DNA of 63,997 nucleotides, the filler included, from Sphacelaria rigidula (taxonomy: Eukaryota), in assembly GCA_964200075.2 (NCBI GenBank). It is 8 parts of 8 records of this genome, joined end to end, with 100 filler letters (N's around TTAATTAATTAA, not from the genome) between each part and the next. Parts side by side here need not be neighbours in the genome. Positions count along the whole stretch, not along the records: positions 32,051 to 39,962 come from CAXNAA020013000.1; 7 more parts are not named here. One strand, given 5' to 3'. A program made the position numbers and the translations under genes. The notes under the pieces were generated by a model. It was not told the origin of the DNA. It saw only the letters and a program-made list of their open reading frames with translations, and did no database searches. Below, piece by piece: positions 1 to 63,997 of this stretch (positions within the stretch are counted from its first letter, which is position 1; every line of letters starts with the position of its first letter).

Positions 1-590
1 GGTCTTATGACTATGGCATGCATGATCATGAATACACCCCCGCCCCGCCCCCCCATCCTCTCCTCTTTCCCCCTTTTGAGGGTTGGCGTCGGTTGGCAGT
101 GACTCTGTCAAACGCTCCATTCACTGCGTAAGCTCGGCAACCAGGTTCCCGTTCATTTGACGCTCGCGTTTTTTTCGCGGTAACCACGATGGTGGTCGAG
201 CTCTGTCACATTGTGCTGGGGTGGGAGAGCCTGAGTTAAGCACAAAGGGGATGATCACACTACGCAGTGTTTATGCGGCGAGGCACCCACGAGGTAGTGT
301 GGAGCCCCTGACTGTCTCTTGGAAGTGGTGATACCAGAAAATGCAGCAACTCGTGGGAGGCCGTAATCCAAATGCAAGATAATCAGTACGCTTTGGGCTG
401 AAAAATCTCAGCAGGATGCAGCTCACCCGTTATGTGAACTCGCCGAACTCATCACGGCACTTTGCGCTTGGTGATTGATTGCAAGCCTGGTCTGGCGAAT
501 CCCCGACGTGCTCCGTCCCGGCTATGTAGGGATGCGGTGTCAATGGTCATATGACTACGGCATGCAAGATCATGAGTACAACCCCCCGCC
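1..590 (+). repeat. Dispersed repeat family (copies at about 1-40 and 490-590; also 1500-1535 -, 16040-16150 -, 40100-40210 +, 56087-56150 -)
   Basis: Shared motif ...gtgctccgtcc.ggc...gggatgcg..gtcaatggtc.t..gacta.ggcatgca.gatcatgagtaca.ccc recurs in several unrelated contigs, in both orientations. Confidence 0.75.
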
Positions 591-2689
591 CCATCCTCTC
601 GTCAGTTTGGCCAAAATCGTCGGGCGGTTGACAATTACACGAAAAGTACTACTTCCTCTGTGCCACAAGATAAGCTCGTTTGGAGATTTTGCCGCCTTTC
701 TCGTGCGTATTTTCGGCTTTTCCCGAGCGTTTTTGTTGTTGCTGTTGTTCTCGTGAAGTCTTGGAGCAGAACTCAAAATCGAGGCTTTTGCCGAGCCCCC
801 AATAGACAAGCAGATACACTCACGGCGATCAGAGTGTGTCGGTCGTGCACAACCGGAATCTATCTACCGGTTGACAGCCTTTCCATCGATTTTTGGAAGA
901 ACGGATTTTTTCGTGATTCCCGAGGCGTTTCGGAGAACCGCCCAAAACCGTCATTCTGCAGTCTGCCGCCACCACAGCACTATTTGAGCACACCATACCG
1001 AATTCGGGGGTATACGCGCCCATCCCGGGGACAATATCATGTTGTCCCCGGGACTGGAGGGTCTTCTTGTTCTCACACATGTTCCCAACACCTCGAAACA
1101 CACTACAGTGGGTCTGAGCATCGAAAAAAAGGCTCTTTGTACCCCCCGTATCGCACATTGAACCAAAGCTCTGCCAAAACTCTGGCTCTCCCTCCGAAAA
1201 TCTCACTATATAAGCCCATTTTGTGCTTTTTTACGCCGGGAATGATAACATGTGATCACCTGGGGCTTTATATATATGTTGTTTGTTCAACGTGATGGCA
1301 ACCATATGTGGAAGACATGTTGGAGGTGCGTATGTCGAAAACAACTGCACTAGGTACACTATCGCAATATTTCACCACGGGCTTATCCAATGAGATTTCC
1401 CAGACGGGCATATCTTGTGGGACAGAGGAAGTATTGAATATCAAATTTCATCCGCGGACGTTTTCGGGGAGGGGGAGAGGGAGGGGGGTGGGAGGTAGGG
1501 GGTTTACTCATGATGTTGCATGCCGTAGTCATAATACTTCTCGTGGGGGTGGGGGCGGGGAGAAAAAAAGTTGAGCACTTCTCAAAGCATGTAAAATGAT
1601 TTCGCGCAATTTCCATCTTCTGGTCAACACACACGGATCACACCTCCTTGTCTCGTTCGAGCACGTCCTCTTTTTTTTGGTAATCTCTCCTCTCTTTCTT
1701 ACTTACCCCATCCACCCCCCGCCCTCTTGAAAAAAAATAACACACCTCGTCCCATCAGAAAAAAAACAAAACTCCTTGATTGTCAGTTGATTGTCAGTCA
1801 CATCTACACGAACATTTGACGTTCGAGTATTCCCTCTGTTGACGTACGTACAAATATCATTCTTCATCGGTGAGAATTTCGCTCAGAGCAAAACCACACC
1901 GCAACTCGTATACGAAATTTGACGTTGGAACTCCATGTCAGGGCTACGTGCTTCTGGATTAAGACCATACACAATGACGGTAACAGCTCGTGAGGAATTC
2001 ACGATGGAAACGATTGAGAGAGGGTCCCGCTTTGTGCCCGACTAGGAATTAACGGGAAAACGCGGAAAATGACCACCGCCGCCCTCATTTATCGGTCGTT
2101 TGTTTTTTCCTTCGTCTGTGGTCTTGCGATAATCCCTGTTTGTGTTTTTGGCACATGCTCCGCTGTGTCCTCAGGTCCCATCGCTTCCTTAGTTTCCTTA
2201 CTCTCGGCTCTCTCTGCCCATCTGCTTCTTCTCACTCATCACATCTCGCTATTTCTTTGTTCCCAGCATTATACACTAGCAGCTTCGTGCCTAGCTTCAG
2301 CAGGCAATATGGGTGAGAGCCCATGCCCCAAATAGTATGGACCGAAATAGCTGAGCCAAAAAGTGCACCCATAATCTTTCACGTTTGTTCCTGTGTATGA
2401 GTGCACATGTTTTTCAGAGCACGACCTTTTTTTCCACCTCAAGCCATGCTGAAGACGTCGGCTAGTTCTAGGGTTTAATTTCATTGTGTACATTTTTTTT
2501 CGTTTCACAATTTTACTGATGGGTTGTTCTATTTCTTCTCCCCTTACTTTACTTTCCTTTTCCTTCCTTTCCCTTCTTGCTTTGCTTGGTTTGGTTTGGT
2601 TTTCGTCCCTGTCTTCAAACAGTTTTGATAATGTATTTCATCAGTTTCCTCCTTTTGCTTGCTCTCTAGCGCGTGTATTCATTTTCATT

Positions 2690-2830
2690 ACAGGCTGGGC
2701 CGCCGAAGAAACGGACTTGCCTTCAGCCCGTTCTAACTGACGATATATCGCGAGTTATGCCTTCCATGACACATATAATAGTGGTGATCTGCACATCAGA
2801 GCGCCTCTTTCACTTCATGTAACACTGCGA
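2690..2830 (+). repeat. Dispersed repeat; second copy at about 6630-6760
   Basis: Both copies share gctgggccgcc.aagaa...gcccgttctaactgacgat.tatcgcgagtt.tgcct...tggt.atctgca.atca.agcgc.tcttt. Confidence 0.7.
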
Positions 2831-3195
2831 TCCAACAAGTTCCTATTCAACGAAATACCGACCTGTGTCAGCTGCGAAGTGTAGAGAGTTGAGGGCGACA
2901 TATGCGGCGGAATTAGGGCAAAAAACGACCGAAATCGTATTTCCGGTTACAGTCGGTTGCGCCGCGGCCGCAGAGTGGTGGTGCTGCACAAGTTGTCATT
3001 GTACAACAATGTATGTCGTACTGTAGGTGCGCAGTGTCTGAAATGGCACGCAGATGAGGCCTTCAGCGCGCCAAGGCACCTGGTAGAAGTGTGCGACCCG
3101 ATGGGCAGTGGGCGAACAAAGCTTGTAAAGGACGTCAGAGTTCCGGCTGAGGTTGTTGTACTCTAGAACAAGTCAACCGGTGTTCAACAGAAAAG

Positions 3196-3800
3196 CGCGG
3201 TCGCGCTGTTCAATTTTGAGTCGTTTTCCATGAAATGTTGACATGATGTACATACAGCATGTGCGAAGCCCCTATCGTTTCCCCCTCATTCTTTTTCCCT
3301 TCGTGAGTTATTACAAAAGCGTCGACCACTCACTGAAAAAAAAGGGGGCGTGGGACGATAGGGTCTTCTTAACATACCTCATGGCATGCACATCGTGTCA
3401 AAATTTCGTGGAAAAAGATTTGAAATTGAACAGCATAACCGCGTTTCATTTCTTCGTGGCTGGTCCATCTCCACATGGGAACCGGTCTTCGACACGAACA
3501 CGTGATTATGCTGCTCAATTTTGTGCCGTTTTCTATGAAATTTTGACACCATGTACAGAACGTATGTGTGAAGACCCCATCATCTCTCCTCTCTCTATAT
3601 ATTTTTCTCCATGAGTTATTGGCGGCAAAAACTCAGAACAGTATTGTTTTAGGAACTTAATCGTGAATAGCTCACGGAAAACATGAAAAAAAAAATGTAG
3701 GAGAGAGAGAGATGATGGGGTCTTCTTCGCACATTGTCCTGTACATCGTGTCAAAATTTCATAGAAAACGACCCAAAATTGAGCAGCATAATCGCGTGTT
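3196..3800. mobile_element. Two adjacent MITE-like elements (about 3196-3443 and 3497-3800), each bounded by ~50-bp inverted repeats
   Basis: The motif tgtcaaaatttc.t.gaaaa.ga....aaattga.cagcataa.cgcg occurs four times, in -,+,-,+ orientation. Confidence 0.6.
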
Positions 3801-3911
3801 CACATTCCTGTCCGCGTCTTGGGCGGCCCGGCCTGTATCTTGCTTCGGTTGCATTTACCCTTGTGGAAAATCACTACGGCTGGATTCCTCCGAGATCAGT
3901 CGAATGTGCGA

Positions 3912-3937
3912 CAATCAATCAATCAATCAATCAATCA
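3912..3937. repeat. (CAAT)n microsatellite
   Basis: caatcaatcaatcaatcaatcaatcaa seen directly. Confidence 0.9.
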
Positions 3938-4024
3938 ACCCCGTTAACGAAGCAGAACAAAGATCGATTGCTCCCCGAGTCCACGCCTTCCCCGCGCCCC
4001 CACACAAGACACAGTTCCGCTTGC

Positions 4025-4403
4025 CTGCATGCCCCCGAAGGGCTGAGAACGTTCCTTGATTACCCCCAACGCCCCATCCCGCACTCCCGCCACTATACTC
4101 CCGCCACGACTGCAATCCCACACGCCGATTTTCTGCAGCAATCTAGCGGACGCAGGAGTGAGAGAATACACCCTGGGGTCTGGGGAATCTCTGGACAAGG
4201 CGGCCTCAAGAGAGGCCGGCGGCCGTGCCTCGATAAGGCAGACGGACGGGGCGGAGTTAAGGTTGTTCTTGTTCTTGTCGTCGTTGTTCTTGTTGTTGTT
4301 GGTAGTAGAAGTGGCGATGGCGGTGTCTTGGGCGAGGCGGCAGGCGAGCGTGCAGCCCACAATTCCACCGCCGACCACAATGACGTCATGGTCGTATTCC
4401 CAA
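4025..4403 (-). CDS. COQ6: Internal exon of ubiquinone biosynthesis FAD monooxygenase (COQ6/UbiH family); partial gene
   Basis: Translates WEYDHDVIVVGGGIVGCTLACRL (Rossmann GxGxxG)...VCLIEAR...PDPRVYSLTPASARLLQKIGVWD...QPFGGMQ, the typical UbiH/COQ6 N-terminus. AG acceptor at 4405-4404; donor appears to be GC (CAG|GCAAGC) at 4024-4023. Other exons not identified in this contig. Confidence 0.8.
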
Positions 4404-4948
4404 CTGGACGATCATCACACCGGGGGCATGTGACGGAGGGCGGGCGGGTGTGTGTGGAGATTTGGGGGGGCGGGATGGGGGGCGTGCTCATTTGTTTCTT
4501 TCCAGTGACACCATGTTCGGACGAAGTATGATTCGTCTAATAATTACTTTATAACTAATGCCACGGTAGCACCCCCCTCCCCCCCCCCCGCCACCCCGTC
4601 CCCAGAAAAGTTCGTAGGTGGTTTGAGAAGTCAAAATCTACAGGTGAATCAAAAGGACAAAAGCCGAGCATGCCGAACAACTGGGAACTCTCACGCGTGG
4701 GATCGTGTTCGCCAATGTCGCCCATATGATGCGTTTCATGCACAGCCTGAAACCAGTTATCATGTGCTGCTGTATGGTCACTTCCTTCGTAGCGCTTTTG
4801 GGGCTGGTATTTTTTGGAGGGGGGGATATCGCGGCATCTCGCTGCTTTTAGTGTCATTGCGCCGTAAGGTACGAATCAATCCTTGCACATATCGAACAGA
4901 TCGTGGTCTGTCTGAAACAACCTATCAAAGAAGACTCTTGACTCCGTC

Positions 4949-5410
4949 AGACCACTTTCTATGGCAAGCAATCCTTATTTGTACAAATATGAGGATTTCA
5001 GCCCGTTCAAATCCGATTTTCTCCCGTGGATTGATTTTTCGGACCCCAGTCCGTTGGGCAATGTTTTTCGCCTAGCTCTTGCGGAACCAGATCAATCCTC
5101 CGATTATCTGGACGCTGACTTTTGGTTCATCACCTTTCTGCTCAGATCGGGAGACTTCCGCATTTCCCCTGAATCTGGAGCCCAAATGGGGGGAGATGCG
5201 GGAGTCTCCCGATCTGAGCAGAAAGGTGATGAACCAAAAGTCAGCGTCCAGATAATCGGAGAATTGATCTGGTTCCGCAAGAGCTAGGCGAAAAACATTG
5301 CCCAACGGACTGGGGTCCGAAAAATTAATCCACGGGAGAAAATCGGACTTGAACGGGCTGAAATCCTCATATTTGTACAAATACGGATTGCTTGCCACAC
5401 AAAGTGGTCT
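4949..5410. repeat. Long foldback/inverted repeat (~220-bp arms, ~18-nt loop)
   Basis: agaccacttt...cgcatttcccc / ggggagatgcg...aaagtggtct. The mirror ORFs 4961..5287(+) and 5072..5416(-) translate almost identically. Confidence 0.95.
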
Positions 5411-7913
5411 TAGCACAAAAAGACAAAATATGTGACCGCGGAGTCAGGAAGAGCCAAAGCGCAGCCTTTGCGCCACTCGGTGTGCTCGGCGTCCGGCGAT
5501 GTAAGGAGCAGATATGAGAAAGGGGGGACAACTGATCTGGATCATGATCCGGATCAGTATACTGAGAAGAAGTCATTTTCAGACGGATCATGATTCATCC
5601 GACGTGTGAATCCTTGGGTCATAGTTTCAGCGTTGTACTCCACGAACGAACACCCCTGGCATGCGGAATAGCGCAAACTTCGCGTAGAGATCATTTCAAT
5701 CCGCCGTCATGTTCTTCCTCTCTTTCGAGCAATCAGGTCTCAGCAATCGAGAGTTGGTAATTCGAATCAGCGATAATTCGCCTGACCCTTGGACTCTGTA
5801 AGCCATGTCGGGAGCAGAAAGCGGTGTAGATCTGCTGTAGCTACCGCCCTCAACTGGGCGAAGGAGAGCATACCACGAGGTCAGCAGCTTGCCCGTAATG
5901 CATACAATAAACACCCTGGACTACACGTTACATTTGGCAAAAAGTGTTTTGCGTACAGTACCGAATGTATAGACAATGGATTCCATACTGTACGCAGCAC
6001 ACTATTCGTCAATGCAGTCTTTTGTCCAGGGTGCGCCGAAATGGGGGCGGCAACGGCTGCTGCTCTTGCGGTCGTGGCCCTCACCTCAGGCGTTGCTTAC
6101 AGCTGTAGCCATAGACGCAGCCGGCAACTTGCTCTGTAGCCGCGTGTCTCCAAAGCACTTTGTGGATCAAGAACCCGTCGCTGCTGTGTTGAACCATTGC
6201 TGCTTTCTCCTGAAATCCAGCGTCGGATTTTTACTTCAGCAATTTCAATTGGAAAAGTCGAGAAAAAAAACTATTTTCCCGAAAAAGTCGAAAAAATCTC
6301 AACAAAAGCTTTTGGGAGCCCTCCCCTTCCGTTCCTGGGTCAGACGCCCAATTATTTCGAGCCCTGACAGAGAGGAAAATATGGGAACAGAAAAGACCGA
6401 CGGCAACAATTTCTACGGCGGAAGGCCATCGTAGATTTCACCGGTGCGGTCGGATTAGTTTTTTCCACGGCGGGGAGGCGACGGGTCGAGTGTGTTCAAG
6501 TTTGTGCACACAGCCAAAATCAGCAGTTGCCTAGCTGAACTCTATACAAACAAAAATCGGCACCACTTACTCATCTATTTTTTATTTACTGAGTCCCGTG
6601 TTCCACTGGGGCACATCTCTATACGAGTGCAAGCTGGGCCGCCCAAGAAGCCCGCTCTCCTTGGGGCCCGTTCTAACTGACGATGTATCGCGAGTTGTGC
6701 CTCCTATGACAGGAACATCGTGGTAATCTGCAAATCAAAGCGCGTCTTTCAATTCATGTAGCACAGGGATATAGATACACTTCAGCAGTCGGGTGTGCTT
6801 TGTTTACTTTTTGTTGGCGAAAACTTCCGCATCTTCTCTCATGGTAGGGATCAGCGACGGAACTGCGTGGTGCGGTGGGCAACCGAGTTGCGTGCACGCT
6901 CATGGATAGTACAGGCAGTAAAAAGCTACATGTTGCTGAAGTCCTCTTCACGTCGCATTGTAAGCAGAGAGAACTGATAGTCCTGGGCTGTCTGCACTGC
7001 GCGTTACCCGCTCCCCCTTTGTATCCTCCCGCACGAAACACGCACACACGAACTCAAGACACCCTGCTTGCAAGCAGTACAGACAGTACAGACTGTCTGT
7101 ACTGTACACGAGTGACCATGTACCGTTTCACGAATTTCACTGCTTTTTTTTCGACCGAAAGCTTGAAAATCCATCTGAACCCAACAGCATCAAAACAATG
7201 AATTCTCGCTCAAATCAATTCCACCACCCTGTTTTTTCGATCGAAAAGAAAGGTGCGAAGACACGCCCTTAGGGCGTGTCTTGGCACATGAGTTTTCGAT
7301 CGAAATTGTGTGGTGGAAAACAAAAATCCTGATCTGAGGCCGGATGTTATGGCAACAGATCTTCGGCCCCGGATCTTTAGAGTTTGAAATAATTCGTGTG
7401 ACATCCATGTTATGGGTACAGATTGTTCGAAAATTTGGGGGAAATATTCCGCGGCCAAGATTCGGGGCCCGAGTCCCACGGATTTTTGGGCAAACTGGCG
7501 GTGGTCGGCAAGCACAGATTTTGGCACACGTATTTTTGCGTTTTGGCCGGCAGACCGTCATGATGGGGTCACGCCGCTTTTTTCCTGGATGTACCCGCGT
7601 GCTGGCTGCGCCGTTGTGAGAGACCCTGTCGACAACAGCCAACAACACACGGAGCAACCACACGCCGCAGCCGATGCGCCATGGAGCCCGCTTCGTGCGT
7701 ACGAGACAAAAAACGATACGCCTTGTTCGTCGGTATCCTCGCAAAAGCATTGCATAGAGGTTGGGAGAGTAGACATGTGATGCGCACTGTCATTATCGGG
7801 CGGGTAGTTTTACGATCCTCCGAAAAGGATTCAACTTGACCCTTTTGGGACCGGGCCTCCAGAACGACCAATGAGGCTGGTCAGGAATGACGTGTCTGGC
7901 GTCTAAACGAAAC

Positions 7914-8013
7914 NNNNNNNNNNNNNNNNNNNNNNNNNNNNNNNNNNNNNNNNNNNNTTAATTAATTAANNNNNNNNNNNNNNNNNNNNNNNNNNNNNNN
8001 NNNNNNNNNNNNN
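7914..8013. other. Artificial contig linker N44-TTAATTAATTAA-N44 (also 15927-16026, 23939-24038, 31951-32050, 39963-40062, 47975-48074, 55987-56086)
   Basis: Seven identical 100-nt linkers containing six-frame stops, spaced about 8012 bp apart. Confidence 0.98.
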
Positions 8014-9468
8014 TTTTCCAGGGTTTGAGGCCGTTTCTTGCGGTTTGTATTTTCAAAAGATTCCCAGGAAAAAAAAAACAAGACGATTTTTTTTTACGAG
8101 ATGAGCTCTCCTGTCTCGTATTTTTCTCGTATTTGTCATTCGAGACGCAACGAAATTAGCAATGCCCGCCACCGCTGAAGATGTGTGTGCCCTTCTTCGT
8201 CGTCTGTGGGGCTCCCTTGACAGCAATATCGAACATCCCCAGCGCCGTTTACACACTAGACCAGACTTTGCTTCGCCATCCCGGCGCACGCGAGATGCTG
8301 AGATGCCGTCAGGGGCTCATGATCTATTGGCATCGACCGTGCTGTCGAAAACGTGCAGCACAGACAGTATAGTACTGTCTGTGCTGCCTCATGCAGTGAG
8401 TTAGTTGTAGGTGTCAGTTTGCCACACATCAGTAGTCCACAACGGCTGTAGTGAAAATGATGCAGACACCGTGAGTGATATGGACACGTGTAACACAGAC
8501 GACACTAGGCAGTGTCCTGTTTGTACTGCCGCAATTAACAGTAGGATGCAGATGTCAGGTTGCACCCAACGGCTGCTCAAAATGATCTGGACAACGTGCG
8601 GTGCAGGCAGTACTGAGCAGTACAACAACAGTACTGTCTGGACTGCCGCATACGTCAGTATGAGATGCAGATGTCAGTTTGCAGACAGCAATATACAGCG
8701 GCTGGACTAAAAATGTGGAGAAGTACAGTACTAGACAGTACAGTACTGTCTGTACGGCTGCATGGTGGAATAGATTGAAGATGTCATTTTGCGCACAGTA
8801 TGGGCTGGGCTAGCAACGATCGGGAGAGGTCTACGTTTCACGTCTTTTAACACCAACACAGAAAGCTTGGCATGGCGAAGTCTTCAAGTCTTTGTACCCC
8901 GCCTTGGCGTGCACACCCCTGAATTTCGCCGACCATACTTTTGGTACCTCCTCTTTCGGTCCCCCTCCCCCCCCCCCCTCAACTTTTATATCTGGAAACG
9001 CAAGATAGAGTCAACATATCTATTTGTATCTTCCTCGCTGCACTTTTTCCTCGCAGTTTTTTGCGAAATACCAAGGGAGAATACAAACCGTAAGAAACGG
9101 TATAACTCGTAAAAACGGTGTGAAGTTTTGCGGATGAGTATTTTTAGGTTGATACGCGTGAACCAGCCTGTATTTCCCGATGTGTGTCAGCGCTACTTTC
9201 TACCGCGACTACCGCTGCTGCCCCTCGAGCGTGTTCCTATTTTCTGTGTGTCTTACCTGTTTCGGACGGTGGGGCTGTTCCAACTGTGGTAGCTGTCACA
9301 TGGTGACACTGCTGTGCCTTTTTTCTGTCTTTACAACGGTTGCGTTCGGCTGGTTCGAGTATTACGCCTTCTAAAACACGCTACTGTGCGCGTGCACACA
9401 CTCAACAATCAGTACTCCCTTTCCATGTCACTGTCGTTCTCTCTCCCGCGTCACTCGACACTTGTCAG

Positions 9469-9788
9469 GAGCCACGGTATTGTGTGCTAGTGCTGCTGTC
9501 GATCCCAACGACAACAGCAACAACCCCGGTGACGGAAGAGATGACACCACACTGCGACTACCACTACCCCACAGCATAGAGACGTCGGTGTTGCGACCTT
9601 TGAAACAGACGTCCCAAGATGCTCTGCTTGCCATGTTGAGGCTCCTCGCCGAGGTAGCTCGCACGGATGCGGCAGCGCCAGTCACTGCACCGGCGGTTTT
9701 GCTTGGAGAGGGAGAGGGGGGCAGCGTTGGAGTTGCGGATTTAGTGGAGGGGGAAAAGCCCGAGCTGATCAAGCAGGCTGATGCCGAG
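9469..9788 (+). CDS. Probable internal exon of an unidentified protein
   Basis: Pyrimidine-rich acceptor ...cttgtcag| at 9468 and donor GAG|gtacgg at 9789. Open frame (G)ATVLCASAAVDPND...QDALLAMLRLLAEVAR...LIKQADAE with coding-like composition; no family recognised. Confidence 0.5.
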
Positions 9789-11780
9789 GTACGGATCATA
9801 ACACCTTGGTGGTGAAACGAGAGAGCGTGGGGTTGGGGGGATTGGGGGGGGGGGGAGAGGGGGATGATCCAGCGAAAATGCACAGAGAAAGCTGATACTG
9901 ATGAAAAAACACTCGTTCAAATAAACAAAAGTTCGAAACAGGTCTTAGAGGTTCGCTTACTTCCGGCGTGCTTGATGGCGACCCAAATGCGAAGGCTTGA
10001 GGGGAGCTGGGGGAGGGGGGGAGGGGGGGGGGTCTAGAAATCTTCCACAGAGAATTCACCGATGCAGAGAGGCGTCAACTGATTCATGGAAAGAGAAAGG
10101 AAAAATCGAAAAAAAGTCTCTGAGGTTCGCTTACTCCGGGTGTGCTCACGAGCGACGCGAATGTGAATGAAGTCTTGAGGGGGGAAGGGGAGGAGGAGGG
10201 GGAGGCTGATTGGGACACATGTATATGGGAGGGAGTACGGACACAGAGAGTACCTCCCAGAGAGAGTAAGTGTTGAATGTTTTGTAGGGCGCATGAAAAC
10301 TATACGAAATGAATACAACAAATATATCGCACAACATCAACACCTGGCCCGAGCAGTACTGCAACGTAACTTCCGAATATCATATTATCGGCCGCGTTGT
10401 CACGTCTTGAATGTTCACCTGTAGATATACTTGAACCGATGTCACGTGGCGATATTTCCCGGGGGCCATACAGGCTGGTCCAGCCTAGAAACGGCTTTTA
10501 ACCCTCTTTGATTGCGAGGGTAGGTCACCTCCTCAATAGGCGTCATCAGTTCCACTTGAAAAAAGTGTTCGTGATCCACATAGACTACGCGCATCGCAGT
10601 CGAAGGGTTGAGCTGTCAAAGCGATATGTCATCGACACACACGATTTGGGCCGTGATTTGCATATCGTATTAATCGTCTAGTCAAGAACGAGGTGCTGAT
10701 ATGCTCAAAAGTCTGGGGCAATTTTTCATCGTTCATGAAACCCCATGTTCACTAATTCCTATACGGCACGGAGACAGCGTCCATACTAAAGTCTATGTGA
10801 AACCCCGAACGATATATACAGCGGATTATGACGAGTTTTGGTGTGGATACTCCCTCGAACACGGGGAAACAACAGATAACCCTCGCCTTCACGTAATGCG
10901 TTACCTATGTCGAGATATGGCGCACATGAGATTATTTACTAAAGTCAAAATATTACGGGCAGAGGCACTAAATGCAATAAACTAAATGTGGTTATCGTGT
11001 CTCAGTTTTTGAGAGTTGTGCTTCGAAATTTCGTATGGAGAGTTGCTAGTGCATCGTATGATGAAAAAAATAGTTTCTTCTTCATTTTTTCGTTTTTGTC
11101 AGAAGAGTTTTAGAGAAAATCGGCATCGTACTTGCATCTTATCTCAGATTTTCAGCTCACTTTTTTAAAAATTGTGATTTCAAACCGAGCATGGAGAATC
11201 GCAAAGGCATGTCGGAAATTCAAAAATAAAATGGGTGCTCATTTTTCTTTTCCTCTGAGAATTATTGGCGTTCTCATGAAGCATGATCTTGACTATACCA
11301 AAAAGCCCTATACAAGTGGAGAAGAAAATAAAATCACCCTGTCCCACTTCTGGTTCATAATGGCCTGACGAGGCCCCACACAAATTTCCAAGACAGTGTT
11401 ATTCCTTTTCAATGTTATGCAGGCGGTGTTTTTTCAGGTTGGACGCCGAGAAAATCCGCACCTCGCGTGTAATGACGCCGAAACTTGGAGGATGTGTTGA
11501 TTGGTACTACAACAAGGTGTCGTAGCCGCAGCTGTGGCTGAACAAGGCGCTGAAGGCCCGGTCTGCATTAAAACGGTGGATACCATTCTCATCAGATATA
11601 TTTTTTTCCACACCCTGTCTGATGACGGATGTAGTATGTACAATTTCGATCAAGCTCAGAAATCGCACGGATCTTTCAGGCGGCATCGTCAATCTTCGCC
11701 CAGTTAGGGATGAGCGCTCGCTGAAAACCAGAAAAGAACCAGCATCTAGGCCCCACCATATATGTGAGGGTTTATACTGC

Positions 11781-12045
11781 CGCGCCCCGGTGGTGTAATG
11801 GTTCGAATGTAGCCATTAGGGTGGATTGAACGGGGGTTCGATTCCCGATGCGTTGGGCTTTTCCTTCGTGATGTATGATTTCCACCGCGGAAAGCGTGAG
11901 AACGCGAGTAAACGAAGTAGTCGACTGGGTTTGTGTGAAGTGAGTTGACGCGGTGCGGGAGTGCTGACCCAATCCGCGAGATCAAAATGAAAGGCGCGTA
12001 CCGGGGTAGAAATGGGTTGATCTCTTGAGACCACGGACTCATCCC
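11781..12045 (+). mobile_element. tRNA-derived SINE-like element
   Basis: Pol III A box TGGTGTAATGG (11791-11801) and B box GGTTCGATTCC (11835-11845), with no clean cloverleaf, followed by a non-tRNA body. 3' end approximate. Confidence 0.6.
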
Positions 12046-13984
12046 GCGGAAGGGGAGGGGTTCAAAGTGTGAGGGAAGAAAAAAAATGTTTGCCGGTACG
12101 AAAATCTCGACATGTCAACGTCAAGCTTCTCTGACGCGACCGCTGCGTTCTGACATGGACCCTTCCCCACGCACCCGACAAGTGGACAACATCCCCGTCT
12201 AGACAGTAGCAATGCTAGCGGATACAAGATCCTGACATTCCGGTAGCCGACAAGGTAGTTATGGCAGTGTCTCTGGCGATATCAACTTACGGTGCACTGG
12301 AGCAGAGTTTGCAGGCGAATGTTTTGGCGATTGCCTCACCTGCAGTTCGCCTAGATGTTGCAGATTTTTTCACGATGTCACAGAGTAACATTATGTGTGA
12401 ATATGTAAATGTACCAGATCCTACATTATATGCTGAAATGTCCCACACCCTGGACAAAAAACTCTACAGTCAGTACGAACACGGTGTTGAAAGTGTACTG
12501 CGCACAAAATGAAATAAGTAGCCGACTGTAATTTGTGTAACACTAATCCTCGTGCTTGGAGTCGGTAACTGGAACGCTACACCCCGAGACAACAATGTGT
12601 AAAAGTCTCGAGAGCATGAAATGCTACAGGCGACTTTCGCGCCATTGCGGCTGTGTTACCATACAGCTCCGCCCAAGATACAGGCAGCGATGACAGCAGC
12701 AGAGGCGACCTTTCACTCCTGCGTGCGCCACCAGGGGCAAACGTACGTTGTTGCTGCAACACGGAGAGCTTTACAAAATGTCTCGTAGCGATATAGGGCG
12801 TAGCGAAGGGTGATATCCCGCGTACACGTTGGCCGCAGATACAAGCGGTTGCGTTCGTGATGTGGCGAACTGCATAGGACAGCGCGAAATCAATGCAGCA
12901 CAGGGATAGGCTGTGGATGTGACGTTCTGTCGTGTGCTTTGTCACCCTGCACCCTGCCGCTGTGCAGTGAGCAGGTAGTACCGCCGAAGGCGTAACGCTG
13001 CGGTTGGTACGCAGTGTCGAACACGTAGCAGCAAACAGCATATTTCATGTACAATAGACAAGGATGTGTGTTTCAAGACCGATGCGCCCACAGTGGGACC
13101 CGCATGTAGAGAACCCTGCATCAACTCGCCCTGTTCTAGCGGATACCGACATATTTTCAGCAAAAACCGCTTGCGACATGTGCTGTAACGAATCTCATGC
13201 GTCATGCAGCTGTCTCCTATGTGCGGCATCGCCCGTGAAGCGAGCTGTTGAAGCAAACAGTGCCCAACCCTCCTCCCACGATGACCTCCTGTCTGAGCTC
13301 GAGATAGTTGAAACTGCGGAACATGACTTTAACTAGTACAACGTACACCTCAACATCACACACCGCCTCCATGGCATCGGAAAGGAAAAACACCGAAGAC
13401 ACAAGTACCAAACCTCGGTCGGTAAATGGCCTGGAAAATACTATTCCGAATTTAGTTAGTCCCGGTCAAAAAGCGCCTCGCCTCATCTTAATTTCCAGAG
13501 ATGGAATTTCAAGTTTGGTATGGAGAATGAATCGGGCATGATAATAAAAACAAGGTTTTGCGGGACAGAACGCTTTATTTTTCGTGGTTTTTACGGCATT
13601 TTCCTGAAACCCTGGATACTGATCATCGAATACGTCAGACGAGCACGAGTGTGACTCGTGGCAATCGCACTCGTTGGGCTGCTCGTTGGCCGTAAAAAAT
13701 TAATATGCAATTAATTCCAGACGAATCATTGATTCGTCCGACCCTTGCAATAATTGGAGGTGTCTTCATTACGGGTAGGCTCCTCGAGCGTTCGGAAGAT
13801 TGGCTAGATGGCCGGTGCGGGAACCCAAGCGACTAAAACCCTGTGTTCCACTTGGCGTAGTAGACGCACCGCTCCACTCATGTGAGCTTTTCTGCCCCAG
13901 GTCATGACAAAAATAATCAGCGTTTGGTAAAATATCAGTGATTAACGCAACACATGACATAGCGCTAATTCTCACACACAACAG

Positions 13985-14128
13985 GCTGTGCGGGAGTGCG
14001 GATTTCAGTGTCCCGACTCTGGTTTTGTTGTCCAAAAGTACCCCGAGAGAACACACGGCGGGCTCTGCGGGAGTGCGGATTCCAGTGTCTCGACTTTGGT
14101 TTTGTTGTCCAAAAGTACCCCCGAGAGA
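13985..14128 (+). repeat. Tandem duplication, two copies of ~77 bp
   Basis: gct.tgcgggagtgcggatt.cagtgt..cgact.tggttttgttgtccaaaagtacccc.gagaga occurs twice. Confidence 0.9.
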
Positions 14129-14159
14129 GGGTGCTATATAGAGAGGGAGGGAAAAAAAG

Positions 14160-14572
14160 CAGGGAGGGATACCTGACACGTGACGTTTTAACGTGGCATA
14201 CATTGGAAAACATGTAACTCTAGGTCATTTAACGTTACCTAAGATTTTTTTAATTTTTGGATGGGGAATGTGTAACGTAACGTGATGTAACGTGTGGTCC
14301 TTCACATGAACCTTAACATTGCGTTTTACTTTCCAAATGTGACGAAAACTCTGCTTGCTTTCGTGAATATGTGACGTGTCTTGTGAAAAATTCACAAAAA
14401 CAGCCTTCTTTTACATCTGGAGAACACCAAGAGACACTGCTTCAAGGTCCACATGTTACACCACTTTACGTTGCATTTGTCGCGTCCAAAAAATCAAACC
14501 TTCCGTAGCGTTAAATGGCCCAAAGTTACGTTTTCCCCGTTTTTTTTCAAATGTGTCACGTGTCCCTCCCTG
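14160..14572. mobile_element. hAT-type MITE (413 bp)
   Basis: TIR CAGGGAGGGAtACcTGACAC / GTGTCACGTGTCCCTCCCTG; 8-bp TSD AAAAAAAG at 14152-14159 and 14573-14580. Confidence 0.85.
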
Positions 14573-15752
14573 AAAAAAAGGGATTGATGGTCCCTTGGGA
14601 GCTATGATACGAACTCGTCCTGGAGGCAGCATCGGACAGTTTTGAGGGATTTTCGTGACTGAAGCCGGCAGTGTTGGAACGGATCATGGTTCATAGGAGT
14701 TGACTACCCATGAAGTGGCAGGACTCAACCATATGCCGACTGTTGGTCCCGCATGCACCCGACGGTGGATAACGTATGCAATGCAGTCATCTCAACGGCA
14801 TTACGGTTCGGAAGAAAAGTACGACTGATGCAAGGCCCATGAAAGAAGAGGATTTCAACGATGTTTCGACTCTTCGTCCCGCACGAGTCATACGCATAAA
14901 AAAGATGTACATGCCATTCATGCCTCATGGTAAGTGTGGGTGGCATGTACAACCGATCCACTCCGCGTTTTTCTACAGGGGGTTAACATGTGTCCATGAT
15001 CTCCCCCCCATGACCTGGAGGTAGGAAACAGGTAGCGTTGACGATGTACTGCACGAGTCAAGAGGTCGCATTTTGTGCAAATTATAAATGATGAACGAAT
15101 CGTATGACGTATTCGTTTAAAGTGATGAACATGAGTTGAATCACGATTTGATTCGTCCTAACCGCGGAAGCTTTCAGTGTCGTGTTCTGCCGGGTATACC
15201 CGGAAGTGGGAGAGGAGGGGGAGGGGGGGGCGGGTGACATGCTACGTAAGCCAGACCGGGGAGTGTACCGAAAAGTCAGGTATGAACCGTCAGGGTATCG
15301 AGGCCTGTTGCGAACAATTCGGCATGGTGGTGGAAGGATATTTTATTTACCGATCAAATACCTCCTTCATACTTGTGTAAATGCCCAATACTTTTAGTCG
15401 ATATGCCCTACGAAACGCAGCCTTAACATAACAACTTTGGGGAGTTTTTAACTCCACCGTTAAACCCTTCGACCACGAGGGTAAAGTCATCTCGTCATGC
15501 AGTCATTTTTCAAGTGAAAAGGGACGCTGATTCAACGGATGACCTGTGCTCGCAGTCGAAGGGTGTATAAAACCAGCGTAGAGCTGTCGACCTGTAAAAC
15601 TCGGAATCATTTTTACTTGGAAAACGAAATGATATCATAGATCGTTCGGCAAGACTCGCATAGTTGTCTACCAGCGCCATGCCTCTTTTCGGAACAGAAT
15701 CATCAGCTGACGTTTTGACACCGGTAACCCCGAGACTACTCGGATTACTTAA

Positions 15753-15880
15753 CCCTTAGACGACGAGCGTCGCCTCGGAACAGGTGTACAGGCTGACAGT
15801 TCCCGAGACATTCGGGGGGTTCCAGAGCTCGAGGGGGGGGGGGGGGAACCGTACGCGGAGGTCGGAGGAGCGTCGGGTGG
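15753..15880 (+). mobile_element. Truncated piggyBac-like MITE end, same family as 60039-60777
   Basis: TTAA|CCCTTAGACGACGAGCGTCGCCTCGGAACA...ggctgaca...gagacattcggggggttccag matches the terminus of the 60.0-60.8 kb element. Confidence 0.65.
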
Positions 15881-18219
15881 GGAAAGAGGGTAGATATCGG
15901 TGGTCGCGGGAACATTAAAAAAAAAANNNNNNNNNNNNNNNNNNNNNNNNNNNNNNNNNNNNNNNNNNNNTTAATTAATTAANNNNNNNNNNNNNNNNNN
16001 NNNNNNNNNNNNNNNNNNNNNNNNNNGGGGGCGTACTCATTTGTTGCTTGCCTTAGTCATTTGACCATTGACCACGCATCCCTTTCGAGACGGAGCCACG
16101 GGGGGGGGGGAGGGTACTCATGATATTGCATGCCGAAGTCAGAAGACCATTAACCTCGCATCCCTACAAACCCAGGGCGGAGCACGGGGAGGGAGAGTAT
16201 CCTGTATAGTCTTTCACCGTTCACATGCGAAGGGTTTCGTTCTTGAGCATCAAGGGTACCAAAAAGGCACACGATGTGCTTAGACCTTGTTTTGGTGACT
16301 GGGTTGTCCCGGATTGTCGGCTCTACACCTCCGGTGCGAACTGTTGCCGAGAGTTGAAGGTACGCTATGTACAAGAAGCCAAAAAAAAACGAAACAAACA
16401 AACGAATACATGAATCGGAGTGAATTGTCTGATGGCCCGATAACAGAGGGGCAAAATGTATTGCAGGGTGGGGTCAACACCCTCCACGATCGGCGTAGCA
16501 CCTGTCCCTTGTTGCCAGAGGTATACATTCGACGCACCCACACACGAACATGTCACTCAAAGGCCGGACTTCGGTCCCCATGCATACATGAAATTTCACT
16601 CGAACGCTTCGCGAAGTTTCTCGTTTTTCGGCTCATAACTTGCTCCTGCTCTAGTACTACGCGTTCCTCTCACCAATCAATCAAGCAAACGAAGAGGGCA
16701 CACGTACTTCCTGTGTCTTCTGCAGGCACGCAGCACCTCACCGACGCTCGAAACAAAAAGGTGGGATTTCGTGTGCCATGAGTGCAGTAACGGTCGATAT
16801 TGTCGCACTCCGACGGTTCATTTTTCAGTATATACTCTCTCGACAGTGGGAGGTGGTGCTTTTGGCGAAGATACACAGCCGTATCGTCGGAACCATCATA
16901 TCATCAAAACCTGTCGATAGAATCACACCTTCTTTCGCCATATTCCGTGCAGGCTGTTGCGTCTCGAGATAATAAACTGTTGAAAAACAGGTATTGCTCG
17001 GGGTCCGAAAATGCTTCATCTCCTCGTGGGGCAGCTCTTAGGGGGAGGTTAGTAGCGGTAGTAGCCAAGAGACCGACTTTGAGCAACAATGAACACGTCT
17101 GCCTTTTTATTGGGGGATGATTTACTCTGAAGAAACGGGAATCCATCTGTTTTGGCTATGTGAACGATTTGCGCGAAACGTTTTTGGGGTGACCGAGACA
17201 GGTGGTGAGAGCGTTCCTTGTCGACCGCTCTCATCAGTCAGTATTATATTGTACATACTGTGCTGTAGTCCTGCTACTACTGTACTATATATATATACAC
17301 ATGTACATGTATCATTTAACATTTTTCACCACTTTTCCCGAGTTTTCTCCGGCGGCAGGGCATGCTTTCCCGCGCTTTCTTTTGCAGCGCACTGAGAAGG
17401 CTCAGCGGTACATTACCGTTCAGGTTTGGGCGTCATCTGATGCCTGTGGCGCGGATTCTAGCCACCGAAAGTCGCTCAAACTGGCCCTTTTTCGCGAGTT
17501 GTCGATCCCGAACCACAAAAGCCTCTTCAAGATCATAGAAAAAATGAAGCAGGAACCCGAACCACAAAATCCTGTTGGCGATCATGGGAAACTTGAAACA
17601 GGATAACGTTTGGCGAGGTATTTTCCCCCCGTGTTTCTCTTTGTTGCCTTCTCGTTCATTTGGGAGCACGAACACACCGATTATGCCGCCAATGTCACGG
17701 GAACATGAGAGCAAAGCAGTTGAAAACAATTGAAAATTGCCTCGGACTTAGTCAGCAGAAAATACAAGACCATGCAATGGGCCGTTGGCGAGTTGAACAA
17801 GGCACAGGAGCACGGCAGCACAGGAATGTTTTGCCGCAAAAAACAATCAACCTGTTTAAATAAAAAGGCCCGGTGATGTGGAAGCCACAGCGATGTACAA
17901 AGGACATACCAAGAATGTTCCACGCATTCCAAGTTTTCGGGAAGTGCCTTTCGCTGTCATGTCTTTGTGGCACGAGAGCCACTTCGCACTCTGGCACCTC
18001 GGGCATACCACACATGTCCTACGCCGGCGGTCCCGCCGTCGGGCTCCGTCCGAATCCCTATGTTTCCGAACGACATCCGATAACACATGCGATGTTTTGT
18101 ACAGCCACGATCACCACTGTACGTTGAGATACAACAGTAGCTTCTTTTCACCATATATTTTCGACTTGCGTCACCCCCGAGAGGCCCGTACCAACCTCCC
18201 GAAGGGGAACCTTGCATAT

Positions 18220-19010
18220 ATATATAACTGCTGTACTTCCTGTCCGGTCTCTCGGGGAAACGCTTTTAACTCTCCTTTTTCATTGTCCTTGCCGTAGTAC
18301 TGTACTGCTGATCTGGGCGTTTCCGCGAGGGATGCCAGCAAGCATGCTGACTTCGCTTTGTATGCAGCAATTGCCGTTGGTGTGCGGTAGTTTTTCCTTG
18401 TCACCGATGAAGCAACAGGCAGGGAAGGGCTGATGGATTGCAGCAAATATGTGAAAATGTAGTGAGGCGGGCGTTAGCCACAACAGCCACGGTGTGTCCG
18501 CTATTATGTTGCACATACTGTTGTCCTACTACTGTATATATATGAAACAACTGCACTGACTCTCTGTCCGCTTTCTCGGGGAAACGCTTCAACTCTCCTC
18601 TTCCAGTGTCCTTGCCGTAGTACGGTGAAGTTGGTCTGGGTGATCTCGCAAGGGATATCAGCAAGCTGGTTTTCTTTGTTTTGTACACAGCAAAAATTCT
18701 TCTTGTGCTGTAGTTTTGGCTCACCGATGAAGTAGGAGGTGGGGAGGGGCTGGTGAATTGCAACAGCCATGTGGAAATGTCGTGAGGGGGCGAGTAGAAG
18801 CCACAACAGCCACGGTGTGTCGCTGTTATACTGTACATCCTGCAGTCCATACTGCACGTATAAAACTGCTGCACTGACTCTCTGTCCGCTTCCTCGGGGG
18901 AACGCTTCAACTCTTCAGTTTACCCGTTCTTGCTGTAGTACCGTGCCACTGATCTGGGCTACAGCAAGGGATGTCAGCAAGCTGCTTAAGTTCGCTTTTG
19001 TATGCAGCCA
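18220..19010 (+). repeat. Diverged tandem repeat, about 2.5-3 copies of ~310-330 bp
   Basis: ctgtccg.t..ctcgggg.aacgctt.aactct, gccgtagtac, tcaccgatgaag and agccacaacagccacggtgtgtc recur from about 18240, 18565 and 18880. Confidence 0.85.
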
Positions 19011-19841
19011 TTACCCTTCTTGTGCTTTAGGTTTGCTTGTCATACAGGTAGGAGAAGTACTGTACACGCTCTCGTCCCTCAGTGCTCTCGCCGTACTCCG
19101 GTACCACTGACCATCCACTCCTGCAAGCGAGCTACCGTACCGTTGATCATCCGATCCCGTAAAGGAGCTATTACACTGTACATACTGTACTGTAGTGCTA
19201 CTGTTGTACGGTACATTTGATCAAACCGTCTGCCATTTACGTGGGGCAATGCTTGAGCTCTCCTCTTTCAGTAAAACACTGGATTGTTGTGCACGGGTGC
19301 AGTAAGTAGTATCGGTAGACTCCACAATACGGCGTTTTCAAATTCGTTGTGTACACGAACAACTTGAGCGTTCGTCACACATCATCTTTCGGCCTGCCTA
19401 AGCCGAACACTAGAGAAGAGTGACAGTATTTTCCTCTTCAGTCCGAGCGTCTAGTGTGAAGTATGTCCCGGAGAGGATCATTTTTGATTTGGATAAAGTG
19501 TGGAGAAACCGGACACGATCGTCTTGATCACAGAATGCAGCGGCGAGACATTACGTTATTAATGAACAGAATAATAATAAATCGTAATGATAATAATGAC
19601 AAAAATAATAATGGTAACTATTGGTAAGCCACGGCTGACGCGCGTGGCAGCAGTGCCGAACATATCAGCGCCACGGGTCTTGCACGCGTGGAGGTTTGAA
19701 CGTAACGGCGAAGAACAAAACATGAGCCTGACATTAATCGTAATTGATGAGGGTGAGCAGATAAGAACTTGCAACCGCACGGCTAACCGTAATTATTATA
19801 AAGAAGAAAGGGAGCCTCACCGCTAGGGACGCTAATAATGA

Positions 19842-19867
19842 GGTGGGTGGGTGGGTGGGTGGGTGGG
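19842..19867. repeat. (GGGT)n microsatellite
   Basis: ggtgggtgggtgggtgggt... seen directly. Confidence 0.9.
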
Positions 19868-20653
19868 TATTAGATCCCGAAAAGTGTCCGAGCTGTTTGA
19901 CGACATTTTACCGACCACAGATCACTTTCCTTGGATACACTTGGCTATAGAATATGTCCTCAACATGGAGAAATCGTGAGTTACAGCGATGCTCTCCCCA
20001 GTCAGACGCTGCATATACCTTCACGCCGCTGACACATCACGGGGTTAGACTTTTTTTTCAAGTGCTTCCCAAGCTCGCTCTCGAAACCCGCAAAAGATGA
20101 GCGATTTTTCAGAGTTTTTTGCTGAGCGCGGGATGTGCCCTGAAAAGGTGACGGCCCGATGCATCCAGTTCGTAGCACAGATCGCGAAAAAATGCGCTCC
20201 GATCTGTAGAGTAGTCCACCTCCAGTACACGTACGTGCAGGTTCATGATATACAAGTGGAACAATCTGCTGTGGGCGTTTTACATTGGTTGACGGACTTG
20301 CGGGTCTGATTGGCAGACTATGTGGATTTGAACATCACATGCTTCACGCATGTGGTTACTTCCGATAACGAAGATTGTGTGTTTGTGACTAACAACTGTC
20401 TTGAAGTCTCCAAGCCCTAGTGAGGGAGGAAGCCCTTGGAGCAGTCTTGCGACCCTGTTCTGAGTCCAGGAGGGCTCTATAATAAACGTTTATTGAGAGG
20501 AACCCGCTGGTTTCTGAAAGAGGTTTTTCCGCTGTGGGCAGCTGCGGAGAAATTATATCAAAATTTGTACACAGGAGTGTGCACTCTGTAGCGTGAGGGA
20601 GCTCGCTGACAACAGAGAGACGGCGAGGTTGGCTGGAACTGTTGCGTGCAGCT

Positions 20654-23600
20654 ATGGCAACACGCAAGAAAGTGGGTGATGGCGATGCAGGCGAAGAGGT
20701 GAAGTTTAAGTTTACTGAGCTTATGCCTGCAGGATCGCTGAAAGCCCCAGAGTACGAACGGCATTTTAGTGAAAATGCGTCCCGACGTTTTTATCAGAAA
20801 TACGTCGAGTATGAGGAGGCAGTCATAATGAACAACAAAGGACGTAGCATGCAGGCCGTCTTATTGACTGTCACTGAACTGATGCCGAAGCACATTCGTG
20901 CGTGTCTGTCACGCACGATTTTTGACGGATCCGTGCTTGACGAAGATGGTCTCAAGGAGGCACTAGGCCGACATGCTAAATGTCGGGAGGATGAAGAGAT
21001 TGACCTTTCGGTTGCTGCCGCTGGTGTGCGGAAAGCATTGGCGGCCCGCAACGAGCACACTGCAACGAGAAGAGTAGAAGGGCAGTGGGATGCCCTAGAG
21101 GAATTTTTTGCGGAGAATGCTAGCGCCGAGCGTGCGTTCCGTGATGATGCAAAATTCAAACCAGGACCCGCTCAAATCATAACGCGGGAAATGTTGAATG
21201 GACTCTTCCCCCCCCCCCCCCCGAATTCAAAACCGAAGTCCTCAACATGTTGAACATGAAGGGGGGTGGAAGGAGGACCCTGGGCTTGTGTATAACACGG
21301 CTCGGGAAGCAGCGGAGGCATGGAAGACTGTGGAAGCGGCGGATAAGCAGCGCCGTCAGCAGCCGAAGCTGAAACAAAAGAGTGGCAGCGGGACTTCCGG
21401 AAGCAAGCGCCAACCGAATGGTGGGAAAACGGCGAGCAGTGGAAATGGGACTGCCAGTTCCGGGAAAACCCGCAAACCAGGCCCAAACTATGCAGGATTT
21501 TTTATGTGTGGAGACAAGGGCCATTTCCGGAAGGATTGCAAGCAGCAAGGCCAGGCTGGTGCTACACAACGTAATGACGGTGGGCAGACGAAGACTGGCG
21601 ACAAGCAGCAACAACAACAGCAGCTGTCGCAGGGCCCTGGACAGGTGCCTCGCGGAGGGGGCACGAGTCCCGCCCCTACAAGTGCTCCCAGCGGGGGGGC
21701 GACGTTGCCACCAGAACCTGTCGCTTCTACTGGTGGCTTACAGCAGACCACGTCATCGCACTCGTTCCCGGGTTCAAAATCTGAGGCGGTGCCAGCATGG
21801 AGATCACTCAAAGCGGGTGAGGTGTCAGGTTTTCAATCTGAGGGTCTGGAAGTAGATATCAAGGAAAGGTGGTGTCTTGCCGACTTGTCTGTCCCGAGTG
21901 CAGGGGCGAAGGTGTTTGTCCGGTCACGGCTATTTCAGATTCAGGATCTGGACTTACGACCATGTCAGCTGGTTTGGCGGCGAAATTGCAAGCCATGGTT
22001 CCAGGTGTCCAAGTGATGAGACCCATGGCTGGTGAAGAGTTGGTCAAATTGGCGAATAGCCATGTTGAGCGCGTGAAGCAGAAAACTTGCCCTGTCCGCA
22101 CCGCTTTGCATACCAGCTGGGGTCCGGTTGTATTGGACCCATGCTCCTATGTGGTCATGCCGGGTACCGATGATATCATAATCATGGGGAGCCCAATGCT
22201 AGAGGAGCTTGGCATCGACGTGTACAGTAGTTTAGGTACCTGTGCGCGGGCGAGAAACACCTCGGTGCGTGGTGTAGACACGCCTGAATTCAAGGATTGT
22301 CGACGTATCAACATCGCGGTTGAGGCTCTGCAGCACCAAGGTGATCGTGAGGAGCCCGTGGATCCCTCAGTCGAGCGGTTGGTGTCGCGCTGTCCGGAGA
22401 TGAGTATGACCCCCGAACAAGAGCTGGCTGAGCGTAAGGTCGCGCTAGAGGAGGCGGTACTAGCAGCTGCCAATGATGGTGTGTCCGAGAGCGGCGTGGG
22501 CAAGCTTCGCGAGCTTGTAAACCGCCGTGCGAAAGCTTTTCGGCGAGCGCTACGTGGTGATCCGCCCGCTCGTGTCGAGCCTCTCACGGTGACATTCAAA
22601 CCTGGTGCTACGGCGGTTAAGGCTAGGCCGCGAGCATACTCTCCGTTTAAGATGGCATGGTTGGCACGTTGCATGGCGACGTTGGTGGCGCTCGGGCTCG
22701 TGTATCGCAGTTTGCAGGCAGTATGGGCGAGCGCGGCTGTTGCAACGCCTAAAAAGGGCGGTTTCAGACTGGTGAGTGATTACCGTGCCGTTAATAAGCA
22801 GATTGAGAAAGTGCCGACTGTGACGCCAAACCAAGAAGCGGAGATGGCGGATTTGTTAGGGGCTGCTTGCTTTGGAAAGCTAGACATGCTACAGGGATAC
22901 TAGCAGATGCCGTTGGCGGCAGATGCCCAAGAAATCTTCACTATCGCAACCCCTGACGGGTTATTGATGCCTATGCGCGTGCCTCAAGGAGTACTCAACG
23001 CTACGGGGTATTTTCAGGGCACTATGACGAAGCTACTGACTGGACTTCCAAGTAAGGGGGGGGTAGATGACATCTTGTCGTGGGGGGCGAATGAAGATGA
23101 CTTGCTGTGCACGCTGAATGCGATTTTAAGCCCTCTCAAGGATGCTGGTCTTTTTGCGGCTGCACACAAATGTATGTTTTATTATACGCAAATTACGTGG
23201 TGCGGAAAGGTTCTCTCGGGTGGGATGGTGGCTCACGACAGGGAGCGGCTGAGCGGTTTGGCAAATATGAGGCGTCCTCAAACCGCGGGCGAGTTGATTT
23301 TTTATTTTGTCCCCAGGGGACAGGAAGGAACCTTAAACCATGCACTTCGCCGTTTCTAGTTTCGTGCGCGCTTCGAGTCGCTCCACCCGTCAGACATGCC
23401 CACCCGAGGGCAGACATGTCCAGCGAAATATGGATAGGCACCAAGGTTGGAGTGCCCCCCCACCCAGGTAGTGTCGGACTTGGGAAATAAAAGCAAAAAT
23501 GTCCCGCACCGACCAAACCTCCTACAGTGTCCCCTAGCTCGACTCTCTACACGAGTCACCCTGCCCATCCGGGCGTCGGTCCTCAGATGCAATTTTTACA

Positions 23601-23724
23601 AGCGGTGAATTGGCTGCGGACGTCTGTTCCGCGCCTTGCTGAAGTGGTGGAGCCACTTCGTCTCCTGCTCGAGGAACATATGGTGGGCAACGTGCGCCGT
23701 ACAAAGTGGGTTGCTTCAAACAGG
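20654..23724 (+). mobile_element. Decayed Ty3/Gypsy LTR retrotransposon, gag-PR-RT (truncated)
   Basis: Gag with zinc knuckle (F)FMCGDKGHFRKDC; protease AISDSGSG; RT motifs GFRLVSDYRAVNKQ, KLDMLQGY*QMPL, RVPQGVLNA, VDDILSWG and QFLQAVNWLR, in PR-RT order. Frameshifts at about 21215 and 21915, a TAG at 22901-22903, and an insertion at 23299-23585. Confidence 0.92.
23299..23585 (-). mobile_element. Short retroposon-like insertion inside the Gypsy RT
   Basis: Interrupts RPQTAGEL^MQFLQAVNW. GAT is duplicated at both ends, and there is an A-rich tail (ggggacaaaataaaaa) on the minus strand. Confidence 0.7.
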
Positions 23725-23938
23725 GACACTTTCTACGATACCCCCACCCCCCACAAAACCAGCTCAAAAGCGTCACGAAAAATTGGCCATTCAGCGCTTG
23801 ATGTTTGGGTTCAGGCTGCATGGAGCGCCTCATATTGGGGACATTGGCTAGAACAAACCCAAGCGTGGGAATTCCCAGCTTCTCGTTGTGCTCGGCTTTT
23901 CCCATTCCGATTTACGTGAAGGTTTTGAGCTGGTTTTG
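23724..23938 (+). mobile_element. MITE of the GACACTTTCTACGAT family, cut by the contig end
   Basis: Same terminus and internal sequence as 45964-46216 (opposite orientation) and about 63800-63997. Confidence 0.85.
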
Positions 23939-24416
23939 NNNNNNNNNNNNNNNNNNNNNNNNNNNNNNNNNNNNNNNNNNNNTTAATTAATTAANNNNNN
24001 NNNNNNNNNNNNNNNNNNNNNNNNNNNNNNNNNNNNNNTAGGGAAAGCACTGTTTTAGGCTTGAACCTCATCCCGGAGTTAAACCTCAATTCGCACAATT
24101 TGTTTCTAAAGGTGTCAAGGATGTGCCGTTTCGCGAAATGGCGGGTTGTTTGATGTGGATTGCCAATCAAACCAGGCCTGACATCTCCAACGCAGTGAGA
24201 TCCGTGGCGCGACACTCGCACGACCCGAAGGAAACCCAATGGAAGGCAGTACAAAAGATTTTCAAGTACCTGCATTCAACGGCAGACTTAGCACTGACAT
24301 ATCGTGTAGGACCTGGTGTAGACATAAGACCAACAGTGTATGTGGATGCGGACTACGGGAAGGATGACGAGGCGAGGAGATCGGTATCGAGTGGTGCAGT
24401 TTTGTGTGGTAGATCA

Positions 24417-24866
24417 TGAAGGAATATGGCTTCACTCTTGATGATGTGCTGATCTGGCAAATGTCTTCTGCAGTTTATGCAGCGTTGCAGAGAGTGACGG
24501 TTAAGTCACTTGACTTGAGAATGGAGATGTCGAACTTGGCGCTTATGTGATCAAAGACTCTAACTCATGGAAGAGAAGAGTATGAGAAGAGAAGTAGGAG
24601 AGGAGTGATCAGGTGGGCGAGCACCAAGTGTGCGAGCCTACCGATCAGCTAATGAACTTCCAGACTTTCCCCACGTCTAGAACACTCGTAGGATATTACA
24701 ACCGATAACTCCCAATTAATCCCCGGACAACTTGTTCTGGAAACATAATGTACCGCAGAACATACCGCAGACTATTTCTGGAACACTCAAATAATTTCTT
24801 ACTTGTTTACGATAAGCTACGATAGATCGTACTCGTTACCAATGACTGACATTGAATATTCCAACA
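24417..24866 (-). repeat. 3' LTR of the nested Copia (450 bp)
   Basis: About 17 substitutions against the 5' LTR by manual comparison (~96% identical). Confidence 0.95.
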
Positions 24867-27800
24867 CTCCCCCCCAATGAAAAGTCATCTCACAGGAAAG
24901 TAATCCAAAGGAGGGATATCTTGTTGCAAAAAACACTTGCGCAAAAGATAACATTATGCACTCCAACTTACGACTAACAGAGATCGAACAAAGATCTCTC
25001 ACGCTTCCTTCTGTAGCATGTACGGTAGATGTAGCAAATGAAAGGAACGCAAGAATGCTGTCTACAAGAAGTCAAACATTTAGCCTAGATATTCAAGCTA
25101 CTCAGGAAATGCAGAAAGTATGCACAAATCTTCTGAGGTTGCTACTCCGAACGAGATGTACAGAAGATTCCGCCCGGACCATCCCATGGCGACGGTGAGG
25201 AGCCCAATCCTCGATTTTTGGCGTTGTCACTTGAACTGGACGGTTTTCCGCATGAGACTGTCTTGTACCTCGCGGACGCAGTACTTGGTGCAAAGGTCGG
25301 CCAATATAATATGGCGGCCTGGAATGAAGTTTAGCTTGATGATGCCTTGACGGATCCATTCGCGGAGTGCGGCGAAGCGGACGGCGATGTGCCGCGACTT
25401 CTGGCTGAAGTTCGCCTCCGAAGCTAGGGTCATGGAGCTCCGGTTGTCCGCATACAGGGTGAAGGTGCGTTGCCATGGCCATCCTAGCTCCCCCAGCATA
25501 GAAGAGAAGTAGAGCCCGTGCTTGGCGGTGCTATTCATTGCGATGAGCTCCGCCTCCGACGTCGATTGCGCGGTTATGCGCTGAACGAGTGAAATGGCGA
25601 GGTCTTGAACGAAACGTACCAGAGAAGAAAGGGCGTCACTTTTCCTTTCGAGGAAGTAGACGGCCTTGAGCCTGGAGTAATAATCGGTAAACTTGGCCAT
25701 GTACTGGTAGCCACCGATCGCAGTTGGAGTGACGGGCCCTGGAATGCCCGTGCTGACGAGTTGAAGTCGTCGCGTGGCGCCTGTGCTCCTGGTCTTGGGG
25801 TGATTCCGCTGTGTGCTTTTGTTTATCTTGCACGTCCCGCACGCTGAAAAGGAGTCGGAAAACCCGGCCCCGCTCTCTTTCATCCGCCCGACTTGTAGTG
25901 GCACTTGGGCATTGGGATGTCCGAGTCGCTGATGTCACGTGTTGGCCATCGATGTAGCCGTTGAGGTGGCACATGCTGTTTCCTTTTCCGTGTCGTGGAC
26001 CCAAGAGGCACTGGATGCTATATTCGCTCTTTCAGGCGGCAGATTGGCGCCGGAGACGGTTATATAACCGTGTTGAGTGCAGATGTTGTCTGGTGCGATA
26101 GCCAGATCCAAGTATTACATGGTGGTGCAGGAGCTGTCCTGTCGAAGAGGCAGCTTGAAGTTTCCCATTCTAATGAAAGAGAAATCATCAAAAATCAATG
26201 ACATCCCTCTTTGCACTGTTGTTCCTCCCGCGAACAGGTAGATGACGACCCAGCCCTGGTGCGATGGTGAAGGGCAGCAGGACCTTCTGCTCGGCCCCGG
26301 TTTGGTCCCATGTGACGACCTTCATTTTTCCTCTGCCAGTGCCGTGGAGTTTTCCCTTGCCGGCGACGTTGATGAGGATCGGCGGGTCGTACTTCTGATA
26401 CTCGATCATCCGGTGCTGAAGATTTGGAAGCAAGTCAGGGTCGACGAAGTGGTTGCTGGCGCCGGTGTCGACAGTCATGGTGAAGGCGAAGGAGCAGCGC
26501 CGGTGTTCAGGCTGCTGATGGCGACGAAGGAGTAACCCATTCCGGCAGGAGGTGAAGGGTCTGAAGGCGATGCATCTGAAGCCTGTTGAGTGGTGGCAGT
26601 CGCGGAAGTTGGAGTAGATGATCCGGCTGTGTTGTAATGTCCCACCACAGTAGTAGACCCCGGTGTCGCTGTTGCTGTGTATGCTACCGCATTGGTGTTG
26701 TTGTTACTACCTTGTCCGTTGTTGTTGTTTACGCCTCCTTGTCCACTGTTGTTGTTGAAGCGGCCTTGTCCGCTGTTGCTGAAGCGTTCATGTCCACTGT
26801 CGCTGAAGCGGGATTGTGCTTGCTGCCGTGGTCCGCTGTTGTGACGTGATCCTCGGCCGCGCTGCCGTTGGTGCCGCTGATCGTCAGGATCGTTGCCCCA
26901 GTGTTGTTGCGCCTTGCAGGTCGAATTATCGTGAAGACTGATTTTGTGCAAGGAGCACCACCAGTTATTTCTTCCCCCTCCGTTGTTTCTTGTGCTCTTC
27001 CTGTTGTTTCGCTTAAAGCAGTTATTGATATCATGACCAGGCTTTTTGCGGTAGTTAGTTGCAGTATTTTGCCGTTGTGGCGGTCATCGCCAAGGTACGA
27101 CCCTTCGCTGCACGCGAAAGCCCGTTTTCTGCGACACGGTTTGCAAACATGTTCCTCATGGTGAACATGGCGTCTTCAAGATTGAAAGTGTCTTGCGATT
27201 CCACAAGCAGTTGAATCTGGGCGTACTCGTCGGTCAGCTCATCCAGGATGATGTCCAGTATCTCGTCGTCCGTAATCACTCGACCCATCTCCGCCAGTTC
27301 ATCTCGCAACGAAAATAGCTCGTTGCAGAAGACGTCCAGGTCTTGACCTTGTTGCATTCTCATGTTAGACAGCATTTTTGCCATAATTTGATGCCGCTGG
27401 CGTGAAGGGTTCTTATATTTTCCCACCAGATCATTCCAAGCGGCGATGCGGTTTGGCAAAATGCCTGCTCTAGGCTTGTACTTGAGGAGAAAGCTTGCTG
27501 CCGGTCCTGCCGTACTCAAGAACAGGAAGTGGAACACGATCTTGTTGGCCATGTGCCACTCCCGGATGTCCTCGACGTTCTGGACGTTGTCATCCATTTC
27601 CCACATCACAGAAGTAGGAGTCTTGCCGTTTGTTGAAGTCGGTTTATCTGGTGCAAGCTGCTGCTGTTGCTTGGGATGCAGTGCTGAGTCTTCTGCTGCA
27701 TCCTTGTCTTCATCCTCTTCTTCATCTTCGATGCTTGAGGTTGCTTGTTTATTGCGCTTGCCAGCTTTGCCCTTGGTCTTCTTGTAAATGGTCGGCGGAC

Positions 27801-29073
27801 ATGGTCTGACGTCCAGGATGTCTGCAATGCCCGAATGTCGCATGCTGATCACGGACTGTGCTGTGCGGGACGAGACATCGAAGTCCGTCCCGTTGAACTT
27901 TCCGCCAACGGCCTTGACGCGTCCGCCGCAGCAGCATTTGTCAATGGCTCCCTCGTGCTGCGGTGATCCTGTTACTGTTGTTGTTGCTGTTGCTGTTGCC
28001 GTCCGTGTAGATGACGTGTACTCGTCCAGCAGTCGTACGATGACGTTGAAAAATTTCAAGAGAAACTGACAGTCCCTCTACAGAAGATGATGATGCACCC
28101 AGGTGTGAGTTACCTACGGGTGTTGGCTGCGAATGCCAGTTGACAGGCTTGATGGATCTGAAGTCCTTGCCTCTTGGCTAGTGTTGCTAGAAGGACCTGC
28201 CGAATTACTGATGTCGTAGCTGAAGACGACGGAGCTAAGTGTCGTTGCTGATGATGATGTAGCTCTCTTTTCTCGAAAAAAACTCTCACGCAACAAAATG
28301 CGGAGGAGTAGCTCGGAACTTGCCGATGCGATGCGGTCGATTGTCGATCTTGTTGATGACCGAAGATGCTCACTAGCGAGATGAGCGTGGAGAGGTAGTC
28401 TTGAGCTGACTCCATTGAACTGCTGTAGTGATGTCTTGGCGACGTGGATGATGCCGACGCGCCTGATCTTGATGGACCTCCACAGAACTTGAATTTGATT
28501 GACGGAAAAATACTTGAAGTTCCCGTTGGTGCGATGTCCATCTTCTGCTTGGAGGAGCGGTGCCGATCCTCTTGAGAACGTGTTGATTGCTGACGACGCT
28601 GTGACTCCTTCCTGATGAAGCTCGAGGCTCATAACCTGAAGGAATATGGCTTCACTCTTGATGGTGTGCTGATCTGGCAAATGTCTTCTGCAGTTTATGC
28701 AGCGTTGCAGAGAGTGACGGTTAAGTCATTTGACTTGAGAATGGAGATGTCGAACTTGGCGCTTATGTGGCCGAAGATTCTAACTCATGGAAGAGAAGAG
28801 TATGAGAAGAGAAGTAGTAGAGGAGTGATCAGGTGGGCGAGCACCAAGTGTGCGAGCCTACCGATCAGCTAATGAACTTCCAGACTTTCCCCACGTCTAG
28901 AACACTCGTAGGATATTACAACCGATACCTCCTGATTAATCCCCGGACAACTTGTTCTGGCAACATAATGTACCGCAAAATATACCGCAGACTATTTCTG
29001 GAACACTCAAATAATTTCTTACTTGTTTACGATAACCTACGATAGATCGTAGTCGTTACCAATAACTGACATT

Positions 29074-29331
29074 GAGTGATGCTGCGATAGGGTCAGCACT
29101 CTTATGGCCTGAGAGTAGAGTTGTTAGGAATCCTTTATCTCATCCAAAACACGACTTTCGAAATAAGTGAGAGTACGCCAGGGTTTTTCTTCCAATTTGC
29201 TATGGATATCCCGAATGAATTTGCAAACGGGGATATCCTGACCCATATTCTTGTGTAGTTCCTAATTTTTGGAACCCCTGAATCAGGCCGGTTTTGGCCC
29301 CAAAAGTGCAGACCCTATCGCAGCATCACTC
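29074..29331. mobile_element. MITE (Sola-like: GAG termini, 4-bp TSD) inserted in the 5' LTR
   Basis: TIR GAGTGATGCTGCGATAGGGTC.GCACT; TSD CATT at 29070-73 and 29332-35; absent from the sister LTR. Confidence 0.9.
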
Positions 29332-32300
29332 CATTGAATGTTCCAACAGATCACCAGTAGCATGGTACTCCAGGACGCAGAAGAGCGTTACACTTTCGAC
29401 CACGGAAGCAGAGTATGTGGCTCTGGGGGATGGTGTCAAAGAAGCTTGGTTTGCAGACGTCATTGTGGATTTTCTTTTAGCTGACAGGAAAGCAAGGACC
29501 ATCAGGGTGTTGAAGGATAACGAGGGTGCGATTGCTTTAGCTGAAAATTCAATAGGCTCGTTGAACAGCAAGCATATAGATATTCGTCATCATTTTCTGA
29601 GGGAGTTAATGGACAAAAAGAGGATAACTTTGGAGCACGTATGGAGTAACGAGCAACACGTTGATATTCTGACCAAAGCGTTACCTCGCGGAGCTTTCGT
29701 CCACCACCGAAATTATTTGTTGGGTATCGAGTGAAGCAACGTCTATCTGTTGAGATTTCTGAGAGTTGATCAAAGAAAACTACTTGCTGATGTAGCTAAT
29801 GCCCAAGGGGGGGTGTTCGCATATTGGTCAATTCTGCATTCGCAGATATCCTTCGGGGTAGTGCAAGATATGTTTCTTCGGAAGTCTCCGTAGAAAGGAA
29901 CGTTATCCAGAACAAGACTGAGAATGTTCCGCGGGACATTTATATGGCCCGCGGGAGATACTGTAGACTGGGAATATCCCGCGGAACATTTGTATGGCCT
30001 GCGGGAGATTGGCTTGATGTGTGGTTCTCGGCATTATAGGTGGGAGTTGTTGATCGCCTCGAGGGTCACTCTCTTTTGTTTCCCGATAATACATTGATTC
30101 TTCTTTATTCCTTGTGAACAGGATGCCGGGGCAGGCATCGATCTCTGGACATGCGAAACCGACAATTTCTTCCATGAGGTACTGCCAAAAACGGTCATTT
30201 TTGTTTTTGCACATTTTCCCTCATGAGTCTGCGCTGACCACGTCGATTTTACATATTTTTGCACCAAAATTCCCGTCAGATCACGGGCGTTCAGGAGGGT
30301 GGCGGCCGTTTCGGACGGTTGGATCGTCTTGGTTTAAATAGCGAAAAACCTCCTGTTCCGGGAAACAAAATCCGTTCCTCATCTCTTGAATGCATTGTTT
30401 GGCGCAGATATCGGAAAGGTTTTGAATGTGAACAAGAGCAGTAACAACAACGCCAACAACAATTGGACTTTTGTTCAGAGTCGTTCTCGAAACCTCGCAG
30501 CCAAGCGAACCGGTGAAGTGGGCTAGACTCCTCTTGAGGAGGTGATGCAAAGTATCCAAGACACGTGACGGCGATGTTCTCCGAGGGGCGCGCGGGGGGG
30601 TGACGGTGGGGGGGGCAAAAACTGGGTCAAATGTCACAAGACTGAAAAATCCAACCGACAAGAAACAACCGTAAAAACCGGTCCAAGCCGAGAAATCTCG
30701 ATAAACCCGATCCAGGGCTCTGTATCCCATGATACACGATGGTAGTGGTGTGTTCAATCCATCAATAGTGGGCGCTGAGATGTGGTACCTGAGGCTCCCA
30801 AAACTGATGACACACGCGGCCATTCGGCTACCCTCTTAAAATCCTATATCGCGATTTTCATCCTCTCGAGGGTAAAGTGAACCTCGGGAGAATAAAAGAA
30901 AAACTCTAGAGGGTATTTCATACTCGGTTCCAGTCATGAAACGAATCCTCTGGAGGGCATCTAATGCTTCAGTGACTTCTGAGGTCTGAATCCCTCCCTC
31001 CAGAGTACCAAAAATATGGTGCACCGGAGCACGTGGTTTTCGTGAACGTCCCTTTGAGGGAAATATGAGCATCATTCCTCTGGCGGAGGGACCGACTATG
31101 GCCTCTACGGCATTTGTTGCGACTCCGGAAGACATGGCCGTGCAGTATCCTCCAGCGTGTACATTTACACTTGTGCACTTGTGTCCTAACTGCTTCCAGG
31201 GGACCTTTGGGACCATCACGCCAGAAAAAATATATGTATCACCCGCCGTTCACAGATTTAATTGCAAACCCGACAACACTTATTCCCAGCTATAATACCA
31301 CCACAATAACCCTGCAGCAAAGAGCACGAGTTGGGCACAGGGATGGATATAGATACACACTGCAGTGGTTGAGCCTGATGTATGTCTTGTTGGTGGAAGC
31401 TTGAACTTGAGCAGCGGGATATGGTGCGGGCAACAACCGGCGGTTTACTGCATACACACCCACAGGCAGTGCAGGCAGACAAAGCTGCGCACACTGTTCA
31501 AGTCATTTTCACGTCGCACTGTGAGCAGAAAACGTGCATATAATCCTGCGCTGTCTGTACTGTACTTTGTCCGCTTTCCTTTCACGTCCTACTGACTGCA
31601 GGGGTGAGCACCCTGCAAGAACGGACATCGTGATGTACACTCAGTAGCTGACGGTATATAACACCCCCATTCACCCAAAGTTACAGACATCCGCTTTGTT
31701 TAGCCATACGTGGCGCATATGCCGCGCTAACTCTGCAGTATATCGCACAGCACGTATCAGAGGATCCTATTAAATGAGGTTCATCAATGAAACGAGGTTC
31801 GAGCTCAAAACAGTACTCTCTCCACGCTTTCAGCGATGGTGCCCAATGACTTTCTTGTCAGCCTAATGCCCCTCGATCGCGTAGATACTTCTTCAGCGCA
31901 TTTTGTCAACTCTGTGAGCTTACAGCGCTGTCCGAAACTACCATTTCTACNNNNNNNNNNNNNNNNNNNNNNNNNNNNNNNNNNNNNNNNNNNNTTAATT
32001 AATTAANNNNNNNNNNNNNNNNNNNNNNNNNNNNNNNNNNNNNNNNNNNNCTCCCACACGCAGGGCATAATCAACTTTACCTTGTTATACCCCCCCCCCC
32101 CCCCCCCCCCCCCCCCATCACCACAGAACATATACACATATGACCCCAAAAAATCGGTTCCCGGATTTGAATTTTGTATGGCATGCGGAAATTGGTGATA
32201 GCTATCGGTATGTGAAGGAATGAAGGCATATTTTAAAAAAATGGTTCACACATATGAAGATTGTAATAACCCGACTCATCATCGTCAATGAAAACCGTTG

Positions 32301-32732
32301 TCCTCAATTTTCACGATCGGTTGTTATCAATCACACCAAATATTCGTGGCGGTTCGCCCGCTGTGCAGAGCGCTATGAACGCCGCCTCACGACTGGAGTC
32401 CACGCGCGTGTGGTGGTCGTGTTGCACAGTATTCCATAAGGTTCTCTGCAACACCACGTCTTGATCGTCATTTCGCTTCATCAGTCGTTCGTTCAATAAG
32501 TATCACGCATTATCTGGAGATACAACCGGCGATTCGCCCAAGGTTGTCGCCGGACGACCCGCCGTAGACGTGTGCACACAAGGGCGCACTGCATCAAGCG
32601 CTCTACAACTTCCCCATCAACCCTACGCACGGGTTATAACTTCCGTCTGCAGAAGATAACTCCCACGGTTACTTGTCTACCTACGCAACTCATCTGCAAG
32701 AAACATGTCTACGACTTTCGCTACAGGTGCAA

Positions 32733-35700
32733 TCAAAACGCGAATTCGTCGTCGTCGTTGCCTGCTTCCGATGCCGAATCTTTTACCTCTGAGTCGCTAC
32801 ACTCGGAGTCTGAATCTTCAAGCCAGATCCCGGCTGAATGCTTCGATCCGCGCTCTGTGGGACCATCTAGACCACCGTCACAACAACTTCGACTGGTAGG
32901 ATCTGGTCCCGGATTCGATTCCCCTCCCGCTACCCTCGCCATCCTCCCGCCATCTCGTCAGAAGCACTCCTCACCACGACTACTATCAACACCTTCCCCC
33001 GGGGCCGTCCTCGCTTTATTCGTCTGCCCCCCGCCACGCAACGCCGCTGACCCGCCGCTTCCATGGTTCGCCGTGGATCCACCCCTCCCCTCACGACGTC
33101 GGCGGCATGTATCGACATATCCTCCGGCAGAATCACCTGTAGCAGTAGCGTCGGTCGCTGGGGCAGGGGGTGGGGGTAAAAAGCAGCGGCCCTGACAACC
33201 GCAGCTCAGCGTACATTTCCCCAACATCTGCAATCTCGGCACTGGTGACCTCTTTGCGCTGCCCTTTCCGGCTTGCACGCGCAGCTCACGGTTCGCATGA
33301 TTAGGGTTAAGAGTCGTACATGGCCACGATTTTACCCCACACTGTTTCGAAGAACACGCTGATGGTATGGTGTGCCACCCGATCGTGGCTAGCCTCCGAT
33401 GCTTTGGTCCCGTCCACGCCAAGTGCCTCTGCGACAAACTCTATCCCTGCCCCCCCAAACCGGCTCATGATGGCCTTCACCATGTGGTACAGAAGGTGCC
33501 AGTCACCCACGTATATTCTGAGCCAGTGATAGTGGCCGGGGTTACTCCGAATCAGGTGAAACATGAAGCGAAATGTCTCCTCAACGTCGGCAACCATGCA
33601 TGGCGCCGCCGCGCCCCTCTCGTCCACGTGGCGTATATCAGCAAGACGGTCGATGGCGGCCTTCGAGTCGGACCAACTCTTCGTGGTGCCCAGTTGCATG
33701 AAGAGGTACTTGAACACCTGCGGGTCCCTCTGCATCATCGGTACCGTCTAGTGGGGGAAGTCGAGGATTAGATCACACGAGCGCGGATGATGCAGGGTAT
33801 ACACTCTGTTAGGCATTTGTCCACTCTCACACGTTTAATCCGTGCCATTTTGCGAGGTGCGCACGTCGCACCATGGAATGCCTCCCACTGCGCGCGACTT
33901 TAAAAGCTTGCATCGGAAATACGAGAAGCACTCGTGCATTCCTTGAAGGGTTTCCACAGACTCTTCTCCTAATCTCTTGCTCGTGAATTGTTCACGATGA
34001 AGTCCCAGTACCGAGTGTAAAACGCATAAGCGGCATCTCTAGGGATTTCGAATCCGCACCTTGCCAACCTATTCGGTACGAGCAAACACATTTGGATTAG
34101 CCGTGCGCGGTGTCCGCGAGAAATTATGTCATCACCTAACCCTGACCCTAGCTCAAGTGCAAACAGCCTGATATTGATGCGAGCTCAGCTCCAATATCTA
34201 ATTATTACCATGTCAGACGCAACTCCGCACCCCACGCACACGTGCGTGATCTCGCCATCTTTCGACACGAATATCCCGACCAACTACTCAGTACCCAAAA
34301 ATTGCCAACTCTGTTCACCTGTCTGAGTTCGATCTCCACGCACGTTTCGATGTGGCCACCTTCACCTGCAATCCTCGCCACCGCGCAACGGAATGCTGCA
34401 TCGTCGAATACGGAGAGGAAACGCTCCCATTGGTGACCGTCCCTGTGCCAGGAGGGTCCCGTCGTGATGTCCGCGGCCACCAGGTCACCTTGTCGGCGGT
34501 GCGCGTGCATGAGCGATAGATGGCCAGGCAGATTCTCCACGGCCACGCAGGTAGCCGCTATAGTACTTACATGTGCCCCGACCCCCGTGACACTCGCCGT
34601 CGGCCAAAAATCCCATTTGTTCCAAGGAATCGCAGCAACCCGTGATGCGAGGGCCAGGACATGTCTGTCCATCCTCCACTTCACGTAGAACTGTTCCCGC
34701 TTGTATCGCATCGACTCTGTCATGCAGAATCCATGGGCGGCGACGTAGTCGATGACAGCCACGGGTGTGCCGTGCGTTTTCAACAACTGCGCTCGATGGA
34801 AGTCGTGCATTGCTCGGAAACTTCGGCCTAAAACACTTTTGACGAGGTTTTGCACGAGCATGTACAGTCTCCCAATCCGCCTCTTCCTCGCCCTCATCTT
34901 CTCGCGCAGCGCCTTTTCCCGCGGGGTCGATCCGTGTGTTCTTGCGCTGGCGAGGTACATCGCCGATCCCCCTTGAGCTGGGCCCCCGTGTTCCTGTTGC
35001 GCCGTTCCACCACCACACCTGCTTGCGGTGCCCATCAAACCCGCCCGGCCACCCCGCGCCGCCGACATGTCGACATTATCCGCCTCAGCGGTGCGAGGCG
35101 CATGAACAGAACATCAATAGAATACACGGTCGAAAAATGTACTGCGTACAGTATGGAATCTATTTTCTATTGCAACAGACAATAGATTCCATACTGTACG
35201 CGGTACATTTTTCGACCGTGTACTCTATTGTCCAGGGTATGGAACAGAATCCCCTTGCCTACCGCTCCTTGCTTCATCCACCGTCGGAAGAAGCAAGTCC
35301 GGATCATCACTCGACACTTGCAAATGGCACAGACTGCTCAGCAATGCCAACCGTGCCGGCGGCGTATTTCTGGTCCCTATACCCCGATACGTTCCTCAGT
35401 TCGTGTGCAATTTCGATGTCCACCCTGATGATAGACCCAGCCGCTATGACCACGGCTCGTTTATCCTCCTCCGAAACGGCAGCTGTCACACGCTGGAGTG
35501 CGTGTTCAACAGGCTGACCAGTCTCCAACTCGGCGGTGAGGCGGGAGACAGAACGCTCCAACTCTCGTACCCTCGTAAGCATGTTGCGAAGTTCAACGTC
35601 GGTCGCAATGGCTACCTCGGGCGCCACCACAGAAGGAACGAGATAGATGAACTTGCGTCGCCCATTGCATACAGCCGCATCAACCCCGCTTATCTTCTCA

Positions 35701-37057
35701 AGCTTGGCGTCGACTGCGCCGTCTGCGGCCACCGCATCGACAATTCTCAGCGCTTGCTCCCTGGTGCGCTTGTCTAGAATAGCCCGGGCGTTCACTGCGG
35801 TTCTGGCTTCGGGCAGCCAGGATTGAACATCCTCCAGTCCCACTGAACGCCCCTCCTCGACGGCCGCAATCACGTTTTTGGTGTACCTCTGCAACAAAGT
35901 ACGGCTCGGCAGGGGTAGGGGGGGGGTGTTAAACCAACAGTCACGCGTGTGCAGCTAACCGGGGGGAGGGAATTTGCCTTCCGTCTGGTACTCGTTATCC
36001 TGTATCGCTCGATGGAGCTCCAAAAACAATGATGCCGGCTGCACAAGCAATCCGAACTCGGTTGGTAGTTTTTCACAAGCGCAGCCAGACGTACACCATC
36101 ATCATCCGCACAAGACTCCAGAAATTGCCGAGCCTCCGTGATTCGCGCCGCGCCACGATGACGCCAGGCATTGCCTTTCCCGGGCCCTGGTCGATGGCAG
36201 GCGAAGCACAGCCGCGATACCGGACATCGGGAGTTGTATGGGAATACGAACATCGGCACTTCCTCGGGAGATTGTATTGCCAGCAGCTGATCTTCTCTCA
36301 CGCCGTTTCTGTGCTGCAACACCGCATGCTGTTGTTCATGCCACGCTCCCCATACGCTGTCAACCTCCGGCTTATTCGTAGCGGTTCTCTTCCGCCTCGA
36401 TGCACGTATGCCAGCATGTGGTGGTGTGCCTCTGCCGGACTTGAGCGGTCTACATCTTTTCTTGGCCTTGGCCGATGGAATTGAAATTTGTACCTTCGGG
36501 ACTCTACCACCGGCAGCTCTCCCGATATGCGGGTGGGTATTACCCACTTCCTGGAGAGGTACTGTCGGCGGATTCCGTGGTGACACCTCCCGTACATTGT
36601 GTTCTGACGCCGAGGTGATGGAGATTTCACAAGTCGCTCCTTCCCCGGCCGATCGAAATTTGAAGTTACTACCTTCTGCACTCGGATGGTCATTGCACCC
36701 CTCCAACCCCTGCTTTTCTACAGATGCGCCATCACTGGGCGCGAAGGACGCCTCCGGCGCTCTGAACAGCACAGTCCCCGTACCTTTACCGTAGGAACGG
36801 GGGCTCAGCCACTTCTGCGGTTTGACTCGTTTGCCGATGGGACCCTCGGCGATGTCCCCCACATTTTCCACGGGTGCTGCACATTCGGAGTGCGTCAGGG
36901 GAGATCTACTTTCAACCGCGGATGTGGCACGTGTCGGTCGGGATGGAGGCGACAGTGGTGCAAACACTTCACTACCTGCCCGGAATAGACGGGACAATGA
37001 TAGATTGACGCAACGTATCAGTCGTACAGTCTTATTTGTTTTTAGATTGCGAAACAC
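32733..37057 (-). pseudogene. Decayed, spliced Academ-like (DUF6589-like) DNA transposase gene
   Basis: Ordered motifs: THGTPVAVIDYVAAHGFCMTE; IPWNKWDFWPTASVTGVGAHVST; VADVEETF...HWLRIYVGDWHLLYHMVKAIMSRFGGAGIEFVAEALG...SHDRVAHH. In-phase GT-AG joins at about 35944/35890, 34318/34068 and 33865/33748. One in-frame TAG and frameshifts. Family recognised from recalled motifs, not a search. Confidence 0.65.
35115..35230. repeat. Palindrome with ~54-bp arms
   Basis: caatagaatacacggtcgaaaaatgtactgcgtacagtatggaatctatt / aatagattccatactgtacgcggtacatttttcgaccgtgtactctattg; related to 5913-6031. Confidence 0.9.
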
Positions 37058-37631
37058 ACGGGTTCGTGTGAACTGATGATATCCCGGAACGTAGGCATCC
37101 TCAATTTAGTTCAAATATCTCAGTCATCAGCGGGAACAAGAGGAAAGTAGTCAGATGAGCTGGGTCTTCAGCACCTCTATTCACGCATGGTAATAGTGCA
37201 CGGGGGGTATCGGGGTGCTCTTACCTCGAGACCGATTGCGGTGCCGTATCTCACGTTCGGTCTGCCCCGGCCGGCGTCTCAAAAGTGCTCCAAACGTTGC
37301 ACCCCAATTGTGAGTCTTGGGGATCTTCCACATCTACGGTCAGCGAATGCATGGGGGAGTGGATGCGTGTAGGACCGTACGTCAATTATTTTTATTACAG
37401 ATGTCTTCAATCGTGCGGTTATCGTGCTGTACTGTCCAACGATGACGGGATTTTGGTTGCCGCGCCATCTAATGTCATGATCTGCATGTGATCGTCGTAC
37501 TGATGTACTGTCCAAGTTCACAACTCGAAATCTGTGTTGTTTATGAGTCGGATAATCTCGCTCCACGTAGGGGGTCGTCCGAACCCGAGTGCAGGATCCA
37601 AACATGCCATCGATGCGCAATCAAAAGGCGT

Positions 37632-38020
37632 CAGGTGGGATCAATACTTTCCTTCATGGAGGACTTGACCCCCAGAATCACACATGACCCACGGCCGCAT
37701 GTCGGTCATCGTGCAAGACCGTCATGTAGTACTGTACATGCTGTTTCTTCGCGCACTCGGCGCTGGCATACCCGAATATTGCACTTCACAGGCTGTACAG
37801 TACATGCGCAATAAAAAGGAACCAGGTGGGATGAATACCTTCCTTCATGGAGTATCTAACCCGCAGAATTACACATGGCCCACGGCCGCATGTCGCTCAT
37901 CGTGAATGCGGGTAGCTTCGACAACACCGTCACACAACTACAACGGTACTGCACATGTTGTTTCTTCCCGGACTCGGCGCTGGTTACATTCGAATATTGC
38001 ACTTCGCAGGCTGTACAACA
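37632..38020 (+). repeat. Tandem duplication, two copies of ~190 bp
   Basis: caggtgggat.aatac.ttccttcatggag...cccacggccgcatgtcg.tcatcgtg...cgaatattgcacttc.caggctgtaca occurs twice. Confidence 0.85.
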
Positions 38021-40278
38021 CTCTGTGCTGCACTACACTTCGCTCAACAACGTTATGCGGTTCTGTGCTACACTGGGGTGCATGGTGTTNNNNNNNNNNG
38101 GTGTTGTGCTGCACGCGTTTGTACTGTACTGGGGTGACCACCTTGTAGAGCAGGAAGGGGGCTCCTCCTGCACCCATGTGCTGGTGCGGCGCAAAAATCA
38201 AACTTTTTTCAACTTCAGTCAAGTCGTTAATATTTAGACAGCTATGGATTTCAGTGAAACATTTTACAACAGAAAGTTTACTTTGTCTACATGGTGAAAC
38301 ATTCCTCTGCATCTCTCCTGGTCGTGTAGATCCAGCGCAATGTCCTCCCATGACACCGGAGGTCGGGTTTCAGCGAGGGGGGTGATGTTCACCCTGAGCT
38401 GCACGGATTCTGCCCTAACGCGTTGCATACAGCACTGCTGTCATTGCAATTTGCGAGAGGAACTGTCTGCCTATGTATGAACGCACCTTGATTGTTCGTG
38501 CGTCTCCTCCTCCCTCCTGGGCAATGCTGTCTGGACCGCTCTTGAATGCACAGCAGGTGCGGACCGTGCTTGCGAAATCAGGATATTTGCCATAATCCAA
38601 CGCTTTTCACCGTTTTTCGCGGAGGCGTTCAAAAGACTATCAAGAAAAAGAAAACTTCCCCCGGCGTGACACTGGCCCAGCGCGTAGTATATGGAGTGTG
38701 CAATCCGCTTGAAGAAGCATCTCATTACTTTTGTCGCACTGGATAACGGCATAATCGTCTGCATGCATGTCTCGCGGCGCAGCTGATGGATTTGAAATTT
38801 GAAAACTCCGTCATGACCACTATACAAAGTGCAGTATAATACGCTGATGCAATGTACGGTCTACGTACAGTATACCCGTACAGTAATACTACGTCACCGC
38901 ATATGAAATACGGCGTAATCAGGGCGTAACCGCATCTCATGTTCATTTAAGTACACTCCTACGGTAAACCACCATTTTTCAGTGCGACTTCTCGCCTGTG
39001 GCTCCGTGTTCCATCATGAAACTTTGCACACTAGTTGGACACAACACAGGCAGCATATGCCCACAGCGTCCACGCCATGGGGCCGGTAACAACGTACTAC
39101 ATGGCCCCAACCGATTGTGAGGAATGCCGTCCATGCGCTCTCAAATCGGCCATGCAGCTGCCCAGATTTTGCGCTCTACAGGTGAACGCATATGTGCACG
39201 CGCAAATGCACAAACTTGGACATTTAGCGCGGCTGGGCGGCCGATGTGATAGAAAACTGACGCCGGTCTGTACCACGACCCTGTCCGGGTCATGACCATC
39301 TGCAGTGTACCGATCGGCACACAGTCTGTAGACTGGGCAGTTCATGACTCACGACCCTACCTGCGCTATAGCCGCTGCGAGGCACTGAAACTTTGCTCAT
39401 ATGTTGTGCGAACCACAGTCAACAGTTCCACGTCGCTACATCTGGTATTGTGCGCTGCAGGAGTGCGCACTCAAGGGGAAAGTGGTCAGATTCTGTCCCA
39501 AAACAAATGTGTTTCGTTTTATTTTGGCGCGACCCTGATACTGCAGCCAGTACGGACGTCGAACACTACAGACATATATCACTTCAGGTACAGTGTACTA
39601 TATATCTACATGCGCTGCATGCATGTATGCACAAAGTACAGCAGCATCACTATACGGTACGTGTAGCACAGCACGCAGACATAACACTGGTGCGATACAG
39701 AAATATCCAGTACTATGCAAGTACGGGAAAGTGAGGCACAGACGATGTGACACAACCATCAATGGCCGCTCCAGCGAATGCACAATTGTGCCAGAGAATA
39801 CCCCCGCAGGGAAAATGACCACGAGCTATGAATAGTGTACCGTAATTAATTGTGCGAGTCATCGCACACACCCTGGACCGAATTTCAAAGCTCGATTACT
39901 CCACAACAAGAGCATCAGTTCTGAAAAGGGTGACGCTGGAAATATCTCATCGATAGCTGTCCNNNNNNNNNNNNNNNNNNNNNNNNNNNNNNNNNNNNNN
40001 NNNNNNTTAATTAATTAANNNNNNNNNNNNNNNNNNNNNNNNNNNNNNNNNNNNNNNNNNNNCTCGCCGAACACACCACGGCGCTTCGCGCCTGGTGGTT
40101 TGAGTGCAGGCCTGCTCCGGCGAAAACCCGGCGTGCTCCGTCCTGGCATTAACGGGATGCGAGGTCAATGGTCTTTAGACTATGGCATGCATGATCATGA
40201 GTACACCCTCTCTGCTCGCGTTCCTCACCATTCCTTCCCGGACTAACGTCCATTTTGAACCCTTTGTTCCTTTCGCAG

Positions 40279-44534
<4,256 letters not shown>

Positions 44535-45699
44535 GCGCAAGGGACGACAACGAATGCAATGGCGACTTTTTGTTGAGAGTGGGTGTGACACAGTAGTTCT
44601 GCTCTCTAGTCTTCATGAATGCTTCTTATTCAGATCAATTGGCAGATTCGCTTTGCTCAAAAGCCGGCGCTGATGGTATCTCTTGTCCCCCCTTGCTTTT
44701 GTTGCCTGTACTGCCCAGAAATCTTTCTTCTGAAAACTGCTTCTTGCGCCAGTTTTTGAGAGTGTGGATGCTAGTCAGGGAATTGTGGGTTGCCTCTTCT
44801 CAGGATGCGTCTTCGTCATTGTTTTTTCTCTTATCATGATAAACTCGCTTTTTGTTTGTTGAATATTTTAGTTGGCACCACGTACGCTCCCCTCTCCCGT
44901 ATACTGCAGTATCGAAGGTAGGGTTTAAAAAGCAGACACTACTGGATGGGGACAAGGAGTACATGTATCACCTCCCGTGTTATACCGTATCAACCTTGGT
45001 ACACCTGAAACATGTCGCAGCTGCTGTGCATCATCAGAAACATGTCGCAGAATGAGTTCTTCGATGGATGGTCTAAAGTCGAGCCTGTCGTGAAAGAATG
45101 TGTCGAAAAACAAGCGTAACCAAGGGCCGCTATTATTTTGCCATACGCACTACAATTATGGGCACTAGCTGTCGCCCTCCAGCTGGTGGTTCATGTTGAG
45201 CGTGAGGTGTGCGTGCATTAGTGCGAGACTGTCAAGCGTTAGTTATGGTTTTGTATGGATGCAGAAGCTTTACATTTTCTATTGTCGCATATGTGTGTAA
45301 TGCGGCGCAACTAATTGTAGTGAGATATTTGTATGTGAGCGTGTACAATGAATCACTCAGTCTTGTGTTCCCAACTCCTTGGTCAAGCGCTGAGCTTCCC
45401 CACGAGCCCCAAGGAAGGCATAGAAGGCATATACAGCACCATTACATTTGAGGTGTGACTAGGTGCAATCTTTTCAAGCACTGGAACATACCCATGATGG
45501 CTGCGCAAGAGGTTCAGGATCGACGCAATCTCACGGGGGACAGTCTGATAGGGGACTCACGCGGTAAGTCTTAGATTACCTTCTCCAGTGAAGCTTCGAA
45601 GCAATCGGGGGGGTGGAGGATATTTGAACAGTTGTTTCTCGCCACGACCCGGGAGTTGGGTGTGGGCGATGCTCCTACAGGAAGGCTGAAGGTGCCCGA

Positions 45700-46340
45700 G
45701 GCGACAGCCGCAAACGCTGATGAAGCAGCCAGGGTTGCACACAGAAAGGCAGTTGAAAACGTTCAGGAAAGAACGGGATTTTGTACGGGCGACTACTGAT
45801 GAGTGTTTTGCAGGGGCCTTTTGTGTACACAAGCCCTGCAGTCGCGACGGTTCTACCCTATGGGCCAGCGCATAATGAGATAATAGTGAGATAAATGGGG
45901 ATGGCCATGGTGCTTTCCACAATCTGAAATCAAAGTACGACGTGACAAAAAGTTTTCGCAGTTGACACTTTCTACGATGCCCCTCCCCCCTCCCCCTCAA
46001 AAGTACCTGGTTGGGGGAGGCAAAATCTTCATCGAAATTGGAAACGCCGAGCACAACGAGCAGCTGGGAATTCCCACCCTTGGGTTCGTCCTCGCTAATG
46101 TCGCCAATATGAGGTGCTTCATGCAACCTGGACCCAAACATCAGGCGCTGTATGGCCATAATTTTCGTGACACGTTTTGGCTGGTTTTGGGGGAGGGGGG
46201 TATCGTAGAAAGTGTCAGTTGGGATCTTGAAGAACAACTGACTGCAGCGAGCATGCAAAGCGAAGACGACTTGGATCCATCGCGCCTGATTAAAAAAATT
46301 AGAAGTATTCAGGCCAATTTGACGGCGATTGGACAGCCAC
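45700..46340 (+). mobile_element. Copia gag relic interrupted by a MITE
   Basis: DGHGAFHNLKSKYDVTKSFRS^WDLEEQLTAASMQSEDDLDPSRLIKKIRSIQANLTAIGQP resembles Copia gag (UBN2-like); stops lie upstream. Confidence 0.55.
45964..46216. mobile_element. Complete 253-bp MITE, TIR GACACTTTCTACGAT, 4-bp TSD AGTT
   Basis: TIRs at 45964-45978 and 46202-46216; AGTT at 45960-63 and 46217-20. Confidence 0.9.
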
Positions 46341-47361
46341 ATTACGTTACCTTGTTCGCAAGCTGTATCGCTCTCTCCCGGAGAAGCACGACCAACCTTT
46401 CAAGGTTGTATACTCGTACACACAGCACGTGACAAGCCAGAAAGGCTTGGGCTTCGAAGACCTGGTTCGTCGGGCAACTTCGTTCAATTTCACTTCGTGA
46501 CTTTGGTTTCTGCTCCGGATAAAAAACTCGACTAATCGTTTTTTTGCGACTCGAATTTTGCGACCTTTTCATTATATATTTTACCACTCTAAAACCCATA
46601 TTGATTTTGTTTTGGGGACGGGGAAACTTGGTCAAACAGAACCTAAAGCGTCCTGCTCCAAGGAGCACCTGGACTCACAGCAATTGCTGCCTACGTAGTA
46701 TCATCCTTCAGATCGAAGTCTTGAGTGAGAACGCCCAGCGTGCAGCTGCTGGAAGCAACCACTGCGTCCTGCCACGACCCTTCCCCACGTACCCGACAAA
46801 GGAGCAACATCTCCGTACAGAGATTAGCAATGCTAGCAGATCCTACAGGCTGGTTCAGATTGAAAAAACACCAAATATACACCCCGGGGATTCCCGAACG
46901 CAATTCTTTACTAATGCGCACAAATTTGGTATCGTAGGAAAGCTCAGGACAAGACAAAGAGGGTAACTTTCCCAGATTTTCGAGTTCGGCCGTGGGCTTA
47001 GCGCTATGGGCGAAAATAAGTATCAGATAATCAGAAGCCTTGAAAAATGGCCAGTTCCGCCGCATTTTTGTAATCTCGCCGCTGAATTTTCCAATGCGGC
47101 GCAGCCGTTAGGGTTGCTTCATTTTCTTCTCAGCAACACACCTGCACGCCAACATAGCAGTGGTACGCAACTAGAAGCGCCATGGCGACCCCACTGCGAC
47201 CCGTGGATGTCAACACACGCGCCGAAGCGTAAAGTGTCCGTAGTCACTTTACGGGCTTTACGGGCAAGAATAGGTGGGTATATGAACCCACGATCGGATA
47301 CGAGGGGAAACCAAAGGGCATTCGGCAGATGTTGTAGGAAAGGGGGCTGTGGGAAGAAGGA

Positions 47362-47852
47362 ATGACCGGTAGCGCCGACCCCAAGACGGGGAAAAACTGT
47401 TACACGGTTCTAGGCAATTGCCCTGACTACAGAGCGGAAAAATCCGCACTGCAGCACTTGGTAGAGATCCGCGGGCACATCCTCGTCATGTCACCGAAGT
47501 GTCATCCTGAGTTGGCAGGGGTTGGGGTCGAGTACTCTTGGGGCAAAAGTAAACTAGAATTCCGGCGAAAGATCAACGACGAGGACCCCAAGCATCTCAA
47601 AGAAAACATCCTCGAGGCACTGAGCACGGACGGTATTCTTACACCCAAGCGGGTTCGTCGATATTTTCGCGGCGCACCAGGGATTACCGTCGTACCTACG
47701 CCTTGTTGGCGAGTAAGGGTGATGATTTGGAGGAGTTGAAGCGTGCGCACGGGGGGGCGGAGGGGTACAAGCTCATCGAGAAAATGTGCGCCGCGTGCAA
47801 GACGCACCGCAATATTGTGGGCATGGAAGTAACGTTTCTCAACAGCGAATAG
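47362..47852 (+). pseudogene. C-terminal fragment of an IS630/Tc1/mariner-like DDE transposase (frameshifted)
   Basis: DYRAEKSALQHLVEIRGHILVMSPKCHPELAGVGVEYSWGKSK...RVRRYF^RRTRDYRRTY...CKTHRN; the PKxHxEL..E..W..K motif is present; frameshift at about 47665. Confidence 0.75.
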
Positions 47853-48590
47853 GTGAAGTCGATGTCAGGCGTTGTAGGTTGTTCGTGGGTGTGGATGTGT
47901 TCGGATATGTTTCCGTCTTTTTTGTTCTTGTTCCAAGTACTTTTTTGCGCCGGTGTGGGCGGGCGGGAGAAGGGNNNNNNNNNNNNNNNNNNNNNNNNNN
48001 NNNNNNNNNNNNNNNNNNTTAATTAATTAANNNNNNNNNNNNNNNNNNNNNNNNNNNNNNNNNNNNNNNNNNNNAAAAAATTTCCCGCATTGTTAAAGAG
48101 GTGTGAACCAAAACCGCATAATTTCCTCCCCCCCGGCGGGCCCCCCCCCCCCGCGGGGGGGGGGGGGGGGGTTACGCGACTCCGCCGCGTTGCCTTGCCA
48201 GGGACGCTGGCGGAGTCGCGAGACGGCTTCGCCGCTAGATATCCAGTTTGAACTTATTACTGTAACTAGTTGTAATTTTTTACGAGCAGTTGACTGGTAA
48301 GCCAAAACAGTTTACACCTCTGCGGAAAACACTTTGCCTACGAGCTGGGCCAGCCTTAGGGTGAATTTGCAGTTTGCAGGCCCATTCGTCGGCCAATACT
48401 CAGAGTTGAAGCCTGAAACTTCATATGGGCAATGAGTAGGGCATAACAAAAAAAATACGCGTGTATCCAAACATTTTACAATTACCGGTAGGGGACATGG
48501 GAAATCCGGGGTATTTACCATTCCTGGTACGCAGTACACTTTTTGACAATATCATGTATTGCCATTATCCACGGTGTGATGTTTTCTCAC

Positions 48591-51500
48591 CTGCTTGGCC
48601 TTGTCGGACACAGCAACAAGAGCCTTCTCGCGGTCGGCAGCGGCGGGAGCCAGGAGCTCGATGTTGTCCTTGATGTCCGCCTTGATGGATGCCTTCTCCT
48701 TCGCCTTCGCACCCCTGTGCCTGTTCTGGAAGAATCGCTGCTCTCGCTTGGCTTGCACTTCCTTGACCTGATTTTTTCAACATATCCAAACAAAATAAAA
48801 AAGAGGCGTGAGCGGTAACGGTTGCACTCCCTTGGCCTGAATTTTTTCGGCTTTGAAATGAAGCGTGTCAAAAGAAAGTAGGTACTGTAGGAGTAGGCGA
48901 CAACGGTTACTCTGTCTTGATTTGCAGTTTTTGCTGTCCAAATAAACAAAAAAACACACATCCTTACGAATAGTGATAACAGTGCGGTTGCCCGTGAATC
49001 TCGTTCGTGTCGTGGTGGAAAAAAAAAAAACTCAAAGTTGCACGAGTGCTGTTCCTTGACCGCTCACCTTCGGTGTGAAAGAAAAGGAGAGATTCTAGAG
49101 GAAAAAGAAACTACCATGCACAAGTTTTTACCCTCACGTCCCTTCTGCTCTTGTCAACTTGCTTTCAACTTTTCCGTTTGCACTTTCGTTGTAAAACAAA
49201 AAAAAACTCGCTTTTCTGAGTTTTTAAAAGCAATTATGCTCCTTCATTTATTCATCAATAGCTTGGCTTCGGCCTTCATATGGCCACCGCTGTATTCGTA
49301 GGAGATCAGACACGGTAGTGCGTGACGGCCAATCAGATCAATGCCCGAGGTGGGTGCAGTGAGAGCAGGGACAGCACGCAAAGCGTAGGAATCCCACGCG
49401 AAACTAGCTTCTTCGACGAGAGATACGAGGACAAAATCTTCACTGTGGCGCATGACCTCGTCAAGCAGAGAGGCCGGGATGCTGATCGATTTTCATCATC
49501 TTCGAGAATGTAGGATTCCTTGTGTTGTGTGTTGCGTATTTATGACAAAAATTTATGGCAACATGAAAGACGATGGCGCAGCAAACACGTAGGAGAGGGA
49601 TTGTCGCCGTTCTGCGTACGAACCTTCTTCATCGCGAGCAGCGTCTTGCCCATTGCCTCGCGATCGTACTTCACCGGTCGATTCCGCCGCTTTTCGAAGT
49701 CGAACGTCGAATCCTGTACGCGCAAAGAGGGAAGAAGACATCAACAAGAGAAACAAAACACAAGAAGAAAGACGGAAAAAAAAAAAAGCAGGCGAAATAA
49801 TGCAACGGATCAAACGACGTTTCAGAAAAACATGACATTGGTTAGACTGGATGCAACACCTCGGTTGGATATATGAGGAGTACCGAGACGGAATCCAATC
49901 TAGTCAGGAATGTACGCGCGCAGCTGTTTCACCTCCTAGGCTTGCTATGGGTACCAACGACAAATGTGCATCAACAACCGACAGGAGAAGTATATATATA
50001 TATATATATATCTGGGGAGTACCCACGTACTCTGTGAGGACGATTATTACTAACGAGATTCACTTTCAATATTTTTAGTCCATTTTCGGATAATCTCGAT
50101 GTACTTCTCGGAAAGAAAAAAAACGCGGTCTATACCTTGACCTGGTTGAGAATCTGCGGTCATATTTTTCGGGGATTTTTTGTTGTTTTCCCCCGAAAAA
50201 TTCAGAAAAAAACTTTCGAAAAAACAGCTCCGTTAATAACGGCTTGAACCCGGGACAGTACTTGACGACTTGGCCTTACAGTAACCATTCATCAATTTCA
50301 AATCGAATGAACGGTATTTCAACACTTCATCTTGTAACGACGACAGCCAGCCGCCCACTTACTAGAAGGTGGACTTCAGCTTCGTCTGCGCGCCTGAGGT
50401 TTAGCTTGACGTGGGTTTTCTGGGCTCAAAATGAGCTATATCTTACAAGCTTAGGGCGAGCTTGAAATTTTGTAACAAGTTTACAGTATGCATGAAACGA
50501 GCATAAAGTTGCGATAACTTTTGATGCGCCTCCTCTAGCCATTGCAGCAGCTGTCTGAAAGTGCCCCCCATGGCCTATGGCATGACTCGTCACTCGTCAC
50601 CAGACGGGCTTCAATACTCCAAACTGCCATGGTTACGGATCTGATCCGGAAACGTTCAATGATCAAATAAAAGTTGTATTTTTCAAAAAAATGAAATGAA
50701 ACAAAATAAAAATAAATCTCGAATACCCAAATTTTCGCCCTCTCCTCGTGCTAAAAGGCTCGCCTCGTGAGGAAGAATACTGCCACAACGCCACAACAAG
50801 GACGCGAAGTTGACGCATAATGTACGCATAATTTCGCTGGAAAAGGCTCAAAAAGGGGCTCAAAACAAGGTGGCAAAGCATATATATATATATATAATAT
50901 ATATATTAAAAGGTGAGCATACATTTTTTTTTAAACGCGCAGATGAAGCTGAAGTCTTCCAGAAGACCGACGGTTATCATCACCCGAAAAAGCACTGCCG
51001 GTAACCACAAGAAAGCGCCCAGGTGAGTGTGCTGTTCATCTACCGCATCGGCATCAGATACCACATGAAGAGTCACAGTCAGATACATTATGTCATACAT
51101 CCGCCCTCGAGGCTCGAGTGTCGAACTAAGAAACAATCAGAGGATATTTCAGGTGTGTTCACCACCTGCTCGATGAAGAAATCTCTCGGAAACATATTTT
51201 TTTAATTATCATTAACCCTAACCCCAACCCTAACCCGAGGCAAACCGAGAACCCTTGGATGAGGGAGGTGCCACGCGTTTCCCAGGCAAAGTGTGGCGTT
51301 GGCAGACCTCACAGACACGATTTTGACGAAAACGCGTTTTGCGCACTCGAGGGGCAATTTTGGCTGTCAGCCCCGTTGAAGATCCAAACATCGTCGTTTA
51401 CACTCAAATCAAGTGATAAAATTCTGGGGAGGTTCTGATCGCCAAGTGGTGAACACAACTGGGATCTTTGGCACAAGCAATCGCACACATGCACATGAAA

Positions 51501-54499
51501 CCTAATTACCGAACGGTCCGTGGCGATCACGTAACGATGAAAAGCCTGACCAGGTCTTAACGTGCATGTCGGCTTTCTCAGCCGATCGCCCCGGGGGCTT
51601 ACTTGGTAGCCTCGAAACCTCTTGACGGTTGGGTCGTGGGTTCGAATCTCGGAGCGATCTGGGATTTTTCCTCACACCATGCCGGTCGCCCCGGTGGCTC
51701 AGTTGGTAACCTCGAAACCTTCTGACGGTTGGGTCGTGGGTTCAAATCGGAGCGATCTGTGATTTTTTCTCACACCATGCTCAACAGTGGAGAGCGACTA
51801 TGTCGTGGGTACACAACACTCTGAACCCCTCTCGCGATAAAAAGTAAAAGGCAAGCACCGCAGAAGGAAGGTGGGGTACAAAAAACAAACCAAAAATATG
51901 GTTCCTGTGTTGACCTTCCTCCTGTGTGACCCCGGCTGGTGCGCCCACATATACCGAGAGGTGAAGCCCGGCGTCCAGAATACATGGGACGACAACACAC
52001 ACACCATGCCCAACAGTGGAGAGCGACGACGTCGTCGGTACACAAGATCCGACTTCACGATCGACGAGAGAGAGGGACCGCTGAAACCCTCTCGCGATAA
52101 AAAAAATAAAAGGCAAGCATCGAAAAGGGAAGGTGGAGTACGAAACAAAAAAGCAAGATGAAGAAAAAACTCCTGCTGTTGGTTTTCCTCTCGTGTGACC
52201 CCCCGGCTGATGCGCCCACATGTACCAAAAGGTCTAGACTGGCGTCCAGAATAGATGGGATGACAACACACACCTCAGACGCTACACCTCTTTTCGGAAC
52301 AATATCACCCCTTGACGTTCAGTTCAGCTCAGGTGACCCCGACGATACGGCCGATTTGCTCCTTTTTAACGGCGAGTACTGTCAACGATGACCATGTATA
52401 CTGTGCATTTTGAGGCTCCCAACCCCGAATTCGATGTGATTCCTTCTTCAGATATTCCCAGTGGTCTAAGGGGGGTCGGTCTAAGAAGATCAGGCGCCCC
52501 AACAGTAAGGACCCTGCACGAGGCTCACGAACGTCTCGGAATTGTTCACACATCGGACAGCTCATGAGCTACCTGATAAAATAAAATAAAATGAAGAGGA
52601 CTCTCGAATCCCTCGTCCAAACACACAAAATACATGACCGCAGGGTCCGAGAAGCCAAAGCGCTGTCTTTCCACTAATCCGCGTGCTCGGCGGCCCGCGC
52701 TGTGGGGAGCACATACGGAAAAAGGGGAGCACTATGAGCTAGCTCATGATCTGGATCAGCACACTAATAACAAGTCATACTCGGGTATCGAATGAGCTAT
52801 TCGACACGTGCAAGGTTGTGTTTCTGTAGAGTGTACCCGGACGCGGGGGATTTTGTGGGTGGCATAAGAGATCATAGAGGGTGTGTAGCGAAAATTCCGT
52901 TGTGGTTCGACAGGGTATCGAGCCCTGTTCCGAACACTCCGGTATGGTTGGGTAGGAAATTTGCCCACAAGATACCTCTTATATACTACTGTATATACCT
53001 GATTTCTAGCCGGTATAGCCCACAGAGCACAACCGTGGAAATATGTAGGCTTCTCCTCATCATGTCAGCACGGTTTCGCAAAATAGTGACCCATTATTAC
53101 TTTTGAGATAAACGAATTCTTGAAAAACCGTGCTAGCATAATAAGTAGAAGCCTAGAAATTTGTGTTACTGGAAACACCTCGAGATACTCAAAAAGCAGG
53201 ACCTTGTAGTCGTGGGGGGGAAGGTGGGCTTCGTGGTGGAGACAACTCAGGAATATATATCTGATCGCCTCGGGCGTTTTAGTTCTCAATACCTTGACCA
53301 CACGGGCGGGGCATCTGGGTCCCACCTCCACTTTTCTAGCGAAATAGGGAGCTTCGGGAACGTTGTTTGAGTTCGACATGACATGACTGACAGCAACGTC
53401 AACGTACAAGCTATGTAACATCGGCTTGAGCAATGAAGAAGCGCCAATCCTTGAACCTCGACTGTACTTGTCAAAGGCTTCTACAATGCAGGTTTGAAAA
53501 CAGAGACTGTGTACTGCGCAGGGCGGAACGTCCACACAGAACGTGCCGCGTGTAACAGACCCGGTCAGGCATATGGCATGAACACGGTTCGAGAGCACTG
53601 GGGGAAAGTGCAGCACATGGGAGAAAAGCTATGCCATGCCAAGTTATATCGACAACTATTTCGGGGAGGTTCACTGTAGTTTCGTTTTGTTCTCCGCATG
53701 ACGTCTTATACTGAGGCAGACAAAATTCAAGTTTCTCCCCGAAAATCTCGAGAGATACTGATTTACAGGAGGGCCTAGCCCGGCAGTCAGAACGCTCACC
53801 TCACGGCATCGACCGCACCAATAAAAATATCGCTAAGGGAGACTAGTGTGTTTACGTTTCTGCGGAACACACCATGGTGGAATATCACGAAAATGCGCAG
53901 AATATGGAAGAACACCCGTCCGTATCTGAGCCACACATTGCAACCCCGCATTCCAGGTACAACCATATTTTCACTGGTAATTCAGAAATGATGTCCTAAC
54001 CACAAGCTGTACCTCAACGGCGCTGATTCGATTCATCGGGGACGATCACGCATTAGGCCAGCAACCAAAACACACAAGGGGGGTACTTGGGGGTAGGAGG
54101 AGAGAGAAAGGGGAGGGGGGGAGTCCATGAGAAAACAGAAAGAGCAAGATGTCCCATTGAATTCACGCCTAAAAGGCGACCAAGAACCAAAACGACGCCT
54201 GCGGTGGGCAATGCTCATCATCGTGCAGCAGGCATGTTTATATGAAGTAGAAGACAGTGCCAACTTTTGGGACCTTCTTCTACCCTCAACGCATTACTTG
54301 TATCCTGGTGTACGGTACGCTATCCCGACCACCTTCGGCCGCTCTGTTTCTCCTCGGTTCATGATGATAACAGTACAGCACTCACCACGGCCATCTCCTT
54401 CCCTGCCGCCTTCCGGAACGCTTTGGTCCACTTGGATTTCCGAGGGTTCCTCTTTCGCGTGAAATTCTTGTGACATTTTGATCGGCAAAATCTGAACAC
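48591..54499 (-). CDS. RLP24: Ribosome biogenesis protein RLP24 (RSL24D1, L24e family); exons 54499-54386, 49713-49624, 48767-48591; partial
   Basis: [84 protein letters not shown]...; phase-0 GT-AG introns; first and last exons not found in the contig. Confidence 0.93.
51213..51236 (+). repeat. Short interstitial telomere-like (TAACCC)4
   Basis: taaccc taaccc caaccc taaccc. Confidence 0.7.
51581..52275 (+). mobile_element. tRNA-derived SINE-like element with two heads (100 bp each) and two bodies (~230-260 bp)
   Basis: Heads at 51581 and 51681 with A box TGGCTCAGTTGG and B box GGTTCRAATC; bodies start caacagtggagagcgac at 51782 and 52011. Confidence 0.7.
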
Positions 54500-56210
54500 C
54501 TGCGTATGCCGCAGCACCGACACGAGGCGTGAGTACAGAGGGGGAGTTGGAGAGCTTATCGATCGAACTTTTGTCGAGGGGAAACAGCTGAATATGCACG
54601 CGCTGAGGAGGGCTGAATTACAACCTCGAGAGGCCAAGAGTTGCGACTGATGGCTTCGTAGTACGTAGCAGGTCGATGTTCCTCTCATGAAATGAAATCC
54701 ACTGACTGTACAGCGACAAAACCGCGACGCCCTGGTGGTCAAGTCGGTATATCATCGGACACCTTGGGCGGAGTGGGCGCGAATCCAGACAGTAACCGTT
54801 TAATATTTCACGGGGGTCTGCCGTGCAAGGTGCAAGGACGCGTATGAACAAGAAGCATCCGATGAAAGTCGATGGGATGAGGGAGTAGTCATGATCCAAA
54901 GCTGGGGTTGGAGTATAACAGGGGGGAGCCAACTGTAAAAAGCTTGCTTGAGGAAAACAAGCGTAGCTTTTATGTGCGTTGCTTCTGTACGCGTTTGTCC
55001 CCGAGGCGATACCGCCGCCTTTCGACTTGCAGCGACGAGAAGTCCAATGCAAGCGTGAACTGGCTTCCAATGCATAACGCTTCATGTGCAACATGTGCAG
55101 CGGCGAAGTGTACCGCACAGGGGGCTGGAATAGTGGAGCAAAAAGGCATGACAAAGTGACTTCACGGCGCGACCTATTTGCAGGTGGGCTATGCAAATAA
55201 GAGCGTACGAGTCGCCAACGCCTCCAGAACCTATTCCACGGCAAACCTAATCTCAAATGCTGATGAGCACACGAAGCAACGGGCATACTCCACAGTAGCG
55301 CACAGCAGGACTGTAACATCGATCATATTTCTTTTGTTGTACGGCAGGATGCCGTAAACGCAGGCGGCGATGAGTTCTTTGCTCCATACAACTGGGAATC
55401 GTAAAATCAATCGTTTTTTCTTGGGGCACTTCTTCAAGCCAAGTTCTTGAATAACAAAAACTTGCTGATTGTTGATAGATGCTGCGGCATGGACAACATG
55501 ATATTAGCTGGGTGTTCACGTGTAATCTTGTTATCATGAGTGTGCATTACGTAATGACAACCGTTCACATCCACCGCAGCCCATGCGCAGGAATACAGTG
55601 TGTCTGCGCCGACAATGGCATTTGGATGCTCTGAGTACTATACATGACCGTATACCCGCAAGCAGGGAGACTTGTGAATCATACAATCATTTTACTACAA
55701 GTACCATTTTCTGATGTCTGCTGTGCAGACTGTACACCGTATACAGCGGACAGCAGACAACAGCAGTAGTACAGGAGTACTACCGTACAAGGGCCTATAG
55801 CGCTCTGAACGCAGTTGACAAGTGATGCGATACAGGAACACTCCCACTACTCGTGCTGTCAATTGGATAGCCTGCACAGTACACAGACAGTGTAGAGACA
55901 GCGTGTTGTCTTGTACAACAGCAGTGCAACAACAGTATGATATGGTGGTATTCTCGATGGCAAGCAGCTGATGGATACTGTATACANNNNNNNNNNNNNN
56001 NNNNNNNNNNNNNNNNNNNNNNNNNNNNNNTTAATTAATTAANNNNNNNNNNNNNNNNNNNNNNNNNNNNNNNNNNNNNNNNNNNNACCATCGACCTCGC
56101 ATCCCTGCAAAGCCGGGACGGAGCACCCCGGGTTTTCGCCAGACCCGGACCGGACCGGTGAACAAGCACGGAATCCACCAATGAAAATGGAAAAAGCCGG
56201 TCCTTCTTAC

Positions 56211-59200
56211 AGCGCTGCTTTCCTCCGCGAATTGCCCCAACAGCTGCTCCGAGCTGTAGCCAGCCTTGGCCGACTTGTACCCGTACACGTCCGATGTGTC
56301 GAAGAACGTGATACCCGCCGCCATTAACGCGTTGTACGCTCCCTGGGGGAAAAAATAAATAAATAAATGAAACGCACGCACAAGAGATATCACGACAATA
56401 AAGGGAGAATAGTGTCACGAACATGCACACAATACACCACGGGGGAACATTGGTAGTACGAGCGGATACAAAAACGGACGTATCTCGAGCGTTCATGGGT
56501 CGATTTCAACAAAAGATAGCTCGGATGTAATTAATGAATGTTTGTTGGGATATGGTTTTTATTCTTGGACAGGGGGAAAATAATAACACACATATACATA
56601 TATAATTAGTAATAAATTGGAGATTGTTTGAGGATGGCTTGTTCGATAGTTGGTTGGGATATGATTTTATTTTTCGTTTGTTGGGATATGGTTTTCATTT
56701 TTTGGACAGGGGAAAACAAAAACATGTATATATATATATAATTATTAATTAATTAAAGATTGTTGGAGGATGGATGGTTGGATGGTTGGATTGGATAGGA
56801 TTCTTACTTTTTGGACAGGGGGGAAACAATGAACATAAACAACAAAAATCCATCAAATCAAAGTATAACCGTCTTTCAAGAGTTGAGGTATACTTCGCGC
56901 GTTTTTTTCGCCACATTCAGGTATGCAGCGCTTTCGGCCCCACCACGCGGCTGGAAATCTGGCCGGCTCGTGCTACCCGTACGTACACCATGTACCTGAT
57001 CGTAACGGAAATACGCACAGGTATATACCCGAATCCGTCATTTGACCCAATCGCGAATAACCAAATGGCAACAGACACACGTGAGAAATGTGTGCCCCCC
57101 AATCGACGCCACTGTACGTTAGCCGGTCTCACTCGGGGCCAAGAGGACATTTTGGCTCAAGACTTCAGTAGGCTTTCTTCCGACCAATCGGTTGATATTA
57201 CTACAGGAACAGCAACGCCAAACCTCCGGACGCAATATGTTCCGCGGGGGGGTGTACTCGTGAGCTTGTATGCCATAGTCATATGACGACTAAAGTTCCG
57301 GAGCGGGGGCGGGTAGGTCAGCCCGGATGCTGAACACCATGCACGGAGAACAAACAAGCAGCACAACCCTCTGCGTACACGAGATTGGTTGCCCATCAGC
57401 GGCCGCCTGATGGATGCAGTTCATGGACAGCTGCCACCGCTCGCCATACCTCACACCTAACCCCTACTATAAATTGCAGTTGTTGTGGCTGTTGTTGTTT
57501 TTGACGATGTCTTCACATTAAAAACCGTCCCGATATCTGCGTAGTCCTCTGTACTCGGCATCTGATGCGGACGCCTTCCGTGGTCAGAGGCAAAATTCCC
57601 CAAATAGGGTCGTATAAGGAAAAAAACATAAGATAAAAAAAAGACATAAAGTTGGACCCATAATATTTCACGCAGAACAGTGCTATTCCAAAATAGGTGG
57701 AGGCATAGACACTGCAGGTACCGGCGGCGGCGGCACCGACTTGACATTCGCGACGTCCACCGTGCACCATGATGCATGTGGTCCAGTGAGTACAGTCAAA
57801 TGGAGACCTGAGGGTCAGAGAGAGGCCAGTTTCCGACAGGAACCTGAGATGCGAGTACCTGGGATGCATGCAGTGCACCGCTGAAGACAAAAGGCATGAG
57901 GATTGATTCGCACGGTACGGAACAATTACACTAAAATCAAGTAGTTTCAGACGAATCAGTATTCGCCTGACCCTTGAAACCTTGGGATAAGGGGGGTGCA
58001 GTCATGATTTTGCTTGCCGTAGTCATACGACCGCTGTGGTTCAAAGGGCGTGATTGTCGCAATTTTGTGGTCGCAAACGGTTTGAAGACTTCCAAGGGGT
58101 CGGACAAATACTGATTCGTCGGAAAATGTCTTGCTTATAATGTATATCTTTTTGATTCGTGCCATACGAATCAATCCTTGGGCTTTGCTTTCAGCGTTGC
58201 ACCGCAGTTCCGCGCACCCCAGGCACGTCGAACAGCGCACATTTTGCGCAGCAGAGACTTTTTCTTGACACCGAGGGAAACTTTTTTTCCCTCCTTCGAG
58301 AAATCACGCCTCAGAAATAGGCAGCTTTGTAGTTCGAATCAGCGGTAATTGGCCTGACCCTTAGAGACTTCTTTCACACCCTGGATAAAGTGTAGACCTA
58401 TTGCAACTATTGTCGGTCAACACCTGACCGACAATAGTTGCAATAGGTCTACACTTTATTCAATACATTTTTTGGTATGTTGCATCTATTGACCGTATAT
58501 TGTCACCGACAATAGTTGCAATATGCCTGTACTTTATCCAGTACATTTTGGTTTATTGCATCTATCGACCATACATTGCCCAGGGTGTGGAGACTTTCCT
58601 TCCATCTGATCACAAAATACAAGGGTACATGCCCTCATCCCCTGAGTGTGCATCAAATATTTTCCTATGGTTTGTGGCAAGAATGGGTTGGACCCAACTT
58701 TACCGTAGGGTACATTGTCGACTGGCAGTGTGTTATTGTGCTGACTGTTGTGTTCGTGTTATACTCTATACAGTATACGCAGGTCCCACACGAACTTGTA
58801 GTCAGCCAGTCTTACGCCGTTTTGGTCACAAATACAAGGTACATTTGATAGACGAAAAACAGAGAGTGCATGCCTTGAATTTGTGATCAGATTGAAAGAA
58901 TCTCAGATCGAACCACAACGCTAGCTAGCCCTTCGAAGGTTCTTCCAGACCTTGACCGCCGGCGCCACCGTGACATTTAGAGCATTTCCACTTGTCCTAC
59001 CACGGGTTGAGATCATTGCCGACACAAGGACGACGATAAAAAAAAAATGCTAGCACTTGTCGCTCTCTCTCTCCCCTCTGTGAATTCCGCACAACATACA
59101 TACAGCAAACACTGCAGAGTATGTCTGTTTTGCCGACGCGACAACAAATTTGGATACATACATATCCTCAAAAGGGCTGACAAAACTGCCCCATCAGACG

Positions 59201-62200
59201 TGGCGCCCTGATAGCACGTGGAGTATGACAACCTCGACATTAATGGCCACACATCTTCGCAGTATATTCAGAAAATGGTGAACTGCGTTGTGTGCATTCC
59301 ATTCACCACAACAACACCGCCGTAAAATGGTTGAAAGTCGGGAAGAAATTGGTCGTGGGCTAGCTTTTACAAGGCAGCGGCGACATCCATCACTCCCACC
59401 TCCTTGTGCCCGTGCCGAAAGACACGGGCAGTGTGCTTCAAGATATGGATTCCCAACTTTTGCAAACTGTGTGGCTACTACATAATACCTGTCTCTTCTT
59501 CACCTCTCTACCGTACGTCCATCATCTCCCCCCCCTCCCCAACGCACACACACACGCACCCGTCCCCTGTCAGCTCACCTGGAGATCGGCGGGATTAAAC
59601 TCGCCTTCTTTCGGTCGATACCCGGGATCGCTCACAAACCCCGATGTTTCGTCCCCCCACGCCATTGTGCCGACACCCATGCCGTTAGGAATGTCTAGCT
59701 TGCTTTTGCTTTTCAGCATGCTCCTGAAGAGAGTGTATGGAGGAAGGGCGGAGGGAGTGGTTGGGGTGGCACTTTGACGAGGATCCATCCCATGAGTGTA
59801 GCAAATGGATTTGGAGACACTTTTTCTGAGTCGACTTATTTTCGAAAAACAAACGCTTGCGTTAGTATCAAAAATGATTTTTCTACAACCTTTAGCACCC
59901 GTGTTGCTTGCCGGATGTCAGTTGCACGCTTTAGGGAAAAAGGAGTTCGGAAAGCTGCTGGTTGATTTTACCTGCTAAAGCTAGGTACTTTTTGTGAAAG
60001 CCGTGTAATGTACCCTTCCACGTCCAAGTGGTGGTTAACCCTCTGACAGCGACGCCCCCCGCAGGTGGCCTGCAACGGACTAGGGAACATTTGGGGGCTC
60101 AGAGCAGCTCTTTTTCTCCCTACACAAAATGCATTTTTTCATAACCATGCGGATGTTAGGCATCTATATGGAGAATACTCCCGAACGGTTTTGACCGTGC
60201 CGTCAATAGCGTACAGCGTCAGTATCTGTGCGGTATGTCTCTGCTGGATACAACAGCAAGAAACAGTCAGCGTGCCATCGCTCTTCACTCAACATGATTT
60301 ACAGCATGCTGCTCATGCCTTTGCTTAGTGTTCAACAACAACACTACTGGCAGTGTGAAGCGATGCTGGCAACACATGAGGCGTAAGACAGGAGGCACAG
60401 ACCTCGAGCAGAGTACAACACAAGTTATTTGTACACATGTAATCTATGGTAGAATTACCACGACCAAAATGAGAAACACCGGTAGACAGCGAAGTAGTCC
60501 ACCTCTTGTCCACCTCGAGGGCAACTACGTGCTCATTTTCACGGCCGTGATTGGTCAGAGTGGTCACTCCGCTCCTCCCGGGCCTCGTTCCTGGCTTAGA
60601 ATCTTCCGCGGGAAACTTCCGAACATACATGATTGACTTGGTGAGCTTCTCGGCTGCTCTGCGGACAGACACCCTCCCCCCCTCCAAAACTATCCCCCCT
60701 GGCCACTGGAAACCCCCGAATGTCTACGGACTGTCAGCCTGTGAAACTGTTCCGAGGCGACGCTCGCTGTCTAAGGGTTGAGTATACCTACGTAATGGAT
60801 CATTATTCAGTATCAACGATCTTGTAGGCGGGACAACTCTCTGTAAAATCGCCGTGACTATTGAGTTGTGAAATTTTCACCAACCTCGTATGAATTGCTC
60901 CTGCCCATGTGGCACTGAAAGCAAACACCCTGCAGTACACAACAGTACGGTACACACTTACTGGCGACATGTTCAATAATTTAGTAAGGCTTGATTACTT
61001 GACTTCCGCGCACCCCACCATTGGGTACTCGAGTTCAATATAGATCAATGACCACTGGGATACAGTACAGACGCTCGCACCTGAATAGAACATGGGCCAA
61101 GGGTGAGCAGTAGAACATCCAAACATCGGACTCCCGCAGTGAGTCTTTCATGTCAGGATCTATATGCACGGGGTCGGTTAGGGTCAGCGTCAAAACACGG
61201 GATTCAACAAATTGCGGATGAATGTGTTTTAATGGGCCCTAGGGACCTCATTAGCATCGTTTTTTTCCCGAAAAAAATGCGAAAAATGCACTCTCCGGCC
61301 GTGATGTATGGTCTCGCTCATCATAAAAAAATTCACCCGCAACTTGCTAAGTCCCATGTTAACAGCGAGATTCTGATGAATAACATTTGTTTTGTAACGT
61401 ACGAGCGAGGCCACACATCACCGCCGGGGAGTGCAGTTGTGTATGTTTTTTTCGAAGACGTTTCGATGCGTATGAAGGTTCGCGAGGTTTATCCCCCCTC
61501 AAAATCAATCCACAAGTTGTAAAATCTCGTGTTCCAACACTAGGGTTCAACAAAAAACTATATGTAAAACCATGGATTTTGGCGACCACATGGCGTTAGT
61601 GTTGATTTGGATTTGGATTTGATTGTCGCGCTTCAAGTGACCCTGCATGGATCTAGCCGTGGTGACATAACCGACGTACCCGAGAAATAACAAAACTGAA
61701 ACACTCGCTAAAGAAATCAGAAAACAGAGAAGGTAGAACAGAACAACACAATATCCTCTGCCAACTACTACCTAATCACAATACTTCTCATCCTGTGCCA
61801 GGCGGGGGGAAGGGAAGGGAGGGTGCCCCTTTCTGCCGAGACTGTGGTTTGAACCCTGGTTTGTTTCACTACTCTCGTAGGCAGCGAGCGTCGCCTCGGA
61901 ACAACTTCACAGGCTGACAATCCGGAGACATCCGGGGGTTTCCAGTGGCCGGGGTGTGTGGTTTTTCGGGTGGGGTGTCTGTCCGCGGAGGAGCCGAAAA
62001 GCTCACCAAGTCAACCATGTGTGTTTGGAAGTTTCCCGCGGAAAATTATGAGCCCTGCACGAGGCCCGAGAGGCGTGGGATGCCCACTCTGACAAATCAC
62101 GGTTGCCAAAATGAGCACATTGTTCCGGTTCGGGTGGACTACATTGGACTAATTCGCTGCCTACCCCTACGAGTTATTTTGATAATGGGAAATCAACCAT

Positions 62201-63526
62201 AGATTACATGGGTACAAGTAACTTGTTTCGTATTCTGCTCGTGGTCTACGCCGCCTGCCTGGCCCGTCATGTGCTGCCAGCATAGCTTCACACTGTCTGT
62301 AGTGTTGTTATTGAGCATAAGGCAGAGGCATCAGCAGCATGCAGTAACTTATGTTCAGTGGAGAGCGATGGCACACTTTTACTGTATCTTGCCGTTGTAT
62401 CCAGTGAAGACATACAGCCCACATACATACCGACTCTGCACGTAATTGACTGCAGGGTCAAAACTGTTCAGGGGTTTTCTGGGACTATTTTCTATTTAGA
62501 TGACAACTATCCACATGTTCACGAAAAAGTCGTGTTGTGTAGCGAGAAAAGAGTAGTTCTAAACCCCAAATGTGGCATAGTCCAACTCAGTCCACCTGCA
62601 GGGGGTTCGCTGTCTGAGGGTTCATCACTATCCTGTCAAGGGGGTGATATACCGTCTCGGTACCCTCCATTTCGCCAACGTGGCAATGTTTCAATGTTGT
62701 AGTGTATTCCGATGCAACAAGAAGTATGGCGTACTGGCGTCTTATAGGGGGTTAGTTCAGTACAAAACCATTGCAACATGTAGTGCTTTTGGTCTCGACG
62801 AGGACAAGGTTTTGGTGGAACAGTAGCAGAAAAGCATCGCCGTGCAGCGAGCGTACGACACGCGTTGGAGGCAGAAAGGCTACGTTCGAAAATGCCAAAC
62901 AGAGATTCGAATCCGCAAAAACCTGCTGTTTGTGTCCACCTTTTCGTATAGGGCTGCGTGGGCACCTTCCGGCAACGTGTTCTTGTTGGCCACTCGGTAG
63001 GCGGGTACTATACGGTGGAGATCTTACTCGATCGACATCCGCCGTACTTGACTCTCCTGTACTTGGCTATACTGTCTGTATCACATCTGTGCACTACTGG
63101 AGAGAGTGCCATTCAGAACATGCATGATACCGTATACAGCAGTACATTTTGTATGATGAGGCTTCCCTCTGTCTGCTACCACATCAACTACTATACACTA
63201 GGACTGCACAATGCAACAGAACACGTACGAACCAAAAAGACAACAAAACATGAGCCTGTACCAGCTCACCGAGAAAACGTTAAAGGCTTGTCGTCTTCAC
63301 CCCCCCCAGCGCGTCCAGCCCGCACGACGGCGGCCCCCCTCTGGGACATCATGCGGACAGGCCTCCCGGCAGCAGAGCCGCATGATAATGTTCTCGGTGA
63401 GCATCTGTGTCGATAAAAGCTCGATGTAGGAAAAGAGCAGACGAAGGCGTTTGTCGTTGGTGCCACTAGGCCTACTACCACCGCGGCAGCGGTAGTGGTG
63501 GTAACGGCTAGCGCTGCAGAGGGCAT
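56211..63526 (-). CDS. Aldo/keto reductase, probably plastid-targeted; exons 63526-63270, 59723-59579, 56342-56211; 3' partial
   Basis: Hydrophobic signal ending TNA|F, then an S/R-rich transit peptide; MGVGTMAWGD; GITFFDTSDVYG (catalytic D and Y); SEQLLGQF. Intron phases compatible (CG|G, then 0). Confidence 0.88.
56543..56830 (+). repeat. Degenerate AT-rich tandem repeat (~120-135 bp units)
   Basis: gttgggatatggttt...ttggacagggg.aaa...tatataatta...agattgtt.gaggatgg occurs 2-3 times. Confidence 0.7.
58385..58459. repeat. Perfect 35-bp-stem hairpin with a 5-nt loop
   Basis: ataaagtgtagacctattgcaactattgtcggtca-acacc-tgaccgacaatagttgcaataggtctacactttat. Confidence 0.95.
60039..60777 (+). mobile_element. 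piggyBac-like non-autonomous element
   Basis: TTAA|CCCTCTGACAGCGA...TCGCTGTCTAAGGG|TTGA termini; no ORF. Confidence 0.65.
61872..62620 (-). mobile_element. Second, inverted and diverged copy of the piggyBac-like element
   Basis: Reverse-complement similarity to 60039-60777 along its length; ends ...tcgctgtctgaggg|ttca. Confidence 0.65.
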
Positions 63527-63797
63527 GATCTTAAATGACGGTCAGGCTCTTGGCGGGGACAGGAATGACGATAGAATGTGCGGACATGAGAAAATAACGA
63601 CCAAGATAACTGCCTGCACTCATCGAGGCGCTTTGCTTTGGATTTCGGATTTCGTGCGGGGACCATCTTCGAGCCTCACGCAATCAGAAAATAATGGCAT
63701 CTATTACTCCGTGGTGTTAGACAACCGCCAAATGGTATTCACCCATGAATACTGTCAAAAGAACAAGGACACAATTAATAGCAATAATAACAACAAT

Positions 63798-63997
63798 GTG
63801 ACTTTCTACGATAGCCCCCCCCCCAAACCAGCCCAAAAGTGTCACGAATAAAATGACCATACAGCGCCTGATGCTTGGGTTCAGGCTGCATGAAGCGCCT
63901 CATATTGGCAATACCGGCTAGAACGAACCCAGTCGTGAGAATTCCCAGCTGCTCGTTGTGCTCGGCTTTTCCCAACTCGATTTACGTGAAGATTTTG
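63798..63997 (+). mobile_element. Third copy of the GACACTTTCTACGAT MITE family, cut by the contig end
   Basis: actttctacgata.ccccc...tgggttcaggctgcatg.agcgcctcatattgg...ctcggcttttccca matches 23724-23938. Confidence 0.85.

Follow-up and report, generated by a model that had tools for sequence, protein, structure and literature searches.

The minus-strand coding pieces at positions 32,733 to 37,057 of the window are best read as a degraded, truncated member of a multi-copy brown-algal family of DUF6589-type cut-and-paste (DDE-like) transposases, most probably Academ, a reading to which we assign a probability of roughly 0.7. The window is the whole stretch of DNA analyzed, 63,997 nucleotides joined from eight parts of the Sphacelaria rigidula genome. 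DUF6589 is a Pfam family that is probably the Academ transposase. Judged from its sequence, the copy is degraded, dead, and C-terminally truncated. The family to which it belongs is a transposase family, because its profile matches DUF6589 proteins carried in elements bounded by TIRs and TSDs.

Architecture and introns of the copy

ORF calling and translation recovered the minus-strand ORF pieces and every motif quoted in the earlier note. Measured from stop to stop, these ORFs comprise 411 aa at 35870-37105, with CFACHRPG...CLCSRHHCF; 215 aa at 35307-35954; 302 aa at 34205-35113, with HGTPVAVIDYVAAHGFCMT and WNKWDFWPTASVTGVGAH; and 146 aa at 33307-33747, with GDWHLLYHMVKAIMSRFGGAGIEFVAEALG...HDRVAHH. 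The G+C fraction is 0.53-0.56 at the copy and 0.46-0.50 in its surroundings. The features are listed below in the direction of the minus strand, each with the evidence that places it.

36973-37221, minus strand: 249-nt stretch skipped in joined contigs, reading GT..AG on the minus strand (contig joint)
35960-36217, minus strand: Cys/His-rich N-terminal module, LCFACHR ... DCLCSRHHCF (ORF, tblastn, alignment)
35889-35959, minus strand: candidate 71-nt phase-0 GT-AG intron between the Cys-rich ORF and the coiled-coil ORF (sequence and frame arithmetic)
35325-35888, minus strand: linker and coiled-coil segment (tblastn with P0062 and P0089)
35360-35380, minus strand: frameshifting deletion relative to the paralogue P0089 (two P0089 HSPs)
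35104-35249, no strand assigned: foldback (MITE-like) insertion of 130 bp at 35112-35241, interrupting the reading frame (palindrome, contig joint)
34319-35103, minus strand: core exon, first half, with HGTPVAVIDYVAAHGFCMT, then the first catalytic-type motif, WNKWDF (tblastn)
33748-34318, minus strand: 571-nt intron that includes the TAG near 34040 (paralogue gene models, contig joints)
33307-33747, minus strand: core exon, second half, with ADVEETF, GDWH, and FGGAGIE, then the stop (ORF, tblastn, motif table)
32251-33306, no strand assigned: unrelated repeat after the truncation point, more abundant in the runs (depth, tblastn)

Related proteins cover these parts in turn. The Cys/His-rich module at 35960-36217 is matched by P0041, P0062, and P0020 in tblastn, and its identity is 28-33% to P0041, P0062, P0020, and P0082 and 20% to P0078 (alignment A6). 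The earlier proposal that the lineage has an N-terminal architecture of its own holds for part of this module, as the C.ACHR and DCLC.R.DCF signatures are common to the aligned relatives. No Pfam family was found in this head among the window pieces and relatives scanned, and the Cys-rich head of P0082 reached a best score of 0.78 in the Atlas, below the level of a lead. Residues 300-465 of P0062 map to 35385-35882, residues 1-83 of P0089 to 35325-35582 at 78% identity, and residues 1-250 of P0001 to 34319-35068 at 92% identity (tblastn).

The proposal that the ORF pieces are joined by short, in-phase GT-AG introns was borne out only in part: one 571-nt intron is supported, which is not short; and one 71-nt intron is possible. 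The gene models of P0001, P0002, and P0054 splice from ...ELRQ to T/A-V/I-P... across 33748-34318, and a joint at 33712/34318 occurs in runs X1 and X2, in whose joined contigs 34 diverged letters replace 33713-33747. The TAG near 34040, previously counted as a lesion, lies within this intron, which is skipped by the paralogue models and by contigs of two runs; it is therefore intronic and not a coding lesion. The only short in-phase GT-AG candidate, 35889-35959, may be an intron or, alternatively, a deletion scar. At this site the aligned relatives have approximately 100 extra residues with a second C..C ... C..CY module, and no corresponding joint was found among the 15 of 41 joints listed from joined contigs. 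Further upstream, a joint at 36972/37222, whose skipped stretch ends CT..AC on the plus strand, occurs in runs X1, X2, and X4 and is absent from X8. Because it reads GT..AG on the minus strand, 36973-37221 is likely a 5' intron. None of the listed runs with this stretch is recorded as RNA; X1, X2, and X4 are read tentatively as RNA from the joints that X8 lacks, and X8 is DNA-like.

Lesions and surroundings of the copy

The earlier view that the copy is dead is upheld by its lesions: N for the first conserved D, V for the second, a deletion, a foldback insertion, and loss of the C-terminus. The N noted earlier lies at codon 34619-34621, a site at which every one of the 18 relatives covering it has D (motif table). 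The second aspartate is also gone, with AGDEETF changed to ADVEETF and V at codon 33583-33585. In addition, the W of WGAGIE, nearly invariant in relatives, is G in the window copy (FGGAGIE). The abrupt stop is likewise present, at 33307-33309, and P0002 continues for approximately 430 residues further, among which is the LDE..E motif. With both aspartates substituted, two breaks in its frame, and the last ~430 residues missing together with LDE..E, the window copy cannot act as a transposase.

What had been taken as an intron separating the coiled-coil ORF from the core ORF is explained by the two frame breaks. Near 35372, a deletion has removed approximately 15 residues (ISRNNIPMNQFLTDE) and changed the frame relative to P0089; the two P0089 HSPs are in different frames (-3 and -1) and share the DNA of 35325-35374. 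The other break is the 130-bp foldback, flanked by an 8-bp direct duplication, GAACAGAA, at 35104-35111 and 35242-35249; P0089 is uninterrupted at this site (GDSV/HAPRT). All four runs, the DNA-like X8 among them, have a joint at 35103/35242, with 138 letters skipped and 8 letters fitting both sides. Summed over 35051-35250, depth exceeds that of the other bins by a factor of approximately 2.6 to 170, which varies with run and bin.

The truncation is not private to this copy. P0001 stops one residue beyond its end (MYDP), and a paralogous contig (run X4, record 18) tracks the window sequence down to 33269. Since at least one paralogue, of 92% identity, has the same truncation, it was the truncated form itself that was copied. 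Beyond the stop, tblastn found no match to P0002 past 33304 and no similarity between 32251-33306 and the C-terminal part of the family, nor was any Pfam family found there. In run X8, depth over 32251-33306 is 7,743-30,666; in the gene body, leaving out the foldback bin, it is 468-3,269. The surroundings consist of repeat debris and include a copia gag fragment as well as a foldback element.

No TIRs had been seen at this copy, and a search of its flanks agrees: the best inverted match scores 20, within the shuffle range (mean 18.6-21.8, maximum 26-28), a result that concerns the window copy and not the family. Positions 32473 and 37482 were considered as element boundaries and rejected, as both are only diverged continuations of the same sequence, with 25 of 30 letters matching at the first and 21 of 23 at the second.

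Family membership and a TIR-bounded relative

The organism is a brown alga, as had been suspected, and the family is multi-copy. Its closest proteins, P0001 (92% identity) and P0002 (79%), are both from Sphacelaria rigidula, and further relatives occur in Ectocarpus, Ascophyllum, and Nemacystus. The 302-aa piece matches 76 proteins at E<=1e-3 (phmmer). Contigs matching the 6 kb at >=90% likeness number 452-667 in X1, X2, and X4 and 4,274 in X8, and a single position is crossed by as many as 13 different contigs in X1 and 17 in X8. Together, the phmmer and contig counts point to dozens of diverged copies and fragments.

The assignment to Pfam DUF6589, proposed from motif order, is carried by the relatives; the window pieces themselves gave no Pfam match at the permissive threshold of E<=1 (hmmscan), and P0001 gave none. 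P0002 scores 23.4 bits (E 2.8e-5) against DUF6589 (PF20231), below the gathering cutoff of 27 bits. The cutoff is passed by four of the nine scanned relatives of P0002, namely P0083 (33.0 bits), P0084 (31.3), P0085 (42.5), and P0088 (29.6), which are 37-45% identical to P0002 (E 1e-77 to 1e-105). Furthermore, the brown-algal profile A1 aligns with A5, built from DUF6589 ORFs of other loci, over 384 columns at a probability of 99.86% and E 2.7e-31 (hhalign); the A5 members L004, L005, and L009 score 34.1, 36.5, and 39.9 bits for DUF6589. The Atlas model of P0002 matches DUF6589 clusters at TM 0.59-0.73. The brown-algal proteins share with fungal and animal PF20231 proteins the motif order DN.D, GD..T, PGDWH, LDE..E and the predicted folds, yet they form a very diverged branch, with P0002 below the cutoff and with a Cys/His head of their own (C.ACHR ... 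DCLC.R.DCF). Within the motif table, the first D is invariant, GD..T is present in 14 of the 16 relatives spanning the site (the other two being unmatched by the pattern used), and LDE..E is present in relatives long enough to reach it.

A distant relative in contigs WLWD01 displays the element structure directly. Its 6.7-kb element (L004:7207-13910) has ~99%-identical copies at different places and ends in 17-bp perfect TIRs. Among the five copies with both flanks, three have perfect 4-bp TSDs, one a 4-bp TSD with a mismatch, and one a 5-bp TSD. The element ORF (L004:8921-11221) matches P0002 at E 1e-17 (BLASTP), with a homologous core from GD..T to past LDE..E and with DN.DF upstream. In contrast to the window copy, at which nothing of this bounded structure is visible, the WLWD01 copies are intact and young (~99% alike); they belong to a different organism, and identity is only ~25%. 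BEL/Pao-type, piggyBac-type, and Mutator-type elements are also found in that organism as neighbors.

Structural comparison adds a lead only, and no clear RNase H-like fold, the mark of DDE/D transposases, emerged from the models. In the P0002 model, pLDDT falls below 50 over residues 41-80, the stretch with the first D motif, and the P0001 model is poor (mean pLDDT 57), giving only short, unrelated matches in a wide structural search. Against the PDB, the P0002 model found nothing at E<=0.001 (Foldseek), a second structural comparison found nothing with Z>=5, and profiles A1 and A3 found nothing below E 0.27 among PDB sequences (hmmsearch). The P0002 model gave a single long match, over model residues 70-426 in the putative catalytic region, to the transposase of the Drosophila P element (6p5a_A; Z 5.5, rmsd 4.7, 215 residues), a weak match far below the reliable level. 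Identity is 6%, and no solved structure matches at the sequence level, so the possible likeness to the P element is put forward as a lead.

The Academ label and alternative explanations

Academ is known in print from animals, fungi, a red alga, and a plant. Published records place it in Basidiomycota and Mucoromycota (PMC10799480) as well as in Puccinia (PMC12210899), and DUF6589 is noted in Puccinia striiformis (bioRxiv 10.1101/2025.10.24.684071). In the Atlas, Basidiomycota, Mucoromycota, and Cnidaria have the most DUF6589-like clusters. Academ consists of large cut-and-paste elements with a DDE/D-type transposase, as the present family probably does, and its host range overlaps that of DUF6589. 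Two lineages are described in PMC10045372: AcademX, with an XPG nuclease and 3-4 bp TSDs, and AcademH, with a helicase and 9-10 bp TSDs. The partner suggested earlier, an XPG nuclease or a helicase, was not found in the window ORFs, in 23 scanned relatives, or in the ORFs of the distant DUF6589 elements; a search with profile A1 also found no longer fused forms, which is weak evidence. Because neither XPG nor helicase was found, in which the relatives are unlike both Academ lineages, the brown-algal family is filed under neither AcademX nor AcademH.

This negative result is also an argument that the family, although a DUF6589 transposon, may not be Academ but a separate or differently named superfamily, which we consider unlikely. 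In its favor, the names DUF6589 and Academ were not linked in the literature searched; the supplements of PMC10799480 have no entry for either, and the supplement tables of PMC12210899, in 12 of 20 files, hold no such link. A 4-bp TSD is, moreover, found in other superfamilies too, as in Sola and Ginger. Nevertheless, the TIRs and non-specific 4-bp TSDs of the WLWD01 element, features seen in a distant relative only, fit the 3-4 bp of AcademX (PMC10045372). The length of that element, 6.7 kb, is near the mean of 5,565 bp for curated bivalve Academ elements (PMC10294476), and the hosts of DUF6589 and Academ overlap in the sources named above (Basidiomycota, Mucoromycota, and Puccinia).

Alternatively, the locus might be a pseudogene of a domesticated or lineage-specific brown-algal multigene family spread by segmental duplication. 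We regard this as improbable, even though neither TIRs nor TSDs were found at the window copy, the gene has introns and spliced forms appear to exist, relatives occur in several brown-algal genera, and P0001 has the same truncated form. The dozens of diverged copies and fragments count against it, as do the neighborhood, itself repeat debris, and the acidic motifs kept in ~25%-identity relatives inside TIR/TSD-bounded elements; introns, for their part, are usual in eukaryotic transposase genes. An origin from an integrated giant virus (phaeovirus) seems very improbable. Many inserted phaeoviruses are described in brown-algal genomes, including Sphacelariales (bioRxiv 10.1101/2024.02.19.579948), and the G+C contrast of the copy would suit such a source. 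A scan of viral contigs, however, gave 49 pattern matches and no confirmed relative, no viral marker was found in the 22 large window ORFs scanned, and the relatives in the Atlas are eukaryotic clusters. A degraded DUF6589-type transposase copy, most probably Academ, remains our preferred reading.

Presumed activity and implications

Intact relatives consist, in order, of a Cys/His-rich head, presumably binding zinc and DNA, a coiled coil, and a catalytic core marked by DN.D, GD(E/A)(E/K)T, PGDWH, and (G/A)LDE..E. Such an intact protein is expected to bind the inverted ends of its element, cut the element out, and integrate it elsewhere, creating a short duplication of the target; inverted ends and target duplications are seen in the distant relative only. 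Either intact copies mobilized the truncated form in trans, or it was duplicated along with its surroundings.

Brown algae are an added host group for the DUF6589 family, and the copy is otherwise ordinary. Being a dead copy in repeat debris, the locus is without functional importance. No report of Academ in brown algae or other stramenopiles was found among the literature matches listed. It is conceivable, at slightly less than even odds, that the family represents an undescribed stramenopile lineage of DUF6589/Academ type, lacking XPG and helicase and having a Cys/His zinc head found in no other lineage (C.ACHR ... DCLC.R.DCF, with extra C..C pairs in fuller members). Such a lineage would still be transcribed and spliced in Sphacelaria and may still move, and the window copy would belong to a large set of truncated derivatives that intact copies carry with them.

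If the preferred reading is true, a little-studied transposon superfamily would be extended to stramenopiles, and DUF6589, a domain of "unknown function", would be read as the transposase of TIR/TSD-bounded elements, a relation that the young WLWD01 element family displays directly. In the annotation of brown-algal genomes, the many models of this family labeled "unnamed protein product" would be transposon genes, to be masked.

Coding remnant and joints of the window copy

Four long stop-to-stop ORFs, in differing frames, occupy the minus strand within 33307-37105 of the window. All of the motifs quoted in the earlier note are present in them, including the Cys/His-rich segment (CFACH...CLCSRHHC), which lies in the ORF at 35870-37105. 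G+C content of the copy region is 0.53-0.56 versus 0.46-0.50 in its surroundings. Pfam scans of seven pieces of the copy yielded no relevant family even at E<=1, the sole match being DUF4686 in the helical piece (E 0.16).

Features of the window copy
35870-37105, minus strand: ORF of 411 aa with CFACHRPG...CLCSRHHCF
35307-35954, minus strand: ORF with a helical segment
34205-35113, minus strand: ORF of 302 aa with HGTPVAVIDYVAAHGFCMT and WNKWDFWPTASVTGVGAH
33307-33747, minus strand: ORF of 146 aa with GDWHLLYHMVKAIMSRFGGAGIEFVAEALG...HDRVAHH, ending in the stop codon 33307-33309
35112-35241: MITE-like foldback element of 130 bp interrupting the frame, with an 8-bp target duplication, GAACAGAA (whole unit 35104-35249)

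The stretch 33748-34318 starts with GT and ends with AG on the minus strand, is absent from the gene models of the Sphacelaria rigidula paralogues P0001 and P0002 and of the Ectocarpus protein P0054, and is joined across by contigs from two coded public sequencing runs, X1 and X2. The TAG at about 34040, previously regarded as a lesion, falls inside this intron. Contigs also skip 36973-37221, which on the minus strand reads GT..AG; this skip and a joint leading from ~37223 directly to ~33743 were observed in X1, X2 and/or a third run, X4, and not in the DNA-like run X8; joints seen outside X8 fit splicing, if X1, X2 and X4 are RNA. The earlier proposal of ORF pieces joined by introns is partly right: 33748-34318 is skipped in gene models and contigs, the sequence offers one short in-phase GT-AG candidate (35889-35959, 71 nt, phase 0), and the ORF break near 35372 reflects a frameshift and the foldback. 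Because relatives carry ~100 extra residues at 35889-35959, this candidate may be a deletion scar rather than an intron.

Lesions, truncation and flanks

Lesions were called against P0001, P0002 and a further paralogue, P0089, together with a motif table of relatives. The first conserved D is replaced by N at 34619-34621, a site occupied by D in all 18 relatives spanning it. AGDEETF reads ADVEETF in the window copy, with V in place of the second conserved D (codon 33583-33585); the GD..T pattern is matched in 14 of the 16 relatives spanning this site. In the motif WGAGIE, G replaces a nearly invariant W. Near 35372, ~15 residues of P0089 are absent and the frame shifts. P0089 is uninterrupted at the foldback site, and the joint of the form without the foldback occurs in all four runs. 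In every run the foldback exceeds all other parts of the stretch, the gene included, by a wide margin in abundance (summed depth 80,387 in X8), and its 8-bp duplication suggests that it moves as a hAT-type element. A diverged foldback relative (72-80% identity) lies at 5940-6032 of the window.

The reading frame ends with the stop at 33307; from this point P0002 runs on for ~430 residues, including the LDE..E motif, and this C-terminal part has no counterpart within the window. Upstream, only one Met occurs in the 411-aa ORF, and the Cys pairs seen on either side of the shared module in fuller relatives are missing from it. The truncated form has itself been copied, since P0001 ends one residue beyond the stop of the window copy and a paralogous contig tracks the window for 38 nt past it. 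The earlier judgement that the copy is dead is upheld by the N at the first D, the frameshift near 35372 and the stop at 33307. Likewise, its reported lack of TIRs was confirmed, as no inverted repeats between the flanks exceeded shuffle level.

In X8, both flanks, 32251-33450 and 36851-38050, consist of repeats of higher abundance, which may be either unrelated repeats or termini that shorter derivatives have in common with this copy. In place of the lost C-terminal part, 32251-33300 is a repeat commoner in the DNA-like run than the transposase body, and it carries a plus-strand ORF (32500-33195, 231 aa) with no Pfam family. Two tandem units of ~190-215 nt, 75-86% alike, lie at 37613-38017, one of which is skipped in one X1 contig (joint 37648|37840). 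Runs of N occur at 31951-32050 and ~38075-38090; the former surrounds TTAATTAATTAA, resembling an assembly linker, from which the sequence is taken to be scaffolded there. A copia-type LTR retrotransposon gag fragment was found at 27055-28077 on the minus strand (Pfam Retrotran_gag_2, 49.5 bits), and among the other 21 large window ORFs scanned 19 had no Pfam match and two only weak, sub-cutoff ones, which together suggest that the whole window is repeat-rich. The tail of a fragment protein, P0014 (residues 85-117), matches 51904-52273 (minus strand) twice, outside the transposase copy (E 5e-6 and 1e-3), and is probably another repeat fused into that gene model.

Relatives and DUF6589 mobile elements

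The 146-aa piece matches P0001 (396 aa, 92% identity) and P0002 (731 aa, 79%), both from S. rigidula. With the 302-aa piece as query, exhaustive phmmer searching retrieved 76 proteins at E<=1e-3, of which 10 reached E<=1e-30; most were short fragments, and named sources are Sphacelaria, Ectocarpus and Nemacystus, plus Ascophyllum and a second Ectocarpus. The earlier attribution to a probable brown alga was thus right. Copy number was estimated by aligning contigs of the four runs to 32051-38050 at >=90% likeness, giving 452-667 contigs in X1, X2 and X4 and 4,274 in X8, with up to 13 (X1) or 17 (X8) different contigs over one position. By these counts, the transposase family comprises many diverged copies; the window contains only one of them. 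Short contigs identical to the window also exist (e.g., X2 record 10, 215 nt, 0 differences).

Against Pfam DUF6589 (PF20231), P0002 scored 23.4 bits (E 2.8e-5), slightly under the cutoff of 27. Nine proteins were also scanned, eight relatives from a word-based search with P0002 plus the family relative P0082: four passed the cutoff (42.5, 33.0, 31.3 and 29.6 bits), four fell below it and one had no match. The DUF6589 assignment anticipated earlier is therefore borne out by these four relatives, with P0002 itself below the cutoff and the window pieces unmatched. In the ESM Atlas, the P0002 model aligns to DUF6589-labelled clusters (TM 0.59-0.73; commonest phylum Basidiomycota) and also to cnidarian clusters.

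Scanning metagenome contigs with A4, a small alignment of relatives, identified 17 loci; a single contig set of another organism, WLWD01, accounts for 11. These include an element family whose copies are ~99% identical and lie at different places.

DUF6589 element of WLWD01
L004:7207-13910: element of 6.7 kb with sharp boundaries; copies in L003, L005-L008, L012 and L014

Its TIRs are perfect, 17 bp long and start with CAG. Among five copies with both flanks, TSDs are perfect 4 bp in three, 4 bp with one mismatch in one and 5 bp in one. L006 and L007 are shorter with the same ends, as internal-deletion derivatives; in L014 the ends lie ~9.3 kb apart with an rve/DUF5641 ORF in between. The 766-aa ORF of the element scores 34.1 bits for DUF6589 and matches P0002 by BLASTP (E 1e-17, 309 residues). 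Profile-profile comparison of the brown-algal family alignment with that of DUF6589 ORFs from these loci gave a probability of 99.86% (E 2.7e-31, 384 columns), and both groups share the order DN.D(F), GD(E/A)(E/K)T, PGDWH, (G/A)LDE..E. The TIRs and TSDs of the WLWD01 copies show that DUF6589 proteins are products of TIR/TSD-bounded mobile elements, and the profile match and common motif order show the brown-algal family to be homologous to them, a result that bears on descent and not on movement of the brown-algal copies. The WLWD01 family is young and a clean model element for DUF6589, a family of unknown function. Very long uninterrupted ORFs with the same motifs occur at L002:1-5019 (1,673 aa), L011:437-5863 (1,809 aa) and L013:1-3585 (1,195 aa), with no Pfam families at E<=0.001. 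Neither longer fused forms of the transposase nor relatives in viral contigs were found.

Fold and probable affinity to Academ

The AlphaFold model of P0002 has a mean pLDDT of 69, falling below 50 over residues 41-80 (first D motif); that of P0001 is poor (mean 57). Foldseek with the P0002 model returned no PDB match at E<=0.001, and family sequence profiles found none among solved structures. An exhaustive aligner gave a single long match, 6p5a_A (P element transposase of Drosophila; 215 residues, model residues 70-426), which at Z 5.5 and rmsd 4.7 is too weak for reliance by the standards of that tool. As fold matches are weak or absent, the putative DDE mechanism is proposed from the motifs and TIR/TSD context.

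Academ counts among 17 DDE/D superfamilies, with curated bivalve elements averaging 5,565 bp (PMC10294476); TSDs measure 3-4 bp in AcademX and 9-10 bp in AcademH, lineages set apart by nuclease versus helicase (PMC10045372). AcademH hosts include Basidiomycota, Ascomycota and Mucoromycota (PMC10799480). Puccinia carries annotated Academ elements (PMC12210899), and for Puccinia striiformis a preprint mentions DUF6589 (bioRxiv 10.1101/2025.10.24.684071). These TSD, size and host facts are consistent with DUF6589 being Academ, short of proof. Our literature search found no work naming the two together and, among the papers listed, no published report of Academ in brown algae; the main text of the Phaeoexplorer preprint mentions neither Academ nor DNA transposons or transposases. 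No XPG nuclease or helicase domain was found in the window ORFs, relatives scanned or retrieved elements. The brown-algal family is probably Academ-like but fits neither named lineage.

The window copy is dead and truncated, and belongs to a brown-algal family of DUF6589 transposases with many copies. The locus is ordinary repeat debris; the family would merit a short note.
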